Source: a virus
Lineage: Duplodnaviria > Heunggongvirae > Uroviricota > Caudoviricetes
Length of the DNA stretch: 64,000 nt
Virus record (IMG/VR): IMGVR_UViG_3300026484_000284
Coordinates: 1-64,000 of that record
Direction: 5' to 3' (one strand)
The number at the start of each line of letters is the position of its first letter. Position 1 is the first letter of the stretch. The notes below the pieces were generated by a model. The model was not told where the DNA came from, made no database searches, and saw only the letters and a list, made by a program, of their open reading frames with translations. Shown piece after piece: positions 1 through 64,000 of the stretch. The position numbers and the translations under genes were made by a program.

Positions 1-241
1 GAAAATTAAAAATGGCATTATAATTTTCGTGATTTCCCGGAACAATTATTAAAGTTATGTTTTTACCTTTTAGTTTTTCAACCCATTTATCAAGTGTAGG
101 GGCATTATCCTTCAATCTATCACTCCATATAGCACCAAAATCACCTAATTGAATTATTACAGAGTTTTCCTCAAAATCAAAATTTAAAACTTTTTCTAAA
201 TCAATATCCCCGTGGGTGTCGCCTACATAATATATATTCAT
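1..241 (-). CDS. calcineurin-like metallophosphoesterase (partial: N-terminal ~80 aa; gene continues past window start)
   Basis: Minus-strand translation from ATG 241..239 gives MNIYYVGDTHGD...QLGDFG...PGNHEN, matching phosphoesterase motifs I-III. The ATG forms an ATGA overlap with the stop of the upstream ORF. Confidence 0.55.
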   Translation of the reverse strand, partial: MNIYYVGDTHGDIDLEKVLNFDFEENSVIIQLGDFGAIWSDRLKDNAPTLDKWVEKLKGKNITLIIVPGNHENYNAIFNF

Positions 242-492
242 TTTATTTCCTTAAACTTTTCAACTAAAATTCGTAAATCTTCTTCATTCAAATATATTTC
301 ATCTAAAATAGTTAAACAGGTATAATCAAAAATAAAATAATCATCGCTATTGTCGTTTTCAACTGAATATAAAATAAAGGGTAAAGTAGTGTTACCCTTT
401 TCAATTTCGTAAGATATAGTAGTACGGTCTTGGAAAAAATGTTCTATTTCCTTAACCTCTTCTATTGTAGATATTGTAGATATAATTTTCAT
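238..492 (-). CDS. hypothetical protein (84 aa)
   Basis: Minus-strand ORF tiling with its neighbours. No recognisable motif. Confidence 0.35.
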   Translation of the reverse strand: MKIISTISTIEEVKEIEHFFQDRTTISYEIEKGNTTLPFILYSVENDNSDDYFIFDYTCLTILDEIYLNEEDLRILVEKFKEIK

Positions 493-599
493 GTGCTTCC
501 TTTTTTATAAATTATTTCAAGTGAAAAATCACTTGAAACTAAATCTTTTTATAATTATAACATTTATTTTTAAAAAAGTCAATAGTTTTAATCAAAATC

Positions 600-1040
600 T
601 TATTCAAAATCTTCAAATAAAACCCAATTTTTTGACACGAATGTGGAATTATATTTTTTATCGATATTTGGTCTTTTTACAAGGGTAAAATAAAATAAAT
701 TTTTATTTTTTAATTTTTTAATTTTTGATACCTCTTCCATTGTTTTTCCACTATCTACAATGTCATCAACCAATAACACATTTCCTTCTTCTAATTTGTT
801 AAGAATAAACTTAGGTTTTTCTGTATTACCATCTATTGTTTGGTACTCGATTATTGATAATGGGATATTTGCTTTATTGCTTAAAGCGACACCAAAAGGT
901 AACCCACCCCTATAAATCGAAACTATATTTTTTATTTTATTTTTCTTGATATATTCAATGCATTTATCAACTGCTATTCTAAATTCGGATGAAGTGAAAA
1001 TATCCATAGGTTTATTTTCTTCATTTATAATCGTTATCAT
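600..1040 (-). CDS. type I phosphoribosyltransferase (purine/xanthine-guanine PRTase-like)
   Basis: PRPP-binding loop VLLVDDIVDSGKTM. About 146 aa, the size of Gpt/Hpt-class enzymes. Confidence 0.6.
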   Translation of the reverse strand: MITIINEENKPMDIFTSSEFRIAVDKCIEYIKKNKIKNIVSIYRGGLPFGVALSNKANIPLSIIEYQTIDGNTEKPKFILNKLEEGNVLLVDDIVDSGKTMEEVSKIKKLKNKNLFYFTLVKRPNIDKKYNSTFVSKNWVLFEDFE

Positions 1041-1049
1041 TTGAATTCC

Positions 1050-1658
1050 TTAAACTTGCTGTTTTATTTTTGAATTTTTAAAAACATATTTCTTTTTTGA
1101 TAATAATTTATCCCACATTTTTGAGTCTTTCCATTCTCTTTTAATTTGCTCACTAAATTCAATGTCTTTAAGTTTAAAATCTATCAATTTTAAGTCTTCT
1201 TCAAATGCTTCAGCATAACCTGTATCCGTTTCGTGAATTCTAACACTCACAAGTCTAACATTTTTTTCTCCGTTATTGAATTTTGTTTTCTTTAACATTT
1301 TTTTAATGATTTTAAAAAACAAAATTGCTTGTGCTTCGGCACTTGAACTCATCGGCAAAATAACATATCTATCTGACGACTTTTTAGCAATTTCAACTAA
1401 ATCTTTATCCTTGTCCCATACAGTTAAAGCGTGGTCGAATGAATCTATAATATCTTTGATATTTCCTTTCATTAAACCAAAATCCATAATCATCATTCCA
1501 TTATCAAGTTTATCTGCTGTAAAAAACAATTCCACCAAAAATCCGTGTCCGTGAATACTATGAGAACATCGCTCAGAACTACAATTTCTAACGATGTGTG
1601 CATTTTCATATTTAAACAACTTTCTTATAATCATTTTTATCTCCTTATCAATTTTCAT
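1050..1658 (-). CDS. queD: 6-carboxy-5,6,7,8-tetrahydropterin synthase (QueD/PTPS family)
   Basis: CSHSIHGHGF zinc/His motif typical of the QueD/PTPS T-fold. Co-located with folE, queE and queC. Confidence 0.7.
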   Translation of the reverse strand: MKIDKEIKMIIRKLFKYENAHIVRNCSSERCSHSIHGHGFLVELFFTADKLDNGMMIMDFGLMKGNIKDIIDSFDHALTVWDKDKDLVEIAKKSSDRYVILPMSSSAEAQAILFFKIIKKMLKKTKFNNGEKNVRLVSVRIHETDTGYAEAFEEDLKLIDFKLKDIEFSEQIKREWKDSKMWDKLLSKKKYVFKNSKIKQQV

Positions 1659-1664
1659 GTGATA

Positions 1665-1688
1665 TTTTTTGGCCCGAAGGCCAAAAAA
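1665..1688. terminator. GC-rich hairpin flanked by A/T runs (bidirectional rho-independent terminator candidate)
   Basis: TTTTTTGGCCCGAAGGCCAAAAAA lying between the HU and QueD genes. Confidence 0.55.
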
Positions 1689-1701
1689 TTATTTTTCTGA
1701 A

Positions 1702-2004
1702 TTATTTTTCTAATGTTTCTTTTAATGATTTACCAATCACAAATTTAATTCTTTTTCCTGGTGCTGTTTCATAAGGAATTTTTGTTCCATCAGGTCTTGT
1801 AACCTCACCCTTTCTTCCTGCTTTTTCAGCAATTTTTAATTTACCGATTCCAGGTAAAACAACTTCTTCATTTTCAACTAAACTTTCTGCGATTGTACCA
1901 AAAATTTCTTCAACGATTTCACCTGCTTTAATGTTTGAAACTTTTGTGTCTAATTTACTTGCTACTACTTCTTTCACTTTTGCTACTAATTCTGTCTTTG
2001 TCAT
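1702..2004 (-). CDS. HU/IHF-family DNA-binding protein
   Basis: 100 aa. Has the HU arm motif ...GRKGEVTRPDGTKIPYETAPGKRIKFVIGK and the N-terminal MTKTELV typical of HU. Confidence 0.7.
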   Translation of the reverse strand: MTKTELVAKVKEVVASKLDTKVSNIKAGEIVEEIFGTIAESLVENEEVVLPGIGKLKIAEKAGRKGEVTRPDGTKIPYETAPGKRIKFVIGKSLKETLEK

Positions 2005-2160
2005 AATTCTTTCCTTTATGTTTTTTTGTTATGAAATTATACAATAATTCCAATTTTTAATTAACTTTTTTATGTTAAAATTTCGTTATTTTCAAACTTT
2101 TTCATTTGAAATTTTAACCTTTTATTTATTTAATTTTCAAGTGGTAAAAAATGCAAGATA

Positions 2161-2961
2161 TCATTGATTTCTTGCATTTTCAAGGTATTTTTTCTTTTTA
2201 AATTTACCACCATAATATTCTGATGTGAATCCATCACTCTCACTTAAAGCACCTCTTAAAAATTCGCAACTATGCTTCATATTTTCAATTCTTACATATA
2301 CATTTTTTGTTTCTGCTGCTTTTGAAATTTCATCATAAATTGCTTTCGTTAAATCTTCTTGTAACCATCCTCTTTGTGCGATATTTCTAACTACTCTTTG
2401 GAGTTTTGATATACCTAAAACATATTCATCTGGTATATATCCTATAACCACTTTTGAATTTTCACTAAATTTTGTACTAAATGGTGCCAAATGATGACTA
2501 CAAACTGCCGTCAAATCAACTTTTTTGAAAATTGGTATATCACTTTTTGCTCCATCAGGAAATTTTGCTAATCTTACAGGAACTGCAAATCTACCACTTA
2601 AAAGTTCTCTATCATCGTGTAAATCAGCACCACACCACATCTTTGCCAATCTTCCAGGTGTTCCGATATTTCCTTCATCTCTATCTTCTTTAACATTTGG
2701 GTCGTTCAAATCTATTTTCATACCTTTAAACACCATTTCCATATTAAATTGAGTTATTAACCTTGTTACAATATGTAAATCTCTATAATAATGGGGATTT
2801 TTATCAAAAACATTTTCATTTATCTTGAAATCTTTTAATTCTGAATGGTCTTTCAATAACATTTCAATATATCCATCGTTAAAACAGGTTCTTTCTTTTA
2901 TATATTCTTTAATTACTTCGTTATAAATTTCATCAAATTTTTCTTTTAATTCATAATTCAT
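2161..2961 (-). CDS. folE: GTP cyclohydrolase I (FolE) with ~80 aa N-terminal extension
   Basis: VCSHHLAPF (compare the CEHHLVPF active site) and GISKLQRVV (compare GLSKLARIV). Confidence 0.7.
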   Translation of the reverse strand: MNYELKEKFDEIYNEVIKEYIKERTCFNDGYIEMLLKDHSELKDFKINENVFDKNPHYYRDLHIVTRLITQFNMEMVFKGMKIDLNDPNVKEDRDEGNIGTPGRLAKMWCGADLHDDRELLSGRFAVPVRLAKFPDGAKSDIPIFKKVDLTAVCSHHLAPFSTKFSENSKVVIGYIPDEYVLGISKLQRVVRNIAQRGWLQEDLTKAIYDEISKAAETKNVYVRIENMKHSCEFLRGALSESDGFTSEYYGGKFKKKKYLENARNQ

Positions 2962-3320
2962 TTGTTTTCCTTTTCTATTTTTAATTTATGTTTAAACACT
3001 AATTTATAATCTGTTAAAAGTGTTTTTATGTGTCTAACTTTATAAACATTATTATTTTCCTTGATATATTCATCTTTTATATCTAAATTTACAAATATTA
3101 TTAGGCATATAAAAATAAATACTATATAAAAATCTTCGTTATCATCAAAATTGTTAAAAAATAAAGTAAAAGCACTAATATATAATAAGATATTGGCAAA
3201 TAAATAAAATCCTAAAATCATATGATTTACCACAAAAAGTGGGATGTAAAGTGTCATTATTAAAGAAAATATCAATAATACTCCACCTAAAATCAATGAA
3301 TGATTTTTTATAAAATTCAT
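2958..3320 (-). CDS. small hydrophobic membrane protein
   Basis: 120 aa with three predicted TM stretches. Sits in an operon between queE and folE. Confidence 0.35.
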   Translation of the reverse strand: MNFIKNHSLILGGVLLIFSLIMTLYIPLFVVNHMILGFYLFANILLYISAFTLFFNNFDDNEDFYIVFIFICLIIFVNLDIKDEYIKENNNVYKVRHIKTLLTDYKLVFKHKLKIEKENK

Positions 3321-4082
3321 TTAAACTCCTTGTAAATCATCAAAAACTCTAATATGTATTCTATCACTATAAAAAAACCCCATTTTCATCGCATATTCAA
3401 ACACAAATTTTGAATTTTCGTTTAACTCTTGTATTGTACTACCTTGGGGCATAACATAAACTTGCCCATAATATGGAGTTGCATTTAAAAATTCCACAAC
3501 TTCATTAATGCTTTCGGGAGTAATAACAAACTTAAAAAATGATTTTTTTGTATTTTTTAATAAATTGTTACAAATGTTAGGTTTAAATGTTTTACTTTTA
3601 TCTTCACCTGAATTTGATAATTTAGGACTAATCGCGAAATTGACTTCATTATAAATCGGATATTCTTTAAAATCTATATCTATTGTCCCATTCGTTTCAA
3701 ACCAAACTTCATATCCTCTCGATACATAATAATCAAGTGTATCTAACATAATTTGAGAAGTGGCATATAATAATGGTTCCCCACCTGTAAAAACAATCAA
3801 AGGTTTCATATAAGGCGAATCTTTTGGCATTTCAACATCAATCACATTAACCATTTCTTGAAATGTTTCAATATAATCCCATTCTTGCCTAAAATGTTTA
3901 GAATTGACAGCAAAATGACTATCACATCCGACTAATTCTTCACCTGTTAAAGGACTTTTAAATTTACAACCAAACCCAGAACAAGTTAAATTACAACCTC
4001 CTAATCTTATAAAAATTGAAGGTTTACCTGTTTCACTTCCTTCTCCTTGAAGTGAATAAAATTTCTCAACTATTGGAATCAT
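3321..4082 (-). CDS. queE: 7-carboxy-7-deazaguanine synthase (QueE, radical SAM)
   Basis: N-terminal signature FYSLQGEGSETGKPSIFIRLGGCNLTCSGFGC (compare QueE FxSIQGEG...FIRxxGCNLxC). Confidence 0.7.
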   Translation of the reverse strand: MIPIVEKFYSLQGEGSETGKPSIFIRLGGCNLTCSGFGCKFKSPLTGEELVGCDSHFAVNSKHFRQEWDYIETFQEMVNVIDVEMPKDSPYMKPLIVFTGGEPLLYATSQIMLDTLDYYVSRGYEVWFETNGTIDIDFKEYPIYNEVNFAISPKLSNSGEDKSKTFKPNICNNLLKNTKKSFFKFVITPESINEVVEFLNATPYYGQVYVMPQGSTIQELNENSKFVFEYAMKMGFFYSDRIHIRVFDDLQGV

Positions 4083-5017
4083 TTTGTCTCCCTTTTATAA
4101 TTAAATGCTTTATCATCTAATAAACTTTTATATGGTAACTTATTCATAATTAAAGAATGATATTTAACTTTATTATCCTTTAACCATTTTTCAGTTACAT
4201 TTCTATCGCTTTCAAATCTGCTTGTATATAATACAATATAATTATCTTTATATCTTTTTTCTATTTCATTTGATATTTCTTCATTTAAAGTTCTTTTTGA
4301 ATAATCGTGTCCATCTGTTTCAATGGTTAAAACTCCATCAATATCATATGCTAATATATCTTTTTTCTTTTCTACTGCTCTAAATGTTCTTGCCTGTCTT
4401 TCAGCATCATAAGTGTGTATTTTTTCTAAATAAATTTTTATCATTTTTTCTGAAATATCTGCTTTTAATCCATTTGTCACAAATGAAACATATCTTCTAA
4501 AACACGCTGGACAATCATTACAATGCTCAGGCCCATCTGAATAACAACTCACACAAGAATATAAAATGTTTTTGTCATTTTCATTTATGAAGTCGGCAAC
4601 AATTTCGCCTTTTGTTTTATCCCAAAATGGAGAAACAATTTTAATTTCTTTTCTACTAAATTTCGAAATAATATCACTCATTTCTTTATATGCTGTAGGA
4701 TTTGAATCTTCTACCATATCATCTTTAACACCACCCATAACAATTTCATCTGGATTGTATTTACTTGCTACTATTGATGCTAATGTTAAATTTCTATTTG
4801 GTACAAATGAATCATCACTAAAAAATTCCCCAACTTTTAAAATATCAAATTTTTCAAAAAGTTCTTTAACTGCTTTCAATTCTTTTTCTTTATATGATTG
4901 TCCATAATCTATAAAAACTAATTTATTATTTTTATAAAAATTTTCTTTATCAATTTTTTTATAATGATAAACTGCACATGTACTATCAATTCCACCGCTT
5001 ACTAAAATAACTCTCAT
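4079..5017 (-). CDS. queC: 7-cyano-7-deazaguanine synthase (QueC) fused to a C-terminal HAD-like domain
   Basis: PP-loop VSGGIDS plus a Zn cluster C..C..C..C (SCVSCYSDGPEHCNDCPAC). The C-terminal ~100 aa carry HAD motifs I (AYDIDGVLT), II (LYTSR) and IV (LLDDKA). Confidence 0.75.
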   Translation of the reverse strand: MRVILVSGGIDSTCAVYHYKKIDKENFYKNNKLVFIDYGQSYKEKELKAVKELFEKFDILKVGEFFSDDSFVPNRNLTLASIVASKYNPDEIVMGGVKDDMVEDSNPTAYKEMSDIISKFSRKEIKIVSPFWDKTKGEIVADFINENDKNILYSCVSCYSDGPEHCNDCPACFRRYVSFVTNGLKADISEKMIKIYLEKIHTYDAERQARTFRAVEKKKDILAYDIDGVLTIETDGHDYSKRTLNEEISNEIEKRYKDNYIVLYTSRFESDRNVTEKWLKDNKVKYHSLIMNKLPYKSLLDDKAFNYKRETK

Positions 5018-5068
5018 TTGTACTCCTTATTTTTCATAATTATACTAAAAGGAAGGAAAATAATTAAC

Positions 5069-6094
5069 TTATTCTCCTAAATCTTCGTATAATTTATTGT
5101 GGATATAAGTTCCAGAATTACCACTTGTTACAATTTCTTCTGTATTATAATGAGTGTTCCAACTACAACCTGGGCATTTTTTAGTGCTTTGTTCTTTTCT
5201 CCATTCAAAAAATTCAATCCACTTTTCTTCTGTATCCATTTCATCTAAAGGATATTTATATTCAAGTTGGCAGTCATCACAAAAATAAACTTGTAACATA
5301 GGCCCAACAGTTAAAAATCCAAGTGCTGTCATTTGATTACAATGCCATAAATCCCTAACTTTACCTTTAACTTTTACATAACCATCTCTAATATCTTCAA
5401 GTAATTTTATTGAAGCGTGAATTTTTTTGCCTTCTTTTTTCCATTCAATAAGTGTATTTATAAAATTTACCACTTTATCTACATCTGCCGAATAGTCATC
5501 ACCTATACATTTTGATAATGGATAACCTGTTTTTTCATCTACACCAGAATAACCAGGATGGACTAAATCAAACATCAACCAATAACCTTTATCCAAAACT
5601 TGTTTCACACCTTCGATTAAATAATCTTCGTTTTCTTTCATAACAGTTACAATACAGGCCTTGTCATCAATCTCTGGGAATTCTTCTAAAAGTTTCACTC
5701 CATTTTGTGTTTTTATGTTTCTATCATCGTCTAAATTTTTAACATCAAAACTAACACTTAAACTATTAAGTCCTGCTTCTTCAAGTTTTTTAATTTTATT
5801 AGGTTGATTTAAAGCAGTGATAATCGTTTGTTCTAAACCTAATTCTCTTTGTAGTTTTATGACTTCGTCCAACCCTTTCATTCTTGTTAAAGGTTCTGCA
5901 CCATAAATTGCGATGAATTTAACACCTATATTTTTTAAATTTTCAAAACCCTTTCTCCATCTCTCTTTGATTTCTTCATTCCATTGCTCTTCTTTACTTC
6001 TTTCGTTTTGAACCATACCACAAAAAGAACAACTAAATGGACATTTTTTCGTCCATAATAATTCTACTTTGATTGCTCTTGCTCTTAAATCCAA
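5069..6094 (-). CDS. radical SAM protein with Cys-rich C-terminal (SPASM/twitch-like) region, function unknown
   Basis: CPFSCSFCG (Cx3Cx2C) near the N-terminus. Additional C-terminal cysteines (CNQ...CDDCQ...CPGCSW). Confidence 0.55.
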   Translation of the reverse strand: MDLRARAIKVELLWTKKCPFSCSFCGMVQNERSKEEQWNEEIKERWRKGFENLKNIGVKFIAIYGAEPLTRMKGLDEVIKLQRELGLEQTIITALNQPNKIKKLEEAGLNSLSVSFDVKNLDDDRNIKTQNGVKLLEEFPEIDDKACIVTVMKENEDYLIEGVKQVLDKGYWLMFDLVHPGYSGVDEKTGYPLSKCIGDDYSADVDKVVNFINTLIEWKKEGKKIHASIKLLEDIRDGYVKVKGKVRDLWHCNQMTALGFLTVGPMLQVYFCDDCQLEYKYPLDEMDTEEKWIEFFEWRKEQSTKKCPGCSWNTHYNTEEIVTSGNSGTYIHNKLYEDLGE

Positions 6095-6115
6095 TTTATT
6101 CTCCTTAAATATAAC

Positions 6116-7450
6116 TTAAAATAAACATTGCTTTTGTTTAGTCAGGTGGTCTTCTGAAGGAATTCTCGTATAAACCATTTCAACTAATTCCTTTCCAAAA
6201 TGTTTTAAAAAATAATCAAAATCTTCATATGTTTTTGCATCTTTAAGGAAACTTAAAAATTTTAACTTTTTAAAACTTGTCAAATATTCTATCTCTCTTC
6301 CCGTTGTAACTATATTCCCCAAATCATTACCAAAATTATAAACAGATCCCATATATCTTAAAAAGTCAATAAAAATATAATTTTCTAAATCTTTTTTATC
6401 ATAAGTTTCTAAAAATTTCGTTTTTGTTAAACCTTCATTTATTTTTATCCATTTGTATAAATCATCTTTATCTTTATACCCTAATGATTGAATATCTATA
6501 TCTAATTCTTTTAACATTTTCATTATATCTTCTGCTATAAAATGATGAAAAATCGACTCTTCTTTTATATTATGATGTGCTAATTTCGGAAGTGAAATCT
6601 TTTTAACAGGTGTAGTAAAAATATCACCTGAACCATAATAAACACCATTTGTGGCAAGTCTTGTATGAGTTGAACTATCAAAACTAACGATTGTTCCGGG
6701 AATTAACTTTTCTAAAATAAATTTTTGAATTATGACCCTGTTTAAAGCACCTGCTCCAAGGATATGTACTCTTTTTTTAATTCTTTCTGGTAAATCTAAT
6801 TTTGCGACTGCTAATGCTCTATTTATATCAAATTTTAATCCGATACCTGAACTTGACCCTGCTGGTGCTAATCCTTCAATTTTATCCAAATACTCTTTAG
6901 GTAAAACATCCATTATTCCACCAAAAAATTCTTCAAAATCTTTAACTTCTTGTCCTTGAATAATCATAAAAACTTTTGTTTTCGCATTCATTTCAGCGAA
7001 TTTTTCAATTTGTTCTTTAATATATCCACCTGTGACTTGCCCACTTTCTTTAATTTTATCCACTATCAAAAATCTTTTTTGATTATTAATAATTCTACCA
7101 ACCGAACTTTGAGAAATAACGGGAATTTTATCAAAACAAAAAGCATAATCTGCTTCGCTTTGAGTTTCGTAAATTTTCTGTCTAACTTCATCCGTTATCT
7201 CTGCACCCCTTGTAATAACTTGTAATCCACCACTATCTGAATATAATGAATTGTGATAATTTTTAAATATCTCTGGGAATTTAGGTTCGGCAAAGGCATT
7301 ATATAAAAGTGAATGTTTAATATATTTGTGATTTTCATTAAATCCATCTAAAAGTATATTCATTCTTTTAATGTAACTATCTGACTTCGACACATCTACA
7401 TCCACAATCCTTGTGAAACTCATTCCAGAACCTACATAATCAAATAACAT
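6116..7450 (-). CDS. dpdA: tRNA-guanine-transglycosylase-family protein (DpdA-like DNA 7-deazaguanine transglycosylase)
   Basis: LYSDSGGLQVI matches the TGT-family DSGGFQ catalytic motif. Sits at the head of the que gene set. Confidence 0.55.
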   Translation of the reverse strand: MLFDYVGSGMSFTRIVDVDVSKSDSYIKRMNILLDGFNENHKYIKHSLLYNAFAEPKFPEIFKNYHNSLYSDSGGLQVITRGAEITDEVRQKIYETQSEADYAFCFDKIPVISQSSVGRIINNQKRFLIVDKIKESGQVTGGYIKEQIEKFAEMNAKTKVFMIIQGQEVKDFEEFFGGIMDVLPKEYLDKIEGLAPAGSSSGIGLKFDINRALAVAKLDLPERIKKRVHILGAGALNRVIIQKFILEKLIPGTIVSFDSSTHTRLATNGVYYGSGDIFTTPVKKISLPKLAHHNIKEESIFHHFIAEDIMKMLKELDIDIQSLGYKDKDDLYKWIKINEGLTKTKFLETYDKKDLENYIFIDFLRYMGSVYNFGNDLGNIVTTGREIEYLTSFKKLKFLSFLKDAKTYEDFDYFLKHFGKELVEMVYTRIPSEDHLTKQKQCLF

Positions 7451-7471
7451 TATTACTCCTTGGAAGAAAAA

Positions 7472-8116
7472 TTATTTCTTCGCTTTTTTATTTTTTTGTT
7501 TTCTAAATTGACTTGTTTCTTTATTGCTTTCATTTTTTTCATTCTTTTCATTCTCATTGCTTTCATCAGAAACAAATTTTCCATATTCTGGATCTGTCGA
7601 TTTTACAAATGTACCATTTGGAAGTAAAACACCTTTTCTTGGTCTAATATCTGTCAATGCTTGTACCAAACACTCTTTTAATGATAATTTATGAACCACT
7701 GCTAAGATATTTAGATAATCAATCATCGCAAGTGCTAATTGCTCAACCATTTCAATGTTACCTTTTATTAAACTATCACTAAAATCTCCTTTGACAATCG
7801 CATATTTTAGTGCAAGGTTTTTAGTAGTGTCAGTATAAATTTGCTTAGGTTTAATCTCTATTTCAACACCCAAAATAGACATAACCATAATAATTACAAC
7901 TAAATTATCTCCTATTCCATCTTTTATTTCATCAATATCTCCATCTATAATACCCTGAAAAATTTCACCCATTTCACTATCAAGTTTTAATGCCTGTATA
8001 GTATCTTTACCATTTTCAATGATTTTATTCATTTTACCCCATTCAACAATAAGGTCCTTTAATTCATTTTCGTTTTTTGTAGTTAAATTAACTTCTTGTA
8101 ATTCTTCATAAGTCAT
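7472..8116 (-). CDS. MazG-like all-alpha NTP pyrophosphohydrolase (tentative)
   Basis: Acidic helix pairs EIFQGIIDGD...IKDGIGDNLVVIIMV resembling MazG EExxE / ELGD motifs. Weak call. Confidence 0.3.
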   Translation of the reverse strand: MTYEELQEVNLTTKNENELKDLIVEWGKMNKIIENGKDTIQALKLDSEMGEIFQGIIDGDIDEIKDGIGDNLVVIIMVMSILGVEIEIKPKQIYTDTTKNLALKYAIVKGDFSDSLIKGNIEMVEQLALAMIDYLNILAVVHKLSLKECLVQALTDIRPRKGVLLPNGTFVKSTDPEYGKFVSDESNENEKNEKNESNKETSQFRKQKNKKAKK

Positions 8117-8173
8117 TCAATGCTCCTTGTTTTTTATTTATAATTATACTATTTTTAAAGAAAAAATTAACTC

Positions 8174-8752
8174 TTAATCAATTTTTTCAATGGTATTTTC
8201 TTTTATTTTAACTAAAAATTTATAAGACAAACATCCTTTTTCTGCAAATTCATCTAAAACATTTAAGTTTTCAAGATTATCATCATAAAATTCAATCAAA
8301 TTAAAATCGTTATTATTGATAAGTCTTGAAATTATCAACTTCTTTTTTTCGGCAGTTGATATATTATCTTCCAATTCCCCACTTCTTATAATGTGAATTT
8401 GGTTGTTTTTAAAGTGCCCAACATTCATTCCAAAACCTCTAAAAAAGTTAAGGAATTTTTCCTTGTCATCCATATTGTTTCTTGCTGTTAAAATAACAAT
8501 TTGAGTATTTTTAACATTTTGTAACTTATTAACAATATCTATCATTTTTAAATTTGGGATTGAGGTTTCTACAAATAAATCTGTATCTTTGAATTGCTCA
8601 AAATCAAACTCTTCTCCTGAATTCAATTTATACTCATTGAATTCGGAATTTGTCAATTCTTTAACAATTTTACCATTTTTCTTAACATAAATTTTTGCTT
8701 TTGTTACGAATAAAGTTTCGTCAATATCTACAACTACTAATCTTTTTATCAT
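8174..8752 (-). CDS. HAD-superfamily phosphatase (Pnkp-phosphatase-like)
   Basis: Motif I VVVDIDETL (DxDxT), motif II ILTAR, motif IV YDDN. Adjacent to RNA ligase 2. Confidence 0.5.
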   Translation of the reverse strand: MIKRLVVVDIDETLFVTKAKIYVKKNGKIVKELTNSEFNEYKLNSGEEFDFEQFKDTDLFVETSIPNLKMIDIVNKLQNVKNTQIVILTARNNMDDKEKFLNFFRGFGMNVGHFKNNQIHIIRSGELEDNISTAEKKKLIISRLINNNDFNLIEFYDDNLENLNVLDEFAEKGCLSYKFLVKIKENTIEKID

Positions 8753-8778
8753 GTGATTCCTTTATGTTTTATTTATAT

Positions 8779-8807
8779 AATTATAACAAAAAAGAAATAA
8801 AAAGTCA
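8779..8807 (-). promoter_or_regulatory. consensus sigma70-type promoter upstream of HAD phosphatase gene
   Basis: Plus strand reads TATAATTATAACAAAAAAGAAATAAAAAGTCAAGT. Minus strand reads ACTTGACT-N17-TATAAT. Confidence 0.5.
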
Positions 8808-8812
8808 AGTAT

Positions 8813-9058
8813 TTACTTGACAATATATTTCATTCCTTTTATCAATAAATTAAAAAATTCAATAATACCATAAGCAAATAATAAAACTAACAAAATAGGA
8901 AATAATATCGCGAATGATAAAATCAAAATAATAAAATAAATTATAGTATATATATTAAAATACACAAATTCTACAACTTCTTCAAGTGTTTGAATGCCAC
9001 CAATCATAAATGAATAAGTACCGAGCGAAACAAAAAAATATAAAAGTATATATATCAT
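8813..9058 (-). CDS. small membrane protein (81 aa)
   Basis: Highly hydrophobic. Tiles between its neighbours. Confidence 0.3.
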   Translation of the reverse strand: MIYILLYFFVSLGTYSFMIGGIQTLEEVVEFVYFNIYTIIYFIILILSFAILFPILLVLLFAYGIIEFFNLLIKGMKYIVK

Positions 9059-10038
9059 TATATTTCCTTTTTGAGAAATTCTCTAATCATTTCATTTGCC
9101 AATGCTTGAATTTCCCTTCTAATAATTTTTTTGTCTGCTTTTGATAATTTAGTAACTTCTTCGTTATCTTTTTCAAAATCTTCCCATAAATCTTTTATAT
9201 ATAAACCAGAAATTTTATTGAATTGTTTCCAATCTTTTTTGACTTCTCCTTTTGAGAATAATCCGTGCAATCTACTTTCTGTGATGTATTTACTTCCTTC
9301 TTCAATAAATTTTTTCTGGTCTTCTGTCAATTCAAGTTTAACTATCTTTTTACCTTTATTCTTCTTTTCTTTAAATTTTTCATTTTTGTTTTTTAGTATT
9401 ACCCTGTTATTTCCGACTTTACCATCTATTTCGTATGGTCTAATAACATTACCCTCAGTGATGTTATTCTCAACTTCAACACCATTTTCTCTTGCTAAAA
9501 TTGAATCATAATCATTTTTATATTCTAAACACTCTTCAAAACTTCCTTCAAAAAGGTTTGGGACAAGTGGTATCTTAAAATTTTCACTATAAATTTCTAA
9601 TTGGTTAAACGGAATATATTGAGAATAACCCTCATCTCCTTCATCAAAATTCATTCTTATATCAAACATAATAAATTCATTCACTTCATCTTTGGGCAAG
9701 TATTTTACTCTTTTTTGTACTTTATTGCCATATAATTCTCCAAAAATTTGAACTGTATTACAATTATTTTGACTACATAAAAAAGTTCCTATTTTTTTAA
9801 AGTTTTCCTCATAATTGTCCGCTATTTGTTCCCAATTATAAAAACTCTCATTTTCATTCAATAGACCACTTCTTTTGGCATACTTAACATTGCCATCTTT
9901 ATCGATTATTGCTGAGAAATTAGCACCATCGACTTTTTCTGTAACACAGAATTTCTCATTATGAAATTTCGAATTTTTTATCATTTCGATTTCCTTTATT
10001 CTATATGAATTTTCAATAGAATTGTATTTTTTAAACAT
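9058..10038 (-). CDS. RNA ligase 2 (T4 Rnl2-like)
   Basis: N-terminus MFKKYNSIENSYRIKEI... closely resembles T4 Rnl2 (MFKKYSSLENHY...). Motif I lysine in EKVDGAN. Confidence 0.75.
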   Translation of the reverse strand: MFKKYNSIENSYRIKEIEMIKNSKFHNEKFCVTEKVDGANFSAIIDKDGNVKYAKRSGLLNENESFYNWEQIADNYEENFKKIGTFLCSQNNCNTVQIFGELYGNKVQKRVKYLPKDEVNEFIMFDIRMNFDEGDEGYSQYIPFNQLEIYSENFKIPLVPNLFEGSFEECLEYKNDYDSILARENGVEVENNITEGNVIRPYEIDGKVGNNRVILKNKNEKFKEKKNKGKKIVKLELTEDQKKFIEEGSKYITESRLHGLFSKGEVKKDWKQFNKISGLYIKDLWEDFEKDNEEVTKLSKADKKIIRREIQALANEMIREFLKKEI

Positions 10039-10157
10039 TTCTCCTCCTTTTTTTAAAATTTTTTATAATATAATTATAATATATTTTTTAAAAAAAATTA
10101 ACATTCTTTAAAAATTATTCCTTAAATAAATCTTAAATAAAGTGTTTATATTTAAGG

Positions 10158-10532
10158 TTAGATTTCATCAAGTATTTTTCCAGCAAGTGAAGCATTTTTA
10201 GTATATATATTTTTTATAAAGGTTTCCATAACATTTATATCAACTTCAAGAAATGAATGTCTTTGTTCTATTAAAAAATCTAAAAATTGAAATAGTGGAA
10301 CAAATTTTATTTCTCTTTTAATTTCATTTTCTTTTAAAAAAATATAATTATAAGTATAAATTAAAACAAATTTTTGCTCTTGAAATGATTGAAAAGTTTC
10401 TTCATCGAATTCCATTCCATTAGAATATAGAATTGATTTTAAAGTATCATAACTAACAACAGTAAAATAATTTTGAATTATGTTTTCTTGTGAAAGATTT
10501 TTTGTAGTGTTTTTTGATTTCTTATTTTTCAT
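10158..10532 (-). CDS. hypothetical protein (124 aa)
   Basis: Minus-strand ORF directly upstream of the tRNA cluster. No recognisable motif. Confidence 0.35.
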   Translation of the reverse strand: MKNKKSKNTTKNLSQENIIQNYFTVVSYDTLKSILYSNGMEFDEETFQSFQEQKFVLIYTYNYIFLKENEIKREIKFVPLFQFLDFLIEQRHSFLEVDINVMETFIKNIYTKNASLAGKILDEI

Positions 10533-10594
10533 TTTTATTCCTTTTTGTAGTATTTAAAGGAATTATGAAGATTTTTGTTATTTATATAATTTTA

Positions 10595-10684
10595 TGGCAG
10601 TGGATGTGGGATTCGAACCCACGGATGCTGTTACACATCAACGGTTTTCAAGACCGCCACCTTCGACCACTCAGACAACCCACT
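10595..10684 (-). tRNA. tRNA-Ser (anticodon UGA), long variable arm, CCA encoded
   Basis: The reverse complement folds as a cloverleaf. Acceptor AGTGGGT/ATCCACT. Anticodon stem GCGGT/ACCGT with loop CTTGAAA. Long extra arm. T-loop GGTTCGAATCC. Confidence 0.7.
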
Positions 10685-10720
10685 TCTTAAATTTATTAAA
10701 ATATAGTTCTTAATTTTTTA

Positions 10721-10796
10721 TGGTATTCCTAACGGGATTTGAACCCGTAATGCTACCTTGAAAGGGTAGTGAGATAACCAATTTCTCCATAGGAAC
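10721..10796 (-). tRNA. tRNA-Glu (anticodon UUC), CCA encoded
   Basis: Acceptor GTTCCTA/TAGGAAT. Anticodon stem CTACC/GGTAG with loop CTTTCAA. T-loop GGTTCAAATCC. Confidence 0.65.
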
Positions 10797-10814
10797 ATTT
10801 TTTAATAACTTTTA

Positions 10815-10890
10815 TGGTAGTCTTAGGAAGAATTGAACTTCCATTTCCCGATTATCAGTCGAGTGTTCTAACCATTTGAACTATAAGACT
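10815..10890 (-). tRNA. tRNA-Ile (anticodon GAU), CCA encoded
   Basis: Acceptor AGTCTTA/TAAGACT. Anticodon loop CTGATAA. T-loop AGTTCAATTCT. Confidence 0.6.
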
Positions 10891-10893
10891 TTA

Positions 10894-10967
10894 TGGATCC
10901 AAGTGAAGGATTCGAACCCTCATAAGTTGTCCCAAAAACAACTGTCCTACCATTAGACGAACTTGGA
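10894..10967 (-). tRNA. tRNA-Gln (anticodon UUG), CCA encoded, U1-A72
   Basis: Acceptor TCCAAGT/ACTTGGA is a perfect 7 bp stem. Anticodon stem GTTGT/ACAAC with loop TTTTGGG. T-loop GGTTCGAATCC. Confidence 0.65.
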
Positions 10968-11268
10968 ACATTAAATGGTCTAAAAAGACCATTTATACAA
11001 ATAAGACCATTTATTTGATTTTAAAGTGAAAATAAACTTCACTATTATTCTTAATGATAATGAAAGGTTCTTTTATTTAACGACTTTGAAATGTATAAAC
11101 TTCCATTATCTTCCATATATAAATATAAGGAACATTTTTAAAAGTCGTGAGATAAACTCAATAAAAAACTTTGAAGGGTAAAAATGTGTTAGTTTAAAAT
11201 TTTTAAATAAGGAACCCTTTTTAAAGTTTTTTATTGAGTTTATTAAAATAAGTTTAATAAGCACTTTG

Positions 11269-11341
11269 CTCTCCCGCTAGGATTCGAACCTAGGACATCC
11301 TGATTAACAGTCAGGTGTTCTACCAACTGAACTACGGGAGA
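11269..11341 (-). tRNA. tRNA-Asn (anticodon GUU); 3' end reads G-CAA, so no CCA is encoded
   Basis: Acceptor TCTCCCG/CGGGAGA. Anticodon stem CCTGA/TCAGG with loop CTGTTAA. T-loop GGTTCGAATCC. Confidence 0.65.
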
Positions 11342-11435
11342 ACAAAATGCTCACAATTTCAATAAAAAACTTTGTAGTGTAAAATTAACCTAATTTAAGG
11401 AACACTATTAAAAGTTTTTTATTGAAATTGTTTTG

Positions 11436-11588
11436 AAATTATAACAAAAAAGTTAAAATAAATTAACTTATTTTGTTAAATTATTTAAGTAAAACGATTT
11501 GCTTTCATCATCTTTTCGTCTTTATAATTATAACAAAAAAGTTAAAATAAATCAACCTATTTTAACACTTTTTGTTAAATTATTTAAA
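11436..11588 (-). promoter_or_regulatory. tandem pair of promoter-like repeats (~55-65 bp each) upstream of the tRNA cluster
   Basis: Two copies of ATAATTATAACAAAAAAGTTAAAATAAAT(T/C)AAC..TATTTT..TTAAATTATTTAA. The minus strand reads TTGATT-N17-TATAAT. Confidence 0.45.
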
Positions 11589-11598
11589 AAAATTGAAT

Positions 11599-12945
11599 TT
11601 AAAAAAATCCAATATCTCCTAAACTTGCTTTTTTCTCTAACTCCCAACCAACAGGTTCCAAAATCGCTTTAATAGGTGCTTCAATGATTTTTTCATATTG
11701 AATATCTTTATCAATATATTTAACTAAATCTGCATCTATTAAAAAGTTTTCATCTTGAAATCCAATAACATTTTGACCTATTGGGTTCGGTATTTTCAAG
11801 TAAATGAATTTAAGTTTAGAACCATTTTCTATTCTTTGATATCTTTCGGTCAATTTTAATTTTTCAATCAATTCATTATGAAGAATTGCTGCTCTACTAT
11901 TCATTGGTGCTGACAATTTTTTGTTATTTTCGTGCTTATAAAAGTTTTCACCTTCTCTTTCATAATCAATACTATTAACACCACTAATTCTAGAACATTC
12001 AGGAACTTTTTTCGGGTCTTCAAGTGCTTCATAATACTCTTTTTTGACACTTTTAAAATAACTTTGAATATCTTTTTCTGTCTTTAATAGTGTCATTTCA
12101 AGTCCTGTTTTCAAATGTTCTTTAGCAAATTCAGGAGTTGAACTTCTTACAACCTCTAATCCTGTTACGGCAATTTTAGGTCTTCCAAAATAAGCACCCT
12201 CATCATAAGTTTTGGCAACAGCATATTTTTTCTTCGCAACGAATAAACCTGAAACCATAACTTTCTCAACTTTTGCCCCCATAAATCCGACTTCGAATAA
12301 ATTGAATGTATCCATAAGAAAATCGACAGTTTCGTTTATTATAGGTTGAATTTTAGTTTCTACGAAAGAAATAATTTTTTTAGTGATTTCAATAACTTCA
12401 TCTTCGGTTAAGTCATTAACATCTTTTTTATATTTCTCAAGCAGTTTTTTACCTATTCTATTTATAGAAACATAACCTGAATTATGACTTAAAATATCAT
12501 TCGCAAAAAAAGTATGATTGTCTTCCACTTCAATATCATAAACATAATTCGTAGTTTTAGGTAATTTAACTATACTAAAATTAGGTGTGAATTTAATGTT
12601 CCCATCTTCTAGAAAAATCAACATATCGTTAAATTTTATTTCGTTTGGAGTTACTTCAATAACTTCATTATCCCTTAAAACCATAATTCCGTGGTCTTCT
12701 GTTATAGTTATTGAGTAATTTTCATCTGTGCTAAATTCAAATTTATAAAGATATTTGTTTGTTTTATGTCTAACTATATTTAAAATCTTTTTTTCTTCAA
12801 TTCCATTATCAAGTTCAAGGAATGATTTAGTATATAAATTTTCATTACTCAAATCTATAATTTCCTTGAAACCCTTATGTGCTTCAATTTTTTTGACTTT
12901 ATCTTTATATTTATTGAATAATTTTTCAATTTGAATTTTTGTCAT
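11599..12945 (-). CDS. family-B DNA polymerase C-terminal fragment (thumb, KKRY motif), preceded by ~158 aa carrying intein blocks B, F and G
   Basis: ITITEDHGIMV (block B, TxxH). VYDIEVEDNHTFFANDILSHN|S (block G, terminal HN, +1 Ser). Then GYVSINRIG...LFVAKKKYAV (KKRY motif). Own SD AAGGAAAAATATG. Confidence 0.8.
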   Translation of the reverse strand: MTKIQIEKLFNKYKDKVKKIEAHKGFKEIIDLSNENLYTKSFLELDNGIEEKKILNIVRHKTNKYLYKFEFSTDENYSITITEDHGIMVLRDNEVIEVTPNEIKFNDMLIFLEDGNIKFTPNFSIVKLPKTTNYVYDIEVEDNHTFFANDILSHNSGYVSINRIGKKLLEKYKKDVNDLTEDEVIEITKKIISFVETKIQPIINETVDFLMDTFNLFEVGFMGAKVEKVMVSGLFVAKKKYAVAKTYDEGAYFGRPKIAVTGLEVVRSSTPEFAKEHLKTGLEMTLLKTEKDIQSYFKSVKKEYYEALEDPKKVPECSRISGVNSIDYEREGENFYKHENNKKLSAPMNSRAAILHNELIEKLKLTERYQRIENGSKLKFIYLKIPNPIGQNVIGFQDENFLIDADLVKYIDKDIQYEKIIEAPIKAILEPVGWELEKKASLGDIGFF

Positions 12946-12959
12946 ATTTTTCCTTTTTT

Positions 12960-13544
12960 TTAAAGAATTTTCATTTTCTTTAGGTCCTCAATATATCCAA
13001 CTACATAAGCAGCAATTTTTTGAATTCTTTTATAAGGTTTTTTGCCAAAAATTTTAGTATGTGAAACAGAAATGTTTTTTGTATTTTCGTTAAATGTTAC
13101 TAAAACCTTTTGATTGTATTTCCAATCCTCTACAAGTATATCAATTTGATTAGGTCTACATAAAACTATACCTTTAACATTCTTTAAATCTTTATTGATA
13201 TTTTCTTCCATAAGTTCTGGATTAAAAAATTTATTGACTTCATTATTAACATTTACATCTTCTTTTTTAAGGTATGTATCGACACTTGAACCCTGTAAAA
13301 TCCCTTGTAAAAAAAGTAAATTTTCTGTTTTATCTGTACCTAATTTTTTACCATAATGCCCGACAGAGTAAATTTTTAATTTACCATTTTTTGAAGGTGT
13401 TATTTTTAACTTTATTTTATCATCTTTATTAACATAAATCACATCTCTTTGATAAAGAAATGGTATTTTTTTAGTATCTAAAAAATTAGCAACTTTTCCC
13501 AATCTTCCTTCAAATTTGAATGAATTTAAAAACCTTTTTTCCAT
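12960..13544 (-). CDS. hypothetical protein (194 aa) inserted inside the split polymerase locus
   Basis: ORF in the same frame as the upstream 78-aa ORF, separated from it by a single TAA. No clear HNH, GIY-YIG or LAGLIDADG motif. Confidence 0.4.
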   Translation of the reverse strand: MEKRFLNSFKFEGRLGKVANFLDTKKIPFLYQRDVIYVNKDDKIKLKITPSKNGKLKIYSVGHYGKKLGTDKTENLLFLQGILQGSSVDTYLKKEDVNVNNEVNKFFNPELMEENINKDLKNVKGIVLCRPNQIDILVEDWKYNQKVLVTFNENTKNISVSHTKIFGKKPYKRIQKIAAYVVGYIEDLKKMKIL

Positions 13545-13781
13545 TTATACTCCTTCATTTATTTTTGTTAATTCTTTTTTTAAATCGTTTTCATCTACGA
13601 AAATAATCTTTTCAATAAGATTACCTGCTTGATAAACTTTTACACCTAAAACATCTTCAAATTCTATAATTTCATCTTCAAGAATAATAGTTACTTTTGC
13701 TTTGTCATTGATAAAATCAACTTCATATGAATTGAATTTGTTATATGCGATGATTCTATCTGATTGAATAATCATTATCAT
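13545..13781 (-). CDS. hypothetical protein (78 aa)
   Basis: Immediately downstream of a consensus promoter at 13803..13838. In frame with the 194-aa ORF across one TAA. Confidence 0.35.
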   Translation of the reverse strand: MIMIIQSDRIIAYNKFNSYEVDFINDKAKVTIILEDEIIEFEDVLGVKVYQAGNLIEKIIFVDENDLKKELTKINEGV

Positions 13782-13802
13782 TTTTGTTCCTTATGTTTTT
13801 AT

Positions 13803-13838
13803 ATTATAATTATAACAAAATAAAATCAAAAAGTCAAG
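13803..13838 (-). promoter_or_regulatory. consensus sigma70-type promoter (TTGACT-N17-TATAAT on minus strand) inside the polymerase split
   Basis: Plus strand reads ATTATAATTATAACAAAATAAAATCAAAAAGTCAAGT. Confidence 0.5.
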
Positions 13839-13874
13839 TAAAATTTAATTTAATTTTGACTTTTTATTAACTTT

Positions 13875-15836
13875 TTAAGCACTTTTTAAATAAATTTCTG
13901 TATTTCCTAAAACACTGTCAGTATCTTGATAAATGATTTTTGACACTTCACTTTTTTCAATATCACTTAAATACTTATCTATATTTTGTCCAGTTAATCT
14001 GTTTAATAATCTACTCATAAAAGTAATACTTGCGGCATTATCTCTATTGAATAATATAAATGCAGCATTTGAAATAGCACCATATAAACTATTTATCTGG
14101 ATTTTTTTTGCCATTTGAATTGCATCTTTAACATTCGCATAAGTTTCTAAAACACTTAAATTCTCAATGTCTTTAATTTTAATATCATAAACATTTTCCC
14201 AAGTGATTTCGTCATTATCGATTTTTTCAATAATTTCATTGACACTTATTAAAGTTGTGCCTTTTTCATTACTTATAATCGCATTAGCAAGTAGCATTCT
14301 ATTCTTTTCTTTCTTTCTATCGTAGTAAATACTTTTAACAATTTCAGGAACAATTCCTTTGATATCTTTTCTATAAAAAGCACAACCAGCAAAACTTAAA
14401 TTATATTTATGGGTTACCATTTTGATGTATCTCATCATTTTTTCATTTTTTAGTAACTTACTCTCATCTTCATCTTTTAAGTAATCTACAATTTTCTTTG
14501 CTTCTTCTGGCAATTCATTATATTGGATATAAGTTGTCGCACATATATTACAGGTATTAATAATTGACGGGAACAGTGAATTATAATCATAACTAAATAA
14601 CCACTCGTGTTTCCCTTTTATAGGATTTTTAACAAAACCACCTACAATGGATTTATCTAATTTACCATTCATACTATCTTCAGGCATAATGAGTTTTCTT
14701 TTCAACCCTAAATGTGTTAAAAATACTGCCCAAGGTTTAACTGTCGCTAATACATCATCCATATTGGCGCCCATTTCCCAGGACATAACCCCAACAATAT
14801 CGAAAAATTTAAGATTATTTTCAAGGTTATTTAAAGTTTCCACATCCATAATTGAATATTCGAAGAACCCATCGTAGTCTTTCTCATAAAATTCATAAAT
14901 ACTCGAAAAATGTTTATAACTAACTTTTCCTTCTCCTTGTTTTAAGTGAATTTTAGTAATGTATTCCAATGTATAAGATGGTAAATCTCCATAAGTAAAT
15001 TTTCTATAAACTTCATAATAATCCAATAAATAATGCCCTGCCATTTTAATTTTGCAGGTATCAACTTTATATAATTTTTCGTCTGTGTTTCTAATAAAGT
15101 CAAGTATCTTATCAAGACTATAATACTTTTTATAAGAACCATCTTTCAACTTGAAATCTATTTTAATTGAATAATCACTTAATGGACTAAATATCTTAGG
15201 ATCTAAACCAACTTGAATTGCTTTAAAAAATATATAAGGATAATCGAAAAGGTGTCCATTATATGCTGTTATAATGGTTGGGTTTAGTTTTTTGATGATT
15301 GTGGCATATCTTTCTAGAATATCTTTATCATCTTTACATTTTATAAATTTTACTTTATTCCATTTTTTCTTCAATTCAAGTGAAGGTTCTTTTGTATAAA
15401 GGATTATCACTTGACCCGTCTCACTATCTTTCATTTGAATATGTGTTATTGGTGCTTTCGCCAAATGAGGTTTTGGGAATTCTCTATTTTTTAAGTCAAT
15501 AGTTTCAATATCAAGATATAAAATTCTAGGTTTTTTATATTCACTTTGCCAAAATTGATGGGCATAAATTATATCCTGTGGCAACTTGATAATAGTTTTC
15601 ATATCTTTATAAGTGTTATAATAATCTTCCATTGCTTTTTTAGTTGGAAATGTTCTTTTTTTCAATTTTGTTTTAAAGTCAATAAAGGTATATTCACCTT
15701 CAGAATCTTGCTCAAATAAAGTCCATTTGAATGTCGCTTTATTGAATTTTCCATCTATTCTTGTATAGTATTCAAAACCACTTTTAAAAATTCCTTCTAA
15801 CATATTTCTCCTTTGTATTTTTATAATTATAATCAA
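13875..15836 (-). CDS. family-B DNA polymerase N-terminal fragment (3'-5' exo + palm, T4 gp43-like), ending in a 13-aa intein block-A-like tail
   Basis: Exo I LYLDIETID, Exo II YNGHLFDYPY, Exo III YSIMDVETL. Motif A DYNSLFPSII, motif B KIQINSLYGA, motif C YQDTDS. Then VLGNTEIYLKSA-stop. Confidence 0.85.
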   Translation of the reverse strand: MIIIIKIQRRNMLEGIFKSGFEYYTRIDGKFNKATFKWTLFEQDSEGEYTFIDFKTKLKKRTFPTKKAMEDYYNTYKDMKTIIKLPQDIIYAHQFWQSEYKKPRILYLDIETIDLKNREFPKPHLAKAPITHIQMKDSETGQVIILYTKEPSLELKKKWNKVKFIKCKDDKDILERYATIIKKLNPTIITAYNGHLFDYPYIFFKAIQVGLDPKIFSPLSDYSIKIDFKLKDGSYKKYYSLDKILDFIRNTDEKLYKVDTCKIKMAGHYLLDYYEVYRKFTYGDLPSYTLEYITKIHLKQGEGKVSYKHFSSIYEFYEKDYDGFFEYSIMDVETLNNLENNLKFFDIVGVMSWEMGANMDDVLATVKPWAVFLTHLGLKRKLIMPEDSMNGKLDKSIVGGFVKNPIKGKHEWLFSYDYNSLFPSIINTCNICATTYIQYNELPEEAKKIVDYLKDEDESKLLKNEKMMRYIKMVTHKYNLSFAGCAFYRKDIKGIVPEIVKSIYYDRKKEKNRMLLANAIISNEKGTTLISVNEIIEKIDNDEITWENVYDIKIKDIENLSVLETYANVKDAIQMAKKIQINSLYGAISNAAFILFNRDNAASITFMSRLLNRLTGQNIDKYLSDIEKSEVSKIIYQDTDSVLGNTEIYLKSA

Positions 15837-15874
15837 TTATAAAAAATTATTAACTCTAATTTTTAATATAACTT

Positions 15875-16945
15875 CTAATGTATAAGTTTTAATTTTATTT
15901 CTGCTTCAAATCCTGTATAGATATTCTTTTTAATCATCTTAGTAATTTTAAATTCTGTATCTTTTTTACCATTCATTTTAGCAGTTTTTAAAATTTCATT
16001 AAAGTCTTTATATGGTATATCATCCCAGATGAAAACACTATAATTTTTAGCATATTTTTTTGATTTTTCCCAACTTGTCATATCTAAATACTGATTATCC
16101 AGACAAAATGTTATTTTTTTATAATGTTTTAAAATGTCATTATTAACATCCGAACCTAATCCCGCTATTTTGTTTTTGAGTGGCATATCGTTTGATAACA
16201 TATCAAAAACACTCTCAAAAACATAAACTTCATCAGTGGTATTAAAATAATTAAAGACCTTAAAATTAGTATTTTCTTCAGGCAAATAAGTAAAAAAGTG
16301 TTTTCTATCTATAGAACGATATTGAAATCCATACCATTTATTATCTTTCAATAAAGGTATAACTATGCCATTTTTTAAATTTATTTCTTTTTCTTCACCT
16401 TTAACATTTAATTTATAAGTACCATTAGCATAATAAAAAAGTTTAAAATGATTTACATTTATACCCCTTGAATAAAGATATCTCATTCCTATTTTGCTTT
16501 CTGTAATTGGTATAAATGGATTATCTATAAACTTTAATTTGACATCTTTTTCTGCAAGGTGTAATTTTTCATCAAAAGATAAAGACTCTTGTAAGGAATT
16601 TAAACTACCAAATCCTTTCTCGTGATTGTATGAGTTAAGTAAATTAAGGTCAAATTCTTTTAAGTAATTGTAAAAAGTTTTATGATAACCACAATTAAAA
16701 CAATGAACTAAATAAGTATCTTTCATTTTATATAAATGAAATCTTTGTTTTTTCCCAGCACTTCTTCCTTCATTACAAATAGGGCACCCTATTGCCACAT
16801 CATTCGTTGATATTTGTGCCTTCCTGTCCCAAGTAGGTTGAGTCTGGAGAAAATATCTTTTTTCAATCTCCATAATTACTTCCTTCATTTTTAAAATTAA
16901 TTCTTTTAATATAATCAATTTTTTCGTTTGTATCCATTGATTCAT
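15875..16945 (-). CDS. DNA primase (T4 gp61-like; N-terminal zinc ribbon + TOPRIM)
   Basis: CPICNEG...CFNCG zinc ribbon. Downstream acidic TOPRIM-like segments. Position next to the polymerase. Confidence 0.55.
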   Translation of the reverse strand: MNQWIQTKKLIILKELILKMKEVIMEIEKRYFLQTQPTWDRKAQISTNDVAIGCPICNEGRSAGKKQRFHLYKMKDTYLVHCFNCGYHKTFYNYLKEFDLNLLNSYNHEKGFGSLNSLQESLSFDEKLHLAEKDVKLKFIDNPFIPITESKIGMRYLYSRGINVNHFKLFYYANGTYKLNVKGEEKEINLKNGIVIPLLKDNKWYGFQYRSIDRKHFFTYLPEENTNFKVFNYFNTTDEVYVFESVFDMLSNDMPLKNKIAGLGSDVNNDILKHYKKITFCLDNQYLDMTSWEKSKKYAKNYSVFIWDDIPYKDFNEILKTAKMNGKKDTEFKITKMIKKNIYTGFEAEIKLKLIH

Positions 16946-17465
16946 AAACGACTTTACTCAATTCATCTAATCCATTATCATAAACAAATTTTGAAAAATC
17001 ACAATTTTTTCTAACATAATCTAAAATAGTCGCATTTAAAACCTTTTGAATTTCATTAACTTTTTCTTGGTATTCATTAAGAATTACTTTTTGTTTTTCT
17101 TTTGTTAATACATCGCTCACTCTGATTGTGCTAAATCCTTTTTCACTATTTTCTTTTCGAAGAACATCATCTTCGAAAAGAATTTTTGCTTTAACTTTGT
17201 CATAATCTAGATAAAACATAACTTCGAATTCATAATCCTTCATCTCTTCATCGACTTTTATAATTTGTGATAATTTAATTGGCGCTGCCCAATTATCTAA
17301 AAGTCCTTCAAATTCTTTTTCAATAACTTTTATAATTTGACCACTTTTTTCAAAATCCATAAATGCTCCATCAGATAGTTGTCTGTTACATACATATATT
17401 TCATTACTCGATAAAACACTTTCTTCAAAAGTTTTCAAATTTCTTGTATCAATGATTTTTTTCAT
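16863..17465 (-). CDS. hypothetical protein (200 aa)
   Basis: Minus-strand ORF after the promoter at 17505..17541. Overlaps the primase start by ~80 nt. Confidence 0.35.
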   Translation of the reverse strand: MKKIIDTRNLKTFEESVLSSNEIYVCNRQLSDGAFMDFEKSGQIIKVIEKEFEGLLDNWAAPIKLSQIIKVDEEMKDYEFEVMFYLDYDKVKAKILFEDDVLRKENSEKGFSTIRVSDVLTKEKQKVILNEYQEKVNEIQKVLNATILDYVRKNCDFSKFVYDNGLDELSKVVYESMDTNEKIDYIKRINFKNEGSNYGD

Positions 17466-17504
17466 GTGATTTCCTTTTTATTATATTCAATTTTTTATTT
17501 CTTA

Positions 17505-17541
17505 CATTATAATTATAACAAAAAAAGAAATAAAAGTCAAG
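17505..17541 (-). promoter_or_regulatory. consensus sigma70-type promoter
   Basis: Plus strand reads CATTATAATTATAACAAAAAAAGAAATAAAAGTCAAG. Confidence 0.5.
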
Positions 17542-17586
17542 TATAATATAAAAAATTATACTTTTTTATTAAATTTTTATTAAATT

Positions 17587-17976
17587 TTATTTCATTTCAA
17601 AATCTTCGTCATTTTCTGCACTCGGTATCTTTTCGATTTCTAAAAATAAATCATCAATATAAATTTTTCTCTTTATTTTCTTTTTCTTTTTAAAAAGAAC
17701 TTCTTCGTCTAAAAATGATATATATTTCATTTTCAAATCTTCATTTTTAATCGTTCCCATTTGCCAGGTAGTAACACCACTTTGGACTGCTATTATATGA
17801 ATGCCTTCAAGTAAAAGATTTATAAATTTTTTATAAGATAAATTTTTAAATTCTTTCTTTTTCATTTTTCTGAGTTTCACTTTAAAGTATTCGGAACCCA
17901 AAAACTCCTCTTTATCAGAATAAATATCAATTTGTAATATCATTTGTTTCTCCTTCATAAAATTCAATAATTCCAT
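17587..17976 (-). CDS. hypothetical protein (129 aa)
   Basis: Tiling minus-strand ORF. Confidence 0.3.
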   Translation of the reverse strand: MELLNFMKEKQMILQIDIYSDKEEFLGSEYFKVKLRKMKKKEFKNLSYKKFINLLLEGIHIIAVQSGVTTWQMGTIKNEDLKMKYISFLDEEVLFKKKKKIKRKIYIDDLFLEIEKIPSAENDEDFEMK

Positions 17977-18283
17977 CTATACAAGGGTATTTTTGTTTTA
18001 ATTCTCTTACCCCATCGTTATATCCGTCGCGATATCCTTCCTTATAAGTATCATCATTTTCTTCATCACAATCTCCGAATGTTTCTTTAACTGCTTCTCC
18101 AGCAGCATTTTCCAAATCCTCATCAGTATAAACACACTCAAATTCCGAAATTGTTTCTAGAATTTCTTGTTTAATACTAAAATCATCCGAAGTATATAAA
18201 TCTATTAAAATATCTTTCAAATCATAAATGTTAAGAGTTATACCATTCATAAATTCATAATTTCCTAAACCTAAATAAACCAT
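17927..18283 (-). CDS. hypothetical acidic protein (118 aa)
   Basis: Tiling minus-strand ORF. Asp/Glu-rich. Confidence 0.3.
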   Translation of the reverse strand: MVYLGLGNYEFMNGITLNIYDLKDILIDLYTSDDFSIKQEILETISEFECVYTDEDLENAAGEAVKETFGDCDEENDDTYKEGYRDGYNDGVRELKQKYPCIDGIIEFYEGETNDITN

Positions 18284-18325
18284 CTTTTCTCCTTTCCTAA
18301 ACGAGAAGATAAACTCTGTTTATCT

Positions 18326-19216
18326 TCATTTTTTTGTAGGAACTTGAAGCAATGTTTTGCCATTCATCATTTCCATAGGCATATAAATAACATTTTGATT
18401 ACCTTTTATTGCTTCAACCATTGATTGCTGAACTTCAAGTTGTCTAAGTTTCAATAATTGTGGTGTTACACTATCTCCTAACATTTTGTTATAATCCGCG
18501 ATTCTTTTTGCCTCTTGCATCTTTATCGCATATTGTGCTTTCGCGACCTTCATTTTCGCCTGAATTTTCGTCAATTTGATTTCGGCATCTGCTTGTGCTC
18601 TTTTAATATCAAGTTGTCTTTGTTTAGCAAGTAAAATTGCTTTATCATAAACTTTTGGATAATTTAATCTACCTAAGTTGAAATCCAATACAACCAATGG
18701 AGTTGATTTAAAATCTTTTTTAATTTTTTGATAAATTTCAGCGGTAATTCTACTATAATTTAATCTTACATCGTCGATTTTGTAATTACTAAGAACTTCA
18801 CGAATATCTCTTATAACAATTAAATTACCATAAGTTTTATAAATTTTCGGTAATGAAATAACACCATTTTCATCTGGTGGAACCAATTCAAAAACAGTAT
18901 CTTTAAATTCTTTATCAGGATTAACTTTTACCCTAACTCTAACATAATCGGCAACCAAATTCATATTGTCTTTAAGTCTAATCGTAACTTTTTCTTGAAA
19001 TTGACCCTCACTTGTTTGTAATAAAATCAACTTATTATAACATTGAAAATCTAATGGACTACAAACTGTTACCCAACTTGATTTATATAATTCAGGTTGA
19101 AAACCTTCTTTACCTACAATTTTTCCATTATAACCAGGCGGTATTTCTTTTTTATCACAACCACTAAACGATAACATAACTAAAATAGCACTAATAAATA
19201 AAAGTAATTTTTTCAT
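18326..19216 (-). CDS. SPFH/band-7 domain lipoprotein
   Basis: Signal peptide with lipobox LSFSGC. C-terminal coiled coil KRAQADAEIKLTKIQAKMKVAKAQYAIKMQEAKR typical of HflC/prohibitin. Confidence 0.55.
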   Translation of the reverse strand: MKKLLLFISAILVMLSFSGCDKKEIPPGYNGKIVGKEGFQPELYKSSWVTVCSPLDFQCYNKLILLQTSEGQFQEKVTIRLKDNMNLVADYVRVRVKVNPDKEFKDTVFELVPPDENGVISLPKIYKTYGNLIVIRDIREVLSNYKIDDVRLNYSRITAEIYQKIKKDFKSTPLVVLDFNLGRLNYPKVYDKAILLAKQRQLDIKRAQADAEIKLTKIQAKMKVAKAQYAIKMQEAKRIADYNKMLGDSVTPQLLKLRQLEVQQSMVEAIKGNQNVIYMPMEMMNGKTLLQVPTKK

Positions 19217-19482
19217 TTTTTCTCCTTGATTTTATAATTTTCTTGAAAATAATATCTATTTATGAACCATAAATCAGGTGTTTTGTCTTTTGATTTTAAA
19301 TTATCAATTTCACCTGAAATATATCCAATGATTTCATCATCTCCACACTCAACTGCTATCCACTCGGCATCTGATTCAGATACTGATATTGGGCTGTACT
19401 CTAATAACTCTTTTAATTCTGCCTTTGTGACTTCAATCACTTCAACCTCAACAGGTTTTTTAATACATTTGTATTTTTTCAT
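19213..19482 (-). CDS. hypothetical protein (89 aa)
   Basis: Tiling ORF. Stop/start overlap with its neighbours. Confidence 0.3.
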   Translation of the reverse strand: MKKYKCIKKPVEVEVIEVTKAELKELLEYSPISVSESDAEWIAVECGDDEIIGYISGEIDNLKSKDKTPDLWFINRYYFQENYKIKEKK

Positions 19483-19712
19483 TTTTCTCCTTTACATAGT
19501 TTTATAACTTCACACTTAATTTTTACTTCTTTTTCAACTTGGTATTTTTCGATATTTGGATAGTTTAAAATAAACACTATTGCCATCAAAATTAAAATGA
19601 TAACTTCTTTTGTCTTATTTTCATTTTCAAATATTTTAAACAAAACAATACTTGAAACTAATACCATCCCAACCAACAATAAAACACCAAAGGCATATAA
19701 CATTGCTATCAT
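19479..19712 (-). CDS. small membrane protein (77 aa)
   Basis: Two hydrophobic segments. 4-nt overlaps with both neighbours. Confidence 0.3.
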   Translation of the reverse strand: MIAMLYAFGVLLLVGMVLVSSIVLFKIFENENKTKEVIILILMAIVFILNYPNIEKYQVEKEVKIKCEVIKLCKGEK

Positions 19713-19990
19713 AAAGACTCCTTAATAATCTTTTCAAGGTCAATTTCTTCGATGAAATTTTCCAATCTTTCTGTTAAATGATGCTTCAAAATCTTTTCAA
19801 CCATAAAATTTTGATGCTGGGACGAATAACCATTAAAGTTATCATTATATAAATTCATCAATGTTTTTATATCCTTACCTTTTAATTTCATATCTAATTT
19901 TTTATAAATTGAAACACTTACAATATAATCTGCTTCTTCACTAAATTCCATATTTTTTAAATCGTTATTTACCACAAATACTTCTACCAT
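19709..19990 (-). CDS. hypothetical protein (93 aa)
   Basis: Tiling ORF. Confidence 0.3.
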   Translation of the reverse strand: MVEVFVVNNDLKNMEFSEEADYIVSVSIYKKLDMKLKGKDIKTLMNLYNDNFNGYSSQHQNFMVEKILKHHLTERLENFIEEIDLEKIIKESL

Positions 19991-20000
19991 TTTTTACTCC

Positions 20001-20243
20001 TTATTTAGCATATTCATCTAATTCAATTTCTGATTCCACATCATAAATATACATTAAAACTAAATCGTATATATCAAAAACTTCTGTCGTCATAAACATA
20101 GACATTTGTCTTCTTATATATCTTTTCGCTTCTTTTAAATCATCTAAAAGTATTTCTAATTTTCTTCTTTTGTAATTCATAAAATTTACATTTATGTTAC
20201 TTATAAACTCTTTCACTTCGTTAAATGAATTAAATTCTCTCAT
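20001..20243 (-). CDS. hypothetical protein (80 aa)
   Basis: First ORF after the promoter at 20268..20305. CACATG start context. Confidence 0.35.
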   Translation of the reverse strand: MREFNSFNEVKEFISNINVNFMNYKRRKLEILLDDLKEAKRYIRRQMSMFMTTEVFDIYDLVLMYIYDVESEIELDEYAK

Positions 20244-20267
20244 GTGAATCCCTTTTTGTTATGTTTT

Positions 20268-20305
20268 ATATTATAATTATAACAAAAAAGAAACAAAAAG
20301 TCAAG
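20268..20305 (-). promoter_or_regulatory. consensus sigma70-type promoter
   Basis: Plus strand reads TATTATAATTATAACAAAAAAGAAACAAAAAGTCAAGT. Confidence 0.5.
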
Positions 20306-20325
20306 TAAATTTATAAAAAATTTAC

Positions 20326-20661
20326 TTATTTTGTAACTTCATTATGAATTTTATCTTGAACTTTACTAAATTCTTTGTCAAATCTTTTGAGTGTTTTAGA
20401 ATGATTAAACTCAGCAACTTGTTTTTTCGGTATTGACATTGAACTTTCCATTCTTTCTTTTACCACTGCCTGTTCTTGTTTAACTCTTTTTTCAGAATGA
20501 ATAAAATCAAATTTAATAAACATTAAAATAATAGCATTTACTGCTAAAACCCCATATAACACCTTTTTAAAATCCCTTTTAATGTTACTTTTATAAATAA
20601 AAGCAGCAATTAAAATAATTGAAATTTCAATAAAGATTTTTATAAGAATAAAATATTCCAT
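20326..20661 (-). CDS. membrane protein (111 aa)
   Basis: N-terminal TM helices. Confidence 0.3.
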   Translation of the reverse strand: MEYFILIKIFIEISIILIAAFIYKSNIKRDFKKVLYGVLAVNAIILMFIKFDFIHSEKRVKQEQAVVKERMESSMSIPKKQVAEFNHSKTLKRFDKEFSKVQDKIHNEVTK

Positions 20662-21281
20662 TATTTCATACCTTCAGCAATTTTTGTAATACTAAATTTT
20701 TCACCTCTCGATAATTTATCGAATGTGATAACATTCTCGCCCATTTTTTTGAAAACAAATCCTCTTCCTCTAATTTTACTAAAAAATTCTTCTGTATCTT
20801 TGGTTGCTTTTCCAAATGTAGGTTTACCTAATACTTCTTCAACTCCGACTTTTCCACTTCCTGGATAACCATTTGGGCATTCATTTGATGAAATTAAATA
20901 ATACTCCCCACCAGGTTCCGAAAATGTTATACTATCTTGCTCATATTTTGAACCTATTTCAATTAAGTCTTTTTTAAGGTCACCTTTATCTTTTAAATCT
21001 ACAACGAAATATGATTCTTCATCTACTTCTCTCGCATCTTTTGTTCCATAATTTTCAATATATGTTCCTTTAACAGGAGTTAATCCATATCCCTTTTTCA
21101 ATAACCAAGCATATAATTCTGCATTTCTTTTTTGATTATCTTTTTTTGATAATACCTTTCCTTCATTACAATCTAAAGCATATCTAAATGCTGAAATTGT
21201 TCCTGTTTGGTGTTTAGTATAATGTTCCCAAATTCTACTTAATGAACTCTCATTCACTTGATTCAAAATTTCTTTTAGCAT
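20661..21281 (-). CDS. hypothetical protein (206 aa)
   Basis: Tiling ORF. No motif recognised. Confidence 0.35.
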   Translation of the reverse strand: MLKEILNQVNESSLSRIWEHYTKHQTGTISAFRYALDCNEGKVLSKKDNQKRNAELYAWLLKKGYGLTPVKGTYIENYGTKDAREVDEESYFVVDLKDKGDLKKDLIEIGSKYEQDSITFSEPGGEYYLISSNECPNGYPGSGKVGVEEVLGKPTFGKATKDTEEFFSKIRGRGFVFKKMGENVITFDKLSRGEKFSITKIAEGMK

Positions 21282-21319
21282 TCTCTTTCCTTTTAATTTA
21301 TTTAACTCGATTATTGAAC

Positions 21320-22387
21320 TTAAAAATCGAAAATTGATTTCATTTTGTTATTAGTTTCAACTTCATTACAATTATTAAGATTAAAATCTTTACATTTTGT
21401 TATATTATATTGTTCTAAAAACATTGTTTCTTTTCTTTCTGGTATGTCTTCATTAAATTTTTCAATAACTTTTTCTTTCAAATGATTTGGTATTTTTCTC
21501 ATATCAACCAAGGTTCTGTTTTTTCTTAAATTGTCATAAAACTTCTTTTTGTCTTTTATCTTTTTATTGATAAATTCTGTAGGACTTTGTAAAAGTTTTA
21601 GTGCTGTTTTTTCTCCGAACCTTGCTTTTTTAAAAATTTCAATTTCTAACTCTTCTGCTTTTTTATACAACTCAAAAGCGAAATTTAATTTTTCGAATTC
21701 TGATACCTTGGTAACTTTTATACCTTCATCCGATAAAAAGGTTAAAAATTCCTTCGTGAATTCAACTTTATCTAAAACACTTGGAATGCTATCTGCTTTA
21801 TCCCCAACTAAAATATGTAATGCCCTAAATTCTCTCAAATAATCTTGAAAATCATCATCACTTTTATTATAAATCATTTCTTTTGCGATGGGTCTATACA
21901 TATCTACATTATAGTTACCTATTAAACATTGTTTCCAATCCTTATCTTCTGTTACTAATAAACTTTTTTTATTTGAATAATGCGATAATATAAATCCAGA
22001 ATCATCTGCTTCAATGTTTTCAACTTCAATAATTTTATAATTTATCTCGTGCCTTAAATAATCTTTAAGTTCTTCAATTTTAGCATAAAATGTATCATAA
22101 TTTATGTCCGATTCTTTTCTTGTTTGACTTCTACCATCTTTATAAGTTCCGTCGTGTTTGAGATATTCTTTTCTCCAATTACCCTTTCCGTCCATAAGTA
22201 AAACAATTTCTCCATATTCATTTTTAAAATCATCTTCTATTTTACGAAGTGAATTTAACATTTGAAAAAAGAAAACATCGATAAAATCATCAGTATTATA
22301 CTTGCCATTTTGTTTTTTGGGTTTTGTATTATATATAGTAGTAAATAAATTTCTATAAAATAAATGTGAAAAATCAATAAATATCAT
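21320..22387 (-). CDS. RNase H / 5'-3' flap exonuclease (T4 rnh-like)
   Basis: N-terminus MIFIDFSHLFYRNLF resembles T4 RNase H (ICLIDFSQIALS). Acidic clusters consistent with a FEN fold. Confidence 0.6.
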   Translation of the reverse strand: MIFIDFSHLFYRNLFTTIYNTKPKKQNGKYNTDDFIDVFFFQMLNSLRKIEDDFKNEYGEIVLLMDGKGNWRKEYLKHDGTYKDGRSQTRKESDINYDTFYAKIEELKDYLRHEINYKIIEVENIEADDSGFILSHYSNKKSLLVTEDKDWKQCLIGNYNVDMYRPIAKEMIYNKSDDDFQDYLREFRALHILVGDKADSIPSVLDKVEFTKEFLTFLSDEGIKVTKVSEFEKLNFAFELYKKAEELEIEIFKKARFGEKTALKLLQSPTEFINKKIKDKKKFYDNLRKNRTLVDMRKIPNHLKEKVIEKFNEDIPERKETMFLEQYNITKCKDFNLNNCNEVETNNKMKSIFDF

Positions 22388-22394
22388 TTTTATT

Positions 22395-22438
22395 CCTTTA
22401 ATCTTATGCCAAGTGGCAAAGGCGAAAATCGCCCGTAG
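22395..22438 (-). terminator. tandem short GC hairpins after the gp32 gene
   Basis: GCCAAGTGGC and GGCGAAAATCGCC, locally GC-rich in an AT-rich genome. Confidence 0.35.
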
Positions 22439-22440
22439 TT

Positions 22441-23463
22441 TTATAAATCATCTAAAAAATCTAAATCATCATCCGCTGATTCTACTGTATTTTGAACCAC
22501 CTGTTCTTGTGGTGTCTCAACTTTTGCTGTGGGTTTAGTTTCAGGTTTAGTTTCAACTTTTGGCGCTGAATTTGAACTTGAACTTGTTTTTTCACTTGAA
22601 TCACCAGCATATAAGAAACTTCCTATTCTTCTTAAAATTTCTTCTGCTTGACTTCCTTCAAATGTTTTTCTAAGTTTTTCGCATTGTTCTTCGTAAGTTA
22701 AAAAGTGTCCAGGTTCAATAAATTCTGTTAATTCGATTGTATTTTCTTTTAACCATTGTTTTAACTCATCTCCGTTAGCAAAATCTTTTAAAGGTTTTCT
22801 TGCTAAAATTTCAGATGAATCATAGTTATAAAAACCACCACTTTTAACCATTTTTAACTTGATATCTGCACCTTTAATTGGATCCCATACATTGATAGGT
22901 TCTGCACCTAATGCTAAATCTTCTGCTGATGGGTTACCTGCTTCGTTGAACTTATCTAAAAGTTTTTTACCGAATTTCCATAATCTAAATTGCCCACTGT
23001 TTTCAGGTTTAACTACATCATTTACGATATAAACATTTGAAATAAATTTAGTACTTCTTCTAATGTGTTTTTTTAACTCTTCTGCTTCTTCTGTACCAAC
23101 TTTACCCAATTCTCTAAATAAATCACTAACGGCACACGGTTGCCCAATACTTGCTGGACTTTCTGCTGAATAAAATCTTTTTGAACCATAATCACCTAAG
23201 TTGATATTATGCTCATAAACTTTTATAAATGGTACAATTTTTTCTTCTCCATTTTGTTTTATGAAACTTGGAAGTAATCTAACAACTGCTAATCCCACAT
23301 CTTTGTCATTTCTACTAACTTTCCAAAATCTACTATCTTCTCCATAGTTATTGTTAAGTGGGCCTTGGATACTCTCGATATTGCTCATCATTGTTTCAAA
23401 GTTTAAATCAAACATTTCTTTCCTTTTTTCTTCTAAATCTTCTACTTTTGCTATTTGTGGCAA
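22441..23463 (-). CDS. single-stranded DNA-binding protein (T4 gp32-like)
   Basis: AVVRLLPS (compare gp32 AVIRFLPS). Acidic C-terminal tail DDDLDFLDDL. Confidence 0.6.
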   Translation of the reverse strand: MPQIAKVEDLEEKRKEMFDLNFETMMSNIESIQGPLNNNYGEDSRFWKVSRNDKDVGLAVVRLLPSFIKQNGEEKIVPFIKVYEHNINLGDYGSKRFYSAESPASIGQPCAVSDLFRELGKVGTEEAEELKKHIRRSTKFISNVYIVNDVVKPENSGQFRLWKFGKKLLDKFNEAGNPSAEDLALGAEPINVWDPIKGADIKLKMVKSGGFYNYDSSEILARKPLKDFANGDELKQWLKENTIELTEFIEPGHFLTYEEQCEKLRKTFEGSQAEEILRRIGSFLYAGDSSEKTSSSSNSAPKVETKPETKPTAKVETPQEQVVQNTVESADDDLDFLDDL

Positions 23464-23573
23464 TATGCCTATTTTCGCTATTTTTGAAATTTAGAAATTG
23501 TTTTAAATTTTTTATTGATGACGATTTGTCATCTCATGTGAAAAAATTATTTGATATATTTAATTTCTTCATT

Positions 23574-23612
23574 TATAATTATAATCAAAAAAGTTAAAAA
23601 ATTAACTTTTTG
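23574..23612 (-). promoter_or_regulatory. variant promoter (TTAACT-type -35) upstream of gp32 gene
   Basis: Plus strand reads TTATAATTATAATCAAAAAAGTTAAAAAATTAAC. Overlaps an AAAAAGTTAA/TTAACTTTTT palindrome. Confidence 0.4.
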
Positions 23613-23620
23613 ATTTTAAA

Positions 23621-24283
23621 TTATAATTTTTCTGAAATTACAACTTTTACTCCTGATACCTTATCACTTTCCCAAAATGAAACTGTATGTTCTCCATTTG
23701 TAAAAACTCTGATGTGATAAGTCATTAAAGGCAATTTAGCAATATCATTAACATTTAATTTAATTTTCCCATTAAAATTCCCTTCAATTTCCGTAACATT
23801 TTCATCTTCTAAATCATCTCCAACTGCTCTTCCTGTGATAATTTTATTATCTTTTAGTACTAATGTATCTAAACTTAATAATTTAGCAATTTTTAAAGTG
23901 TCTGCAAGTGTTTTTTCATCTAATTCTAATTCAATAGTTTTGTCGAATGATTCTTCAATAGTTTTTAAAACTGCTGTTTTTGCTTCAAGGAATAAATCTG
24001 CTGGAGATTTTCTAAATTTTTGTGTCGTTTTGTCATTTTTGATAACGATATCTGTTTCTCCAATATCAACTTCACTATTTGGAATTGCATCAATAAGTGC
24101 TAATAATGTATCTGTTTTGGCAATACCATATTCTTTGAACTCATCTTCGCCTAATGCTTCCATATCGATAAATGCGATAACACTTTTTTCGATATTCATA
24201 ATCGTTGTGATTGGGTAAGTGAATTTTACCTGTGGGTTAATTAAAAATGCCTTTAAAATTTCCCTTGTCTTTTTGTTTTTCAT
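23621..24283 (-). CDS. candidate sliding clamp (T4 gp45-like), tentative
   Basis: 220 aa (gp45 is 228 aa). N-terminus KTREILKAF resembles gp45 TTALLKNF. No strong motif. Confidence 0.4.
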   Translation of the reverse strand: MKNKKTREILKAFLINPQVKFTYPITTIMNIEKSVIAFIDMEALGEDEFKEYGIAKTDTLLALIDAIPNSEVDIGETDIVIKNDKTTQKFRKSPADLFLEAKTAVLKTIEESFDKTIELELDEKTLADTLKIAKLLSLDTLVLKDNKIITGRAVGDDLEDENVTEIEGNFNGKIKLNVNDIAKLPLMTYHIRVFTNGEHTVSFWESDKVSGVKVVISEKL

Positions 24284-24419
24284 AATTTGCTTCCTTTTAT
24301 GTTATTTTTTATATTGAAATTATACTATTTTTCTAATTGAAAATTAACCTAACGCTTTTATTTTTTCTTTGATTGTCTTATACAATTTAATCTTTTTAAG
24401 ATAACACATTTTTCCTCCT

Positions 24420-25025
24420 TTAAATTTCATTCCACTCTAAATAATTTTCATTTATTATATTTTCTCCGTGTTTGCTTTTTGTCCATATTGAGTAACTTCC
24501 ACCAAACACAGATGCACTTTCTACATTTATCCAAAAGTTATATTTTGGGTTATCTTTGATAACATTTTGAGGTCTCATAAAATCTGAACTTATATTAACA
24601 CTTCCTGAAAATACTCTATTATAACCTAATTTTTCAAGTAGTTCATCTGGTAAATATATCTCATCATTTGCATTTTGTTTTATATATTTTTTAAGTAATT
24701 TTTCATCTTCAATTAAATCTAAAATTCCGAATAGAGTCGTTTCACAATCTCCACTTTGATAATCTTCAAAATATATCTCATATACATTTTTGTTTTCTGT
24801 ATAAACAACACCTCTATCATAATCGTGTAATTTTATATCGTCATAATCTAAAATATATTCAAGTCCATTTTCTTCACAATATGCATCAAGAACTTCATAA
24901 GGAACAGTATAACACTCAACACTTAAAACTTCTTTCATTTCATTTTCATAATGTTTAACAATTTCATAATCCCCCATTTCTAAACCATTTTTAATAAGTT
25001 CTAAATTTTCATGTGATAATTTCAT
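24420..25025 (-). CDS. hypothetical protein (201 aa)
   Basis: First ORF after the promoter at 25070..25112. Confidence 0.35.
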   Translation of the reverse strand: MKLSHENLELIKNGLEMGDYEIVKHYENEMKEVLSVECYTVPYEVLDAYCEENGLEYILDYDDIKLHDYDRGVVYTENKNVYEIYFEDYQSGDCETTLFGILDLIEDEKLLKKYIKQNANDEIYLPDELLEKLGYNRVFSGSVNISSDFMRPQNVIKDNPKYNFWINVESASVFGGSYSIWTKSKHGENIINENYLEWNEI

Positions 25026-25069
25026 TTTTGATTCCTTTTTGTTATATTTGAATTGTTATTTCTTTTTAC

Positions 25070-25112
25070 ATTATAATTATAACAAAAAAAATTTTAATTG
25101 TCAAGTAAAAAA
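25070..25112 (-). promoter_or_regulatory. consensus promoter (TTGACA-N17-TATAAT)
   Basis: Plus strand reads TTATAATTATAACAAAAAAAATTTTAATTGTCAAGT. Confidence 0.5.
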
Positions 25113-25135
25113 CAAAAATTTTTAAAGAAATGAAA

Positions 25136-26824
25136 TTATTTTTTAATAATTTCAAATTCTTTTTCATATTCTTTAAATTTTTCATATGCTATATTCATTT
25201 CAACTCTTTTTTCTTTTAATTGATGACCCTCATCAAAATAAATTTGTAATCTTTCTTCAAAATGTTTATAACCATAATTTTTAGACTTGCCCTTTACACA
25301 TTCATCTATAAAATCAAAAATTCTAACTTTATCTTTTCCTTCTTTTAATCTAATTGTCCTACCAAGACTTTGGACAATAGTTTCAAAAGATTTTATTGAA
25401 CTCGCAAAAATTAAGTTATGTAAATTTTTTATATTTATCCCAGTTGAAAATGTTTGATAATTAGCAACGATTATCGCATCTTCCAATTTTTCAACTTTAT
25501 GTCTAATTTCTTCTCTAATTTTTGAATCAACATCTCCATATATGAAAAATATATGATTTTCTTCAAGTGTTTCAATGTTTATTTTTACATTATACTCTTC
25601 TTCAAGTTTTTCGACGATTCTTTTTTCTTTTTCAGAATAAGTATTGACAAGAATTTTTTCAGGTAAATCATCAATCATTTCCTTAATTGCTTTTCTTGTG
25701 ATTTTTGTTAAAAACACACCATCTATAATTTGTTTGATTAAATCATATCCGTGGGCAATAGTGTCGAATAATACAAGAGTGTTCCCGTACTTTTGAGTTA
25801 AATTTTTTGCCAACTTGACAACTATTCTGTTTCTTTCAGGTAAAAGTCTAAATAACTTTTTTTCACTTTGGTAACTATATTTTCTAATTTCTCTTGCCAT
25901 AAATTCATTGTATTTTAAATAAAGCAAATTTATTTCCATAGGTGTCCCAAATCCCATATCTATAAGATCTTTCGCAGTTACTATTTTATTCACTGGACCT
26001 AATCCACCAACGATTGATAACTCAGCAACTCTTCCTTTCGGCATTGAACCTGTAAATCCAAATTTATATTCAGAATTTATGGTCGATGGAATAATCATAT
26101 CACTTATAATAGTTTCAAAATTTTTTGCTTTTTGAACTTCATCAACGATTAAACAATTAATATCCGAGAATAATTCGGGACTTTTTTGTAAAGATTGCCA
26201 GGTTGATATTGTAACTGGATAATCAAAATGTTTAGGTTGTCCAGCATATATTTTATGAACTTTATTTTCAATTTTAAAAGGAGCATTTTGAAAATAATCT
26301 TCCATATCACTATAAAATTGATGGACTAACGACACATTTGGAACAATGATGGCAGATTTTTTGCCATCTTTTGCGAGATACATTGCGATTATTGCTTGTA
26401 TTAACGATTTTCCAGAACCAGTAGCAAGTATATAAACACCTCTTTTTTCGTATATTGCTCTTAAAATTGTTTTAAGTTGATAATCTCTCAATTCATAAGG
26501 TAATTTCATCTCTTCAATAAATTGTAAAACATCTTTTTTTGGATTTACCTTTTCAGGTTCGTTTAGGATTTCAAAATGATAATAACCCTCGGCAAATTCT
26601 TTAATGTAATTCACTAAACCTCTTGGAATGACTAAAAATCTATCTTTAACTTTGAAAAAATTAACATACCCATCCCACATACCCATTCTGTATTTTGGAT
26701 TAAATTGGTAACCCTCTGGGTGTGCTTTAAACAATTTGGCGATCTCTTTCTTTATACCCTCAGGTTTAGTTGAAATGACACTAAAACTCTCGTTGAGATG
26801 TTTTACTTTTATTACTCCGTTCAT
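25136..26824 (-). CDS. SF2 helicase (UvsW-like DExQ-box)
   Basis: Walker A ILATGSGKS. Motif II LIVDEVQ. Helicase C-terminal domain motifs. Confidence 0.6.
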   Translation of the reverse strand: MNGVIKVKHLNESFSVISTKPEGIKKEIAKLFKAHPEGYQFNPKYRMGMWDGYVNFFKVKDRFLVIPRGLVNYIKEFAEGYYHFEILNEPEKVNPKKDVLQFIEEMKLPYELRDYQLKTILRAIYEKRGVYILATGSGKSLIQAIIAMYLAKDGKKSAIIVPNVSLVHQFYSDMEDYFQNAPFKIENKVHKIYAGQPKHFDYPVTISTWQSLQKSPELFSDINCLIVDEVQKAKNFETIISDMIIPSTINSEYKFGFTGSMPKGRVAELSIVGGLGPVNKIVTAKDLIDMGFGTPMEINLLYLKYNEFMAREIRKYSYQSEKKLFRLLPERNRIVVKLAKNLTQKYGNTLVLFDTIAHGYDLIKQIIDGVFLTKITRKAIKEMIDDLPEKILVNTYSEKEKRIVEKLEEEYNVKINIETLEENHIFFIYGDVDSKIREEIRHKVEKLEDAIIVANYQTFSTGINIKNLHNLIFASSIKSFETIVQSLGRTIRLKEGKDKVRIFDFIDECVKGKSKNYGYKHFEERLQIYFDEGHQLKEKRVEMNIAYEKFKEYEKEFEIIKK

Positions 26825-26952
26825 TTTCTATTCTCCTTTAATAAAAAATTTTATATATTATTTATTTTATTTATTTCAGTTCTATATTTATAATGAAAAG
26901 TAAAAAGAATAAATAAAGTTTTTTGGATTTTTCATCTCCATTTTTTAAATAC

Positions 26953-28650
26953 TTATAACTTCAAAATTAGTTCTTTATATTTTGAAGTAATTCTATTATA
27001 TTTTACATCGTAATTAAACGAATTGATAGCATTTTTAACTTCTTTAAGTGATGATTGGACATATAAAGCATCGTGGACCCTAAAAGAAACATCAAAATGT
27101 TTTTTCAATTCGTTTATTACTCTTTGTTCTTTCTGAATATAATCATAATAAAGGATATTGTCGGAATTTATTTTTTTATTATCTTTTTTCAGGAAGTTCA
27201 ATTTAGTTTCAATTAAATGAAATTTTAGTTTATTATGAACTTCGTGAATTTTTTTACCTAATGCTTTAATTTCATTTGGATTTGAAACGAATGTAAGATA
27301 ATCTGGCAAAAACTCTACATTACCCCCATTAAAGATACTTGTAAAATAAAATTTTAAGTTTTTTCTAACTTTTTTCACTTGTAAATTCTTACTATTTTTA
27401 TTATTTCTAATTTCTTCAGCGTATTTCATAGAATAATCGTCTAACTCATCATAAATCTTTTCCAACCAACTTGTTCCGAATAATTTAGTTTCTGTTTTTT
27501 TATATAATTGAAATATAGCACTTTTCAAATCCACTTCATATGTAAATCCCAAAAAAGAAAGGATAACCTCTCTTAACTGTTTATTTATTTGAGTTAAAAG
27601 ATTATAATCTCTTCCACTCATTTTTAATTCCGTATAAATAATTTCATCATTAACAATAGATTCTTTAACTTTTTTAACATCATTAAGATAATTTCTGTAC
27701 TTTCTTAAATTTTTTTCCGTAGATTTTGTGATAAGTTCATTTGATGAATCCCAATGAACCCTATATCTTTCCAGATTTTTTTCTGTTTGAATAACTTTTT
27801 TTTCGTATTTTTTTTCGTATAAGTCTAAAACTTCTTTAAGTGTAATACTTTTTATTTTTTTCATAGAAATTAAAAATTGTTTATCTGTAATTTTTTCAAC
27901 TTCTTTACCAAGGTATTCTTCAACCATTTTTTTCGCTATTTTTGAAACTTCATTATTTGATAAATTAACTCTTTTATTTATATTTATTTTTTTGATTATA
28001 CAAGCATTTATTTCATCTGTAAAATCTTTCTTTAAATCGTTTATTTTGAAACCTCTTTGTAATAAATTAGACATCCTTAAAGTGGTTGCATTATAAGATT
28101 TTAAATCATTTTCAATGACAAAATCCCTTGCTTCATCAAATTTTTTGGATGCTATAAGATTGATATATTCTAATGATTTATTCCATTTTAAAAATCCCCA
28201 TTCAACATCAAATAAAAGATAATAAGAATTTGCTTCTCCCTGAGCATCATAAACATAAAAACCACTCTCTTTACCTAATAATAATTCAAAATATCTTTCA
28301 AATTTATTAGATGAAAATTGTTTCATATTATCTCCATATAATCCTAAATATAAATTTTCAGGATGATACTTATGTGTTTCTGCAAAATATATTTTAATAA
28401 AAGTAGATAATAATTTTTCAGGCCCTTTTTTGAATAATGACTGAAATTTATTGTCAATGTAGTATTCTTGTAGTTCTTGTGTAAAGTAAGGAACTGGCAC
28501 GACTAACTCGTTAAATACCTCATCAGTATTTTCGAATTGTCCCCAATTAGAAGCATTTTCAATTGCTTGAATTTTTAGTTTTTCTTTATTTTTTCTTTTC
28601 CAATTTTTGTAGTATTTTTTATTATATTGTGTTCTTGATTTTTGAAACAT
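26953..28650 (-). CDS. hypothetical protein (565 aa)
   Basis: Long ORF with a structured 5' leader (see findings). Lys-rich. No motif recognised. Confidence 0.4.
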   Translation of the reverse strand: MFQKSRTQYNKKYYKNWKRKNKEKLKIQAIENASNWGQFENTDEVFNELVVPVPYFTQELQEYYIDNKFQSLFKKGPEKLLSTFIKIYFAETHKYHPENLYLGLYGDNMKQFSSNKFERYFELLLGKESGFYVYDAQGEANSYYLLFDVEWGFLKWNKSLEYINLIASKKFDEARDFVIENDLKSYNATTLRMSNLLQRGFKINDLKKDFTDEINACIIKKININKRVNLSNNEVSKIAKKMVEEYLGKEVEKITDKQFLISMKKIKSITLKEVLDLYEKKYEKKVIQTEKNLERYRVHWDSSNELITKSTEKNLRKYRNYLNDVKKVKESIVNDEIIYTELKMSGRDYNLLTQINKQLREVILSFLGFTYEVDLKSAIFQLYKKTETKLFGTSWLEKIYDELDDYSMKYAEEIRNNKNSKNLQVKKVRKNLKFYFTSIFNGGNVEFLPDYLTFVSNPNEIKALGKKIHEVHNKLKFHLIETKLNFLKKDNKKINSDNILYYDYIQKEQRVINELKKHFDVSFRVHDALYVQSSLKEVKNAINSFNYDVKYNRITSKYKELILKL

Positions 28651-28933
28651 CTCCTCAACTCCTTTAATGTTTTCTCACAACTGAAACATTTTCCTCAACT
28701 CATTATAATAATTGTATAAATAAGTCCCATTAAAGGAGTTGGGAAGATGTTTCAGTCGTAAAGATGATTTTTGTTTGTTTTATATTTATTTAATTTTTTT
28801 ATTTCTAATTTTACCATATTTTTAACTTTTTATTAACCTTTTTAACAATTTTTTTTAAAATATATATCTTTAAAGTTGTATATTTATAGTGAAAAGTAAA
28901 AAAGAATAAATTGTATTTCAATTCCTATTTACT

Positions 28934-29350
28934 TCAATCAATATCCAAATACATAATTTTATTTTTAAGTGTTTTTAATACTTCTTTATCCCCTGATTTA
29001 TGATATTTATGTATCAAATAATCCACATCATCTTCAATTTTTTTATTTGACTTATATAAATAATATAACTCAACATATTCTCCTTCTTCATCAAAAGCAG
29101 AATGATTTATTTTTAATGAATGATATAAAATACCGTATTCATCTTCATTTATTTCTAAATTTTCAAGTGCTTCATCAAGTGAATTATAATCCAAATCACT
29201 AATTTTTTTAGTTGAATTAAAAGAATTATCTTTTTTAAAAACACTTATACCAAAAGACAAGTGTTTAAAACATTCATTATCTATAAACTCGTTTTCTTTT
29301 GAAAATTCAAAATCATTTTTATATTTTGATATAATAAAATTCAAATCCAT
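28934..29350 (-). CDS. hypothetical protein (138 aa)
   Basis: Tiling ORF. Confidence 0.3.
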   Translation of the reverse strand: MDLNFIISKYKNDFEFSKENEFIDNECFKHLSFGISVFKKDNSFNSTKKISDLDYNSLDEALENLEINEDEYGILYHSLKINHSAFDEEGEYVELYYLYKSNKKIEDDVDYLIHKYHKSGDKEVLKTLKNKIMYLDID

Positions 29351-29352
29351 TT

Positions 29353-29877
29353 TTACACCTTTAATTGTTTAACTTTTATATGTTTTTTTAAAAAATCTAT
29401 ACCACTTGTATCTCTATACTCTTCAAGATATATAACTTTTTTAATTCCTGCTGCTAATAAATGTTTCGCACAATTTAAGCAAGGTGACATCGTAACATAA
29501 AGAATTGCTCCTTCTGTACTCTCATTTGTTCTTGCCATATATGCCAAGGCATTCATCTCAGCGTGGATAACATCTTCTTTTGTTTTTGTGTCTTTAACTT
29601 GTCCATTTACACAGTTAGTGCATATTGTAGATTCATCAAATTCATTATAAACATAATCCTTCCCACCACAAATAGGACAAATAGAATAAAATTCATCTTC
29701 ACACTCATTATCACATCCTGATGGAGTGCCATTCCAAGCATTTACGATAACCCTATTATTTTTAACGATTACTGCTCCGACTTTACTTCTTTTGCAAAAA
29801 CTCATTTCAGCAGAAATTTGTGCCATTTTCATAAACATTTCGTGATATCTTCTCTTCTTTAATTTATTCTTTTTCAT
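29353..29877 (-). CDS. dCMP deaminase (cytidine/deoxycytidylate deaminase zinc-binding family)
   Basis: HAEMNAL and SPCLNCAK zinc ligands, plus an extra Cys cluster (CPICGG...CTNC) as in T4 Cd. Confidence 0.7.
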   Translation of the reverse strand: MKKNKLKKRRYHEMFMKMAQISAEMSFCKRSKVGAVIVKNNRVIVNAWNGTPSGCDNECEDEFYSICPICGGKDYVYNEFDESTICTNCVNGQVKDTKTKEDVIHAEMNALAYMARTNESTEGAILYVTMSPCLNCAKHLLAAGIKKVIYLEEYRDTSGIDFLKKHIKVKQLKV

Positions 29878-30002
29878 CCTTGCTCCTTTACCAATTTATA
29901 TTTTTGTTTAATTCTTTTTATGCTTTTAATTCTTTTTATGGTTTTTTTATACCTAATCTTATACTTAATTTTATATTTTTTAATTTTCATATTTATCCTT
30001 TT

Positions 30003-30218
30003 TCATTCAATCATAGACATTAGGAAAAATTGTATTATGACCCCTAAAATTCCCGTTAAAAAAATTAAAGGAATCGATAATACAAATCCTTCTATCATCA
30101 ATGAAATAATTAATTCATTCTTCAAAAATTTATGTTTTTGAAAAACTTGGATAAGAAACCAGCAATTATATATCCAAAGTGTAACACCCATCATTCCAAA
30201 TAATATATGAAGTGTCAT
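30003..30218 (-). CDS. small membrane protein (71 aa)
   Basis: Two TM helices. Confidence 0.3.
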   Translation of the reverse strand: MTLHILFGMMGVTLWIYNCWFLIQVFQKHKFLKNELIISLMIEGFVLSIPLIFLTGILGVIIQFFLMSMIE

Positions 30219-30445
30219 TTTCCTTTAGACCTAAATACCACAAATAAAATTGCTGGTAAAATTATTATTAAAAATATCGATAAGATGATATAATTTAAAA
30301 TCATAAAATAAGCGATAGCAAAAAGACATATAATGATAAAATTTTTGTGTTTTTTATATATCTTTTTCAAATATTTTTTTGTGTCTTCTAATACCATTTT
30401 TAAACTAATTCTTAATTTTGATTTAAAATCATTTCTTTTAATCAT
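30215..30445 (-). CDS. small membrane protein (76 aa), paralogue of the next ORF
   Basis: MIKRNDFKSKLRISLKMVLEDTKKYLKKIYKKHKNFIII aligns with MIKRSNFKTRLKVRLNLKFEDTKNYLKKVYEAHHNFIII. Confidence 0.35.
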   Translation of the reverse strand: MIKRNDFKSKLRISLKMVLEDTKKYLKKIYKKHKNFIIICLFAIAYFMILNYIILSIFLIIILPAILFVVFRSKGK

Positions 30446-30454
30446 TTTAATCCT

Positions 30455-30733
30455 TTATTCGATGACACCAATAGTGGAATAACCTTTATCCAATCTTTCA
30501 ACCAACACGGAAAGAATTATGGGTAACAATACCGATAAAAATGCCGCCAAAATAATAGAATTCGAGGCTATAGAATAAATGGTCGCAAAAAGATATATAA
30601 TAATACCAAAAATAATTATGAAATTATGGTGTGCTTCATATACTTTCTTCAAATAATTCTTTGTATCTTCAAACTTCAAATTTAAGCGAACTTTTAACCT
30701 TGTTTTAAAATTACTTCTTTTAATCATTTTCAA
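30455..30733 (-). CDS. small membrane protein (92 aa), paralogue of 30215..30445
   Basis: See previous entry. Confidence 0.35.
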   Translation of the reverse strand: MKMIKRSNFKTRLKVRLNLKFEDTKNYLKKVYEAHHNFIIIFGIIIYLFATIYSIASNSIILAAFLSVLLPIILSVLVERLDKGYSTIGVIE

Positions 30734-31674
30734 ACCTTTTCATTCCTCAATTTAGGTCTTTTACTTTTTTCATCTGAAAACATCAATAAAGGATTTTCTT
30801 CAATCGTTTTTGTGTATTCAATAATTTCATTGCTTAATGCTTTTTTCTTATTATCAAGTTCTTTAACTATAACTTCTAATTCCTTTCTGAAATTTTTTCT
30901 TCCTTCTGATAGTGATTTTATAGTTGAAACTTCAATCAGGTTATCTTGTGATAATTCAATCGCATCTTTAATACTTTCTTTTGTATTTCTGTCATTAACA
31001 ACTATAAATTCGTTAAGTACATCTTTAACTAAATCATAATTTTGTTTTATATTTTTTAATTTACTATTCTGAGTTGCGATAACCATTTGTATTCTTAACA
31101 TTGATTGAATTTGAGGGCTCATTTCTTCTGTTTTTGCTCTCATAGAACTAAATGACTGGATTTGTAATCTACATTCCTCTAAATTGTTAGCATTTATAAC
31201 ATTTAAACTCTCTAAACTTCTGATAAGATTATTTCTTTCTTGTGATTCAAACTCGTCTTTAATTTTCATTTTTTTAAGTTTTTTAACTTGATTTTCAATG
31301 TCTTTTTTTGCTGCTTCATTAACTTTGTAAATTTCTCTATAATGATTAAAACGATATTCCGTATCTTGTATAATACTTTCTTGAATTTCTCTCAATTCGT
31401 CGGCAATGTCTTTTAAAGATGAATTATCTATTACTTCTATCTCAATTTTTTCTTTGATTTTATTACCAATTAAAGGAACTTTACTTAAAAATCTATCAAC
31501 TAATGAAGCATTATTTGAGTTCAATAATGCTCTTGCTTTCATTATTTTTTCAACTAATAATTTAAAATTTTCATTTAATTCATCTACATTCGTGTTATCC
31601 AAAATGTCATCTGTAACAGATTCCACATTTTTTTGTATTCTTTTGAATTCATCTTTAACTTCTTTAATGCTCAT
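30730..31674 (-). CDS. coiled-coil protein (314 aa), TelA/KlaA-like by composition only
   Basis: Heptad-rich throughout. No catalytic motif. Confidence 0.3.
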   Translation of the reverse strand: MSIKEVKDEFKRIQKNVESVTDDILDNTNVDELNENFKLLVEKIMKARALLNSNNASLVDRFLSKVPLIGNKIKEKIEIEVIDNSSLKDIADELREIQESIIQDTEYRFNHYREIYKVNEAAKKDIENQVKKLKKMKIKDEFESQERNNLIRSLESLNVINANNLEECRLQIQSFSSMRAKTEEMSPQIQSMLRIQMVIATQNSKLKNIKQNYDLVKDVLNEFIVVNDRNTKESIKDAIELSQDNLIEVSTIKSLSEGRKNFRKELEVIVKELDNKKKALSNEIIEYTKTIEENPLLMFSDEKSKRPKLRNEKV

Positions 31675-31687
31675 TTTTTCTCCTTAA

Positions 31688-32647
31688 TCAATTATAAACA
31701 ACGATTATATTTTTTAACTCATAATTTAGTTTTATCTCTCTTGAAGACTTGAAAATAAATTTATTATCAATATCTTCGCTTTCAAGGAAAACATCTAAAC
31801 AATGTAATCTAACTATATTAAGACTTATTCCATCGTAGTATTCAATCTTTAACTCGTTTTTATTGAATTTTCTCATAAACTCGTTAAATTTTTTTATAAA
31901 TCTTTCGAATTCAATGTCTGCAAATGAATAGTACCCTCTTGGAGATATTGGCAATGATTTTAGAAATATCTGTGATAACATTCCGAATTCTTTTAAAAAT
32001 TGTTTATCATTTATCCAATCATCGTCATAATTAAAAATGTTATTTTCAATAATATATTCTTTTCCAAAATGTAATTGATTAACTAAAAATGATTTTCCAT
32101 CTCTCTTATATTCACTTTTTTCAATGAATCTTGGAAAAATACCATAAAAATCCAATTCTTTTTCAACTAATTTATAATCTTCTTGGATTATTTTTTTAGT
32201 TTCTTCTCTCAATTTTTTCAATTCATCATTTGGTAAATTTTTGCTTTTTTTAATTACTTCAATGGCAGTTAAGTATCTATTCATAAAACTTTTACACTGT
32301 TTTGAAGGTTCAACATAAGCATATTCCCCATTGAATTTATTTACATTTTCATCCAATTTTTTATCAAATTTAAAAGTGAAATGATTCTCACCTTTTTCAA
32401 CCATTCCATTTGTATCTTTTGCTGAAATCGAAAAATCTTTATCTATTACTTTTTCAAAAATTGATGCTGGACATTTTTCTTCAAAATGTAAGCGAAAAAC
32501 AATTATATTATCAATAATTTTAGTACTTGTAATTGAAAAATCTGAAAGAATTGCGATTTCTTTCAATTTTCTCTCTATATCTTGTTTTATCTCAATAGTT
32601 TCGAAAAGAGTATATTTACCTTTTCTTTTAAATAAAAATTCAAACAT
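31688..32647 (-). CDS. hypothetical protein (319 aa)
   Basis: Tiling ORF. Confidence 0.35.
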   Translation of the reverse strand: MFEFLFKRKGKYTLFETIEIKQDIERKLKEIAILSDFSITSTKIIDNIIVFRLHFEEKCPASIFEKVIDKDFSISAKDTNGMVEKGENHFTFKFDKKLDENVNKFNGEYAYVEPSKQCKSFMNRYLTAIEVIKKSKNLPNDELKKLREETKKIIQEDYKLVEKELDFYGIFPRFIEKSEYKRDGKSFLVNQLHFGKEYIIENNIFNYDDDWINDKQFLKEFGMLSQIFLKSLPISPRGYYSFADIEFERFIKKFNEFMRKFNKNELKIEYYDGISLNIVRLHCLDVFLESEDIDNKFIFKSSREIKLNYELKNIIVVYN

Positions 32648-32685
32648 CTTTTCTCCTTAAATCATGTGCTTTTAGTTAAAGTTTT

Positions 32686-33036
32686 TTAATTTACTTTAAT
32701 ACCTTCGAAATTTTTACTTCCTCTTTGTGAATAATGGTAAATTTCGCCTGCTTCAATGTGCCAAAGTATATCATCTATATTTTTGATTTCTTTATCTGTA
32801 TATTCTTTAAGAACATTTAAAAGTATTTCTCTTCTTTCTTCTTTACTAACATTTCTTCTAACAATAGTTTCAATTCTACTACCCCTCCCCCATTGTTTAT
32901 AAAAATCTAATGAATATAAATAATGTTCTTTTTTGCCAATTTTAATGATAATATCTTCTGTTTTATAAAATCCAGTTTCTCCAACTTTTAAAAAGTTACT
33001 TTTTACCACTTTATTGTTTGTTTTAATTTTTATCAT
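32686..33036 (-). CDS. hypothetical protein (116 aa)
   Basis: First ORF after the promoter at 33060..33096. Confidence 0.3.
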   Translation of the reverse strand: MIKIKTNNKVVKSNFLKVGETGFYKTEDIIIKIGKKEHYLYSLDFYKQWGRGSRIETIVRRNVSKEERREILLNVLKEYTDKEIKNIDDILWHIEAGEIYHYSQRGSKNFEGIKVN

Positions 33037-33059
33037 TTGTTCTCCTTATGATTTATATA

Positions 33060-33096
33060 TTATAATTATAACAAAAAAGAAACAAAAAGTCAAGTA
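33060..33096 (-). promoter_or_regulatory. consensus sigma70-type promoter
   Basis: Plus strand reads TATAATTATAACAAAAAAGAAACAAAAAGTCAAGT. Confidence 0.5.
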
Positions 33097-33099
33097 TTT

Positions 33100-33456
33100 T
33101 TAATACTTATTTACTTCTATTTCATAATTTAAAATGTCTTTAAATTTACTTTTATATTTTTCAAGTGTTTTGAAAATATATTCTTTAATCACTTCAAAAG
33201 TTTTACTTTTTTCCTCGTCATTCGGGTTATTATAATCCGATGCCAATTCAGTATAAGTTATCCTTTTTACCCCAAAAACAACTTCATCCACTCTTCCATT
33301 ATTATAAAGTCCGTATTTCAAATCAAATGAAAAATCATATCCATCATTTTTTAGTTCTTTTGTTAATAAACCAAAAAAATCATTTTTATCTAGAATTTTC
33401 TCGATATCTTTCGAAGTGTAACCCTCTGCCATTTCAGTTAAGATTTCTTTTAACAT
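33100..33456 (-). CDS. hypothetical protein (118 aa)
   Basis: Tiling ORF. Confidence 0.3.
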   Translation of the reverse strand: MLKEILTEMAEGYTSKDIEKILDKNDFFGLLTKELKNDGYDFSFDLKYGLYNNGRVDEVVFGVKRITYTELASDYNNPNDEEKSKTFEVIKEYIFKTLEKYKSKFKDILNYEIEVNKY

Positions 33457-33513
33457 TTTTTTCCTTTATGTTTTAAATTATAGTCAATCAATAATTTTAG
33501 TAAAAAAATATAT

Positions 33514-33987
33514 TTATTTCATTACTTCAAAATTTAATTTATTGACTACTTCTTTTATATTATTTAAATCTTTCTTTGTAAAGTTTTCTCTAAAACTTAA
33601 ATTTTTCAGACCTTCATAACCATTTATTACGATTTTTTGATGATGTGATTTCACAAAATTACTTGGACAATATATCGCATAAAAGTCGTTTGATATTAAA
33701 TGAAACGGAATTTCTAAATAACAATGTTTTTTTACAATCGTTTTTTTAGTCATTAAAGGAATTTTAAACCCAAATAGATTTAATTCTTTAACTATTATTT
33801 CTTTAATGATTTCTATCGGAATTTCCAATGCGATAGAATAAAAATATTCTTTTGTACCCGATTTAAAAGTTACTTCGTACCCTTTATACAGATATGCTTT
33901 AAAATTTGTATTGGTAAAAACTCGTTTTTTGCCCCTTACCTTTGTTTGTTTAGTAATTATGGGCAAATCTTCCGTTAAAACACTCAT
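33514..33987 (-). CDS. hypothetical protein (157 aa)
   Basis: Tiling ORF. Confidence 0.3.
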   Translation of the reverse strand: MSVLTEDLPIITKQTKVRGKKRVFTNTNFKAYLYKGYEVTFKSGTKEYFYSIALEIPIEIIKEIIVKELNLFGFKIPLMTKKTIVKKHCYLEIPFHLISNDFYAIYCPSNFVKSHHQKIVINGYEGLKNLSFRENFTKKDLNNIKEVVNKLNFEVMK

Positions 33988-34001
33988 TACCTTTCCTTAA
34001 A

Positions 34002-34292
34002 TCAATTTTCGTTAAGGTTTTTAAAAGTGATTTCACCTTCATTTATAAGTTTCATTAAATCTCTTTTACTATGAACTTCAACATAACAAAAATCTCTTAA
34101 AAATTGATAAAGATATTTTAAAGTTGTTCTACTATAATTCCATTTTTGTTCGTCAAGTGAAATTATTCCCTCTTCTTTTGCTGCTATAATAGTGTCATAT
34201 GATTGAAAATATCTATCATCACTAACATTTATAACTCCTTGACTTGCTGCAACATTCCCACCATCTGTATATAAATAACTAATTTTAACCAT
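34002..34292 (-). CDS. hypothetical protein (96 aa)
   Basis: First ORF after the promoter at 34322..34358. CACATG start context. Confidence 0.3.
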   Translation of the reverse strand: MVKISYLYTDGGNVAASQGVINVSDDRYFQSYDTIIAAKEEGIISLDEQKWNYSRTTLKYLYQFLRDFCYVEVHSKRDLMKLINEGEITFKNLNEN

Positions 34293-34321
34293 GTGCTTTC
34301 CTTTTTTTGTTTATTTCTTAC

Positions 34322-34358
34322 ATTATAATTATAACAAAAAAGAAATGAAAAGTCAAGT
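34322..34358 (-). promoter_or_regulatory. consensus sigma70-type promoter
   Basis: Plus strand reads ATTATAATTATAACAAAAAAGAAATGAAAAGTCAAGT. Confidence 0.5.
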
Positions 34359-34403
34359 CTTATATAAAAAATTATATAAATTTTAAACTTTTTATTAAAC
34401 TTT

Positions 34404-34754
34404 TCATTTTAATTTTAAATCAGCAATGTTACCTAATTTATAAGATACATCTTGGGCATTATATTTTGATAATGCCTTTAAAAGTTCATTATCACTTTTT
34501 GTTTTTTGAGATATATCTTGAGGAATAAAGTTTAAAACATTCATTTTAAATGCTTCTTCAAATTCCTCTTTATTTTCAATTTCAACCTTTTTAGCAGGTT
34601 TATCACACATCATATCTCCACAATAAGCAATAGAAATTTCATCATCACTACCACCTAATTTTTTACCATACATTGCTTGAGCATAAACATTACCAATCTT
34701 TACTGTACAAATTGAAAGACCTCTAAACATTCCTTCTAAAATTTCTTTTAACAT
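34404..34754 (-). CDS. hypothetical protein (116 aa)
   Basis: Tiling ORF. Confidence 0.3.
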   Translation of the reverse strand: MLKEILEGMFRGLSICTVKIGNVYAQAMYGKKLGGSDDEISIAYCGDMMCDKPAKKVEIENKEEFEEAFKMNVLNFIPQDISQKTKSDNELLKALSKYNAQDVSYKLGNIADLKLK

Positions 34755-34802
34755 AATTTTCCTTTCTATTTATTTAATTATATATTGATAAATTCAATAT
34801 CT

Positions 34803-35024
34803 TCAAAAATTCCCTTTTATGTTTTTATTTATAAAAATAAAATCCCCAATCTCAGTATATTTCATTTTTGAAATTTTTGTTTCAATTTTTAAATCAATAT
34901 CATTTTTCATCAAAAAATGTTCTAATGAATCTACATCATTGAAATGTCCAATTTCTTCATTTTTTAAATCAATTATAAACACATCTATACTGTTAGGTTT
35001 TTCGTTTAATATTTGTTTTAACAT
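34803..35024 (-). CDS. hypothetical protein (73 aa)
   Basis: Tiling ORF. Confidence 0.25.
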   Translation of the reverse strand: MLKQILNEKPNSIDVFIIDLKNEEIGHFNDVDSLEHFLMKNDIDLKIETKISKMKYTEIGDFIFINKNIKGNF

Positions 35025-35064
35025 TTTAATTAATCCCTTTAGAATTTTTTTTATTTAGTATTAT

Positions 35065-35583
35065 TTAATTATTACTTGTTTTTTCAAACAACTTAAACAA
35101 TTCACTTTCTAATTCTTTATCATTTTTTATTTTTTCAAAAACATATATAATTTGATTTTCGAGTGATTTGAATATGTGTATATTTTTCAATTTACATAAA
35201 ATTCTTATATAATCGTTCTTTTCAGAATCTTTTGGGAATCCCACAACTAAATTTTCTCTATCGATATTCATACCTAATTCTATATTTGTGGTTAAACCAG
35301 GTAATTTTTTCATTTCGCGGGGTATCCAGAAAAATAGAAAAGTACTAAACTTTTGGCATTTTAATTCCCATTTAACTTGGTTTTCTTTTTCAAATTTAAA
35401 ATTGGAATCTTTAAATTCAGGTAAAATGAGGTTTATAGTAAAGTCATATTCTTTCTCAATTTTTTCAAATAATTCAACTGCTTCCTTTCTCCAACTTTTT
35501 GTATCTTTACTTCTGGGTGAAGGACCCATTAAGAAAACACTATTTTCAAAATTGACTTCATCTTGGGCATAATATATATTCAT
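35065..35583 (-). CDS. nucleoside 2-deoxyribosyltransferase-like Rossmann protein (tentative)
   Basis: N-terminal NSVFLMGPSPRS resembles the NDT YLAGP loop. Weak call. Confidence 0.3.
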   Translation of the reverse strand: MNIYYAQDEVNFENSVFLMGPSPRSKDTKSWRKEAVELFEKIEKEYDFTINLILPEFKDSNFKFEKENQVKWELKCQKFSTFLFFWIPREMKKLPGLTTNIELGMNIDRENLVVGFPKDSEKNDYIRILCKLKNIHIFKSLENQIIYVFEKIKNDKELESELFKLFEKTSNN

Positions 35584-35585
35584 TT

Positions 35586-35852
35586 TTATCCTTTATGACA
35601 CTTAAAAGCAGAAAGGTGAATGTCCCCATCTTTGCTTATAAATTTATATTTTTTATAATAAAACTTGGTATTATCAATATACATAAAAGCCTCACTATCT
35701 TCATCTAAATAACACTTTATTTTATAACCTTTATTAAATTCTTCCACAAGATTGTTTTTGATATAATGCGCTTTACTTGATATTAAAACTGTCAAAGTAG
35801 TGATAAATGCTGCGAAAGAAAGTATTAAAATCTTTAAATCAGAACTTTCCAT
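35586..35852 (-). CDS. small membrane-anchored protein (88 aa)
   Basis: N-terminal TM helix. Confidence 0.3.
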   Translation of the reverse strand: MESSDLKILILSFAAFITTLTVLISSKAHYIKNNLVEEFNKGYKIKCYLDEDSEAFMYIDNTKFYYKKYKFISKDGDIHLSAFKCHKG

Positions 35853-35869
35853 TTTGTTTCCTTTATTGT

Positions 35870-36835
35870 TTAATTTATATTCCTAAATTCATCTGTTAAA
35901 AATTGCCCACACGCTGCCTTAATTTCTGAACCAGCACTAAATTGAACCTTTAAGGGAATATCGTTTTTATAAAATAAATTTAACATATCATTAAAATTTT
36001 TTGATTCATTTAAGGTTGAATTTTCGCAAGTGTTAAGTCTTAAAATTCTCAACTCAATAAAATTTAAAAAAGTATAATCCATTATATGTTTTATCATTTC
36101 GATAGTTAAATTGACATCTTCGTTTGTGTCGTTTATACCATCTATCAACATCGTGTGGAAAATGATATTCGTTTTCAACTCTGACAATAAGTCAATTGCT
36201 TCATCGACAGGTAATGCTTTAGGAATAAGTTTTTTTCTAACTTCATCATTGAAACTATATAAACTATAAAAAAATCTTAAAGGTGTTCTGTGCTTATATT
36301 TTTGTCTATTCGTGTCCTTATCAATATTAACAATAATATCATTTGCTGGGTTTAATGGATAACGATATAGGCACCCATTTAATCTATTGAAAATAGAAAT
36401 ATCAATCTTCTTTGGTACGATTGATGATATATCAACACCATCCAAACCTTTTACAAATAACATAGCATAGTCCAAGAAGTTAAGTGAAACCCATTTCATA
36501 TCGTCAGGGTTCAAAAAGGCATCTTCCCCCATTCCCATCCAGCATAATTTGATATACTTATCCTTGATTTCTGGGGTTTCTTCAAGTTGCTTATCAAGTG
36601 CTTCTTTTAAATTATTTAAAACTTGTTCTTTTGATAATTTTTTATATTTTATGTCTTTTAAAGTCAAGTAACAAAATTTGCACTTGTATTGACACCCATA
36701 AGACATTGAGGCAAATAATGTAAATTTGTTTCTATCTTGATTACTACAACCTGGCAATAATTTTATCGATGTTTCAGATAAATCATCGTGTATATACTTA
36801 TATGTAGATTTATCATTTGAAATAAATAGTTTCAT
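35870..36835 (-). CDS. RlmN/Cfr-family radical SAM methyltransferase-like protein
   Basis: CQYKCKFCY (Cx3Cx2C). CWMGMGEDAFLN (compare RlmN FMGMGEPL). C-terminal KAACGQFL (compare the RlmN conserved AACGQL Cys). Confidence 0.6.
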   Translation of the reverse strand: MKLFISNDKSTYKYIHDDLSETSIKLLPGCSNQDRNKFTLFASMSYGCQYKCKFCYLTLKDIKYKKLSKEQVLNNLKEALDKQLEETPEIKDKYIKLCWMGMGEDAFLNPDDMKWVSLNFLDYAMLFVKGLDGVDISSIVPKKIDISIFNRLNGCLYRYPLNPANDIIVNIDKDTNRQKYKHRTPLRFFYSLYSFNDEVRKKLIPKALPVDEAIDLLSELKTNIIFHTMLIDGINDTNEDVNLTIEMIKHIMDYTFLNFIELRILRLNTCENSTLNESKNFNDMLNLFYKNDIPLKVQFSAGSEIKAACGQFLTDEFRNIN

Positions 36836-36845
36836 TTTGTTTCCT

Positions 36846-38027
36846 TTAAATTCTTCTTTTCGAAAGAAATTCTTCTATATTATCAATGGCAATTTTAACA
36901 CTTTCTTCTGATGTTTTTATTTTTATATATTCGACATCATCAATTATGTTATTTTTACCATCCACCCAAACCTTTATACTATCACGGGAATTCATTCTAA
37001 TTTCTATATATTGTGGTTCTAGTACATAATGAATCTTTCTATTTGTTTTATCACCTGTAACCACGATGTTCTTACTATCGATTGGTAAAATAACACCACC
37101 ATTATTCTTATTGATACCTGTACTTCCTTGAGCAGTTGAAAAAATTAAACCACCTCCACTAAATTCATCAAAAATGTTATTTCTGTCATTTACTTCAAAA
37201 TGAATCCAACTATTCATATCCCCACCTATACAAATATCGTTAAAAGCATAATAAGTTTTATTTCTTATTTCTGCTTCAAGTAAATTAAGATGTAATATAT
37301 GATAATTCCCCGATTCTTCATTTTCGTTCATTAAAAAATTCACTCTTCCACGAGCGACACCATAAAAAACTTTATTTTTGTGCCTAAATTTATTTATTGC
37401 CCTTAAAAGTGTTCCATCTCCACCATAACATTTTATGACCTGTGGGTATTCAACTATTTCAGTATATTTATCTTTAAAAAGTGTTTTACCCCAGAAGTGA
37501 ATACTTTTAAGATATTCATAAACTTTTTCCGATAAATGTTTTTTTGCTGTTATTTCGCATTTTCTTGAATGAGTAGCGTGAATACAAACTCCATCATCGT
37601 GAATCTGGTCTAATTCGAAAAGGTCATAACCTTCATTCTTAAATATAACTTGATAATTTTCATAATAAAAAGTTTCATTTTTAAAAATAAAATCTTGTTT
37701 ATCTTCGGGTTTTAAGTGGGTAAAAAATACAATTTCTTCTTTTGGGTTTTTTGAAAATTGATTAAATACCTTTTCAACATTTGCGAACCACTCATCCCAA
37801 TCATAAAAATCTTCAAGTCCAATTACTTTTAAATCAGGATATACTCTTTTTATCATCTTTTTTCTTTGTTTGAATGATAATGGATTCTTATCATTTATTT
37901 TATTTTTAGAACCCACAATAATTACAGGTTCTAAATTTTGTTTTTTAATAGTTTCAATAATTTTTTGATGGGCAAGTGTTAAAGGTTGAAATCTACCGAT
38001 TAACACCCCATATTTTTTATTCTCCAT
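36846..38027 (-). CDS. NMN/NaMN adenylyltransferase fused to an NAD-kinase-like domain
   Basis: N-terminal GVLIGRFQPLTLAHQ (HxGH-type cytidylyltransferase). C-terminal GGDGTLL, GRVNFL and FSTAQGSTGINKNNGGVILP (NAD kinase motifs). Confidence 0.6.
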   Translation of the reverse strand: MENKKYGVLIGRFQPLTLAHQKIIETIKKQNLEPVIIVGSKNKINDKNPLSFKQRKKMIKRVYPDLKVIGLEDFYDWDEWFANVEKVFNQFSKNPKEEIVFFTHLKPEDKQDFIFKNETFYYENYQVIFKNEGYDLFELDQIHDDGVCIHATHSRKCEITAKKHLSEKVYEYLKSIHFWGKTLFKDKYTEIVEYPQVIKCYGGDGTLLRAINKFRHKNKVFYGVARGRVNFLMNENEESGNYHILHLNLLEAEIRNKTYYAFNDICIGGDMNSWIHFEVNDRNNIFDEFSGGGLIFSTAQGSTGINKNNGGVILPIDSKNIVVTGDKTNRKIHYVLEPQYIEIRMNSRDSIKVWVDGKNNIIDDVEYIKIKTSEESVKIAIDNIEEFLSKRRI

Positions 38028-38042
38028 GTGCCATCCTTTATT

Positions 38043-38780
38043 TTATACTAATTTTTCCCATTGACAATTTCCTGAAATTGTCCCATTACTAAACAAATAT
38101 CTAACATTTAACTTTGGATTTGTTTCATTATAATCCCAATACCATATGTTAGGATAATCTTTTAATTTTATTGCCCCGTTTTCCATTTTAATGGCATTTT
38201 TTGATTTGTCAATGTTTTCGTTTCCTATATTTTGAAAAGCATTATAAAAAGTTGATTGCCATCTTTTTTCTTTTGATGAATTCACTTCTGGTCTAATTGT
38301 CATTTTAAATTCAAAAATATCTTTAAAATTTTTAAACCATTCATCCAAAATATGAAAATTTTTATCAGTTATAACAAGTGATAATCTAATATCAAAATTT
38401 TCATCTTTATGATTTTTTAATACATTAAACATTTCTTTATTAAAATTTTCATCTATACTAAAAACAAAAGAATCATAACCAGCATTTTTTGCTGTTTTGA
38501 TAACATTTAAGTTTCTTGTGTGTAATGACACTTTTAAATGCTTATTAAAACTTTTAGCAATTGAAGGAATTTTTGATGACTCTTTTACAAATGAAGGGTC
38601 AGATGTATCCCCACTTATTGATAATAAATCAGTCATATCTGCAAAACATCCAATAAATGATTCCCATTTAGTTGAAAAATGGGGTTTTATGTCTTTTCTG
38701 ATATTTTTGCCTACACAAAAATCACAATTAAATTTACATTTACCACCTGCTAAAATACTTATATAATCAAATTTTTTCAA
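38043..38780 (-). CDS. radical SAM protein (245 aa), function unknown
   Basis: CKFNCDFCVG (Cx3Cx2C) at residues 15-22. Compact activase-like size. Confidence 0.5.
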   Translation of the reverse strand: MKKFDYISILAGGKCKFNCDFCVGKNIRKDIKPHFSTKWESFIGCFADMTDLLSISGDTSDPSFVKESSKIPSIAKSFNKHLKVSLHTRNLNVIKTAKNAGYDSFVFSIDENFNKEMFNVLKNHKDENFDIRLSLVITDKNFHILDEWFKNFKDIFEFKMTIRPEVNSSKEKRWQSTFYNAFQNIGNENIDKSKNAIKMENGAIKLKDYPNIWYWDYNETNPKLNVRYLFSNGTISGNCQWEKLV

Positions 38781-38805
38781 TTTAATTCCTTGTTATTTTA
38801 TTACA

Positions 38806-38840
38806 ATATAATTATAACTAAAAAGAAAATAAAAGTCAAG
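38806..38840 (-). promoter_or_regulatory. consensus sigma70-type promoter
   Basis: Plus strand reads ATATAATTATAACTAAAAAGAAAATAAAAGTCAAG. Confidence 0.45.
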
Positions 38841-38857
38841 GAAATATCCCGACTTTT

Positions 38858-40273
38858 TTAAAATTTATCTATATTTTCTCTAATTTTGTCAAGTGTTATC
38901 TCATTTTTAACTTTCCCATTTTCGAAAACAACTTTTAGCATTTCAATATCATTAGGTTGTTTCTCACTTTCTTTAATACAGATAATTTCGTCATCTCTTT
39001 TAATAGTGATAACTTTACCTTTTTTAGATTGTTTTTTGCTATCTGTGATTGGGTTTTTAAACACTTCGACACCAACTTTTTTACCATCTACCATTCTTTC
39101 AATATAAGAACATTTCATTGCAAAACTGAATGTATCTCTATCTATTCCTGTTTGCCCTAATTGTGTTCCACTACCAAAAACAAAATTTTCAGCAGCATAT
39201 CCTTTTTCTATGAATGTTTTAAGAATATTTTCGATTGTAGTTGGATTTATTCCATCGCTCCAAAGGATTCCTGCCCAACTGCTTGCTTTCTTTCCATTTA
39301 TTTCAATATCAAAAACATTATTTTTTTCCATAATTTCAAGTATTTTAGAAATCACTTCGATTGGATTACCACTATCTGGACGAATGACAATTTTTTGTTT
39401 TCTCTCTTGAATTTTACTTCTTATATAAGAATTTTCACTTGTAACTTTTTCCACGAAATTAAAAACATCGTAACTATCTGCCACAAATGATAGAATCGCA
39501 CCTTCTTTGTCATTTTCTTTGACCATTCTTTCTACAAATTTTATTTCTTTTTCGGTTGAACCCTCAGCATTTGCCGTAGTTGAACTATGTTCTGTCGCGA
39601 AAACACTAAAAGCACTTATTTCAGCACCATAGTAATCTCTTGCGAATTTAAGTGAATTAAAATTATCCGTTCCCATAAAAATACAATTATGAGCAAAACC
39701 ACTTATTGCTGCTGATTCTACACTTGTCATACTTCTATCCCCAAAATTGTGGTATGCAAATCTTGCCCATTCTTCACTTCCGTATTTTTTAAGCATTTCA
39801 AAAACTTGTTTGCTTTTAGTCGTGATAACAGTTGGATACCATATTTTCATAAGCATTGTTTCTACCCAACCAACGACCCAAGGAACATTTTCGTCAGTGC
39901 TTTCTACCACTACAAGTGGCACTCCAGGTTTAACTTTTACACCCTCTTCAACTGCTTTTATTCTGATGGGTATTTTACCATTTAGTTGCTTAGCAATATA
40001 CATCCATCCGTCATAATTGAAATCTATTCCGTGAAATTTTGCGAATTCTGCTGCTTCTTCAACCGATTCAGTTGTAATTTTTTGACTAAGGTATCTTTTT
40101 ATATAGTATTGAAGACCACTTATAGTGATTTCTTCAGGTCCTTTTCTTGCTTCGATATAATCATACATATAACTCATATCTTTTGGGTATTGTTTATGGT
40201 GCCCATACTTATAACTATCTGCCATCATTATGATATTTTCATTTTTCATTTTATTTCTCCTTAAATTTAACAA
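38858..40273 (-). CDS. nadV: nicotinamide phosphoribosyltransferase (NadV/NAMPT)
   Basis: N-terminal MMADSYKYGHHKQYP matches the NAMPT TDSYK..H motif. About 470 aa, the typical size. Confidence 0.7.
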   Translation of the reverse strand: MLNLRRNKMKNENIIMMADSYKYGHHKQYPKDMSYMYDYIEARKGPEEITISGLQYYIKRYLSQKITTESVEEAAEFAKFHGIDFNYDGWMYIAKQLNGKIPIRIKAVEEGVKVKPGVPLVVVESTDENVPWVVGWVETMLMKIWYPTVITTKSKQVFEMLKKYGSEEWARFAYHNFGDRSMTSVESAAISGFAHNCIFMGTDNFNSLKFARDYYGAEISAFSVFATEHSSTTANAEGSTEKEIKFVERMVKENDKEGAILSFVADSYDVFNFVEKVTSENSYIRSKIQERKQKIVIRPDSGNPIEVISKILEIMEKNNVFDIEINGKKASSWAGILWSDGINPTTIENILKTFIEKGYAAENFVFGSGTQLGQTGIDRDTFSFAMKCSYIERMVDGKKVGVEVFKNPITDSKKQSKKGKVITIKRDDEIICIKESEKQPNDIEMLKVVFENGKVKNEITLDKIRENIDKF

Positions 40274-40857
40274 TTACATTGTCCATCTGTTTTTAAAATA
40301 ACTTTGTATCCATAACCCATTTTTTTAATTTCAATCGTTTTTTCAATTAAAAATGTAATATCTTTTATAAAAAAGTTATCGTCATCACAATAAATAGACT
40401 TGCAAAATTCATTATCTTTATTTGCTATAATATAACCTTCTTCAATTATTGTGTCCGAATCCAATTTCAAATCTTCAACTTGTTTTTCTGAAACTTTTAT
40501 TTTTGATATTCTATAAACCTTGGATCTATGACAATAAGCAATATCACTCATCATTTGCTCATATGCCTCTTCTGGAATGCCATTTTCATATTCTTCATTC
40601 CATTTCAACTTAATTGTATCATATTCACTTTTTAATAATAAATTTTGTTTATATTTTTTTAATAAATTTATCACTTCTTCTGAACTTAAAATATCTTCAT
40701 CAACTTTTCCCAAATACTTGATGTTTCCAAATTCTACACCATTTTCTTTTTCTATAACTTTTACTTTTATATCTACTTTTGCTTTATAACTCGCACATTC
40801 GCCCATTTTATTCTCCTTTTTCAATTCCAATTCTAAATTCTTTACCCAATTCATCAA
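40267..40857 (-). CDS. hypothetical Cys-terminal protein (196 aa), paralogue of 60110..60667
   Basis: MGECASYKAKVDIKVKVI...ILKTDGQCNC aligns with MGSCANYKTNVCVKVKAI...IIEGDGYC. Confidence 0.35.
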   Translation of the reverse strand: MMNWVKNLELELKKENKMGECASYKAKVDIKVKVIEKENGVEFGNIKYLGKVDEDILSSEEVINLLKKYKQNLLLKSEYDTIKLKWNEEYENGIPEEAYEQMMSDIAYCHRSKVYRISKIKVSEKQVEDLKLDSDTIIEEGYIIANKDNEFCKSIYCDDDNFFIKDITFLIEKTIEIKKMGYGYKVILKTDGQCNC

Positions 40858-41200
40858 AATAACTTATTTTATAATCTTCTAATGCTGGGAAACAATAATC
40901 TAAATCTGCCCACATTTCATTCATAACATCTAACATCCAATTATATTTTTCGTCTTCATCATTTATAACATCGATTAAACCAATTTCTTCTAACATTTTT
41001 ATTGCTTCATTCGGTTCAATAGTTCTATGTTCGAATTTGTTTTTATAGTACTCATATAATTTTATATATCTCATAACTTCATCTTCATTAGAAACATAAA
41101 AAATTTCTCTTGATGACTTATCACAACAACTAAATACTGCTTCGATTTTATAAACTTCTTTAAGTGTTACTTCTTTACCTAATTTTAATGTATAACTCAT
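40808..41200 (-). CDS. hypothetical protein (130 aa)
   Basis: Tiling ORF. Confidence 0.3.
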   Translation of the reverse strand: MSYTLKLGKEVTLKEVYKIEAVFSCCDKSSREIFYVSNEDEVMRYIKLYEYYKNKFEHRTIEPNEAIKMLEEIGLIDVINDEDEKYNWMLDVMNEMWADLDYCFPALEDYKISYFDELGKEFRIGIEKGE

Positions 41201-41210
41201 TTTTTCTCCT

Positions 41211-42215
41211 TTAATTGTTTAAATTTAAAATTCCAAATCTTTTTAATAAGAATTCATTTATTCCATTTTCTTTTAATTGAATGGCATCAATGTTTCTTTC
41301 CATCTCATTACATACACATATTAAATTACCACTACCAGCAAAACAATCTAAAACATTATCATTTTTGTTAGTTGTTTGTTCTACTAAAAATTTTAGTAAT
41401 TTTACAGGTTTTGGGTTCATAAAATTAAACTCAATTCCTTTTTCTTTTAACTCTTTTTTTAACCTTTCTTTCTCTTCTTTTGTTAAAAATGTTCCTAAAA
41501 AAGTAGTTAATTGTTTATTATTTTTATATGTACCAATATATTCTTTTCTTCCAATATATTTACCAGTTGAAAATAATAAACCTTCTTCTTTCCATTTTTC
41601 AATTTTTTCTTTTGTGTAAGGAGTTTCAAATTTATGAATTTTATCTTCTAACTCAATTTCAACCTCCTTAAACCCTTGATTGAATCTTTGAAGATATTGA
41701 ACTTTATAATATCCTCCTTCATCTTTTTTAAAAGTCGATAAATCTCTTTCTTTTCCTTTGTACTTGAATTTATTTTTATCTTTTCCATAAACTAAAATAT
41801 ATTCGTGATTATTAACTACAAGATTTTTTGTAGGAATGCCTTGTGCTGATTCCTTTGTTACCCAAACGAATTCATTTATAAAATTTTTTTCATCGAATAT
41901 ATCTTCAGCAACACATTTTAAATGATGAAACATTTTATAATTTATCGCCATTAAAATAACACCATCTTCTTGTAATAAATCCTTTGTCAATTTTAATCTT
42001 TCAATTATAAATTGTTTCCATTCATTTTTATTCATACAATCTTTGTAGGATTGCCTACTGCATGTGTTATATGGTGGGTCAAAAAATATCATTTTGTATT
42101 TTTTATTTTCCCGTTTTAACTTTTCCATAACATTCAAATTGTCATCAATATATAACATTTTAATTGCCTTTTCGTTATTTTTTATAATTATAACAAAAAA
42201 CATTTCAAAAGTCAA
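41211..42215 (-). CDS. DNA methyltransferase (beta-class N6-adenine/N4-cytosine, DPPY motif)
   Basis: Motif IV IFFDPPYN near the N-terminus. Motif I VLDCFAGSGN near the C-terminus (beta-class order). Confidence 0.6.
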   Translation of the reverse strand: MTFEMFFVIIIKNNEKAIKMLYIDDNLNVMEKLKRENKKYKMIFFDPPYNTCSRQSYKDCMNKNEWKQFIIERLKLTKDLLQEDGVILMAINYKMFHHLKCVAEDIFDEKNFINEFVWVTKESAQGIPTKNLVVNNHEYILVYGKDKNKFKYKGKERDLSTFKKDEGGYYKVQYLQRFNQGFKEVEIELEDKIHKFETPYTKEKIEKWKEEGLLFSTGKYIGRKEYIGTYKNNKQLTTFLGTFLTKEEKERLKKELKEKGIEFNFMNPKPVKLLKFLVEQTTNKNDNVLDCFAGSGNLICVCNEMERNIDAIQLKENGINEFLLKRFGILNLNN

Positions 42216-42216
42216 T
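42183..42216 (-). promoter_or_regulatory. consensus-type promoter
   Basis: Plus strand reads TATAATTATAACAAAAAACATTTCAAAAGTCAA. Confidence 0.4.
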
Positions 42217-42227
42217 AAAAATGGGAT

Positions 42228-42803
42228 TTATTTTTTATTGTTTTCATAAAAATTTATAGCATTTATGATTTTTTCAACTTGCATCATTCCTATTTCAGAA
42301 TTTCTTACCTCCATTTTATTTATAATTGAAATTATTTTAGTCATTGTCAAATCATCAAATAAACTATAAACATTTTTAAAATAATTGAATTCTTCTGACC
42401 ACTCAATTTTTTCTTCTTTTTTTGATGTTTGATGAATAATATATGCGATTTTTTTAACATCCATAAAAATAATTAAAAAATCTTCAAGTAATTTGTAAAA
42501 TAATTCTATATCAATATAACCACCTACTCTGTTTTTCAAAAAACCATATATAACACCAATGGCATATAAAACTACATCTTCTTTTGAATTTATTTGTATT
42601 AAACTCATTTTCATTCCATAAACGAATTTTGCTAATTGTATTAAACCTGGAATTTCTTGCATAAGAATGGGGATATTATCATTTTCTAATTTGTATCTTA
42701 ATTCTTCATTTGGAATAAAGACATTTATTTTATCCCCAGATGAAGTAACAAATTTTCCCTTTAGCCCTTCTTCGTTTAAAGCATTTTTTATTATTTCAAA
42801 CAT
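42228..42803 (-). CDS. hypothetical protein (191 aa)
   Basis: First ORF after a degenerate promoter at 42840..42875. Confidence 0.3.
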   Translation of the reverse strand: MFEIIKNALNEEGLKGKFVTSSGDKINVFIPNEELRYKLENDNIPILMQEIPGLIQLAKFVYGMKMSLIQINSKEDVVLYAIGVIYGFLKNRVGGYIDIELFYKLLEDFLIIFMDVKKIAYIIHQTSKKEEKIEWSEEFNYFKNVYSLFDDLTMTKIISIINKMEVRNSEIGMMQVEKIINAINFYENNKK

Positions 42804-42912
42804 TTTAACTCCTATTTTAAATTTTTTTATATATTTTTTTTATAATTATATCAAAAAGAAAATAAAAATTAAGTTTATAAAAAGTTATTAAATAAATTTA
42901 AAAGGAATAAAA

Positions 42913-43548
42913 ATGATATTAAAATATAATTTTGAAGAATCTAATAACATAAAAAGATTAAAAAAAGATTTTACACTTGATGTAGAAGAATTAACATTTG
43001 AAAAACATAACATAAATATACCTGACAATTTTCATATAGGAGTAATTTTTGGAAATTCTGGAAGTGGTAAAAGTTTATTAGGTAGAGATTTAATTAAACA
43101 AGGTCATAATTTTATTGAAAATATAGACATCAAAAATAAAAATGAACCTGTAATAAATTTAGGAGAGTATAATGAAATTGTTAATAGATTTCAAGCAGTT
43201 GGGTTTAACACCATCCCACAATGGATATTACCTTTTAATAAGTTGAGCAATGGACAAAAGTATAGAGTAGCAGTCGCATTTAATTTAAACGATTATACAA
43301 TTTTTGATGAATTTACTTCCTTTATAGACAGAAATACTGCCATAAGTTTATCCGTGTCTTTATCAAAATATATCAGAAAAAATAATCTTAAAAATATAAT
43401 TTTGATAACACCACACCACGATATAATAGATTATTTAGAACCTGATTGGGTATATAATACTAATGAAAGGGAATTTTATAAGAATGAATTATTTTTTAAT
43501 GAAGTTAAAAACCCAAAAGAAGGATTTTTAGAAGTTGAAGATAAGTAA
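42913..43548 (+). CDS. stand-alone ABC-type ATPase domain protein (211 aa); the only convincing plus-strand gene
   Basis: Walker A GNSGSGKS, signature LSNGQK, Walker B IFDEFTSFID, H-loop ITPHH. SD AAAGGAATAAAAATG. Confidence 0.55.
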   Translation: MILKYNFEESNNIKRLKKDFTLDVEELTFEKHNINIPDNFHIGVIFGNSGSGKSLLGRDLIKQGHNFIENIDIKNKNEPVINLGEYNEIVNRFQAVGFNTIPQWILPFNKLSNGQKYRVAVAFNLNDYTIFDEFTSFIDRNTAISLSVSLSKYIRKNNLKNIILITPHHDIIDYLEPDWVYNTNEREFYKNELFFNEVKNPKEGFLEVEDK

Positions 43549-43560
43549 GTCCAACTTCCT

Positions 43561-43836
43561 TTAATTTAAGATTTTAGGTTCAAAAAAAGCAATCACTAAT
43601 GCAGGTGTTTCTTGAAGTGTTTCTCCGTCAATTTTATAACCAACCATTTTGTTTGCTTTTCTATCAAATAACACTAAAAATTCTTCGCCATCTTTTTCAA
43701 TAGTTGTAAAAACAGGTTCTTTATCTTTAATGTCTTTGTTATTTTGAACGATTCTTTCATATGTTTCTTTATCTAATATCTTGAATACATTTACTTCTTC
43801 ATCGATTTTTTTGTTTTCTAAAATTTCTTTTAGCAT
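43561..43836 (-). CDS. hypothetical protein (91 aa)
   Basis: Tiling ORF. Confidence 0.3.
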   Translation of the reverse strand: MLKEILENKKIDEEVNVFKILDKETYERIVQNNKDIKDKEPVFTTIEKDGEEFLVLFDRKANKMVGYKIDGETLQETPALVIAFFEPKILN

Positions 43837-44580
43837 TTATTTTCCTTCAAATTCTTTTATTTCATTTCTAAGAATTTTTCTTTTATTTTTGTCCGTTTCA
43901 TTTTTGAGTTGTTTTCTTAACTCAATTAAAATGAATGGGTCTTTTGATTTATTTAATTTTATTTTATAATTTTTTTTGAAATTATTTCCAATATAATTAT
44001 ACCTAAATAAAATATCTTCCTTTCTTAATGACTTAAAACCTTTTGTTTTATCTCCGTCTGCTTTTTGTGGTAACTTTCTTTTATTTCCAAATGTCGGTTG
44101 CCATAACTCACTTTTTTCGAGATAATATCCTAACTTGTTATGAAAAGTTGATATAAACATTTTTATATTTTTTTGTTTATAAAATTCAGAAATACTATCA
44201 ATGATAATTCTACCAAATCCCATTCCTTGGAATTCAGGTAAAACGACTAATCTACTCAATCTACGAGCATTGTGGTATTTATGAATTTGAAATAAAACAG
44301 CGACACAACCGACTAAAACTTCTTCAATTTTACCATTATCTTCTTTTAACCAATAATAAGTATAAAATTTACTTGATGATGGGAGTGTTTTTTCAACAGG
44401 CTGATTAAAAGTCATATAATGGAAAGAATGAAATGTTTTCCATAAATGTTTTTCTCCTTCCTTAATAATAACTTTTAATCTAGGCCTTTTGAATAGTTTA
44501 TATTTCATTTTTGATATAATTCCATTTTGTATAAATGAAAATTGATTTCCAATCACTATTTTCAAAAAGTTGATTTTCAT
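43837..44580 (-). CDS. GNAT-family N-acetyltransferase
   Basis: Acetyl-CoA motif LVVLPEFQGMGFGRIIID. The true start is probably the internal Met (MKYKL, ~44508), which would avoid the overlap with the Nudix gene. Confidence 0.55.
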   Translation of the reverse strand: MKINFLKIVIGNQFSFIQNGIISKMKYKLFKRPRLKVIIKEGEKHLWKTFHSFHYMTFNQPVEKTLPSSSKFYTYYWLKEDNGKIEEVLVGCVAVLFQIHKYHNARRLSRLVVLPEFQGMGFGRIIIDSISEFYKQKNIKMFISTFHNKLGYYLEKSELWQPTFGNKRKLPQKADGDKTKGFKSLRKEDILFRYNYIGNNFKKNYKIKLNKSKDPFILIELRKQLKNETDKNKRKILRNEIKEFEGK

Positions 44581-45037
44581 TTAACCAAACAATTTTTTCA
44601 TCCTCGTCTGCCCCTACAAATTTCGCATTTGTTACATCAACGACATAACCTTTAAGCATTTGATTTGATTGGGTTGAAACCATTGTCTCACCTATATAAG
44701 TAATATCTTTCTCATCAACACTATATCCTGCTTCTTCTTTAACTTCTTCAATAACGATTTCTTCTGGGTTGATATTTTTATCTAAACTACCACCAAAAGC
44801 AGTTGCTAATCTTTTTATGCCCCTTTCATATAAAGGAGGTTTGATTTCTTGGATAAGACCAATTTTGTCCTTATCAATTAAAATGAAAGCAACACTATCC
44901 ACTCCCGCTCTTTCTGAAAATAAATAATATCCATCCGCTCTTTTAATCGTCATAAAAGGTTCGCCATTAAGTGGATTTTTACCTTCACTTTCCCATAGAA
45001 CTTCTGGTATCTCTTTTTGCATAAATTCTTTATTCAT
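44498..45037 (-). CDS. Nudix hydrolase
   Basis: Nudix box GGSLDKNINPEEIVIEEVKEEAGY (Gx5Ex7-[RK]ExxEExG). Confidence 0.55.
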   Translation of the reverse strand: MNKEFMQKEIPEVLWESEGKNPLNGEPFMTIKRADGYYLFSERAGVDSVAFILIDKDKIGLIQEIKPPLYERGIKRLATAFGGSLDKNINPEEIVIEEVKEEAGYSVDEKDITYIGETMVSTQSNQMLKGYVVDVTNAKFVGADEDEKIVWLNENQLFENSDWKSIFIYTKWNYIKNEI

Positions 45038-45052
45038 TTTTACTCCTATTTA

Positions 45053-45358
45053 CTAACTAAAAATTTCTATTGTTACATAGTTGTTACCTGTTTTAATAAA
45101 ATCTTGATTTATATCAATATCAATGTCTTTTATTCCGTGTATTTCAAATGCATCTAAAATCAATTCTTTAATATCATTCATATCCATTTGAGATAATATA
45201 CTTATTGATGTGAATGTTATTTCATCATTTGAAAATTTCAAATCTTTTATGATATATGTATTTTTTAAACTTTTTCTTATTTTATCTTGTATATATTTGT
45301 CCATAGTTATTCCTTTTAATTTACTCTGAGTTTGCCTTTTCATAAATGTAATTTTCAA
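45053..45358 (-). CDS. hypothetical protein (101 aa)
   Basis: Tiling ORF. Confidence 0.3.
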   Translation of the reverse strand: MKITFMKRQTQSKLKGITMDKYIQDKIRKSLKNTYIIKDLKFSNDEITFTSISILSQMDMNDIKELILDAFEIHGIKDIDIDINQDFIKTGNNYVTIEIFS

Positions 45359-45509
45359 ACTCTTTTAATGCTTTTTCTGCTTTTGCGAATAACTCTTTTG
45401 ATTTTTCATCAGGCATATCATTGGCAGTATAACAATATAATATAAAGTAACTTAAACCTTCATCTTCCACTATATTTACTAACTCTTTAAAATTTTCAAA
45501 AGTACTCAT
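45321..45509 (-). CDS. hypothetical protein (62 aa)
   Basis: Short tiling ORF. Confidence 0.2.
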   Translation of the reverse strand: MSTFENFKELVNIVEDEGLSYFILYCYTANDMPDEKSKELFAKAEKALKEFENYIYEKANSE

Positions 45510-45898
45510 TCTTGACTCCTTAAATGATTGTTTATTTTTTCTAGATTTAACTCTATCATTTGACTACCATCTTTTGGGTACAATATAATCCAACTTGGCA
45601 AATCTCCGTCTTGACCATCTAATTCGATATGGTATTTTTTCCAATCAGTATAAATATCTTGTCTTTTACCACTGAACTTACCTGTCATCAATGGAAAAAA
45701 TGTCAAATATGCTTTAATAGCATTTGCTTCATTTGAATACTTTGAATCTAAATCAACACTCACATATATGAGTTCTTTAATTGCTTCGTCTGATAATTTT
45801 TTAATTTTTGATTGTGATATATGGTCTCCACTTACACCATATTTTGAAGTTAAAATTTTACTCAATTCATCACTTAAAATTGTATCTTTATAACTCAT
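45506..45898 (-). CDS. hypothetical protein (130 aa)
   Basis: First ORF after the promoter at 45919..45955. Confidence 0.3.
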   Translation of the reverse strand: MSYKDTILSDELSKILTSKYGVSGDHISQSKIKKLSDEAIKELIYVSVDLDSKYSNEANAIKAYLTFFPLMTGKFSGKRQDIYTDWKKYHIELDGQDGDLPSWIILYPKDGSQMIELNLEKINNHLRSQE

Positions 45899-45918
45899 TT
45901 TTTGTTCCTTTTTGTTTA

Positions 45919-45955
45919 TATTATAATTATACTGAAAAAAGAAACAAAAGTCAAG
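45919..45955 (-). promoter_or_regulatory. consensus sigma70-type promoter
   Basis: Plus strand reads TATTATAATTATACTGAAAAAAGAAACAAAAGTCAAGT. Confidence 0.45.
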
Positions 45956-46153
45956 TGTTTTTTCAATTTATTTTTAATTTTTTTTCAATTTTTATAAGGA
46001 TTTTAAACAAATCATCCTCATTGATATAAAACAAATCTTTGTTTTCTTTTTTTGCTTCATCTGAGCAAAGTGTCATAAGTTGGCCTATTCTCAAATCACT
46101 TTTTTTGATAATTAAATCTATTTTATTAGTAACTTTATTCATATTTCATTCCC

Positions 46154-46996
46154 TTATAATTGAATTAACTTTTCCATTTCTGTTCTTACTCTTTCGGCAT
46201 TTCCATTTTTCATCATAAAATCGAAATTTCTTCTTACTGCCTCAAGTGTTCCTTTAATGGGTATAAATCCTTTTTTGATGAATTTATAAACTCGCATAAT
46301 TCTTAAACTATCTTCAAAAATTCTGTCTTCGGGTCTACCAATAAATGAAAATTTATTTTCCAAGCAATGTTTAATCCCTTTTTGAGATGGGTCAAGTAAT
46401 TCAAATGTTTTTAAATTAAAGTATAGGGTATTTATAGTGAAATCTCTTCTTTGCCAATCGTCTTCAAGTGTTCCGAATTCAACTTCATCTGCACCCAAAC
46501 CCTTTTTCCCGTGGTAAATATCTTTTCTAAAAGTTGCTATTTCAAATGTTTCTTTTGCTTTAACCATAACCACACCAAAATGCTCACCGATTAAATCCGT
46601 TTCAACTTCGTCTTTTAAAATTTCTACAACTTGATTTGGAGTCAAGTCAGTAACTAAATCGATGTCTTTAATTGGTAATTCTGCTAAAACATCACGATTA
46701 AACCCACCTACAATAAACACATTTCCATTTTCTAGAAGTTTTTTAACCCATTTATTTTCTTCAATAAAATCTTGTGCTAAAAGTGTCATCAAGTTTAATC
46801 TCACTAAAAACAATTTTATATTGAAACTTATATTAAAACTTATATTAAAATTATTATGAGACTCAACTAATTTTAGTGGGTCTTTATCAAGTGTTTTTAA
46901 AAATTCATGCGAAAATAATTTTTCATTGTCGTTTGTAAATGGTACTCCATTTCTAAATTTTTCTTGTCTTAATTCATTCAAAAAAAAGTTTTTCAT
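46154..46996 (-). CDS. class II nucleotidyltransferase, CCA-adding/poly(A)-polymerase head domain (tRNA 3'-end repair candidate)
   Basis: VFIVGGFNRDVLAELPIKDIDLVTD matches GGxVRDxLLGxxxxDxDxxT. 280 aa, lacking the HD tail. Contains a 3x12-bp in-frame repeat (NFNISFNISFNI). Confidence 0.55.
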   Translation of the reverse strand: MKNFFLNELRQEKFRNGVPFTNDNEKLFSHEFLKTLDKDPLKLVESHNNFNISFNISFNIKLFLVRLNLMTLLAQDFIEENKWVKKLLENGNVFIVGGFNRDVLAELPIKDIDLVTDLTPNQVVEILKDEVETDLIGEHFGVVMVKAKETFEIATFRKDIYHGKKGLGADEVEFGTLEDDWQRRDFTINTLYFNLKTFELLDPSQKGIKHCLENKFSFIGRPEDRIFEDSLRIMRVYKFIKKGFIPIKGTLEAVRRNFDFMMKNGNAERVRTEMEKLIQL

Positions 46997-47006
46997 CTTT
47001 ATTCCT

Positions 47007-47246
47007 TCAATAGTTTAACAATAAGTCTATACTATCTTGACTTAAAAGTGTTTCTGGGTCTTTCGAAGTTTTTTTGACGAAACCATAAGTTTCACCCATA
47101 CCATAATCGCAAATTTTATAGTCATTATCGAAATAAACACCGACTTTCTCATAAATGTTTTTTTCGGTCAAGTATTCAAGTGCATCTAACTCTGATTGAG
47201 TTAGATTGTCTGATATATAAAGTTTTTCTGTGAATTTTTTACTCAT
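47007..47246 (-). CDS. hypothetical protein (80 aa; start trimmed to MSKKFTEK relative to the ORF-track call)
   Basis: The ORF-track start MVTKKQ... overlaps, in another frame, a conserved 48-aa ORF. The internal ATG follows that ORF's stop. Confidence 0.3.
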   Translation of the reverse strand: MSKKFTEKLYISDNLTQSELDALEYLTEKNIYEKVGVYFDNDYKICDYGMGETYGFVKKTSKDPETLLSQDSIDLLLNY

Positions 47247-47250
47247 AATA

Positions 47251-47397
47251 TCAACCTTTGATTGTCCATAACTTACAATCTGGACAATGTGTTTCAATGA
47301 ATTCAACTGCTTCTTTGTAACCACCTTTTACTTTTACATAACTTACTTTGTTACTACCGATGATTTCAAGTGTCAATGTTTTGTTTGTATTTTTCAT
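47251..47397 (-). CDS. conserved 48-aa peptide with HCPDC motif (copy 1 of duplicated module)
   Basis: MKNTNKTLTLEIIGSNKVSYVKVKGGYKEAVEFIETHCPDCKLWTIKG. A 49-aa copy (differing at several residues) sits at 61130..61279 with the same CACATG start context. Confidence 0.35.
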   Translation of the reverse strand: MKNTNKTLTLEIIGSNKVSYVKVKGGYKEAVEFIETHCPDCKLWTIKG

Positions 47398-47441
47398 GTG
47401 ATACCTTTTTGTTTAATTTATTGTAACTTTTAACTTGTTAC

Positions 47442-47478
47442 ATTATAATTATAACAAAAAAATTTTTAATTGTCAAGT
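47442..47478 (-). promoter_or_regulatory. consensus promoter (TTGACA-N17-TATAAT), copy 1 of duplicated module
   Basis: Plus strand reads ATTATAATTATAACAAAAAAATTTTTAATTGTCAAGT. Confidence 0.5.
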
Positions 47479-47520
47479 GTTTTTTGAAAAAATTTCATAA
47501 AATTTTAAAAGTTTTTATAA

Positions 47521-47760
47521 AAAACCATAAACACCACCAAACCATCATTTATAACTATAATTGAAATTATAACCATAAACACCGTTAAACCGTCATTAAA
47601 ACCATATTTGAAACTATATTAACCATAATTTGAAAACCATAACTTAAAACATCATAAATTATATTTGAAACTATAACTGAAATCATAGTTAAAATTACAA
47701 CCATAGTTAAAACTATGATTATAATTGAAACCACGACTAAAAACATAATTGAAAAAATTT
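47521..47760. repeat. low-complexity iteron-like array (AACCATAAACACC, GAAACTATA, ATAGTTAAAA words)
   Basis: Noncoding 240 bp, CA-rich on plus strand. Immediately upstream of the consensus promoter. Confidence 0.4.
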
Positions 47761-47763
47761 CAA

Positions 47764-48156
47764 TTATACTGTACCTTCTTCACTTTCCCCACTTTCTTTA
47801 TCTTGTTTAACCGACATAACTTTTAAAATTTTTTTCGGTTCAAAAGACTCAATCGGTTCAAAAGCAAAACCTAATAAATCACTCATAAGTTTTTTATTCG
47901 CTTCTTTGCTTTCAAATGGAGTGTGTTCATTATGTTTATATAATGGAATTTCAATTTCATTTAACCCAGTAATTCTTGTAAATAAAACTAAATTGTGTCC
48001 ATTAACACTCTCAACAATTTTAGTACCAACTAATTCGTCTTGTTTGATATTATAACCAAATCCTAATTGTTCTCCATTAGCATCCGTATAATTTATTTTT
48101 ATAACATCGTCTAAAAATTTTAATTGGCAATCTTGAAATCTAAAAACTTTTTCCAT
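47764..48156 (-). CDS. hypothetical protein (130 aa), paralogue of the next ORF
   Basis: Shares the MxxVFRF start and overall pattern with 48192..48506. Confidence 0.3.
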   Translation of the reverse strand: MEKVFRFQDCQLKFLDDVIKINYTDANGEQLGFGYNIKQDELVGTKIVESVNGHNLVLFTRITGLNEIEIPLYKHNEHTPFESKEANKKLMSDLLGFAFEPIESFEPKKILKVMSVKQDKESGESEEGTV

Positions 48157-48191
48157 TTTAATCCTTTATATAGTTTTCACTTTTATTTAAT

Positions 48192-48506
48192 TTAGAATTT
48201 TTCAACTTTATTAAAAAAATAATTTGAAAATTCTTTTCTCACTTTTATATTTTTTTCCATAACTTCTTCGGGTGTGGCATCATCCCACTTGAATAATGTA
48301 AAACGAATAAAACTTCCACTTGATTTAGTAAAAATTCTTAATTCAACTTCATTATCATAATCATATAATTCTAACCCAATAATATCGTTTATATCTAAAC
48401 AATACATCTTTTCTTTTAAATTTCCTTCATCGTCTGTTAAATCTATTCGCCACTTATCTTTCCCTATCTTTATTTGGACCCAACTAAATCTAAATACTGC
48501 TTTCAT
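48192..48506 (-). CDS. hypothetical protein (104 aa)
   Basis: See previous entry. Confidence 0.3.
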   Translation of the reverse strand: MKAVFRFSWVQIKIGKDKWRIDLTDDEGNLKEKMYCLDINDIIGLELYDYDNEVELRIFTKSSGSFIRFTLFKWDDATPEEVMEKNIKVRKEFSNYFFNKVEKF

Positions 48507-49216
48507 TCATTCTCCTTTTTTGTTTTTTCATTTTTTAAATGTCTATGATAGTGTAACATATATAAAAAATCTTTTTCTTCGTATAGATGAACTATGTTTA
48601 ATTGATAAACAACTAATATAACATTTAAAATAATTATCAATGCCATACTAAATGAAGCACCTAATAAATAAGTTATTAAGGCACTTAAAAATAACCCTAT
48701 TAAAGATATATCCAACCACAAATTATTTCTAAAATTATTTGCTCGTGTATAGTCGTCAGATTCAAAATAATGTATATAATTGCTATTGGCAGTCATAAAT
48801 GCCAAATAAATAAGTCCTTCAGGTATCATAATAATTGAATCCCACCAAATGAAATAAGTAGGTGAAATAAAATATAAAAGTCCCCCTACTATCCATAATG
48901 AATTTATAAGAATTATCATTTTAAAAATAAACGAATAACTTGTTTTTCTTAAAAACCATTCATATGACTTCTCAGCAAAAATGATAACTATCCCAATTAT
49001 TGCGATAATGGTCTCAGCACGAATACTTCCAAGTGTTAAAAACCCTTTCAATGAAGCAATAATAGGTCCGTAAAGTTGTAAAAAAACTACAAAAATTGCT
49101 AACCCAATAAATCTTGATTGGGTAATTTCTGAAAAAGTTGATAATTTTTCTTTTTGATTTTCTACATATTTATAAACTTTATTATTTTTTAAAATCTTTT
49201 CAAATATATTTTTCAT
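48503..49216 (-). CDS. polytopic membrane protein (237 aa)
   Basis: About 6 hydrophobic helices. Confidence 0.4.
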   Translation of the reverse strand: MKNIFEKILKNNKVYKYVENQKEKLSTFSEITQSRFIGLAIFVVFLQLYGPIIASLKGFLTLGSIRAETIIAIIGIVIIFAEKSYEWFLRKTSYSFIFKMIILINSLWIVGGLLYFISPTYFIWWDSIIMIPEGLIYLAFMTANSNYIHYFESDDYTRANNFRNNLWLDISLIGLFLSALITYLLGASFSMALIIILNVILVVYQLNIVHLYEEKDFLYMLHYHRHLKNEKTKKENE

Positions 49217-49219
49217 TTT

Positions 49220-49681
49220 TTATCCTATAACTTTGCATTCAACTTGATAAAATCGTCTAAAATATCTTATTCTGTCTAATTCAGTAATTAAATTTTTTAT
49301 TTCTGTTACATAAGAATTTCCAGAAATACAATCAATTTCAATCTGTTCTTTATATCTAATAGGATTAGGTGAATGAGATTCATCTTCAAAAGAAACGATT
49401 AACCATTCATTTCCACCAAATTTAACATAAAAATCATTTTTTGAATACTTACATTTTAAACTTCCGTCGATAATTTCAATAATTACATCACCTTCGTCGT
49501 GCCCATATTTGTCATTAAAATTTCTAAAATTTTTAATGTTTAAAAGTGTTACTCTTACTCTTTCGAAAGAAGTAACTTTTTTCGTGATAAGGTCAAGTTC
49601 TCTATCATTATCCATTTCTTTTTCATCATTTGTAAATTCATTTATTTTATCCATAAACTCTTTTTTATCAACTTTTAACAT
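49220..49681 (-). CDS. hypothetical protein (153 aa)
   Basis: Tiling ORF. Confidence 0.3.
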   Translation of the reverse strand: MLKVDKKEFMDKINEFTNDEKEMDNDRELDLITKKVTSFERVRVTLLNIKNFRNFNDKYGHDEGDVIIEIIDGSLKCKYSKNDFYVKFGGNEWLIVSFEDESHSPNPIRYKEQIEIDCISGNSYVTEIKNLITELDRIRYFRRFYQVECKVIG

Positions 49682-50703
49682 CTTGACTCCTTATTAATAT
49701 ATTTTCTCGTTTTTATAAAATGATATCCATCCGATATAATCGCTTTCATTTTAACTACAACTGCCATATCCATATTTTCAAAATTGTTTTTAATAAAATT
49801 TTCAACTTCAATAGGCATATCTACAACTAAAAAAACTATTTTTGAAAATGGTACATATTTTAATTCTACAATATCAACATTCTGTAAAACAAATAATGCT
49901 TTTATAATAGTGATAAAATAATCTTTAATTCCATCGAGATAATCATCATTTAAACTTTCTTTTAATTTATTTAACTCTTCCATTTCAAATTCTTCAATAA
50001 CATTCCAGATAAAAAAACATTTTTCTTTCAATGATTTCATATCATACACTAAAAAATTATAAACAATTTTTTCTCCTTTATAAGTATATTTTAAATGACT
50101 TATAGTATAATACTCAGGTGTTTTTTCAAGTATTATACCTGTTTTTGTAAATAATGGATAAAAAGTTTTTGAAGCAAAAAATGCCAAATTATTCTTATAA
50201 AAAATGTTTATATTACTTTTAAGTGTTTTTTTAGTGTGTTTTATGCTGAATTCATTTGTTCCAGAATAATTTACCAGCAGTTGTAAATCTTTAAATTGTT
50301 TATAATAATTTTGTAGTGATTCAATTATTTTCATTTCTTCAAGTAAAACCAAATCCATTTGAGTTGGCATATAAGTTGCCTTTAAATGAAGCATTAAATC
50401 TCCTGCCATATCATATAAAATTATTTTTGAGGTTGATGAATTAGTTATTCGGACATTGGTAATTGATTGATATTTTAAATGCCCATTGACAACATCTTTA
50501 TCTTTGGGTGTTTCAAATAATAAATAACACATATCATACCATTCATCAAATGTTATAGGGATAACACCATTCGTAAAAGCATAATCCAAAAAAAGTGTTA
50601 CTCTTTTTAAAGTGTCTTTATCCTTTTTTGTCTTCTTAAACATTTTTTCAAATATGTTTTTAGTTTTTATTTTCAAGTCATATAATAAATTAAAAAGTTT
50701 CAT
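49675..50703 (-). CDS. hypothetical protein (342 aa)
   Basis: Tiling ORF. Confidence 0.35.
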   Translation of the reverse strand: MKLFNLLYDLKIKTKNIFEKMFKKTKKDKDTLKRVTLFLDYAFTNGVIPITFDEWYDMCYLLFETPKDKDVVNGHLKYQSITNVRITNSSTSKIILYDMAGDLMLHLKATYMPTQMDLVLLEEMKIIESLQNYYKQFKDLQLLVNYSGTNEFSIKHTKKTLKSNINIFYKNNLAFFASKTFYPLFTKTGIILEKTPEYYTISHLKYTYKGEKIVYNFLVYDMKSLKEKCFFIWNVIEEFEMEELNKLKESLNDDYLDGIKDYFITIIKALFVLQNVDIVELKYVPFSKIVFLVVDMPIEVENFIKNNFENMDMAVVVKMKAIISDGYHFIKTRKYINKESRC

Positions 50704-50713
50704 TTTCTATCCC

Positions 50714-51328
50714 TTATACTAATTCTTTATTTCGAATACATCTATAAAACTCATTATCAATAAAGTTTTTTAATTCAAAAACTTCATTCGTTTTAGTGTT
50801 TTTTATTTTTCCATTTTCAACCCTATAAATGACATTATTTATAATACAAGCATCACTATCAAAAATTATATTTCCATTTTTATCTTTAAAACTTGTAGGA
50901 ATTAAAATTTTATTGATTTTATCTCCTGTTAGCATTTCTTTTGGACAATCTTCACAATAATATGCTGTTTCAACCTCTTCCATACTAAAAAGTAATTTGT
51001 TTTTAATATCTATAACCCCATCATAAACAAAAAATCCTCTTTTATGATATTCCCCGAAGTTAAAAATAACAAATTCCCCAAAATTTAATTTTTCAACATT
51101 GAAATCTTTAATTAAAATATAATTCCCATCAAAAATTGATGAAGGTTTAAAATCCCAAACATCAAATTTTTCAAAAATACTATTTTTAGTTAAAACACTT
51201 GTTTTAATTTTATCTAAATCTAATAAACTTGATTTTAAATCGTTGTTATAAAAATGGTATTTACCTAAATAAGTGTCATTCACTTCGTAAAATGATAATG
51301 TTTTTCCTCTATAATTAATATATTTCAT
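50714..51328 (-). CDS. hypothetical protein (204 aa)
   Basis: First ORF after the promoter at 51356..51392. Confidence 0.35.
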   Translation of the reverse strand: MKYINYRGKTLSFYEVNDTYLGKYHFYNNDLKSSLLDLDKIKTSVLTKNSIFEKFDVWDFKPSSIFDGNYILIKDFNVEKLNFGEFVIFNFGEYHKRGFFVYDGVIDIKNKLLFSMEEVETAYYCEDCPKEMLTGDKINKILIPTSFKDKNGNIIFDSDACIINNVIYRVENGKIKNTKTNEVFELKNFIDNEFYRCIRNKELV

Positions 51329-51355
51329 GCGATACCTTTTTGTTTATTTCTTACA

Positions 51356-51392
51356 ATATAATTATAACAAAAAAGAACGAAAAAGTCAAGTG
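51356..51392 (-). promoter_or_regulatory. consensus sigma70-type promoter
   Basis: Plus strand reads ATATAATTATAACAAAAAAGAACGAAAAAGTCAAGT. Confidence 0.5.
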
Positions 51393-51400
51393 ATTTGACT

Positions 51401-52102
51401 TTATTTTTCATCATAAATCGAAGTATCGATAACATCTTCAACTTTTATTTCTTCACCTGTATGATAGAATTCCCATTCAACTCTTTCATTTTCAAGTAAT
51501 TCAAAATAAATAGCATTAAAATCATCTTTACAGCAATGGATATTGTTATGCGACAAACCACTACTAAAATCGTGATAAACTTTTATGTTACCATATTGAA
51601 TATGATTTTTGATAACTTCAAATATATTATAACTTGCTTTTGTGTCCCCACTAATTAAAATATCATCGTGATATAAATATAACCCATAACAATTAAAAGG
51701 CCCGTGATTTACTTCTATTTCTTTCATTGGTAATGGTAAATGCACTTCTTTAATTGTTTTAAACTCGACCATTTGAATAGGTTTATTCTCCCCATTCACA
51801 TACATTGAATTAAATTTATTTTTAAAAATTCTTTCCAATTCCTCAATAACTTTACTTCCAGATAAAATAGTCGTTTTAAGTTCCCTTACAAAATATCTAA
51901 AATAGATAAGTCTTTCAAGGTCTGAAATATGGTCTAAATGTGTATGACTAATAAAAATATAATCAATGTCTTCATCTTTAACTTTACTAAATATGCCGTG
52001 CCCACAATCAAATAATATAGTTTTTTCACCTTCAATTAAAAAAGCACTTGAAACTTCACTAAAAGCGCCACCATTTCCTAATTTTGTTACAATCGTTTTC
52101 AT
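51401..52102 (-). CDS. metallo-beta-lactamase-fold hydrolase
   Basis: FISHTHLDHI (HxHxDH). Downstream His/Asp ligands. Confidence 0.55.
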   Translation of the reverse strand: MKTIVTKLGNGGAFSEVSSAFLIEGEKTILFDCGHGIFSKVKDEDIDYIFISHTHLDHISDLERLIYFRYFVRELKTTILSGSKVIEELERIFKNKFNSMYVNGENKPIQMVEFKTIKEVHLPLPMKEIEVNHGPFNCYGLYLYHDDILISGDTKASYNIFEVIKNHIQYGNIKVYHDFSSGLSHNNIHCCKDDFNAIYFELLENERVEWEFYHTGEEIKVEDVIDTSIYDEK

Positions 52103-52116
52103 CCATTCTCCTCTTT

Positions 52117-52416
52117 TTAAAATTCCATAACTTTTATAATATATTCATATTTTGCTTCTATTAAATCTTCACAAAAAAGTTTAACTATAATTTTATCATT
52201 TAAAGTGATAGCATAAGTACCACTCTTTAATATACTTAATTTATATGGGTTCTTACCTTTAATAAAAGTATAAATTTCACTAATTAAACTTTTATTATAA
52301 GTATAATTATGAGTGTGATTCTGTGAGTGGTTTTGTGAGTGATTCCTTCTAGGTTTTCCGTTGTCTTCGTAAATTTTACCACCAAACATTTGTTCTAACA
52401 TATCTTCTATTTCCAT
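52117..52416 (-). CDS. hypothetical protein (99 aa) with tandem NHSQNHSQNHTHNYTYN tract
   Basis: Tiling ORF. The DNA has GTGAGTGGTTTTGTGAGTGATTC-like repeats. Confidence 0.3.
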   Translation of the reverse strand: MEIEDMLEQMFGGKIYEDNGKPRRNHSQNHSQNHTHNYTYNKSLISEIYTFIKGKNPYKLSILKSGTYAITLNDKIIVKLFCEDLIEAKYEYIIKVMEF

Positions 52417-52458
52417 TTTTTATCCTTATAGTTTTCACTTACATTTAATTTTCAACAT

Positions 52459-53019
52459 TTAATCTTCATTTTGATATTTTCCATTCCATTTTGGGATATC
52501 ACTAATTTTTATTTTTTTATATTTTTTATTCTTTTTCATTCCTAATAATGCTTTTTTTCTTGCTGAAAAATCATCTTTTCTTCCTTGTTCGTCAAGTTTT
52601 GCTAAACTTTGTGAAAATGTTATATAAAAATATGGGTCGAATCCATATCCCTTGATTTCTCCATTTACTTTATATGGATTCCCTATTGTTCCTTCAATTA
52701 TTCCTCTGTATAAAGTGATGAATTCTCCGTCATTATGAGCAAGTGTAACAATCCATCTTGCTTTTTTTCCTATATATTTAGGCAAATCGTTAATTAACCA
52801 TTTGATTTCTACTAATTCTTCAAATTTTTTGTCTTTTTTTATTTCAAGTATTGTGTCTTCAACTACAAATCCCTTACCTGCTTCAAGTGATTTGTAAGTT
52901 GCCACTTCTTCACTTGAACCTTTTACTTCTTTTAAATCTCTTCCTTTAACAATTTTTATTTCAGGAAAAATTCTTTTTATTTCTTTTATTTTATGTTCGT
53001 TTGAAGTTGTAAAAATCAT
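52459..53019 (-). CDS. Ham1/RdgB-family non-canonical (d)NTP pyrophosphatase (ITPase)
   Basis: IFTTSNEHKIKE (compare ATGNxGKxxE). KGYGFDPYF (compare GFGYDPIF). FSARKKAL (compare SHRxxAL). Confidence 0.6.
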   Translation of the reverse strand: MIFTTSNEHKIKEIKRIFPEIKIVKGRDLKEVKGSSEEVATYKSLEAGKGFVVEDTILEIKKDKKFEELVEIKWLINDLPKYIGKKARWIVTLAHNDGEFITLYRGIIEGTIGNPYKVNGEIKGYGFDPYFYITFSQSLAKLDEQGRKDDFSARKKALLGMKKNKKYKKIKISDIPKWNGKYQNED

Positions 53020-53045
53020 TTTGTCTCCTTTGTGTTTATGTTTTA

Positions 53046-53082
53046 TATTATAATTATAACGAAAAAGAAATAAAAAGTCAAG
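53046..53082 (-). promoter_or_regulatory. consensus sigma70-type promoter
   Basis: Plus strand reads TATTATAATTATAACGAAAAAGAAATAAAAAGTCAAGT. Confidence 0.5.
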
Positions 53083-53105
53083 TAAAGTTTTATAAACATT
53101 TTTTA

Positions 53106-54065
53106 TTAAAATAAAGTTTTATTTTTCTTTTTTAAAATTGTATAATTATAATTTTTATGAGCATAAATTTTTTCTTGAACCATTTTTCTTCTTATATTAT
53201 TTTTACTCTTTTGATAAATTATTTCATAATCTTTATGCTCGAGATTGTATTCTGAGATAACACATTTATTTTTTGTGATAAATTCTTCAAAAAGACTAAA
53301 ATCAAACTCGGAATCATAACCACTTGTATTTTGATAAGGAGGGTCTAAATAAACGATTGAGTTGCTTTCAAAATTTTCAAAGTCAAGATAACTTTTATTA
53401 TGAAATTCTATCTTTTCATTTTTGATGAATGGTAAAGTCTTTGCCAATAAAATTATGTTATTTATATGAGCAACTAAATTTCTACCTGACGGCACATAAG
53501 GTTTCATTAGATTATTAAGTTTTAATTTTTTTACTTGAACTTCACCTATGTTTTTGGGTATTCCCATTTCTAGAATTTCTTCAATTTTTATATCTTTATT
53601 GTATAATTTTTTAAAACTTTTTTTAAATTCTTTTAAATGATTTTCATCATTATTGATGATGATATAGTGTAGATTTCTTTTGAGATTTTCAACTTCACGA
53701 CTATAAATATATCCACCACCCTCATTTCCAAAAGTGTAACATCTTTCAAAAAATACTATACCAACATTATCTTTAGGTTTTTCATTTCTACCATAAAAAG
53801 GTTTTACAAATTTAGTGAAGAATTCTTCTTCACTTATATTCTTTAAAAACATCACAAAATCAAATAAATTTTTATTCAACTCATTATAAATAACTTTTTT
53901 GATAATTGGATTTTGGGCAAGTGAGAATGAAACACTTCCACCACCACCAAATAAATCGTAAAGTATTATATCTTTTTGATGTATTTTTTCAAAAATTTCA
54001 TTCAACTCTTTAATAAGTTTTCTTTTACTTCCCTTATAAGGAATACCGACTGCTTTAATTTTCAT
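53106..54065 (-). CDS. Dam-like (D12-class) N6-adenine DNA methyltransferase, paralogue A
   Basis: N-terminal GIPYKGSKRKL...YDLFGGGGSVSF (AdoMet motif). YLDPPYQNTSGY (motif IV DPPY). About 55% identical by eye to 56978..57952. Confidence 0.65.
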   Translation of the reverse strand: MKIKAVGIPYKGSKRKLIKELNEIFEKIHQKDIILYDLFGGGGSVSFSLAQNPIIKKVIYNELNKNLFDFVMFLKNISEEEFFTKFVKPFYGRNEKPKDNVGIVFFERCYTFGNEGGGYIYSREVENLKRNLHYIIINNDENHLKEFKKSFKKLYNKDIKIEEILEMGIPKNIGEVQVKKLKLNNLMKPYVPSGRNLVAHINNIILLAKTLPFIKNEKIEFHNKSYLDFENFESNSIVYLDPPYQNTSGYDSEFDFSLFEEFITKNKCVISEYNLEHKDYEIIYQKSKNNIRRKMVQEKIYAHKNYNYTILKKKNKTLF

Positions 54066-54099
54066 TTATACCCTTATAAATTTTATTTTATAATTTAAT

Positions 54100-54798
54100 T
54101 TATTTTTTTGGTGCAAGTCTTCTAAATTCACTTGCCATCTCATTATACTTAAATACCTTTTTAAAAGTTGCGACTATATCTTCCCATTCTTTATTATTTT
54201 CGTAAATCAATTTAACCATTTTATAATCATCTTTCAAGTGATATATAAATTTATCCATTTCAAAATCATCTTTATATTTTGCTAAAGCAATTCCAAACTT
54301 CAAAATCCTAATACAATGAAATAAAGATTTATAACTTTTTCTCAACTCAATTTCAGAATGGTATTTTGGATATTCGACAATATATTTCTTTTTTGCTTTT
54401 ACAAAACTATTATTATACTTTTTTGAAAATGATTTTCTTAATTTTGATAAATCAAGTTTAAAATATGATGGATTATAATTCATCAAACCACTTGAAAAAT
54501 AAAGTGCCATTGCCATTTCATCGTGTTCCCATAAAAGACCTTCAAATGTTCTATTACTTAAAAGAATTATATCTGTTTTAAAAGTATTTCCATTATAAAC
54601 ATTCTCAAAAGTATAGTTTTCAAATACATCTTTGGAACTATCTATTATAACTACAAAATCCAAATCTGAATGTCCATCCATTGTTTTCCATAACAATGAA
54701 CCCCATTCATAACATCCAACCATTTTATTATTGATATTATATTTTTCTAAAAAATTATGGAAATTCATTTTAACACCTTTATTGATTGTTTTCAACAT
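54100..54798 (-). CDS. nucleotidyltransferase-fold protein (232 aa)
   Basis: GCYEWGSLLWKTMDGHSDLDFVVI (GS...DxD Pol-beta-type NTase motif) plus a helical C-terminal domain. Confidence 0.45.
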   Translation of the reverse strand: MLKTINKGVKMNFHNFLEKYNINNKMVGCYEWGSLLWKTMDGHSDLDFVVIIDSSKDVFENYTFENVYNGNTFKTDIILLSNRTFEGLLWEHDEMAMALYFSSGLMNYNPSYFKLDLSKLRKSFSKKYNNSFVKAKKKYIVEYPKYHSEIELRKSYKSLFHCIRILKFGIALAKYKDDFEMDKFIYHLKDDYKMVKLIYENNKEWEDIVATFKKVFKYNEMASEFRRLAPKK

Positions 54799-55803
54799 TT
54801 AAGAATTACAAAATTCTTTTTTAAGTAATTCCATAAACATTTTTTCTAATTCATTCAAGTTGGCAGTTTTAGGTAAATCTTTTACTACATCTTGAAGTTT
54901 TTCGAAATTTGCAAACTCAACTTCCATTCTCTCTTCAAGTTCTTCAAGTGTAAATTCTAAATTTCTAACTCTTTTAAGTTCTTCGGCATTTTCAAGTGGG
55001 AAGTTTAATTTTTTATTTACGATTAAATCCCTTCCTTCTTCTAAAAGTCTAAATAAGTGCATAAAAAATTTGGCATCATATCCAACTTCTTTCCATTGTG
55101 CTGCTCTATGACTTGATGAAGCAATTTTTTCTTTCATCATTTTATTTGCTTTTTTGATGAATAAGTTTCTTGGAAACGATAAGTTGCTCACAACTACACC
55201 ATCTTTTTTGAATAAGTGTTTGAAAGGAGCAAACTCATTGTAATGCTGAACTTCACCTAATGTCATATTATTATCGTGAGTTTGTAAAAACTCTTCTAAT
55301 GTTTTTTGTAATGTAATTAAATCTTTGTAATTAACTGCTTTGTTTTTACCTTTTTTTAATTGACTTTTCGCATACCCCATAAACGAATGAAACACTCTTT
55401 GATTGATAAATAACTCACTATTATTTTGAAACATTTCAAACTCAGGTGTATTATAAACAACTGCTTCTGGGTTTGTGTGTGCGAAAAGTAATTCCACGAT
55501 GTTTGGGTTGTTCTCAGCGGCAAGTTTTAAGAATTTTTTCAATTCATACACTTTACAATCCAATGCTTCTTTTGTATTTTTACCACTCGCATCTTTTACT
55601 ACTTCTGATAAATCAACCTCATCAATGTTTTTAAATCCTAAATGATATTCTGGTCTTGCTAAAAATACACCTAAATAATCTGTATCTGATTCTGGTGTGT
55701 TAGTACCATATAATTGACTTCCACTTTTTGTTAAAAATAATAGTCTTCCGTAAGGACTTAATTTTTCATTAACCATTTCTAAAATTTCATTTCTTGTTTT
55801 CAT
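54799..55803 (-). CDS. nucleotidyltransferase-fold protein (334 aa)
   Basis: FLTKSGSQLYGTNTPESDTDYLGVF (GS-x-DxD) plus a long helical C-terminus. Stop/start directly abuts 54100..54798. Confidence 0.45.
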   Translation of the reverse strand: MKTRNEILEMVNEKLSPYGRLLFLTKSGSQLYGTNTPESDTDYLGVFLARPEYHLGFKNIDEVDLSEVVKDASGKNTKEALDCKVYELKKFLKLAAENNPNIVELLFAHTNPEAVVYNTPEFEMFQNNSELFINQRVFHSFMGYAKSQLKKGKNKAVNYKDLITLQKTLEEFLQTHDNNMTLGEVQHYNEFAPFKHLFKKDGVVVSNLSFPRNLFIKKANKMMKEKIASSSHRAAQWKEVGYDAKFFMHLFRLLEEGRDLIVNKKLNFPLENAEELKRVRNLEFTLEELEERMEVEFANFEKLQDVVKDLPKTANLNELEKMFMELLKKEFCNS

Positions 55804-55830
55804 GTGATATTCCTTTTTGTTTCTTTTTAC

Positions 55831-55866
55831 ATTATAATTATAACAATTTTTTAATTAAAAGTCAAG
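55831..55866 (-). promoter_or_regulatory. consensus-type promoter
   Basis: Plus strand reads ATTATAATTATAACAATTTTTTAATTAAAAGTCAAGT. Confidence 0.45.
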
Positions 55867-55880
55867 TGTTTTTTTATTTT

Positions 55881-56135
55881 TTAATCGTTTAAAAGATTTA
55901 AAAATTTATCTAAATCTCTATCATCAACCATATATGATTTGATATTCCAACTATAACAATCTTCGTCAAATGCTAATACTCTTCCGAATTCATCTTTTTC
56001 AATTTCTACTTCTTTACCACAAAACTCTTCCATTTCTTGTGTAAATGCTTCTTCACCTTCAACACATATATCTCCATCGATATCTGTTCCGTAAATACTT
56101 TCCATCTCTTCCCAAGTTTTAATTCTTATTTTCAT
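55881..56135 (-). CDS. hypothetical acidic protein (84 aa)
   Basis: CACATG start context after the promoter at 56362..56398 region. A ~58-aa ORF (56158..56331) lies between. Confidence 0.3.
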   Translation of the reverse strand: MKIRIKTWEEMESIYGTDIDGDICVEGEEAFTQEMEEFCGKEVEIEKDEFGRVLAFDEDCYSWNIKSYMVDDRDLDKFLNLLND

Positions 56136-56361
56136 GTGATATTCCTTTTATATATAAAAAACTCTTCTAACTTCAACATATTCTTCTGAATCTTCTGTTC
56201 CATCATTTTCAACTTGAAAATTCATACATAATCTGTCTCCGTCAAATTCCTCTGTTTCTATTAAGTATTCTTTTTTTCCATCTTTTGTTATACATTCACA
56301 AGTTAAAACATTTGCTCTTATTTCCATTTTGTCTTCCTTTTGTTTGTTTTATTTCTTTTTA

Positions 56362-56398
56362 TATTATAATTATAACACATTTTGATTTAAAAGTCAAG
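56362..56398 (-). promoter_or_regulatory. consensus-type promoter
   Basis: Plus strand reads TATTATAATTATAACACATTTTGATTTAAAAGTCAAGT. Confidence 0.45.
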
Positions 56399-56400
56399 TG

Positions 56401-56600
56401 TTTTTAAATGTTTTTCAAAAATTTTTCAAAAGTTTTTATTTCATCATTATAAACAACACCATATAACAACCATTATAATTATAAATGATAACAACACTAT
56501 AAACCAACACTATAAACCAACACTATACTTTTATAATATCAACGATAACAATATGATAAACAGTGGTACTGTTTAAATCATAAATTATCATATAAATTTC
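56401..56600. repeat. low-complexity iteron-like array (ATAAACCAACACTATAAACCAACACT..., ATAACAAC words)
   Basis: Noncoding. Degenerate short direct repeats. Immediately upstream of a consensus promoter. Analogous arrays at 47521..47760 and 61401..61565. Confidence 0.4.
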
Positions 56601-56602
56601 AA

Positions 56603-56785
56603 CTATTGCTCTTTTTCTGGAAAAAACTTTTTTTTGAACTCATTTTCACTTCGGACAAACTTCAAGTTACCATCAGTATAAATAATGGCATCAATCCATT
56701 CGTCGTTTATTTGTATTTTACATTTATCTAGAATTGTATAAATTTTATTGTTACGATAGTGTTTATATTTCATACTTGAATGCAT
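56603..56785 (-). CDS. hypothetical protein (60 aa)
   Basis: Short ORF. Weak. Confidence 0.2.
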   Translation of the reverse strand: MHSSMKYKHYRNNKIYTILDKCKIQINDEWIDAIIYTDGNLKFVRSENEFKKKFFPEKEQ

Positions 56786-56793
56786 ACTTGCCC

Positions 56794-57012
56794 TTATGAA
56801 AATATAAAAGTGTCAATCGGAAATAATAAAAATGCTCCTATTACTTGAACGATTATCAAGTGAATATATTCTTGATATTTAGATGGGCAGCAATCATATT
56901 TCACGAGAAAATATAATGGTATCATCATAATAAAAGCACTAAAAATCCATCTTAAAAGATAAATGAAAAAAGTTACACTAAAATAATCCATTTGTCTCCC
57001 TTGATTTATCAT
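56794..57012 (-). CDS. small membrane protein (72 aa)
   Basis: Two TM helices. Confidence 0.25.
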   Translation of the reverse strand: MINQGRQMDYFSVTFFIYLLRWIFSAFIMMIPLYFLVKYDCCPSKYQEYIHLIIVQVIGAFLLFPIDTFIFS

Positions 57013-57952
57013 TTGTTTTTTCTATAAAATATCTATGAGCATAAATTTTTTCGGTAGCAACCCCACCAATGTTTCTTTTTAGTTTTTCAAAAATTACTTC
57101 ATAATCTTTATGCTCGAGATTATATTCAGAAACATAACATTTATGAGTTGATATAAATTCTTTAAATTTTTCAAAATCAAAATCTACATTATATCCACTT
57201 GTATTTTGATAAGGAGGGTCTAAATAAATGAAAGCATTTTCTTCAAAATTTTCAAAGTCAAGATAACTTTTATTATGAAATTCTATCTTTTCATTTTTGA
57301 TAAATGGTATAACATTATATAAAAGATTGATATTATTAGAGTGCTGTAACATACATCTTTTAGATGGTATATAAGGCTCCACAATTCCTTGTAATTTTAA
57401 TTTTCTAAGTTGAAATTCTTCCATATTTTTTGGAATACCCATTTCTAAAATATCATACATTTCTGGAATAACTTTTATTTCGTCTTGGAATTTATCAATA
57501 ATTTTTTTATCATTATCTCTAATTATTAAATGAAAATACTCTTTCATTTTTTCATTATGCTTTCCATAAATGTAACTTACTCCACCATTTCCAAAACTAT
57601 AACATTTTTCAAAAAAGATTCTTTCGTTTTTATCTTTGAACTCATAATCCCTTCTAAAGAAAGGTTTCATAAATCTTTCATAAAATTCTTCTTGACTTAT
57701 ATTCTTTAAAAACATTATAAAGTCAAATAAATCTTTATCTAATTCATTATAAATAACTTTTTTAACATTTGGGTGCTGAGCAAGTGAAAAAGAAACACTA
57801 CCACCACCACCGAATAGGTCATAAATGACAATATCATTACCGAATAAATCTATGTGATTTTCTAAGATTTTATTCAAGTGTGGTATAAGTTGTCTTTTAC
57901 TTCCTTTATATGGTACTCCTGCTGATTTAACTTTATAATTCAAATCTTTCAT
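56978..57952 (-). CDS. Dam-like (D12-class) N6-adenine DNA methyltransferase, paralogue B
   Basis: GVPYKGSKRQL...YDLFGGGGSVSF...YLDPPYQNTSGY. Shares long identical blocks with 53106..54065. Confidence 0.65.
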   Translation of the reverse strand: MKDLNYKVKSAGVPYKGSKRQLIPHLNKILENHIDLFGNDIVIYDLFGGGGSVSFSLAQHPNVKKVIYNELDKDLFDFIMFLKNISQEEFYERFMKPFFRRDYEFKDKNERIFFEKCYSFGNGGVSYIYGKHNEKMKEYFHLIIRDNDKKIIDKFQDEIKVIPEMYDILEMGIPKNMEEFQLRKLKLQGIVEPYIPSKRCMLQHSNNINLLYNVIPFIKNEKIEFHNKSYLDFENFEENAFIYLDPPYQNTSGYNVDFDFEKFKEFISTHKCYVSEYNLEHKDYEVIFEKLKRNIGGVATEKIYAHRYFIEKTNDKSRETNGLF

Positions 57953-58010
57953 TTTAATCCTTCATAACCATAGGGAAAATAATTTTTCCCCCTTTATAAA
58001 ATTATATTGT

Positions 58011-58574
58011 TTAAGATTTATTTAACACTTCTTCTAAAAAAGGTTTTAAATTTTCTATCAAATTAACTTCTGTCAATTCATATCCATTATCTTTTAAGTA
58101 GTTTCTAAATTTTAAAGTTTTACCAAATTTTATAGGTTTAACAACTTTACCCTCAATAACAAAATTTTCTTTAAAATAATCGTCTTTTGATAATGTTTTT
58201 AAATCAACATTTGAAAAAACCACTTCACTGAATGTATCGTGTTTTGATGTTTCTTGAAAAACGATTGGATATATTTTATACTTTTCTAATTTAACATTTA
58301 CTTTTTCTTTATCGTCTGTAACTTCATTATAAATAATAAAATCGACATCTTTTATTTGAGGTCCTTTTTTAGATTCAAATCTAACATCAAAAAGAATATC
58401 TGGAGATTTAGATGAACTAACAAAACCAATTTCTAAAAAATCATCTGCTAATAAACCATATCCTACTTTACCATTCAATTCGATTCTTACATTATCTTTA
58501 ACCTGATCCCAATCAAGGTTACCTCTTGTAATAGTTGATGCTTCCATCAGACTTTTTATAATTTCCTTTAACAT
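58011..58574 (-). CDS. hypothetical protein (187 aa)
   Basis: Tiling ORF. Confidence 0.3.
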   Translation of the reverse strand: MLKEIIKSLMEASTITRGNLDWDQVKDNVRIELNGKVGYGLLADDFLEIGFVSSSKSPDILFDVRFESKKGPQIKDVDFIIYNEVTDDKEKVNVKLEKYKIYPIVFQETSKHDTFSEVVFSNVDLKTLSKDDYFKENFVIEGKVVKPIKFGKTLKFRNYLKDNGYELTEVNLIENLKPFLEEVLNKS

Positions 58575-58631
58575 TCCAATTCCTTCTTTTATTTCTATTT
58601 AATGGCATAGAACAATTCATTTAAACCATTT

Positions 58632-59204
58632 TTAAATTTCATTCTCTTTTAATCCTATAATTTTAGCACAACCATCTTTATGTTTTTTAATATAATGTAA
58701 GTGTCCTACATCTACACTATATTTTGCATCAAATTGAAGTCCAAATTCTTCTACAAAGGCACCATAAGAAGTAGGATATAAATTTAATTTTGAATGCTTG
58801 TACTCTGGATTTTTTAGTTCATATTCAATCGTTTCATTGAATTCTGCTTCATTGAATTCATTATATTTTTTCCTATATTGTTTTAAAATCTTTTTACAAG
58901 TTTTTTGAGTTTCTTTATTTTGAACCACTCTTCTCCAAATTGGTAAAAAGTCCAAATAAACACCTGTCCTATAAAAATTCCCAACATAATCTTCTTCAAG
59001 CAATACCACTTTGTAAGTGTTAAAAAAGTGTGGGTCATTTGCTTTTATGCTTACTACAACTGCTGGAATAAAATTGTCATTCAATTCAATTACCATAATT
59101 TGCCCTATTTTAATGTTATCGATCCCATATTTTTCTTTATAACTATATGTTTCTAAATCTTTTTCCATTTTTAATCCTTTATTTTTTTGTTTTATTTTTT
59201 CCAT
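58632..59204 (-). CDS. hypothetical protein (190 aa)
   Basis: Tiling ORF. Confidence 0.3.
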   Translation of the reverse strand: MEKIKQKNKGLKMEKDLETYSYKEKYGIDNIKIGQIMVIELNDNFIPAVVVSIKANDPHFFNTYKVVLLEEDYVGNFYRTGVYLDFLPIWRRVVQNKETQKTCKKILKQYRKKYNEFNEAEFNETIEYELKNPEYKHSKLNLYPTSYGAFVEEFGLQFDAKYSVDVGHLHYIKKHKDGCAKIIGLKENEI

Positions 59205-59391
59205 TCACTTTATAAGAAAACAATTTAACTCCATTATCATAAATTGTAATTTTATCGTTTTTGTATAAATAATATGTTTTTATTTTATCATCCACCACAT
59301 CAACTTGATTATATTCTTCGTCTGTTATAATTTTGGGCGCTTCTATAAATGTAATAGTTTTGTCTTTATAGGATTTAATTTTTATAATCAT
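59179..59391 (-). CDS. hypothetical protein (70 aa)
   Basis: Tiling ORF. Confidence 0.25.
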   Translation of the reverse strand: MIIKIKSYKDKTITFIEAPKIITDEEYNQVDVVDDKIKTYYLYKNDKITIYDNGVKLFSYKVNGKNKTKK

Positions 59392-59426
59392 TTTTTCTCC
59401 TTTTGATTATTTATTATACTAAATTT

Positions 59427-59813
59427 TTAAGTTTTAATTAACTTATCTTTTTGTCTAAAATTACACAACTTGACAAACTCATCCCAAAATTCTTTTCTCT
59501 TGTCTGTAAAAAACACCATACCTGCTATATTTGATAATGGTACAATAAACATTCCATTTTTTGAAAAACTTAAAGAAGCAATATCATCAAAAGATATATC
59601 CATATTAACATTATGGAAATAATTTTTTACAAAAATATCAAATTCATCTTCTATTTGTCGTTGAATGGTTCTTGTGTTTATCTCATATGAATATCTATCT
59701 AGAATATATTCATCAAACTTCTTTTTAACATTTTTGAACTCATCTAAACTTGAAATTTTTTCCCTATTGAACCATTTTTTATTTGTGCCCAGTTCAATAC
59801 TTATTATTCTCAT
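59427..59813 (-). CDS. hypothetical protein (128 aa)
   Basis: Tiling ORF. Confidence 0.3.
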   Translation of the reverse strand: MRIISIELGTNKKWFNREKISSLDEFKNVKKKFDEYILDRYSYEINTRTIQRQIEDEFDIFVKNYFHNVNMDISFDDIASLSFSKNGMFIVPLSNIAGMVFFTDKRKEFWDEFVKLCNFRQKDKLIKT

Positions 59814-60094
59814 TTTATTCCTTTAAAATTTTTAATACTTATATAGATTGAAGATAATATAAAAAATATAGGTAACATTATTAAAAACATTACTACGATA
59901 AACATTATCATTAAAATGGATAAAACAATGATGGGGATTGACAAAAAAATAATTTGTATAAACATTGTTATATATTGTTTCCATTTTTTTAATTTCAAAA
60001 CTATTTTTCCATTTTTTTCACTCATAAGACACACTAATAACAATGAAAATGAAATATATAAATAAAGTAATAAATAAATTAATAAATAATTCAT
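59810..60094 (-). CDS. small membrane protein (94 aa)
   Basis: Three hydrophobic helices. Confidence 0.3.
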   Translation of the reverse strand: MNYLLIYLLLYLYISFSLLLVCLMSEKNGKIVLKLKKWKQYITMFIQIIFLSIPIIVLSILMIMFIVVMFLIMLPIFFILSSIYISIKNFKGIK

Positions 60095-60109
60095 AAAGTC
60101 CCCTTTAAT

Positions 60110-60667
60110 TTAACAATAACCATCACCTTCAATAATCACACGATATTCAAAATTATTGTTTAAACAAATTTTGATAATCTTTGATAATTCAAATGTAATA
60201 TCTCTATAAGTTCTATTATCTGCTTCATAATATATTTCTTTCCAGAATTCCGGTGTTTTGAAAACTATATACCCATTTTCAAGTAATTTATCTTCTTTAC
60301 TTAACAATTCTAATTGCTTTTTATCGACTTTATATTCGGATAAGGCATAAACTTCCACATTATAATACTTGCTATCATCTCCTGTATAAAACTCGCAAAA
60401 TGCTTCATCATAAAACTCTTCTTTGAATTGTTCTAATGGCATATTTTCGTACTCATCTTTCCAAGTTACTGTCGTGTCGATTATACCTTCATCATCTGTA
60501 ATTAAAAAATCCTTCTTCAACTCTCTAAAAAGATTAAAAGTTTTTTCTCTTGAAAATCCTTTACCACTTAAAACTAATTTTTTTTCTTTACATAAAACAC
60601 CATTATCATCTTTTATTGCTTTAACTTTTACACATACATTTGTTTTATAATTCGCACAACTTCCCAT
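60110..60667 (-). CDS. hypothetical Cys-terminal protein (185 aa), paralogue of 40267..40857
   Basis: See 40267..40857. Confidence 0.35.
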   Translation of the reverse strand: MGSCANYKTNVCVKVKAIKDDNGVLCKEKKLVLSGKGFSREKTFNLFRELKKDFLITDDEGIIDTTVTWKDEYENMPLEQFKEEFYDEAFCEFYTGDDSKYYNVEVYALSEYKVDKKQLELLSKEDKLLENGYIVFKTPEFWKEIYYEADNRTYRDITFELSKIIKICLNNNFEYRVIIEGDGYC

Positions 60668-60693
60668 ATTTACTCCTTCTTACTTCTTACTTT

Positions 60694-61116
60694 TTACTCT
60701 TCTTCACTTGTCTTTGATAAGTAAAAATCATAATTTTCATAGGCATTTCCAATCACCTTATAATATCTTGCTGAACCCTCATCTAGACCTATCACAAAAT
60801 TTCTATTTATTGGTCGTTTAAGTTTTATCAAACCGAAACTCGCTGTTGGTTTATGATATACGACTTCAAAATAAGATGGTGCCCCTTCAAAATCATTACG
60901 ACTTGTAGGTATCGACTTTTCAATCAAGTCCCCTTCAAAAATTTCATTACCATCTTTGTCTGTTATACCTGTGAAAAGACATCTTTTTCGTAATTTCAAA
61001 TGGTCGTTTTCAAGACTTGAAACACCAGATTCTATATCTAGAATATCCAATATATTAGTTGTGATTTTTTTATTACTTATATTCTCATAATAATATTTGA
61101 TTTTAATTTTTTTCAT
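60694..61116 (-). CDS. hypothetical protein (141 aa; start trimmed to the GGAG-preceded MKKIKIKYYYE)
   Basis: The ORF-track N-terminus (MVIKKQLNSLKH...) is the out-of-frame shadow of the conserved 49-aa ORF. Confidence 0.3.
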   Translation of the reverse strand: MKKIKIKYYYENISNKKITTNILDILDIESGVSSLENDHLKLRKRCLFTGITDKDGNEIFEGDLIEKSIPTSRNDFEGAPSYFEVVYHKPTASFGLIKLKRPINRNFVIGLDEGSARYYKVIGNAYENYDFYLSKTSEEE

Positions 61117-61129
61117 TGTTTCTCCTTTA

Positions 61130-61279
61130 TCAACCTTTGATTGTCCATAACTTACAATCTGGACAATGTGTTTCAATGAATTCAACTGCTTCTTTATAAC
61201 CACCTTTTACTTTTACATAACTGATTTTATTGCTACCAATGATTTCAAGTGTCAATGTTTTTGTATTTCTATTTCTCAT
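61130..61279 (-). CDS. conserved 49-aa peptide with HCPDC motif (copy 2)
   Basis: MRNRNTKTLTLEIIGSNKISYVKVKGGYKEAVEFIETHCPDCKLWTIKG. Same CACATG context. Confidence 0.35.
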   Translation of the reverse strand: MRNRNTKTLTLEIIGSNKISYVKVKGGYKEAVEFIETHCPDCKLWTIKG

Positions 61280-61322
61280 GTGATTCCTTTTTGTTTAGTT
61301 TATCGTAACTTTTAACTTGTTA

Positions 61323-61360
61323 CATTATAATTATAACAAAAAAATTTTTAATTGTCAAGT
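61323..61360 (-). promoter_or_regulatory. consensus promoter (TTGACA-N17-TATAAT), copy 2 of duplicated module
   Basis: Plus strand reads ATTATAATTATAACAAAAAAATTTTTAATTGTCAAGT, identical to the copy at 47442..47478. Confidence 0.5.
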
Positions 61361-61400
61361 GTTTTTTGAAAAAATTTAATAAAATTTTAAAAGTTTTTTA

Positions 61401-61565
61401 TGAAAAATTGAAACCATTTTATCAAACCGTGATTGAACCATTACTGAACTACTACTGAACGATTATTAAAAACATATTGAAAATATCATTATTGAAACCA
61501 ACTATAATTATAATTGAAACCAAAACCACAACCGAAAAAAATTCAATTATGATTTAACTTTTAAA
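61401..61565. repeat. low-complexity iteron-like array (TGAAACCA, ACTGAAC words)
   Basis: Noncoding. Same position relative to the duplicated promoter module. Confidence 0.4.
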
Positions 61566-61570
61566 ATGGT

Positions 61571-61861
61571 TCAATTTTTTATTACACATTTACATAATGG
61601 AAATAAATAATGTTTATAACCATCAGTATAATAAATATATTTTTTATCAATTTTTGAATTGGATTTATTCACTTCAATATAATAATTTTTTTCATAACAT
61701 TTAAAAGTTTTACCACTATTAAAATCGGTCATAACTTTTTTACTTGAATTTGAAAAAATAATAATAAACATCATAACTATTACAAGTATCGCACCAATTA
61801 TAAGTGGTGTATTTTCATTCCATTCAAAAAAGTTTCTTCTTTTTAAAAAGTCGTATTTCAT
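61571..61861 (-). CDS. small membrane-anchored protein (96 aa)
   Basis: One TM helix. Confidence 0.3.
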   Translation of the reverse strand: MKYDFLKRRNFFEWNENTPLIIGAILVIVMMFIIIFSNSSKKVMTDFNSGKTFKCYEKNYYIEVNKSNSKIDKKYIYYTDGYKHYLFPLCKCVIKN

Positions 61862-61862
61862 C

Positions 61863-62114
61863 TTATTTCCTTTCTAATTTTTTGTTTATATCATTTAAAA
61901 GTTGATTTTGTTTTTTCAAAACTTCTGTTCTTATTTTTTCAACTTGAATATCTGATTTAATTTTTAATTTTTTAGTTTCATAGTTGAGGTAAGCACTAAA
62001 AAATAAGTAAGTGAATAACATTGCTATAAAAGCATAACCAGTATAACATTCCATAATTTTTCCTTTATAAATTTTATCTATATTTCCAGAATTTTTGTAG
62101 AATCGAAGTAACAA
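61863..62114 (-). CDS. small membrane-anchored protein (83 aa)
   Basis: One TM helix plus a coiled tail. Confidence 0.3.
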   Translation of the reverse strand: MLLRFYKNSGNIDKIYKGKIMECYTGYAFIAMLFTYLFFSAYLNYETKKLKIKSDIQVEKIRTEVLKKQNQLLNDINKKLERK

Positions 62115-62484
62115 TTTTACTTTGATTGTTTGATATTCTAGGTAAGTTACTCACATTAAACCATTTTAATCCATAAATTTCTCTATTTGGGAAGAATGAA
62201 TAGTCAATATCTTTACCATTGAAACTAACAAAAAACAATCCAATATCTTTTTTCTTATTCTTCTGTAAAATAAAGTCCTCTAATTCATTTTTATTTAACT
62301 TGATATTTACTTCTTCTTCAACTTCACGAACGACACATTCTTTAATCGTTTCGTTCTCTTCAATTTTACCTTTAATAAAATCATAAGACTTCGCTTGTTT
62401 ATGTGTCTTCGTTAAAAGTATTTTCACTTCATTTTTCTTAAAATCTATTTTATAAGGTATAATACCATAACTTTTTTCTTTCAA
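62074..62484 (-). CDS. Nudix hydrolase (136 aa)
   Basis: GKIEENETIKECVVREVEEEVNI matches the Nudix box (GxxxxxE-x7-REVxEExG). Confidence 0.5.
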   Translation of the reverse strand: MKEKSYGIIPYKIDFKKNEVKILLTKTHKQAKSYDFIKGKIEENETIKECVVREVEEEVNIKLNKNELEDFILQKNKKKDIGLFFVSFNGKDIDYSFFPNREIYGLKWFNVSNLPRISNNQSKIVTSILQKFWKYR

Positions 62485-63365
62485 CTATATTCTTTTTCGT
62501 TAGTATATTTATCAAATAGTTCAGGTTTAAAATCTTCAAGTAATTCATTCCAACTCGTAATTCTACTTCTTTTAACTAAACCATTTTCTGTTTCTTTTTC
62601 TGTTTCTTTTTCTGTTTCTTTTTCTGTTTCTTTTTCTGTTTCTTTTTCTGTTTCTTTTTCTGTTTCTTTTTTTATTTCTTTCATATAAAGTTCTTTCTTA
62701 CAAAATGTACCATACTTGAACCACTTTGGACTTTCCCCAAAACTTTTATTGTATTTTTCGTAAGTCAATGTTACTTGCTCATTGGCAGTTTTCCCTTGCA
62801 ACTCTTTATGACTACAATATGCCTGGGCAAAACCTGTTTTCGCATTTCTAAATACATCGTGATTTCTCCATTTGAAATTCTCAAACACTTCTTCAAGTGT
62901 TTCGACACCAAACACTCTAGCATCAAAAAATGCTTGCCCTTCTTTGTTTAATCTCGTTTTAATACAACCGAAGTCATCACAATTACTTTGACAATCAAGT
63001 CTTTCTTCTTTCCAAAAATTGTCAAATTCAAGTGTGGCATATGACGATAAAAGACTTGCCATTTTTTGAACTCTACCACCGAATGGATGAGTTTGTTTTT
63101 CATTACATTTTGGAAAATAAAGAGTGATTTCATCCGAACCTGTAAAACCCAAATTGGCATTGAATTTTTTAACAAGACTTATCATAGTTTTTTTCATAAC
63201 TCTTGCTAAAAACAAATCATAAGGTTTAGTAAGTCCTTTCGTGAATTTACTAAACTTATGTCCATCAAGTCTAACCATAAGGTGCAAGTCATTTGGTACA
63301 TTTACTTCATATTGTTTTTCTACTTGTTTGAATTCATTGTTTTTATCTAGAATATTCTTATTCAT
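62481..63365 (-). CDS. Thg1-like 3'-5' nucleotidyltransferase (tRNA-His guanylyltransferase family) with C-terminal (ETEK)7 repeat tail
   Basis: VRLDGHKFSKFT (compare Thg1 RxDGxxFxxFT). GFTGSDEITLYF (compare YGQSDEYSF, catalytic acidic residues). 84-bp tandem 12-mer at the 3' end. Confidence 0.6.
   Translation of the reverse strand: MNKNILDKNNEFKQVEKQYEVNVPNDLHLMVRLDGHKFSKFTKGLTKPYDLFLARVMKKTMISLVKKFNANLGFTGSDEITLYFPKCNEKQTHPFGGRVQKMASLLSSYATLEFDNFWKEERLDCQSNCDDFGCIKTRLNKEGQAFFDARVFGVETLEEVFENFKWRNHDVFRNAKTGFAQAYCSHKELQGKTANEQVTLTYEKYNKSFGESPKWFKYGTFCKKELYMKEIKKETEKETEKETEKETEKETEKETEKETENGLVKRSRITSWNELLEDFKPELFDKYTNEKEYS
62586..62669. repeat. tandem 12-bp repeat (TTCTGTTTCTTT)x7 encoding (ETEK)7 inside the Thg1-like gene
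   Basis: Direct reading of 62581..62680. Confidence 0.8.
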
Positions 63366-63394
63366 TTCAGTTCCTTCATATGTTTTTGAATTAT

Positions 63395-63805
63395 TTATTT
63401 TTCAATAATACAAATATATCCATCTATATCATCTATACTAAATCTATAATAAGTTTTGTCACCTTCTAAATTAAAATCGCTTTTGATATCTATTTTAAAA
63501 TCTTCATTGTTTAATTCTTTTAACACTTGATTAAAAATATATCCTGCACCTTCTATTGAAATTTCGTCAATGATATTGTTATGTTCAAGGAATTTTTGCT
63601 CATCAACTATCGCATCTACCATCGCATTCATTAACTCAATATCTACAAGCACTTCAATGTCTTTGATGTTTATTGAATAGAAACATTGGAATCTATTAAG
63701 TTGATTCCACTCAATTTTTCCGAATGAAATGTCTTCAATATCACTTAAATTTATACAAACTTTGTGAAATGATTTTATAATGTTTTCAATAATTTTTAAT
63801 TTCAT
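63395..63805 (-). CDS. hypothetical protein (136 aa)
   Basis: Tiling ORF. Confidence 0.3.
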   Translation of the reverse strand: MKLKIIENIIKSFHKVCINLSDIEDISFGKIEWNQLNRFQCFYSINIKDIEVLVDIELMNAMVDAIVDEQKFLEHNNIIDEISIEGAGYIFNQVLKELNNEDFKIDIKSDFNLEGDKTYYRFSIDDIDGYICIIEK

Positions 63806-64000
63806 TTTTTCCCTTTAATATTCTTTAAACTTTTTAATCGATTAAAAGATTTTTGTTAATAACATCATAGACATTGTAACCATATTAAACATATAAGTTT
63901 CGTTACAAAACAGTGTATATGTATATTGTTTATAAAGTCTTTCAACTTCACTTTTACCTATTCTCAAATTGCCTTCTTTACTATATTGTTCTTTTGATAA

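Follow-up and report, generated by a model that had tools for sequence, protein, structure and literature searches.

A predicted S1-split, cysteine-free intein in motif C of a T4-like phage DNA polymerase

Introduction

In the 64,000-nucleotide stretch of viral DNA analysed here (the window), the replicative gp43-like polymerase of an uncultured, AT-rich, T4-like phage is encoded by two separate genes, with the break in catalytic motif C. The question raised by this locus is whether the two products are joined into one polymerase, and by what means. The original prediction was of a family-B polymerase cut at a motif-C intein, with about 13 intein residues left on the N-terminal gene; profile HMMs, a structure model, homologues and purifying selection all agree with it.

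Results

Two polymerase genes and a divided intein

Both polymerase ORFs were called on the minus strand of the window. The N-terminal ORF spans 13875..15836 when counted from a TTG start; the true start is probably the ATG at 15803, giving 642 aa, since the gene calls of two related contigs (L002 and L090) agree on it. Its translation ends ...KIIYQDTD SVLGNTEIYLKSA TAA, and the N-extein is 27-29% identical (tblastn) to gp43-type polymerases of Vibrio, Campylobacter and Synechococcus phages. The C-terminal ORF (11599..12945, minus strand, 448 aa) was expected to have its own Shine-Dalgarno sequence and ATG, and AAGGA is indeed seen upstream of its ATG. It encodes 155 aa of intein (...SHN|S), rather than the roughly 158 aa first estimated, followed by the polymerase thumb; its translation contains the predicted block B (ITITEDHGIMV) and block G (VYDIEVEDNHTFFANDILSHN|SGYVSINR), then FVAKKKYAV. 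The pieces are as follows.

13917..15803, minus strand: N-extein of a T4 gp43-like family-B DNA polymerase, 629 aa, exonuclease, palm and fingers through motif C ...IIYQDTD (Pfam DNA_pol_B_exo1, DNA_pol_B)
13878..13916, minus strand: IntN, 13 aa, SVLGNTEIYLKSA, Ser1 at 13914..13916 (translation, TIGR01445 gain on fusion, AF2 strand 1 of the first β-hairpin)
13875..13877, minus strand: TAA stop closing the N-terminal gene inside the intein hairpin turn (window, L002, L090)
12481..12945, minus strand: IntC, 155 aa, MTKIQIEKLF...DILSHN (PF14890, TIGR01443, alignment with 20 homologous inteins)
11599..12480, minus strand: C-extein, 293 aa plus stop, Ser+1 at 12478..12480, SGYVSINRIG..., KKKYA motif, thumb (phrog_262 and phrog_1918 DNA polymerase)

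The profile-HMM check that had been proposed for both fragments placed all three intein profiles above cutoff, TIGR01445 with the tail fused. The C-terminal ORF matches PF14890 (Intein_splicing) with residues 15-113 at profile positions 10-96 (55.5 bits, cutoff 35.8) and TIGR01443 (intein_Cterm) with residues 134-156 (33.1 bits in the whole ORF, 33-36 bits overall, cutoff 15.6). For TIGR01445 (intein_Nterm, cutoff 24.5) the C piece alone scores 25.6 bits; joining the 13-aa tail raises this by 7.4, to 33.0 bits, and the match, which covers profile positions 16-83 without the tail, then covers 2-83. The intein family HMM meets the C-terminal ORF only from position 11 of 161, and the tail aligns gap-free with strand 1 both in contiguous homologues (SVVGDTIIETEK...) and in the PolB16 intein (SVHGKTHVFIRS). 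Because the tail fills TIGR01445 positions absent from the C piece and raises the score, its sequence argues for a part of the intein and not a chance likeness.

The residues for class-1 splicing are complete (S1, T95-E-D-H98, D150, H167-N168 and S+1), and their columns are invariant or nearly so in family alignments. The motifs on IntC, in intein numbering, are NX (R72-H73), block B (T95/H98), block F (D150/H157) and block G (H167-N168); the NX histidine column is invariant among 25 homologues, here with an Arg before the His, and the NX motif is critical in Ser1 inteins (Pasch et al. 2023, PMC10189870). The 168-aa intein contains no cysteine, and its off-consensus positions in the family alignment are LP for LG, NHTFF for NHNFF and SHN for VHN. 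Its sequence identifies it as a naturally split, class-1, cysteine-free (Ser1/Ser+1) intein inserted in motif C at DTD|S.

Position of the split

An AF2 model of the fused intein has a complete HINT fold (pLDDT 90.8, pTM 0.86). Its top PDB match is the Aes123 PolB1 split intein (9HTH; TM 0.83-0.88, 30% identity), and Foldseek gives a probability of 1.00 to many intein structures, the PolB16 structure 8CPN being among the best matches; the alignment behind the model consisted of contiguous homologues, so the model speaks for compatibility rather than for binding. In it, strand 15-18 pairs with strand 23-26, the break A21|M22 (A13|M14 in the intein) falls in the turn between them, and the position aligns with the PolB16 break. 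The model places the split at the 'S1' site, in the first β-hairpin turn, the atypical split of the PolB16 OarG / VidaL kind, described as in or just after the first β-hairpin with an IntN of about 15 aa (PMC13014065). The tail had been likened to an 'S11' N-fragment of the Ssp DnaB intein; that 11-aa fragment is correctly named the S1 split, and S11 denotes a 6-aa C-fragment split (PMC3620165, PMC13014065).

The region between the halves

About 930 nt separate the polymerase ORFs. The original prediction passed over this gap; the ORFs are not adjacent, and a two-gene cassette with a promoter lies between the halves, preceded by a hairpin.

13828..13865, minus strand: AU-rich hairpin followed by a U-run, possible terminator or attenuator after the N-terminal gene (RNA fold)
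13809..13837, minus strand: σ70-type promoter, TTGACT-17 nt-TATAAT with TG extension, 11/12 matches (promoter scan)
13545..13781, minus strand: cargo ORF 1, 78 aa (ORF call; kept in L090 as 82 aa, dN/dS 0.24)
12960..13544, minus strand: cargo ORF 2, 194 aa (ORF call; dN/dS 0.29 against L090)

The hairpin folds with an MFE of -10 kcal/mol (centroid -8.8 kcal/mol, z = -2.1 relative to shuffled sequences); its G-C pairs are too few for the consensus terminator scan to have picked it up. The position of the promoter in the sequence would suit transcription of both cargo ORFs and of the C-terminal polymerase gene. Near-identical copies of it occur on the same strand at 20276..20304 and 33065..33093.

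Both cargo ORFs have ribosome-binding sites, and neither is similar to the Vsr-like ORFs of relatives. Searches of Pfam and NCBIfam gave no match for either, and cargo ORF 2 has no recognisable nuclease motif. It matches phrog_17418 weakly (E 1.3e-4) and has one homologue among 1.84 billion representative proteins, at 78% identity; a phage search with it returned no match, and its AF2 model, at a pLDDT of 40, is too poor to be informative.

Phage polymerase genes are known intron targets, and mobile introns often carry ORFs, as this interruption does. The gap might then be removed at the RNA or translation level, by ribosomal bypassing or as an ORF-bearing group I or II intron, and a contiguous precursor be spliced in cis. 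We consider this very improbable. An Rfam search of 11000..16500 gave no match to any family, group I and II introns included, even at E up to 10, and a group I/II identity was rejected on the absence by Rfam of the conserved intron RNA core. A near-consensus promoter lies within the interval, as do two ORFs that carry ribosome-binding sites and are both under purifying selection; the cargo at the same loop in relatives is unrelated and ranges from 90 nt to 3.5 kb; and the C-terminal ORF, with Shine-Dalgarno sequence and ATG, starts exactly where PolB16-type IntC genes start.

Relatives and selection

A comparison with homologous phages, suggested as a way to find an unsplit polymerase, yielded intein-less, contiguous-intein and canonically split versions. 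The intein-less, unsplit relatives read IYQDTD-SAYININK (L010) and IYQDTD-SGYIHFDK (L096, L097); the predicted junction YQDTD-SGYVSINR fits their pattern YQDTD-S[AG]Y, in keeping with the sensible motif-C context anticipated for the spliced product.

The TAA stop is real, as it is common to the window, L002 (an independent ENA contig, 99.67% identical) and L090 (a JGI contig, 87% nucleotide identity). IntN of L090, SVLGDTEIYLKSA, carries three synonymous changes and one non-synonymous change and ends at the identical stop position. The data are metagenomic and the 13-aa form occurs in one lineage only (window, L002, L090 and L091), which would suit an artefact of assembly or sequencing, or a defective genome that recently took up an inactivating insertion. 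We give this next to no credence: the arrangement recurs in three or four assemblies made independently from separate samples (99.7%, ~91% and 87% nucleotide identity), and the reading frames are intact at dS ~0.6, which implies long-term maintenance. The closest relatives of the lineage are hydrothermal-vent metagenome contigs.

Against L090, at this dS, dN/dS is 0.072 for IntC, 0.055 for IntN, 0.066 for the N-extein and 0.059 for the C-extein. The intein is on par with the extein (0.07 against 0.06) and is therefore not decaying, which disposes of the decaying remnant that the original prediction had offered as its alternative.

Other relatives point to how the split arose. L003, L004, L005, L007 and L008 are split in the same loop, with an IntN of 36-49 aa that includes an extra hairpin. 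L092, with a contiguous intein, and L004, with a split one, are >99.5% identical save for a 1194-bp insertion in this loop, which encodes a 412-aa Vsr/DUF559-like ORF; such a gap ORF is found in L004, L007 and L008 and weakly shows the feature of a free-standing homing endonuclease. Because the L092/L004 pair shows exactly such an event, the split in the window most likely originated, by analogy, in invasion of the loop by a free-standing gene cassette.

Discussion

Probable joining of the polymerase halves

We consider it likely that the two polymerase products are joined by protein trans-splicing of the split intein, a reading favoured because fold, catalytic residues, selection, junction and precedent all fit. 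The two fragments would be made separately, the second probably co-transcribed with the two cargo genes from the promoter between the halves. The 13-residue tail would dock on the large C piece as its missing first β-strand, probably aided by the natural affinity of the polymerase halves, and the completed HINT fold would carry out an N-O acyl shift at Ser1, transesterification to Ser+1, cyclisation of Asn168 and an O-N shift. The end product would be a polymerase of 922 aa, as computed from the sequence (about 940 aa had been expected), with the junction ...YQDTD-SGYVSINR... and the predicted junction peptide YQDTDSGYVSINR. The analysis shows the anatomy, the homology, a complete fold in the model, retention of every catalytic residue, strong purifying selection and a junction that agrees with intein-less relatives; that splicing takes place, and at a useful rate, we infer.

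The polymerase might instead work as two non-covalent subunits, with the intein pieces decaying or kept only for docking and no longer splicing. Intein-free split gp43 polymerases in T4-related Aeromonas phages, and a fragmented NrdA assembled via mobile-element-derived interaction domains, are cited in PMC2677866 (see also PMC3045599); moreover, L004, L005 and L008 have further polymerase breaks with no visible intein. By analogy with the other relatives split in the same loop, which keep an N piece of 36-49 aa, the 13-aa IntN may bind weakly, and purifying selection on the intein would also be expected of a module for non-covalent docking only. We nevertheless hold this to be unlikely, since decay is excluded by the intein dN/dS and a docking module would not need S1, the NX His, T-x-x-H, D150, H-N and S+1, all of which are kept. 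The break, furthermore, lies inside catalytic motif C, so that 155 foreign residues would be left beside the active-site aspartates, and the closest characterised analogue, PolB16, splices.

Comparison with known systems

In 'fractured genes', split inteins have a free-standing homing endonuclease gene between their halves (Dassa et al. 2009, NAR, PMC2677866). The window resembles them in that the halves of a phage DNA-metabolism gene lie close together on the same strand and flank a cassette that has control elements of its own and is expressed independently. It differs in that the break is at the S1 loop and not at the canonical endonuclease-insertion site, and the two cargo ORFs show no nuclease signature in Pfam, NCBIfam and phrog searches.

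Engineered S1 inteins (Ssp DnaB S1 and M86, Ssp DnaX, Ter ThyX) have an equivalent split position and a similar IntN length, yet are artificial and Cys1-dependent. An IntN of 11-12 aa can suffice for their trans-splicing (PMC3620165, PMC13014065); 10/14 S1-split inteins were inactive (PMC3620165), so that the position by itself is no guarantee of activity.

The inteins of Aes123 PolB1 (Aeromonas phage gp43, 9HTH) and of the Campylobacter phage F379/CP21 type occupy the DTD|S site in T4-like gp43 and are likewise Ser1/Ser+1 and cysteine-independent. The F379 intein is 40% identical to that of the window (VTEDHSIMVLRNSELIEVKP against ITEDHGIMVLRDNEVIEVTP), and in F379, too, the halves are separated by two ORFs; these belong to a Vsr-like putative endonuclease family (phrog_22677), whereas the cargo ORFs of the window do not. 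Aes123 and F379 are split canonically (IntN 100-115 aa, IntC ~39 aa), whereas the window intein is split in the first hairpin.

The closest precedent is PolB16 OarG, a natural S1-split Ser1/Ser+1 intein that follows DTD in a PolB and has a 15-aa IntN (Pasch et al. 2023, Chem Sci, PMC10189870). Its structures are solved (8CPN, 8CPO), and it trans-splices with up to 89% yield in vitro and also on co-expression in E. coli, albeit slowly, with a half-life of 20-150 min and a C-cleavage side product (PMC10189870). The claim that known natural split inteins with a short N piece are those of metagenomic terminases does not hold against this polymerase intein (PMC10189870). Like the window intein, PolB16 is class-1 with an NX (R/K)-H, sits after ...DTD of motif C and is split in the same loop (IntN SVHGKTHVFIRSIKN, IntC MQEAKIDIKSLY...); the boundaries align (SVHGKTHVFIRSIKN | MQEAKIDIKSLYD against SVLGNTEIYLKSA | MTKIQIEKLFNKY), and in every one of its rumen- and gut-metagenome relatives IntC begins at the same point. 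The two inteins differ in size (IntN/IntC 15/168 aa in PolB16 and 13/155 aa in the window, which lacks the T84-D101 insertion), in cysteines (two, non-catalytic, against none) and in source (a sheep gut metagenome, against a lineage nearest to hydrothermal-vent contigs). The window halves are 930 nt apart, whereas two PolB16-like contigs have no N half immediately upstream; PolB16 is characterised biochemically, the window intein known from sequence. A polymerase intein with a short N piece is thus not a new kind, having in PolB16 OarG a precedent at the same site and split point; what is new in the window intein is an IntN two residues shorter, the absence of cysteine and its place in a separate lineage (~33% identity over the intein; phmmer E 7e-7).

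The two polymerase genes and the region between them

The window encodes a family-B DNA polymerase resembling T4 gp43 as two genes. Both ORFs were found as originally predicted from the sequence, with the motifs described for them; that prediction passed over the roughly 930 nt between them, which hold a hairpin, a promoter and two small ORFs. Every gene of interest lies on the minus strand:

13875-15836, minus: N-terminal polymerase ORF (TTG start), comprising exonuclease, palm and fingers; Pfam DNA_pol_B_exo1 and DNA_pol_B
13828-13865, minus: AU-rich hairpin with a U-run (RNA fold, z = -2.1)
13809-13837, minus: near-consensus extended -10 promoter, TTGACT-17-TGTTATAAT (11/12 matches)
13545-13781, minus: ORF78 (78 aa), in the gap
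12960-13544, minus: ORF194 (194 aa), in the gap
11599-12945, minus: C-terminal polymerase ORF, 448 aa, AAGGA upstream of its ATG
10595-11341, minus: five-tRNA cluster (Ser-TGA, Glu-TTC, Ile-GAT, Gln-TTG, Asn-GTT), directly downstream of the C-terminal polymerase gene

For the N-terminal ORF an ATG at 15803 (642 aa) is the likelier start, in agreement with the gene calls of related contigs. In translation this ORF ends ...KIIYQDTD-SVLGNTEIYLKSA-TAA, i.e. with 13 residues after motif C; the C-terminal ORF opens with MTKIQIEKLFNKY, carries ITITEDHGIMV and VYDIEVEDNHTFFANDILSHN, and then runs on into the polymerase thumb (SGYVSINRIG...FVAKKKYAV...). Near-identical promoter cassettes (TTGACT, a T-rich 17-nt spacer and TGTTATAAT) are also present at 20276-20304 and 33065-33093 of the window, minus strand. 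The promoter-bearing stretch may be a regulatory element that this phage carries in repeated copies, as suggested by the homologous intergenic stretch of a related JGI contig (L090, 5535-5658), for which the window has about ten matching sites.

We assign the window to an uncultured T4-like phage, since its polymerase shares 27-29% identity with the gp43 proteins of T4-like phages of Vibrio, Campylobacter and Synechococcus. Its gene content includes a UvsW-type helicase, T4 RNA ligase 2, an RNase H-like 5'-3' exonuclease and NAD-salvage enzymes. The window has about 25% G+C, almost all of its genes are on a single strand, and its closest relatives are hydrothermal-vent metagenome contigs and related JGI samples. 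The NAD-salvage pair (36846-40273, minus) consists of a NAMPT-like nicotinamide phosphoribosyltransferase and a cytidylyltransferase-like/NAD-kinase C-terminal-domain protein; such pairs occur in some large T4-like phages.

The 13-residue tail belongs to the intein

Several lines of evidence join the tail to the intein in the C-terminal ORF. On that ORF, Pfam Intein_splicing matches only from profile position 10 onward, a custom family HMM only from position 11 of 161, and TIGR01445 (NCBIfam intein_Nterm) from position 16 with 25.6 bits; prefixing the 13 residues to the C piece extends the TIGR01445 match to position 2 and raises its score to 33.0 bits. Contiguous metagenomic homologues read DTD-SVVGDTIIETEKFGKIKIENYYDY..., and the window pieces, DTD-SVLGNTEIYLKSA-stop followed by MTKIQIEKLFNKY..., align to them without a gap. 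Modelled with AlphaFold2 on an alignment of 24 homologues, the joined pieces give a confident HINT fold (pLDDT 90.8, pTM 0.86) in which the split, between A21 and M22 in model numbering, falls inside the turn of a β-hairpin formed by E15-L18 and T23-Q26; this is the site termed S1. Foldseek matches to the model are all inteins, headed by the Aes123 PolB1 split intein (9HTH, TM 0.83-0.88). The stop after the tail is retained in independent assemblies, namely an ENA contig (L002, 99.67% identical) and L090 (87% identical). The family HMM detected no further inteins in the window.

The predicted spliced product of 922 aa and about 107 kDa, with the junction IIYQDTD-SGYVSINRIG, would be a sensible polymerase: unsplit, intein-less relatives read IYQDTD-SAYININKIV (L010, whose C-terminal region is 48% identical) and IYQDTD-SGYIHFDKVV (L096 and L097). 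The predicted junction peptide is YQDTDSGYVSINR, and the unspliced termini are ...IYLKSA and MTKIQIEK....

Selection on the split intein and proposed mechanism

The original prediction allowed for a decaying intein remnant. L090 is syntenic with the window: its N-ORF has a 13-aa tail (SVLGDTEIYLKSA) whose stop occupies the same codon, and it also carries the C-ORF and an orthologue of each small ORF. We therefore compared the two by the Nei-Gojobori method (dS ~0.6).

dN/dS between the window and L090
N-extein: 0.066
13-codon N-intein: 0.055 (3 synonymous changes, 1 non-synonymous)
155-codon C-intein: 0.072
C-extein: 0.059
ORF78: 0.24
ORF194: 0.29

By these values the intein is as constrained as its essential host enzyme, and the single non-synonymous change in the N-terminal piece (IntN), N5D, is conservative and towards the family consensus. 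The class-1 splicing residues are complete: Ser1; Thr95 and His98 in block B; Asp150 and His157 in block F; His167-Asn168 in block G; and Ser+1. The NX motif, critical in Ser1 inteins (Pasch et al. 2023, PMC10189870), is Arg72-His73. A decaying remnant is thus unsupported, since the intein is constrained like the extein and all of its splicing residues are present. Over the divergence of these two relatives, an essential replicative polymerase appears to have been long kept in a form that needs a 13-residue tail for its assembly.

We propose that each of the two proteins would be made on its own, with the second probably expressed from the gap promoter along with the cargo genes; the 13-mer would supply the β-strand missing from the C-terminal piece (IntC), and the exteins would then be joined by the standard oxyester pathway. 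The small interface is probably offset by an intrinsic affinity of the polymerase halves, because functional non-covalent split gp43 enzymes exist (as cited in Dassa et al. 2009, PMC2677866) and because every other loop-split relative keeps a longer IntN. Such enzymes also bear on the reading in which the halves assemble non-covalently and never splice, which we consider improbable given an intein that retains every splicing residue. Joining at the RNA level, or an artefact, takes up a small remainder; a permissive Rfam scan returned no intron, and an intron interrupting the polymerase gene was rejected on that ground. Taken from sequence and model, functional trans-splicing of the polymerase halves is probable, and the core of the original prediction, a family-B polymerase split at an early-broken intein, stands as a real finding.

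Four states of one intein allele

The same allele (inserted between DTD and S, Ser1/Ser+1) was seen in four states among the retrieved homologous proteins (P) and loci (L):

Contiguous mini-inteins of 156-190 aa: P0009, P0013, P0014, P0017-P0020, P0022, P0027, P0028, P0031, L092
Canonical splits: Campylobacter phage F379, L012, L013, L017, L098, L102
First-hairpin-loop splits with a 36-49-aa N piece and an extra LYKVxxxxGxxxY hairpin: L003, L004, L005, L007, L008
13-aa IntN: only the window lineage (window, L002, L090; L091 has the C half alone)

For the cultured phage F379 (L001, MT932329.1, 1257-5361) the annotation divides the polymerase between two 'putative DNA polymerase' genes and lists two 'hypothetical proteins' in between; judged by its sequence it is a canonical split intein of the same family, with an N piece of 115 aa and a C piece of 39 aa. 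The intervening ORFs both match phrog_22677 (Vsr-like putative endonuclease), at profile positions 31-98 and 114-307, and look like one disrupted Vsr-like endonuclease.

How an early split arises is visible in two metagenomic phage contigs with flanks more than 99.5% identical. L092 (2440-2520) has a contiguous intein (...KKGLEEATKIEEITEISIGELY...), and L004 (3776-5045) has a 1194-bp insertion exactly at the first-hairpin loop (...LVIEFNGDIWHANP...) that bears a 412-aa Vsr/DUF559-like ORF and generates both the N-side stop and the C-side start. Together they are a natural illustration, before and after the event, of the gene-breaking model of Dassa et al. (2009, PMC2677866), in which the break is at the canonical endonuclease site; here it is in the first-hairpin loop instead. 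Invasion of this loop by a free-standing gene would turn a cis-intein into an S1-split intein and, if so, the first-hairpin loop would be a second natural gene-breaking hotspot next to the canonical endonuclease site.

The cargo of the loop splits comprises Vsr/DUF559-like ORFs of about 400 aa (L004, L007, L008), an unrelated 178-aa ORF (L003) and Cys-rich repeat proteins (L005). The L005 gap (1533-4908) holds three ORFs (236, 158 and 548 aa) with dense CxxC-type cysteine repeats and a repeated N-terminal module (...NIATEDFLKEHNITFEEFEKQNETN...). Several relatives have a polymerase in at least three pieces (L008 1006-3363, L004 3391-3837, L005 966-1469); the N part of L008 ends directly after motif A (...DFNSLYPSIMDMLN-stop), a short middle piece spans motif B to the N-intein, and no intein was seen at this extra break.

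When the C-terminal 214 aa of the N-ORF were used as a query for other short-tailed N halves, a single fragment was returned. Scanning IMG/VR with a single protein query gave no matches; an alignment-based scan gave 80 loci, nearly all intein-less cyanophage-type polymerases, with 3 canonical splits and no S1 splits.

The cargo ORFs of the window

ORF78 and ORF194 were considered as homing endonucleases and rejected, Pfam, PHROGs and NCBIfam yielding nothing usable. No matches were found among all ORFs of the related loci (phmmer) or among phages (tblastn), and HMMER, run exhaustively over 1.84 billion representative proteins, returned a single orthologue, for ORF194. The AlphaFold2 model of ORF194, made without an alignment, had pLDDT 40. 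Relatives with longer N pieces carry the extra 'LYKV...' hairpin; ORF78 as a detached copy of it was rejected (hairpin profile against ORF78, E = 2.6). Both cargo genes are conserved, and they could represent a mobile or splicing-related module of a new kind.

Comparison with known inteins

The original comparison of the tail with the 11-aa N piece of the Ssp DnaB mini-intein is structurally sound, and the name 'S11' is wrong, the 11-aa split being 'S1' and 'S11' a 6-aa C-fragment split (PMC3620165, PMC13014065). Nor are natural short-N split inteins confined to terminases, as first supposed. PolB16 OarG, a Ser1/Ser+1 intein that is naturally split at S1, follows ...GDTD of a PolB-type polymerase, with a 15-aa IntN, a 168-aa IntC and crystal structures 8CPN and 8CPO (Pasch et al. 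2023, PMC10189870). It splices with a synthetic N peptide and also when co-expressed in E. coli, with in vitro yields up to 89% and half-lives of 20-150 min (PMC10189870), its rate constant being about 1e-4 to 6e-4 per second.

The PDB-chain pieces of PolB16 are SVHGKTHVFIRSIKN and MQEAKIDIKSLYDSL..., compared with SVLGNTEIYLKSA and MTKIQIEKLFNKY... in the window, whose intein shares about 33% identity with PolB16 and about 30% with Aes123 PolB1, lacks PolB16's internal insertion, has zero cysteines and comes from a different environment. In a neighbour-joining tree of the inteins the lineage of the window sits on a long branch close to PolB16, a placement compatible with either one origin or two for the S1 splits. 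In rumen and gut data, every PolB16-like IntC gene begins at one and the same point. In two such contigs (L170, L171) the ORFs immediately upstream are unrelated to polymerase and are not the N half, and the PolB16 intein halves may thus lie apart in the genome; L170 further codes for a T4-type portal protein and a protein with a PARP domain.

A March 2026 paper gives 15 aa as the 'record-short' IntN in a natural range of 15-37 aa (PMC13014065), and our literature search found no newer report; at two residues less, the 13-aa IntN is possibly the shortest N-intein fragment known from nature. That it is so in a Cys-free intein, that loop invasion makes S1 splits, and that the cargo is a new module are together slightly less probable than an even chance.

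Short IntN pieces are accessible to peptide synthesis, and Cys-free inteins function in oxidising conditions; the sole natural intein combining both to date is PolB16, which is slow, and shorter or better ones are explicitly called for (PMC13014065). The window intein and its relatives with 36-49-aa IntN are ready-made candidates for engineering, and efficient splicing by the former would meet this stated need. Contiguous, canonically split and early-split forms of one intein coexist in this family, making split-site evolution traceable.

Short-N S1-split inteins as a kind of element are already known and characterised, and the gain over prior knowledge is incremental, neither conceptual nor surprising. 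What is new, and of use to intein engineers and to students of mobile elements in phage replication genes, is a distinct lineage with an IntN two residues shorter than the published record, natively Cys-free, whose adjacent halves flank non-nuclease cargo and, in the wider family, the direct evidence from L092 and L004 on how early splits arise.

Follow-up and report, generated by a model that had tools for sequence, protein, structure and literature searches.

Why should a large T4-like phage carry genes for NAD+ salvage interleaved with two radical-SAM genes? We examined this question in a window of 64,000 nucleotides, the whole stretch of DNA analysed. The six open reading frames that the sequence-only reading had grouped into one island were all found at 35065-40273 on the minus strand, and each of its domain calls was upheld, as was the presence of Nudix and GNAT genes about 4 kb away. 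The features are listed below, with enzyme activities predicted from folds, motifs, gene neighbourhoods and fusions.

35065..35583, minus strand: nucleoside 2-deoxyribosyltransferase-like (NDT-like) protein of DrHyd fold, 172 aa (PF15891)
35586..35852, minus strand: 88-aa protein carrying a single hydrophobic stretch near its N-terminus (residues ~7-26), read from sequence
35870..36835, minus strand: radical-SAM enzyme of RlmN/Cfr fold (rSAM1), beside the island
36846..37502, minus strand: NAD-kinase-like domain, residues ~176-393 of the fusion (motifs, NCBIfam, PDB, synteny)
37503..38027, minus strand: NMNAT (NadM-type) domain, residues ~1-175 of the 393-aa fusion (PF01467, phrog_3462, PDB 2qjt)
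38043..38780, minus strand: small radical-SAM enzyme (rSAM2), 245 aa, rare family with a MoaA/viperin-like core
38811..38857, minus strand: hairpin and T-run, overlapped by TTGACT-17-TATAAT, within the 77 nt that separate NadV from rSAM2
38858..40273, minus strand: NadV / nicotinamide phosphoribosyltransferase (Nampt type), 471 aa (PF18127, PF04095, NF006629, phrog_448)
43837-44580: GNAT
44498..45037, minus strand: Nudix hydrolase, ADP-ribose pyrophosphatase type (PF00293, 2e-4; TIGR00052)

NadV matched PF18127 (NAMPT_N) at 2.7e-24 and PF04095 at 2e-28, scored 444 bits against PRK09198 / NF006629 (cut-off 405) and reached an E-value of 5e-124 against phrog_448. Its true start probably lies at ~40249, 8 codons downstream of the ORF start, as the publicly available gene call gives 463 aa. 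The adenylyltransferase forms the N-terminal, CTP_transf_like/NMNAT part of a 393-aa fusion protein (36846-38027); it scored 33.6 bits against PF01467 (cut-off 21), matched the NMNAT family phrog_3462 and the PDB NadM entry 2qjt (1.5e-5), and carries GRFQP...H and IHATxxR motifs. The first NMNAT motif, HKGH in other family members, reads TLAH in the window protein, and this replacement of HxGH counts against the pathway proposed below. A Nampt-clade enzyme with a predicted Nmnat domain (37503-38027) one gene away corresponds to NAD+ reconstitution pathway 2 (NARP2), the Nampt and Nmnat pathway of, for example, vibriophage KVP40 NadV/NatV, which counters Thoeris, DSR and SIR2-HerA (Osterman et al., bioRxiv 10.1101/2024.02.11.579819). 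The earlier view of NadV and NMNAT as a known counter to NAD depletion is thus in line with this published pathway. A PRPS-like gene (Adps, the NARP1 partner) was not found in the 64-kb window of the ~102-kb contig, where the one Pribosyltran-domain ORF, at 600-1040, is of 146 aa.

The adenylyltransferase had been described as fused to an NAD-kinase-like rather than a Nudix domain, and its GGDG-bearing C-terminal domain agrees with this. That domain matched the best NCBIfam NAD kinase model at an E-value of 3e-19 (69, against a curated cut-off of 211), scored 21.2 against PF20143 (cut-off 23.7) and matched L. monocytogenes NADK1 in the PDB at 5e-6. GGDGT and AFND were invariant (32 phage family members, 9 fusions), and so was GGGxIxSTxQGSTGINKNN across the family. 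Nine full-length NMNAT-NADK fusions are known, and more than 100 metagenomic phage proteins are related single-domain kinases. Stand-alone NADK genes lay within 10 kb of NadV and/or NMNAT at 10-11 of 13 IMG/VR viral loci, which come from many samples; at three loci (L081, L084 and L088) the kinase gene directly followed NMNAT. Since stand-alone kinases often follow NMNAT directly, the fusion is best understood as a join of neighbouring genes within a widespread NadV-NMNAT-NADK phage module, and we found no paper describing such a module. The small radical-SAM gene was absent from all 13 NADK loci.

In the alignment to NADK1, the window domain has D150 replaced by G, S158 by Q, Y163 by I and S166 by N, with T161 kept. 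Positions 150, 158, 163 and 166 are presumed NAD contacts in NADK1, so the domain might instead phosphorylate a different adenine dinucleotide. A kinase acting on an adenine nucleotide other than NAD+ (NaAD, ADP-ribose or an immune ADP-ribose isomer, for recycling or inactivation) would accommodate these family-specific substitutions, the scores below family cut-offs and the wealth of ADP-ribose functions among surrounding genes (Nudix, sirtuin, Tad2-like). We nevertheless consider it very improbable: NAD kinases were by far the best matches, the catalytic motif GGDG is retained along with N-D/E, and a location directly after, or fused to, an NAD-forming enzyme suits channelling of NAD+ as substrate.

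We therefore favour, with a probability of roughly 0.62, a model that treats the island as a NARP2-type module for NAD+ reconstitution with one further step, to NADP+. NadV would convert nicotinamide and PRPP to NMN, the NadM-type domain would adenylylate NMN to NAD+, and the fused kinase-like domain would phosphorylate NAD+ to NADP+. The earlier suggestion of something beyond simple salvage, for example NADP, is best read in this way because the conserved kinase-like domain recurs beside NadV/NMNAT in phages; the fusion thus probably makes NADP+ as well. Both pyridine-nucleotide pools would be kept full against host NADases (TIR, SIR2 and SEFIR effectors) and refilled against the draw of phage NAD-consuming and NADPH-consuming reactions.

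The Nudix hydrolase, encoded 4 kb upstream, and the NDT-like N-glycosidase-fold protein would be recurrent accessories of this module, probably in ribose-phosphate recycling. The NDT-like protein matched PF15891 above the cut-off (E-value 2.3e-10), and its homologues adjoin NADK/NadV at four loci (L006, L034, L037 and L084), which makes it an accessory that recurs with the NadV-NMNAT-NADK module. The Nudix protein matched TIGR00052 (YffH/AdpP) at 1.3e-6, under the cut-off. Its homologues lie upstream of NadV at five loci (L034, L081, L085, L088 and L090), and it represents the NadM Nudix domain in unfused form. The GNAT gene did not recur with the module, and its earlier use as a sign of more than salvage is not supported. 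The 88-aa protein found no match in family searches and is lineage-specific, its sole homologue (62% identity) being in the closest, 86%-related phage.

The same enzymes could provide metabolic support, with defence evasion as a by-product. NAD+ would feed reactions of the phage that consume it, an example being the sirtuin/KptA-like removal of 2'-phosphate that has been proposed for tRNA repair, and NADPH would serve to reduce ribonucleotides and make thymidylate. Genes for the upkeep and repair of tRNA are indeed present in the window: Rnl2, five tRNAs, a CCA-adding enzyme, RlaP and Thg1. Elsewhere, phage sirtuins occupy similar neighbourhoods (SIR2-DUF488-rSAM2; SIR2 adjoining NADK in L086), calcineurin-like phosphoesterase genes adjoin the fusion in L001 and L004, and RNR genes are close by in L004, L095 and L102; a survey has proposed NAD-dependent RNA repair by phage sirtuins with just such partners (PMC9503650). 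However, neither a sirtuin nor KptA was detected within the 64-kb window, and experiments show NARP2 overcoming NAD-depleting defence. We regard metabolic support in place of counter-defence as possible, if doubtful. The two roles are compatible, and sequence alone does not separate them.

The two radical-SAM genes differ in their ties to NAD genes. rSAM2 had no family-level sequence match in Pfam, NCBIfam or the PDB. Its structural neighbours are radical-SAM enzymes acting on nucleotides, a likeness of fold only: unlike MoaA and viperin, rSAM2 lacks sequence-level membership and the MoaA C-terminal auxiliary cluster (no auxiliary cluster motif was found, and only two extra cysteines are conserved), no C-terminal extension motif of the viperin kind was seen, and it has invariant motifs of its own (SGDTSDP, HTR and a W-x-Y...N-C-x-W C-terminus). 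Its commonest neighbour was NMNAT(-NADK), at 10 of 21 loci; neighbour counts are inflated by shared ancestry, since a single set of related metagenomes supplied most of the loci. In L012 the rSAM2 gene lies between the PncA and NadE genes, overlapping pncA and preceding nadE; a bacterial operon reads RNR-rSAM2-NMNAT-NrtR-CobA-Nudix; SIR2-DUF488-rSAM2 strings occur at six loci; and an rSAM2 gene overlaps a Tad2-like gene. In L068, L069 and L074, NadM-type NMNAT occurs as a fusion with a sister family (hhalign probability 98.3%). At about half of the rSAM2 loci, NAD synthesis genes were absent within 5-10 kb, and the neighbours there were Thg1/Rnl1, YqeY or SRP54/Pus10 (an archaeal-type context). 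rSAM2 belongs to an NAD/ADP-ribose gene network, and its substrate is most likely a nucleotide made or used by NMNAT, predicted to be NAD(P)+, NaAD, NMN or an ADP-ribose derivative.

rSAM1 presents a different picture. RlmN and Cfr methylate adenine at C2 or C8. rSAM1 has their fold and a CX3CX2C cluster motif starting at residue 48, and scored 51 bits against TIGR00048 (cut-off 290), with the N-terminal half unmatched. C309, in 'AACGQF', was invariant in 36 sequences and aligned with the methyl-carrying C-terminal Cys355 of E. coli RlmN ('AACGQL'). In contrast to RlmN and Cfr, a nearly invariant Phe (Phe41) takes the place of the other mechanistic cysteine, E. coli Cys118, seven positions ahead of the cluster, and outside the cluster no other Cys is invariant. 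The N-terminal RNA-binding domain is missing, and the N-terminus is a conserved beta stretch of 35 residues (K-x2-H-x-D-x-SET-x-IK). Over 10 kb, neither NAD genes nor small radical-SAM genes were present at 20 other viral loci of the rSAM1 family. The earlier grouping of both radical-SAM genes with an NAD pathway is thus upheld only in part: rSAM2 has NAD/ADP-ribose links in many independent arrangements and through a domain fusion, and the RlmN/Cfr-like gene is no general member. rSAM1 is probably functionally independent of the island, a neighbour by position, and more likely modifies adenine in RNA.

That both radical-SAM genes are unrelated passengers of a hyperplastic early region, near NAD genes through synteny among related T4-like phages, seems rather unlikely. 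The RlmN-like enzyme would then methylate tRNA or rRNA, and the small one would modify RNA or serve nucleotide reduction. rSAM1 does stand alone in diverse phages, and RlmN-like genes are common among GenBank phages; rSAM2 neighbours include Thg1, Rnl1, YqeY and Pus10, with an RNR gene overlap in L095; one metagenome family supplies most rSAM2 loci; and small relatives occur alone in Listeria phages, away from NAD genes. Yet the link of rSAM2 with NAD genes involves three enzymologies (NadV/NMNAT, PncA/NadE/PncB and NMNAT/NrtR), phage and bacterial contigs, varied gene orders and the sister-family fusion, which makes synteny by descent unlikely as its sole cause.

Distant homologues of the pair bear on a joint role. 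An RlmN-like and a small radical-SAM gene were adjacent at 8 of 8 loci whose flanks are otherwise unrelated, and they constitute a mobile two-gene cassette. The cassette small enzyme is fused to NadM-type NMNAT at three of these loci; in L068, where a separate NMNAT-Nudix is also present, the fused NMNAT is a second copy; an NAPRTase-family gene adjoins at two. If NMNAT, rSAM2 and rSAM1 worked one after another on NAD(P)+ or on precursors of it (radical dehydration and adenine C-methylation are examples), the block would build a modified pyridine dinucleotide that resists or inhibits immune NADases or serves as a phage-specific cofactor. The NMNAT-fused cassettes, the adenine C2 or C8 chemistry of RlmN/Cfr in phage proteins free of the RNA-binding domain, and the departures of the kinase-like domain at NAD-contact positions all point this way. 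We judge it distinctly improbable, since the rSAM1 and rSAM2 families live apart elsewhere (the 20 rSAM1 loci above; ~19 rSAM2 loci with no RlmN-like gene), five of the eight cassette loci had no NAD gene within 10 kb, and homology between window and cassette proteins is remote. A modified-NAD product of the island, as proposed earlier, is possible but not supported by the analysis.

A narrower idea, unlikely but less so, is that rSAM2 runs a new radical reaction on a pyridine dinucleotide or ADP-ribose derivative, yielding an NADase-resistant or inhibitory NAD analogue or destroying an immune signal. The substrate may be NAD(P)+, NaAD or a TIR/Thoeris signal and the reaction dehydration, epimerisation or carbon-carbon chemistry, and rSAM2 may work with its RlmN-like partner, as in the mobile cassette. 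If true, rSAM2 would bring a radical-SAM step into NAD metabolism for the first time and define a new class of counter-defence chemistry.

Gaps of 2-17 nt lie between successive genes in the run that starts with rSAM2 and ends with the NDT-like gene, and their co-transcription is predicted. The site at 38811..38857 is a possible boundary or restart of transcription, and its hairpin, downstream of NadV, may split NadV from the later genes into separate transcripts. TTGACT-17-TATAAT is a match to consensus, nothing more, and promoter-like sites showed no enrichment over shuffles in the island region.

The NADP+-extended module can be set against known systems. With bacterial NAD kinase (NadK/PpnK; PF01513 and PF20143; L. 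monocytogenes NADK1, PDB 2i1w) the phage domain shares the GGDG catalytic motif, the N-D/E motif, the glycine-rich STxxGST segment and the two-domain order. It differs in being ~40-50 residues shorter, in scoring under curated cut-offs, in four family-invariant substitutions at the presumed NAD contacts of NADK1, and in being phage-encoded, as a gene of its own after NMNAT or as part of a fusion with it. NARP3 (PnuC and NadR; PMC13464706) and the Preiss-Handler salvage genes of L012, where the rSAM2 family is embedded in a PnuC-like, PncA, NadE and PncB cluster, are likewise alternative phage routes to NAD+; the window lacks PnuC/NadR and PncA/PncB/NadE. Like NARP2, the window places a Nampt-type NadV and a NadM-type NMNAT side by side in a large phage, together with an ADP-ribose-type Nudix. 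Unlike in NARP2, this Nudix is a separate gene 4 kb off instead of an adenylyltransferase domain, the adenylyltransferase carries an NAD-kinase-like domain, and a small radical-SAM gene stands between NadV and NMNAT. What is new here is the predicted extension of NARP2 to NADP+, together with an uncharacterised radical-SAM enzyme of the NAD network.

The sequence-only reading had described six ORFs at 35065-40273, and all six were found at these coordinates on the minus strand.

35065-35583, minus strand: deoxyribosyltransferase-like (NDT-like) protein
88-aa ORF, minus strand, between the NDT-like and rSAM1 genes
35870-36835, minus strand: RlmN/Cfr-like radical-SAM enzyme of 321 aa (rSAM1)
36846-38027, minus strand: NMNAT-NADK fusion of 393 aa
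38043-38780, minus strand: small radical-SAM enzyme of 245 aa (rSAM2)
38858-40273, minus strand: NadV

The identities proposed for the NAD genes held. NadV scored 444 bits with the curated equivalog model (cut-off 405) and matched phrog_448 at 5e-124. The N-terminal half of the 393-aa protein was a NadM-type NMNAT (PF01467 above cut-off, phrog_3462, PDB NadM 2qjt at 1.5e-5) and the C-terminal half was NAD-kinase-like, with GGDG present and matches to NCBIfam NAD kinase (3e-19) and PDB NADK1 (5e-6). The deoxyribosyltransferase-like protein was also recovered (PF15891, E 2.3e-10); its fold was that of an N-glycosidase or transferase, and a PDB sequence search gave no matches for it. The Nudix and GNAT genes reported about 4 kb from the island are both real. 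The GNAT ORF as listed (43837-44580) overlaps the Nudix ORF (44498-45037) by 83 nt, and its true start is probably an internal ATG. Intergenic gaps were 2-17 nt from the rSAM2 gene through the NDT-like gene, while the 77-nt gap after NadV held both a promoter-like site close to consensus and a hairpin with a T-run. Promoter-like sites were not enriched in a promoter/terminator scan, in which one hairpin alone was of note, and the five tRNAs were the only Rfam matches, the island showing no riboswitch for NAD+ or of any other kind. At locus L014 (3-2224), a 382-aa ORF appeared to split NadV; this ORF has a domain in common with ORFs at several other phage loci and is probably an insertion of the homing endonuclease or intein type.

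Homology to characterised enzymes suggests that NadV would form NMN from nicotinamide and PRPP, that the NMNAT domain would convert NMN and ATP to NAD+, and that the NADK-like domain would use NAD+ and ATP to make NADP+. The Nudix protein, whose match to the ADP-ribose pyrophosphatase subfamily was sub-threshold, would probably split ADP-ribose into AMP and ribose 5-phosphate, like the Nudix domain of NadM. Few outcomes of bacterial immunity against phages are commoner than NAD+ depletion. The island could serve escape from NADase-based immunity or supply NAD(P)-dependent processes of the phage, two benefits that are mutually compatible. Such escape has been demonstrated for NAD+ reconstitution pathway 2 (NARP2; Osterman et al., bioRxiv 10.1101/2024.02.11.579819), and NAD-dependent RNA repair, one candidate process, has been proposed for phage sirtuins (PMC9503650).

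Homologous loci were compared by their gene neighbourhoods. Neighbour counts were taken from flanks of up to 10 kb, searched by BLAST and a few HMMs rather than fully annotated; many loci share an origin in a single group of related metagenomes (Ga02568xx samples) and are therefore not independent.

A collection of 5.8 billion proteins contained nine full-length NMNAT-NADK fusions and more than 100 stand-alone matches to the kinase half (220-250 aa, ~50% identity), many of them on contigs of 80-430 kb. The full fusion was found in no GenBank phage, both halves being covered in 0 of 17 matches. NadV and/or NMNAT lay within 10 kb of the NADK-like gene in 10-11 of 13 IMG/VR loci, where the usual order was Nudix, NadV, NMNAT, NADK, and the end of the NMNAT gene was the start of the kinase gene in L081, L084 and L088. 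Given this adjacency in a widespread module, the fusion of the window is a join of neighbouring genes. The phage NADK-like family keeps the invariant motifs GGDGT, NFLMN, AFND, GGGxIxSTxQGSTGINKNN and TGDKT, which argues from sequence for an active enzyme. Its domain scored under curated cut-offs and, compared with L. monocytogenes NADK1, carried substitutions at aligned positions 150, 158, 163 and 166, which we take to be NAD-contacting residues. The NMNAT of the window has TLAH where relatives carry HKGH, a sequence that resembles the T-x-x-H of eukaryotic NMNATs.

Neither NadV nor radical-SAM genes were found near the distant fusion carriers L001, L004 and L009. A calcineurin-like phosphoesterase gene lay beside or near the fusion in two of them (L001, 6073-6846; L004, 9221-9847). 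In Sinorhizobium phage Phosso, an isolated jumbo phage, a gene that is related more distantly and carries the annotation NAD kinase lies 5 kb away from genes for PnuC and NMNAT. NARP2 was defined as Nampt plus Nmnat, without mention of a kinase (Osterman et al., bioRxiv 10.1101/2024.02.11.579819); NAD kinase and radical SAM are both absent from a systematic survey that covers viral NAD/ADP-ribose systems, and our literature search yielded no study on NAD kinases of phages and no paper joining a phage-encoded NAD kinase with NADP.

The sequence-only reading had drawn both radical-SAM genes into the NAD block. This was partly supported for rSAM2, which gene context and a sister-family fusion tie to the NAD/ADP-ribose network, but not for rSAM1. 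More than 230 proteins belong to the rSAM1 family (38-48% identity), and contigs of 100-540 kb carry many of them. Another 20 viral loci with rSAM1 family genes had no NadV, NMNAT, NADK or small radical-SAM gene within 10 kb and showed no conserved neighbour of any kind; rSAM1 stood beside NAD genes only in the window and its 86%-identical relative, the closest related phage. We conclude that rSAM1 is a stand-alone phage gene whose position in the island is no evidence of a shared pathway. A single conserved pathway of rSAM1 and rSAM2 with NadV/NMNAT was rejected as a general rule after these neighbour analyses. The family retains the C-terminal cysteine equivalent to the RlmN methyl carrier, has Phe at the second mechanistic cysteine position and has no N-terminal RNA-binding domain. 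The rSAM1 enzyme probably acts on RNA adenine. The literature search gave no paper on phage RlmN-like enzymes.

The rSAM2 protein has CX3CX2C and a radical-SAM core fold, nearest to MoaA, viperin and BlsE, with no family-level sequence match and no match in a PDB sequence search. As an NrdG, QueE, LipS or viperin orthologue it was rejected, the similarity being generic and sub-threshold, and this 245-aa enzyme belongs to none of the described families. Its own family is rare: there are 21 close homologues, and a search of 1.84 billion proteins gave 86 representatives at E<=1e-3. A scan of IMG/VR for close relatives with the single rSAM2 sequence returned nothing, and the loci from this source were recovered by alignment-based scans. 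When every ORF lying up to 5 kb away was clustered without bias across 21 loci, the neighbours were NMNAT/NADK in 10 loci, DUF488 in 6, NadV in 4 and the NDT-like protein in 3. The arrangements varied from locus to locus:

Gene order around rSAM2 in the window and at homologous loci
Window: NadV, rSAM2, NMNAT-NADK
L037: NadV, rSAM2, NMNAT, NADK, NDT-like
L034: Nudix, NadV, NMNAT, NADK, NDT-like, DUF488, rSAM2
L043 (another habitat): rSAM2, then directly NMNAT
L012: PnuC-like and NMNAT-like upstream; rSAM2 overlaps the end of a PncA-like gene and precedes NadE and a PncB-like gene
L095, 5791-11201, apparent operon: ATP-cone RNR, overlapping rSAM2-like, NMNAT, NrtR (Nudix plus winged helix), CobA (corrinoid adenosyltransferase), Nudix

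The L095 contig is bacterial, as it encodes Lgt, though it was binned as Methanosarcinales. A SIR2-DUF488-rSAM2 string recurred in six loci (L019, 7425-10732; L029, 3443-6173; L030; L031; L033; L041), and a phage sirtuin adjoined a phage NADK in L086 (11154-11921); no characterised function of DUF488 was found in the literature. In a phiKZ-like phage (L099, 6001-7211; also L100 and L101), a divergent rSAM2 member overlapped by 4 nt a gene similar to Tad2 (PF11195), the sponge family for Thoeris signalling molecules. Other rSAM2 loci had no NAD synthesis genes nearby: the neighbours were Thg1, a Nudix gene and Rnl1 at one, YqeY or else an ATP-dependent DNA ligase at others, and SRP54 with Pus10 in one archaeal-type context. 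An rSAM2-like domain (about residues 2666-2890) also occurred within one ORF exceeding 4,148 aa on Omnitrophota and Kazan MAG contigs (L097, 36-12482, and L096), together with PRK/uridine-kinase, PfkB-kinase and GH77 domains. A cyanophage paper that names both radical-SAM and NMNAT proved irrelevant on inspection.

The profile search also gave a NadM-type NMNAT (GRFQPxHxGH) fused to a small radical-SAM domain of a family homologous to rSAM2 (hhalign probability 98.3%, E 1e-14), the two sharing the motifs ISI..GC..NC..C, SxSGxxDP and HTR. This sister enzyme (~210 aa) adjoined a 323-aa RlmN-like enzyme at all eight loci found, and the reading frames of the two often overlapped:

Loci of the RlmN-like and small radical-SAM pair
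L068: 7028-9056
L069: 8001-9983
L072: 2311-3902
L073: 10001-11577
L074: 23-1920
L075: 10001-11598
L076: 8113-10789
L080: 9989-11824

The flanks, all from large phages, had no other gene in common across the eight loci, so the pair moves as a cassette. NMNAT was fused to the small enzyme in 3 of the 8; the cassette came after NadV and a separate NMNAT-Nudix in L068 and before a PncB-like gene in L069, and none of the remaining five loci had a NAD gene within 10 kb. The RlmN-like member of the pair ends in LCCGQ, has no Cys118 equivalent and is only remotely related to rSAM1 (hhalign probability 89%). The strongest case that RlmN-like, small radical-SAM and NMNAT enzymes can act jointly comes from this cassette; it covers the cassette and not the pair in the window.

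On the basis of gene context and fusion, we place rSAM2 in the NAD/ADP-ribose network, its most likely substrate being a nucleotide that takes part in the NMNAT reaction, or else a derivative of ADP-ribose. The company of its family (NMNAT, PncA/NadE, NrtR, sirtuin, Tad2-like) and the NMNAT-fused sister family point to an uncharacterised radical reaction in this network. We know of no radical-SAM enzyme in NAD salvage.

The window has a G+C content of 25%, carries almost all genes on the minus strand and also occurs within a 101,859-bp contig from public metagenome data; no DNA-level similarity to any GenBank phage was found. Its hallmarks of a T4-like large phage are replication genes (gp32, UvsW, an RNase H-like exonuclease and a family B DNA polymerase with an intein), three DNA methyltransferases and a dCMP deaminase, together with the tRNA and RNA genes and the 7-deazaguanine genes that follow. 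The polymerase (11599-15836) appears interrupted, an intein-splicing-domain ORF (11599-12945) lying downstream of an exonuclease/polymerase ORF (13875-15836). A tRNA maintenance and repair kit comprises Thg1 with an adjoining 136-aa Nudix, a CCA-adding enzyme, RlaP, Rnl2 RNA ligase and five tRNAs (62074-63365; 46154-46996; 54799-55803; 9058-10038; 10595-11341). Whereas this Nudix adjoins Thg1, a 138-aa Nudix directly precedes the NMNAT-NADK gene in the 86%-related phage. A queuosine/archaeosine-precursor gene set at 2161-6094 suggests deazaguanine modification of DNA or tRNA; it holds FolE (2161-2961), a QueC-like gene (4079-5017), a PTPS/QueD-like ORF nearby and a third radical-SAM gene (5069-6094), which at 341 aa is longer than typical QueE. 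Radical-SAM enzymes need SAM, and alongside its three such enzymes this phage has an S-adenosylmethionine lyase family gene (PF23780, 3e-12). The window also encodes a GGDEF-domain protein (1e-10).

To our knowledge, three phage rebuilding pathways have been described (NARP1-3), all ending at NAD+. The NADP(H) pool feeds ribonucleotide reduction and thymidylate synthesis, and a widespread NadV-NMNAT-NADK module, with NMNAT and NADK fused in some phages, would mean that phages defend this pool too. NADK would then be a fourth enzyme for counter-defence assays and engineered therapeutic phages. The RlmN-like and small radical-SAM cassette is a separate, unexplored phage system, and within the island the point of real interest is what rSAM2 does.

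Among known systems, the island matches NARP2 in sequence-level membership tests and differs from it in three respects: its adenylyltransferase is fused to a kinase, its Nudix is a separate gene, and a radical-SAM gene is intercalated. In the fusion, the kinase half is NADK-like yet stays below the curated thresholds for NAD kinase. The 321-aa rSAM1 has the RlmN/Cfr fold but, of the defining features, lacks both the second cysteine and the RNA-binding domain, so the names RlmN and Cfr should not be given to it.

Follow-up and report, generated by a model that had tools for sequence, protein, structure and literature searches.

The 64,000-nucleotide stretch of viral DNA analyzed here (the window; positions 1 to 64,000 of IMG/VR record IMGVR_UViG_3300026484_000284) comes from an uncultured T4-like large phage, for which related contigs of about 200-220 kb are available. 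On the minus strand, at 62481-63365, it contains an open reading frame (ORF) with an ATG start that encodes a Thg1-like protein (TLP) of 294 aa plus stop. The ORF includes an in-frame array of 12-bp tandem repeats and overlaps a downstream Nudix hydrolase gene; genes for predicted RNA-repair enzymes and a group of tRNA genes lie elsewhere in the window.

A phage Thg1-like protein of the bacterial type

The initial annotation placed this ORF in the Thg1-like family on the strength of two motifs. Both motifs are present (VRLDGHKFSKFTKG, residues 31-44, and GFTGSDEITLYF, residues 73-84), and the assignment is borne out by profile, sequence and structure comparisons. The Pfam Thg1 profile (PF04446) matched residues 11-152 with a score of 91.3 bits (E=6e-26; cutoff, 29.2), PHROG 4717 matched the ORF at E=5e-49, and the best match in a sequence search of PDB was the TLP of Bacillus thuringiensis (BtTLP; 4kgk). 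The AlphaFold model of the 294-aa protein (pLDDT 82.9) recovers the palm plus fingers of the Thg1 fold; in a Foldseek search, the top match to this model was again BtTLP (4kgm, E=2.7e-15, TM 0.82, rmsd 1.9 Å), and 32 Thg1/TLP chains were retrieved at E<=1e-3, followed by nucleotide cyclases as the next class, at E about 1e-2. A match to Pfam Thg1C (E=0.26) was under threshold and was discarded, as were matches to NESP55, PARP and Auts2, which were also under threshold and were caused by the low-complexity repeat.

The catalytic carboxylates, the absence of which the initial annotation had named as evidence against its assignment, are all in place. D34, within the RLDG motif (R32-G35; 63261-63272, minus strand), was aligned to 5axk and 4kgk and corresponds to the first metal-binding carboxylate (D21 in MaTLP, the archaeal TLP of Methanosarcina acetivorans, and D29 in HsThg1, the human enzyme), whereas D78, which aligns with MaTLP D69, and E79, within the SDE motif (S77 D78 E79; 63129-63137, minus strand), are, by alignment, the second and third ones; the identities of these carboxylates have been reported as D29, D76 and E77 in HsThg1 and D21 and D69 in MaTLP (PMC6471195). 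Aspartate occupies the D34 position in 180 of the 187 family sequences, each of the three SDE residues is found in 186, and all positions that are invariant in the family are retained.

The protein is of the TLP type rather than a eukaryotic Thg1 because BtTLP is its best match among solved structures and because it lacks the HINNLYN motif. BtTLP scored ahead of the eukaryotic yeast Thg1 both in the single-sequence search (E=1.6e-20 versus 2.8e-6) and in the family-profile search (4.5e-66 versus 5e-29). In place of HINNLYN, which mediates recognition of the GUG anticodon (PMC6471195), the phage protein has WRNHDVFRNAKTGF, aligned to WRYVDTHINNLYNTTF of yeast Thg1. BtTLP (4KGK/4KGM) shares with the phage TLP the RxDG and SDE motifs as well as the lack of HINNLYN, but is a cellular protein, and the identity between the two is only about 27%. 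MaTLP, solved with tRNA (5AXK-5AXN), has the same fold (Foldseek E about 1e-11). [quoted passage not shown]

The initial annotation also considered such genes rare in phages, which is overstated: TLP homologs were detected in 162 of 50,697 GenBank phage records, where most are already annotated as tRNA-His guanylyltransferase, and there is a dedicated PHROGs family (PHROG 4717), with known representatives in Pseudomonas phage 201phi2-1, Cronobacter phage GAP32 (gp147), Vibrio phage D69 and Bacillus Bastille-like phages. Annotation and discussion of phage TLPs go back more than ten years, and the present one, with 35-38% identity to the GenBank phage homologs (tblastn), adds a divergent example; no biochemically characterized phage TLP was found in the literature searched. 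The source phage has no close cultured relative, given that a megablast search of positions 60000-64000 against GenBank phages returned nothing and that its polB is below 29% identity to any GenBank phage. The TLP gene belongs to a sigma70-promoter-driven, non-structural gene region, where the coding strand carries 17 copies of the sigma70-type promoter CTTGAC-N17-TGTTATAAT; upstream of the TLP gene, the closest copy is at position 8620 of L001, a separately assembled contig.

Predicted RNA-repair neighbors and the overlapping Nudix gene

The initial annotation combined the TLP with an RNA ligase 2, a CCA-adding enzyme, phosphatases and tRNA genes of the phage into a complete tRNA end-repair toolkit that would counter tRNA-cleaving defenses of the host. 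The ligase, the nucleotidyltransferase and the tRNA genes were recovered. The T4 Rnl2-type RNA ligase (9058-10038, minus strand) matches Pfam RNA_ligase and T4_Rnl2_C and TIGR02307 (E=5e-52). The class II CCA-adding/poly(A) polymerase-type nucleotidyltransferase (46154-46996, minus strand; PolyA_pol, E=2.8e-24; PHROG 2244, tRNA nucleotidyltransferase, E=5.6e-33) is a 280-aa protein consisting of the head domain only, and the NCBIfam CCA model matched it over model positions 6-205 of 396, under the cutoff. ARAGORN identified five tRNA genes, namely, Ser-UGA, Glu-UUC, Ile-GAU, Gln-UUG and Asn-GUU (10595-11341, minus strand), the last of which does not encode the CCA. In addition, the window encodes an RlaP-family nucleotidyltransferase of the Pol-beta fold (54799-55803, minus strand; PF10127, E=2.3e-23; PHROG 388, E=1e-53), and RlaP is also close to the TLP gene in the related contigs L003 and L004, in phage GAP32 and, probably, in Vibrio phage D69. 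A PNK-like P-loop protein, weakly assigned, is encoded just outside the window (L001:582-1565).

The claim of phosphatases held in part. A HAD-type phosphatase with a DIDET motif (8174-8752, minus strand) adjoins the Rnl2 gene and matches PHROG 415 ('polynucleotide kinase', E=1.7e-6) and, weakly, HAD_SAK_1; possibly, if weakly, this would be an RNA 3'-end healing enzyme. Profile searches, however, assign most of the candidates to the nucleotide pyrophosphatases (MazG-like, Ham1 and Nudix), and a metallo-beta-lactamase protein in the window is orthologous to anti-Pycsar Apyc1-type proteins of the relatives; none of these is an established RNA end-healing enzyme.

Thus, an RNA-repair set known from jumbo phages (PMC7824862) co-occurs with the TLP here, all of it identified by homology, with weak assignments for the kinase and the phosphatase; a complete toolkit for tRNA end repair is what this homology would suggest. 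In Vibrio phage D69 and GAP32, the neighbors of the TLP are, as here, a CCA enzyme, an RlaP-type nucleotidyltransferase, an RNA ligase and a polynucleotide kinase. Publications of 2010 and 2021 already presented phage Thg1 as a component of an RNA-repair set, and its role, together with CCA enzymes, RlaP, RNA ligases, kinases and tRNAs, in counter-defense has been proposed (PMC2904730, PMC7824862). The TLP gene and its neighborhood agree with this prior knowledge and, mainly, confirm existing annotation and published ideas. The presence, in the same region, of Rnl2, the CCA-type nucleotidyltransferase, RlaP, the HAD phosphatase, the tRNAs and the PNK-like protein suggests a role of the TLP in the restoration of tRNA 5' ends. 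As a class, TLPs are templated 3'-5' nucleotidyltransferases. BtTLP and MaTLP favor 5'-truncated tRNAs, with a 5-160 fold preference in the case of BtTLP, which repairs them by templated addition (PMC3061083). By analogy with these two enzymes, the phage TLP would activate the 5' end of a tRNA that lacks one or more 5' nucleotides and then add the missing ones, templated by the 3' strand of the acceptor stem. During infection, it would most likely restore tRNA 5' ends damaged by host nucleases.

Two other tRNA-related activities were considered. TLPs are able to add G-1 opposite C73 (PMC4820378, PMC3061083), and databases label such genes tRNA-His guanylyltransferase, but it is improbable that the main job of the phage enzyme is G-1 addition to phage or host tRNA-His rather than general 5'-end repair: the five tRNAs found by ARAGORN in the window include no tRNA-His, the HINNLYN motif of the dedicated Thg1 enzymes is missing, most bacteria encode G-1 in the genome, and the preference of BtTLP is for truncated tRNAs (PMC3061083). 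Editing of 5'-end mismatches in the tRNAs encoded by the phage itself, comparable to that in protist mitochondria, was rejected for these tRNAs because the acceptor stems are fully paired in all five, the only wobble at a 5' end being G1·U72 of tRNA-Glu.

The Nudix hydrolase gene (62074-62484, minus strand; 136 aa; Pfam NUDIX, E=4.3e-12) starts with a TTG codon that overlaps the TGA stop codon of the TLP gene (AGTTGA) in the window, in L001 and in L013. This arrangement is compatible with a two-step 5'-end module in which the TLP would leave a 5'-triphosphate and a Dcp2/RppH-like Nudix enzyme would trim it to a monophosphate, maybe also on non-tRNA RNAs. The 5'-triphosphate is known to stay on TLP products unless removed (PMC6471195), and the best PDB matches of the Nudix protein are the Nudix domains of the RNA-decapping enzyme Dcp2 (E=4e-8), ahead of MutT-type enzymes. 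However, the NCBIfam scores are far under every cutoff, with the MutT and NudC models level with RppH, phage Nudix enzymes are more often involved in NAD/ADP-ribose metabolism (PMC7824862), and the source phage carries NAD salvage genes. Furthermore, the linkage is not conserved: the two genes are separated by a 38-nt gap in L005, by an extra ORF in L014 and by 3 kb in L003 and L004, and in L002, there is no Nudix gene within 10 kb of the TLP gene. A conserved TLP-Nudix operon was rejected because the adjacency ranges from overlap to absence across six related contigs, and we consider the two-step module quite unlikely.

A lineage-specific 12-bp repeat expansion

Within the Thg1-like family, the ORF is intact and unremarkable except for a single feature, the repeat expansion. 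The array encodes KEIK followed by (KETE)x7 (residues 229-260; 62586-62681, minus strand) and consists of seven exact AAAGAAACAGAA units (62586-62669), identical to one another at the nucleotide level, and one degenerate unit (62670-62681), the first in the coding direction, with two substitutions. Listed by codon, the region reads ATG (AAA GAA ATA AAA) (AAA GAA ACA GAA)x7 AAT GGT. TRF delimits the array at 62584-62681 (12-bp period; 8.2 copies; 97% matches; score, 182). A tandem-repeat scan of the 64-kb window detected no other array of more than three copies; the three other arrays are short (2.2-2.8 copies) and are built of different units.

The exact sevenfold repetition of a 12-bp unit noted in the initial annotation stands, but the natural unit, derived from a single ancestral KETE, is KETE rather than ETEK. 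Nor does the repeat form the C-terminus of the protein, as claimed: it is followed by a 34-residue stretch (NGLVKRSRITSWNELLEDFKPELFDKYTNEKEYS) that includes R266 and can be aligned to all close relatives, where it is conserved. Comparison of the copy number across related phages, suggested in the initial annotation, was informative. Five distinct close relatives, 63-84% identical to the phage TLP, have a single KETE unit at the site of the array (codons ATG AAA GAA ACA xxx AAT/AGT GGT), so that the array is apparently a slippage expansion private to this lineage. Outside the repeat, the protein shares 92% of its residues with a repeat-free relative. L001 has the same copy number and, over 9.5 kb, differs from the window by 13 mismatches and no gaps (99.86% identity). 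A search of IMG/VR and JGI metagenome contigs with the flanking 27-mer for alleles with other copy numbers yielded only single-copy relatives. The tblastn matches to the GenBank phage homologs end at query residues 221-228, just before the repeat, which, judging from the alignment ends, is apparently not shared by these homologs.

Because the first unit is degenerate and the allele is shared by two variants 13 SNPs apart, the array does not appear to be brand new, and its maintenance is also compatible with these observations. Short tandem repeats can be mis-assembled, but the 96-bp array is shorter than typical paired reads, and an identical array is present in L001, which was assembled separately and differs by 13 SNPs outside the array, so that an assembly or sequencing artifact is extremely unlikely. 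A DNA-level element, such as iterons or binding sites, was rejected because the array is in frame within a conserved ORF and the coding unit is present once in the relatives. Formation of an E/K-rich single alpha-helix is not supported either: the unit contains threonine, only i+3 pairing is available, and the array is modeled as coil at pLDDT below 50.

The repeat at the tip of a predicted measuring hairpin

According to DSSP analysis of the model, the repeat is located in the loop of a beta-hairpin (residues 220-272; 62550-62708, minus strand) formed by strands 220-230 and 263-272. In the model of the closest relative, P0001, which is repeat-free, the strands span residues 220-231 and 234-244 and are connected by a 2-residue turn that coincides with the KETx-N site, at pLDDT >=94. 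The insertion thus amounts to 28 residues that are predicted to be disordered (pLDDT below 50 over residues 234-258), with a net charge of about -6. With the repeat inserted at the tip of a beta-hairpin, the initial annotation is wrong in calling it a tail and in one of the two options that it gave, a charged linker, whereas the other option, recent slippage, agrees with the single-copy relatives.

In MaTLP, the tRNA elbow is bound by the flexible hairpin R198-R215, a ruler that gauges the length of the acceptor stem and sets the end point of extension, with the conserved R215 touching the U55 and G57 phosphates, and removal of the hairpin tip reduces the activity to 13.5% (PMC4820378). The MaTLP hairpin consists of 18 residues, whereas its predicted counterpart in the phage TLP carries the 28-residue acidic insertion at the tip. 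In BtTLP, the tip (EFYEK---NG) is three residues shorter than that in the phage lineage and contains no repeat; in Candida Thg1, the tip is acidic (ENYETEDEAE). The second strand of the phage hairpin contains a near-invariant arginine, R266 (codon at 62568-62570, minus strand), which is invariant in the alignment of close relatives, is found in 176 of 187 family sequences, and coincides, in the profile alignment, with an arginine of the human and Candida Thg1 enzymes. Whether made with the single sequence, with its C-terminal fragment or with the first profile, alignments to 5axk end before the hairpin; a larger profile extends to chain residue 231, with the R266 position (about 235 in the profile) falling at about residue 214-215 of 5axk. 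From this positional arithmetic and the conservation, we infer that R266 is the putative equivalent of MaTLP R215. By analogy with MaTLP and BtTLP, nucleotide addition would end once the hairpin of the partner subunit no longer reaches the tRNA elbow. Characteristically, Thg1/TLP enzymes are homotetramers, arranged as a dimer of dimers, with the tRNA bound across subunits; the models here are of the monomer.

Given the effect of the tip deletion in MaTLP, the 28-residue acidic insertion might not be innocuous. That it has crippled the enzyme, with the gene heading for loss, would fit this sensitivity (PMC4820378) and the large size and acidity of the insertion, but the ORF is intact and in frame, all invariant family positions are retained, the remainder of the protein matches a repeat-free relative at 92% identity, and the allele persists in a second variant; we regard such decay as very improbable.

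The length of the hairpin varies widely in the family, the spacing between G219 and R266 ranging from 14 to 76 residues among 177 homologs, with a median of 24. In an unrelated homolog, P0147, a different repeat, (SDTTSST)n, has arisen independently at this hairpin tip. Low-complexity sequence abounds all along P0147, suggesting that the tip site is permissive rather than selected. An adaptive expansion, in which a longer, acidic ruler hairpin would alter the accepted tRNAs or the depth of truncation, or would bar intact tRNAs, is suggested by the position of the insertion, exactly at the tip of a MaTLP-like measuring element that contacts the elbow, by the occurrence of the same allele in two variants with 13 SNPs between them, by the independent repeat in P0147 and by the preservation of the reading frame by a 12-bp unit. 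Nevertheless, all five closest relatives lack the repeat, the model assigns it no confident structure, acidic residues are unfavorable close to RNA phosphates, and the length of the site is apparently unconstrained across the family, while the case of P0147 points to permissiveness over selection. We therefore consider adaptation unlikely, and the more elaborate proposal, in which the repeat would be a slippage-tunable extension of the ruler that sets the repair targets or the extent of 5' rebuilding and, coupled to finishing by the Nudix enzyme, would constitute an undescribed two-gene 5'-end repair module, improbable.

The reading we favor, with a probability of roughly three in four, is that the phage encodes a bacterial-type TLP that likely restores nuclease-damaged tRNA 5' ends and that the repeat in its hairpin is a recent, most likely neutral or mildly deleterious expansion rather than a designed linker. 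KEIK(KETE)7 would have arisen through recent replication slippage from one ancestral AAAGAAACAGAA unit forming the hairpin turn, and would add 28 residues, disordered and with a net negative charge, to a part of the surface that tolerates large length variation in the family. The lineage provides a natural experiment, with 28 residues inserted at the tip of the proposed ruler hairpin and repeat-free relatives 92% identical elsewhere; comparison of repeat-bearing and repeat-free TLPs would put the ruler model for the stopping of 3'-5' polymerases to an inexpensive test.

The Thg1-like protein and its active site

The gene at 62481-63365 on the minus strand is an ATG-initiated ORF encoding 294 aa, and the Thg1 motifs noticed in the initial annotation are indeed present in its product, the Thg1-like protein (TLP), at residues 31-44 (VRLDGHKFSKFTKG) and 73-84 (GFTGSDEITLYF). 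TLP scores 91.3 bits with the Pfam Thg1 family (PF04446), for which the curated cutoff is 29.2, and matches PHROG 4717 ('tRNA-His guanylyltransferase') with E=5e-49. In a single-sequence comparison with the PDB, the Bacillus thuringiensis TLP (BtTLP, 4kgk) ranks first (E=1.6e-20), with yeast Thg1 second (2.8e-6) and the Methanosarcina acetivorans TLP third (MaTLP, 5axk; 1.8e-5); with a profile of 81 homologs, the respective values are 4.5e-66, 1.6e-27 and 8.9e-24. The AlphaFold model (mean pLDDT 82.9) matched 32 Thg1/TLP chains, BtTLP being the closest (TM 0.82, rmsd 1.9 Å); nucleotide cyclases, the next fold class, were ten orders of magnitude weaker.

In human Thg1 (HsThg1), two catalytic metals are bound by three carboxylates, D29, D76 and E77 (PMC6471195). 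The alignment could have shown these to be missing from TLP; instead, all three are matched, by D34, D78 and E79, which also align with D21 and D69 of MaTLP and are kept in 180-186 of the 187 aligned family sequences. TLP has no HINNLYN motif, the element with which eukaryotic Thg1 recognizes the His anticodon (PMC6471195); HDVFRNAKT stands at the corresponding place in the alignment with yeast Thg1. Because this motif is missing and given the ranking of the solved relatives, the protein is an enzyme of the TLP type, as opposed to one dedicated to adding G-1 to tRNA-His; the latter role is not supported by the tRNA complement either, as the window contains no tRNA-His gene. Homologs of TLP were detected in 162 of 50,697 GenBank phage records, and the whole family includes 6,719 cluster representatives at E<=1e-3. 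The protein was correctly recognized and is an ordinary phage TLP.

Slippage at the tip of a proposed ruler

The sole distinctive feature of TLP is an insertion encoded by a 12-bp tandem array at 62584-62681 (8.2 copies, 97% matches, score 182 in Tandem Repeats Finder); no other array with more than three copies was found in the 64 kb. The codon-by-codon listing, ATG (AAA GAA ATA AAA) (AAA GAA ACA GAA)x7 AAT GGT, confirms the seven nucleotide-identical units that had been counted, preceded by one unit with two substitutions, and yields the peptide KEIK(KETE)7 at residues 229-260. The repeat had been taken for the C-terminus of the protein, but it is internal: beyond it lie 34 residues (NGLVKRSRITSW...EYS) that are aligned and conserved in every close relative.

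In the TLP model, strands 220-230 and 263-272 pair as a hairpin, and residues 234-258 between them have pLDDT below 50. The model of the closest repeat-free relative protein (P0001, 92% identical outside the gap) contains a tight hairpin in which a turn of two residues connects strands 220-231 and 234-244, and pLDDT across the block is 94 or higher. On the strength of the latter model, the ancestral KETE unit is predicted to form the end of the first strand together with the turn, so that the expansion would place 28 extra residues at the hairpin tip.

In the crystal structure of MaTLP with tRNA, the partner subunit binds the tRNA elbow through its hairpin R198-R215, R215, which is completely conserved, touches the U55 and G57 phosphates, and deletion of the tip (G202-E210) leaves 13.5% of the activity; the authors proposed that the hairpin gauges the length of the acceptor stem and thereby ends extension (PMC4820378). 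In the second hairpin strand of TLP, R266 alone is near-invariant; it is aligned with the hairpin Arg of human and Candida Thg1 and, by profile position, falls at about residue 214-215 of 5axk. Profile position and conservation, as opposed to a superposition, make a well-supported case that R266 corresponds to MaTLP R215.

Among the 177 homologs with both anchors, the invariant or near-invariant G219 and R266, the spacing between the two ranges from 14 to 76 residues (median, 24); with 46, TLP has the third longest. The longest, 76 residues, belongs to P0147, an unrelated Thg1-family protein in which an independent tandem repeat, (SDTTSST)n, occupies precisely this tip, and the tip of Candida Thg1 is also acidic (ENYETEDEAE). 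P0147 is encoded on a short metagenome contig (L017 345-1526, JGI 3300050207) and contains much Asn/Ser low-complexity sequence. Given the range of spacings, the repeat in P0147 and the acidic Candida tip, the hairpin tip is a recurrent insertion site in these alignments, which favors tolerance over design. By analogy with the MaTLP deletion, the repeat could conceivably affect substrate measurement; nevertheless, the 28 residues that slippage inserted at the tip of the proposed ruler are most likely tolerated and not functional. In either case, the insertion is a natural variant with which the ruler model can be tested.

The five closest proteins in a collection of 5.8 billion (63-84% identity over the full length, 266-271 aa) all contain a single unit, ELYMK-ET[ENKA][NS]G, encoded in the DNA of their contigs by ATG AAA GAA ACA GAA AAT GGT or sequences close to it. 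Scanning IMG/VR and JGI metagenome contigs with the flanking 27-mer likewise retrieved these single-copy relatives only. Because all these relatives are single-copy, the array is private to this phage lineage, amplified from one pre-existing 12-bp unit, and such amplification bears the sequence signature of replication slippage. An assembly artefact can be rejected: ENA contig ERZ27262648 k141_188652 (L001), 99.86% identical to window positions 54464-64000 with 13 mismatches and no gaps, codes for the identical 294-aa protein. A-rich 12-bp slippage in this phage group extends beyond the TLP gene, as the contig of the closest relative (L014 1601-1924) contains a 12-bp coding repeat, (FNKE)x3-4, just upstream of the gene.

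Repair-type neighbors and transcription

Nearly all genes in the window, which has a GC content of 25%, are on the minus strand. They include T4-like replication genes (family B polymerase, gp32, UvsW, 5'-3' exonuclease), the polymerase being less than 29% identical to that of any GenBank phage; T4-like phages of Vibrio and Campylobacter gave the best scores. Related contigs extend to 198-223 kb.

The initial annotation placed TLP in a tRNA end-repair toolkit, and the RNA-related genes it cited are there: an Rnl2-type (T4-type) RNA ligase (9058-10038, minus strand; Pfam RNA_ligase and T4_Rnl2_C; TIGR02307, E=5e-52), five tRNA genes (10595-11341, minus strand) and a 280-aa class II nucleotidyltransferase head domain (46154-46996, minus strand). 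The latter may add either CCA or poly(A), and the body and tail domains found in cellular CCA enzymes are missing from it. Also present is the Pol-beta fold nucleotidyltransferase RlaP (54799-55803, minus strand; PF10127), and a P-loop protein similar to polynucleotide kinase is encoded outside the window, at L001:582-1565, some 8 kb upstream of the TLP gene. The phosphatases fared less well: a HAD phosphatase with a DIDET motif adjoins the ligase, but the others are nucleotide pyrophosphatases (MazG-like, Ham1, Nudix). A metallo-beta-lactamase-fold protein (51401-52102, minus strand) has counterparts in two related contigs (L002 633-1325 and L003 2158-2853) with the anti-Pycsar Apyc1 domain PF23023 and, judging from these, is probably a cyclic-nucleotide-degrading anti-defense enzyme rather than an RNA phosphatase.

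The tRNA-Asn gene (11268-11341, minus strand) encodes no 3' CCA, so at least one phage tRNA needs a CCA-adding activity; the other four encode CCA. The acceptor stems of the phage tRNAs are fully paired, and editing of these tRNAs by TLP is not supported.

The association of TLP with RNA-repair genes recurs in unrelated phages: Vibrio phage D69 has a 12-kb stretch with a tRNA nucleotidyltransferase, a nucleotidyltransferase, TLP, an RNA ligase, a polynucleotide kinase and a phosphoesterase, and in phage GAP32, TLP lies 3 kb from a PF10127 protein. Anantharaman et al. (2010) reported Thg1 in phage 201phi2-1 with an operonic link to polynucleotide kinase and a possible anti-host-defense role (PMC2904730), and Iyer et al. 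(2021) described a jumbo-phage RNA-repair complement of tRNAs, RNA ligases, kinases and phosphoesterases, RlaP, a CCA-adding enzyme and Thg1 (PMC7824862). Including TLP in a tRNA-repair set is therefore reasonable and already in the literature.

The TLP fold, the aligned catalytic carboxylates, the conserved hairpin Arg, the tip insertion, its lineage-private expansion and the repair-type neighbors are all shown by the sequences and models. If TLP acts as its characterized relatives do, a truncated tRNA 5' end would be activated by ATP or GTP, or a 5'-triphosphate would be used directly; nucleotides would be added 3'-5' opposite the 3' strand of the acceptor stem, as templated by it, and extension would end once the hairpin could no longer reach the tRNA elbow. 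Genomic context and the literature suggest that TLP is used during infection to mend tRNAs that host nucleases have damaged.

A strongly conserved sigma70-type promoter, consisting of CTTGAC[T/A], a 17-nt spacer and an extended -10 element TGTTATAAT, is present in 17 copies on the coding (minus) strand ahead of many gene blocks (CTTGAC[T/A]-N17-TGTTATAATTATAAT; for example, 61330-61358, 56369-56397, 53053-53081 and 8780-8808), compared with only 2 loose matches on the opposite strand. Upstream of the TLP gene, the nearest copy lies outside the window, at L001:8620, and the next is at window position 61358; from these positions, TLP appears to be the fourth of about seven small genes in a unit transcribed by the host polymerase. 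The pattern suggests that the whole region, the TLP gene included, depends on the host polymerase for its transcription and is probably transcribed early, which would suit a counter-defense role. Two 280-bp segments, 47249-47524 and 61128-61407, each comprising a promoter with its flanks, are 94-96% identical, and a third, weaker copy is found at 25007-25144.

The TTG start of a Nudix hydrolase gene (62074-62484, minus strand) overlaps the TLP stop (AGTTGA), as it does in L001 and in one other related contig (L013); elsewhere among the relatives, a 38-nt gap, a small ORF or 3 kb lies between the two genes, or they are not neighbors. The best solved matches of the Nudix protein are Dcp2 decapping domains (E=4e-8), and curated bacterial models fail to tell MutT, NudC and RppH apart. 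Tentatively, this hydrolase might trim the 5'-triphosphate left by TLP.

Other genes in the window

The family B DNA polymerase is encoded in two minus-strand ORFs, 11599-12945 and 13875-15836, separated by a 194-aa ORF of unknown function (12960-13544); the downstream part starts with an intein splicing domain (PF14890), and the gene may be split or intein-interrupted. A 7-deazaguanine (preQ0-type) synthesis cluster (600-6094, minus strand; QueD-like PTPS, GTP cyclohydrolase I, QueC, radical-SAM QueE-like protein and phosphoribosyltransferase) suggests a modified guanine in the phage DNA. At 36846-40273 (minus strand), a NAMPT-type nicotinamide phosphoribosyltransferase adjoins an NMNAT-like cytidylyltransferase-fold protein; together they form a phage NAD+ salvage pair, a type of gene pair that has been linked to resisting defenses that deplete NAD. 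The S-adenosylmethionine lyase family protein at 20661-21281 (minus strand; PF23780) likely has an anti-restriction function. Two paralogous D12-class N6-adenine DNA methyltransferases (53106-54065 and 56978-57952, minus strand) share 75-79% nucleotide identity over parts of their length, and a third methylase, N6_N4_Mtase, is encoded at 41211-42215. The sole sizeable plus-strand gene, 42913-43548, matches the HPr kinase C-terminal domain below threshold, and two related contigs (L005 and L006) have this 211-aa gene too, likewise in opposite orientation.
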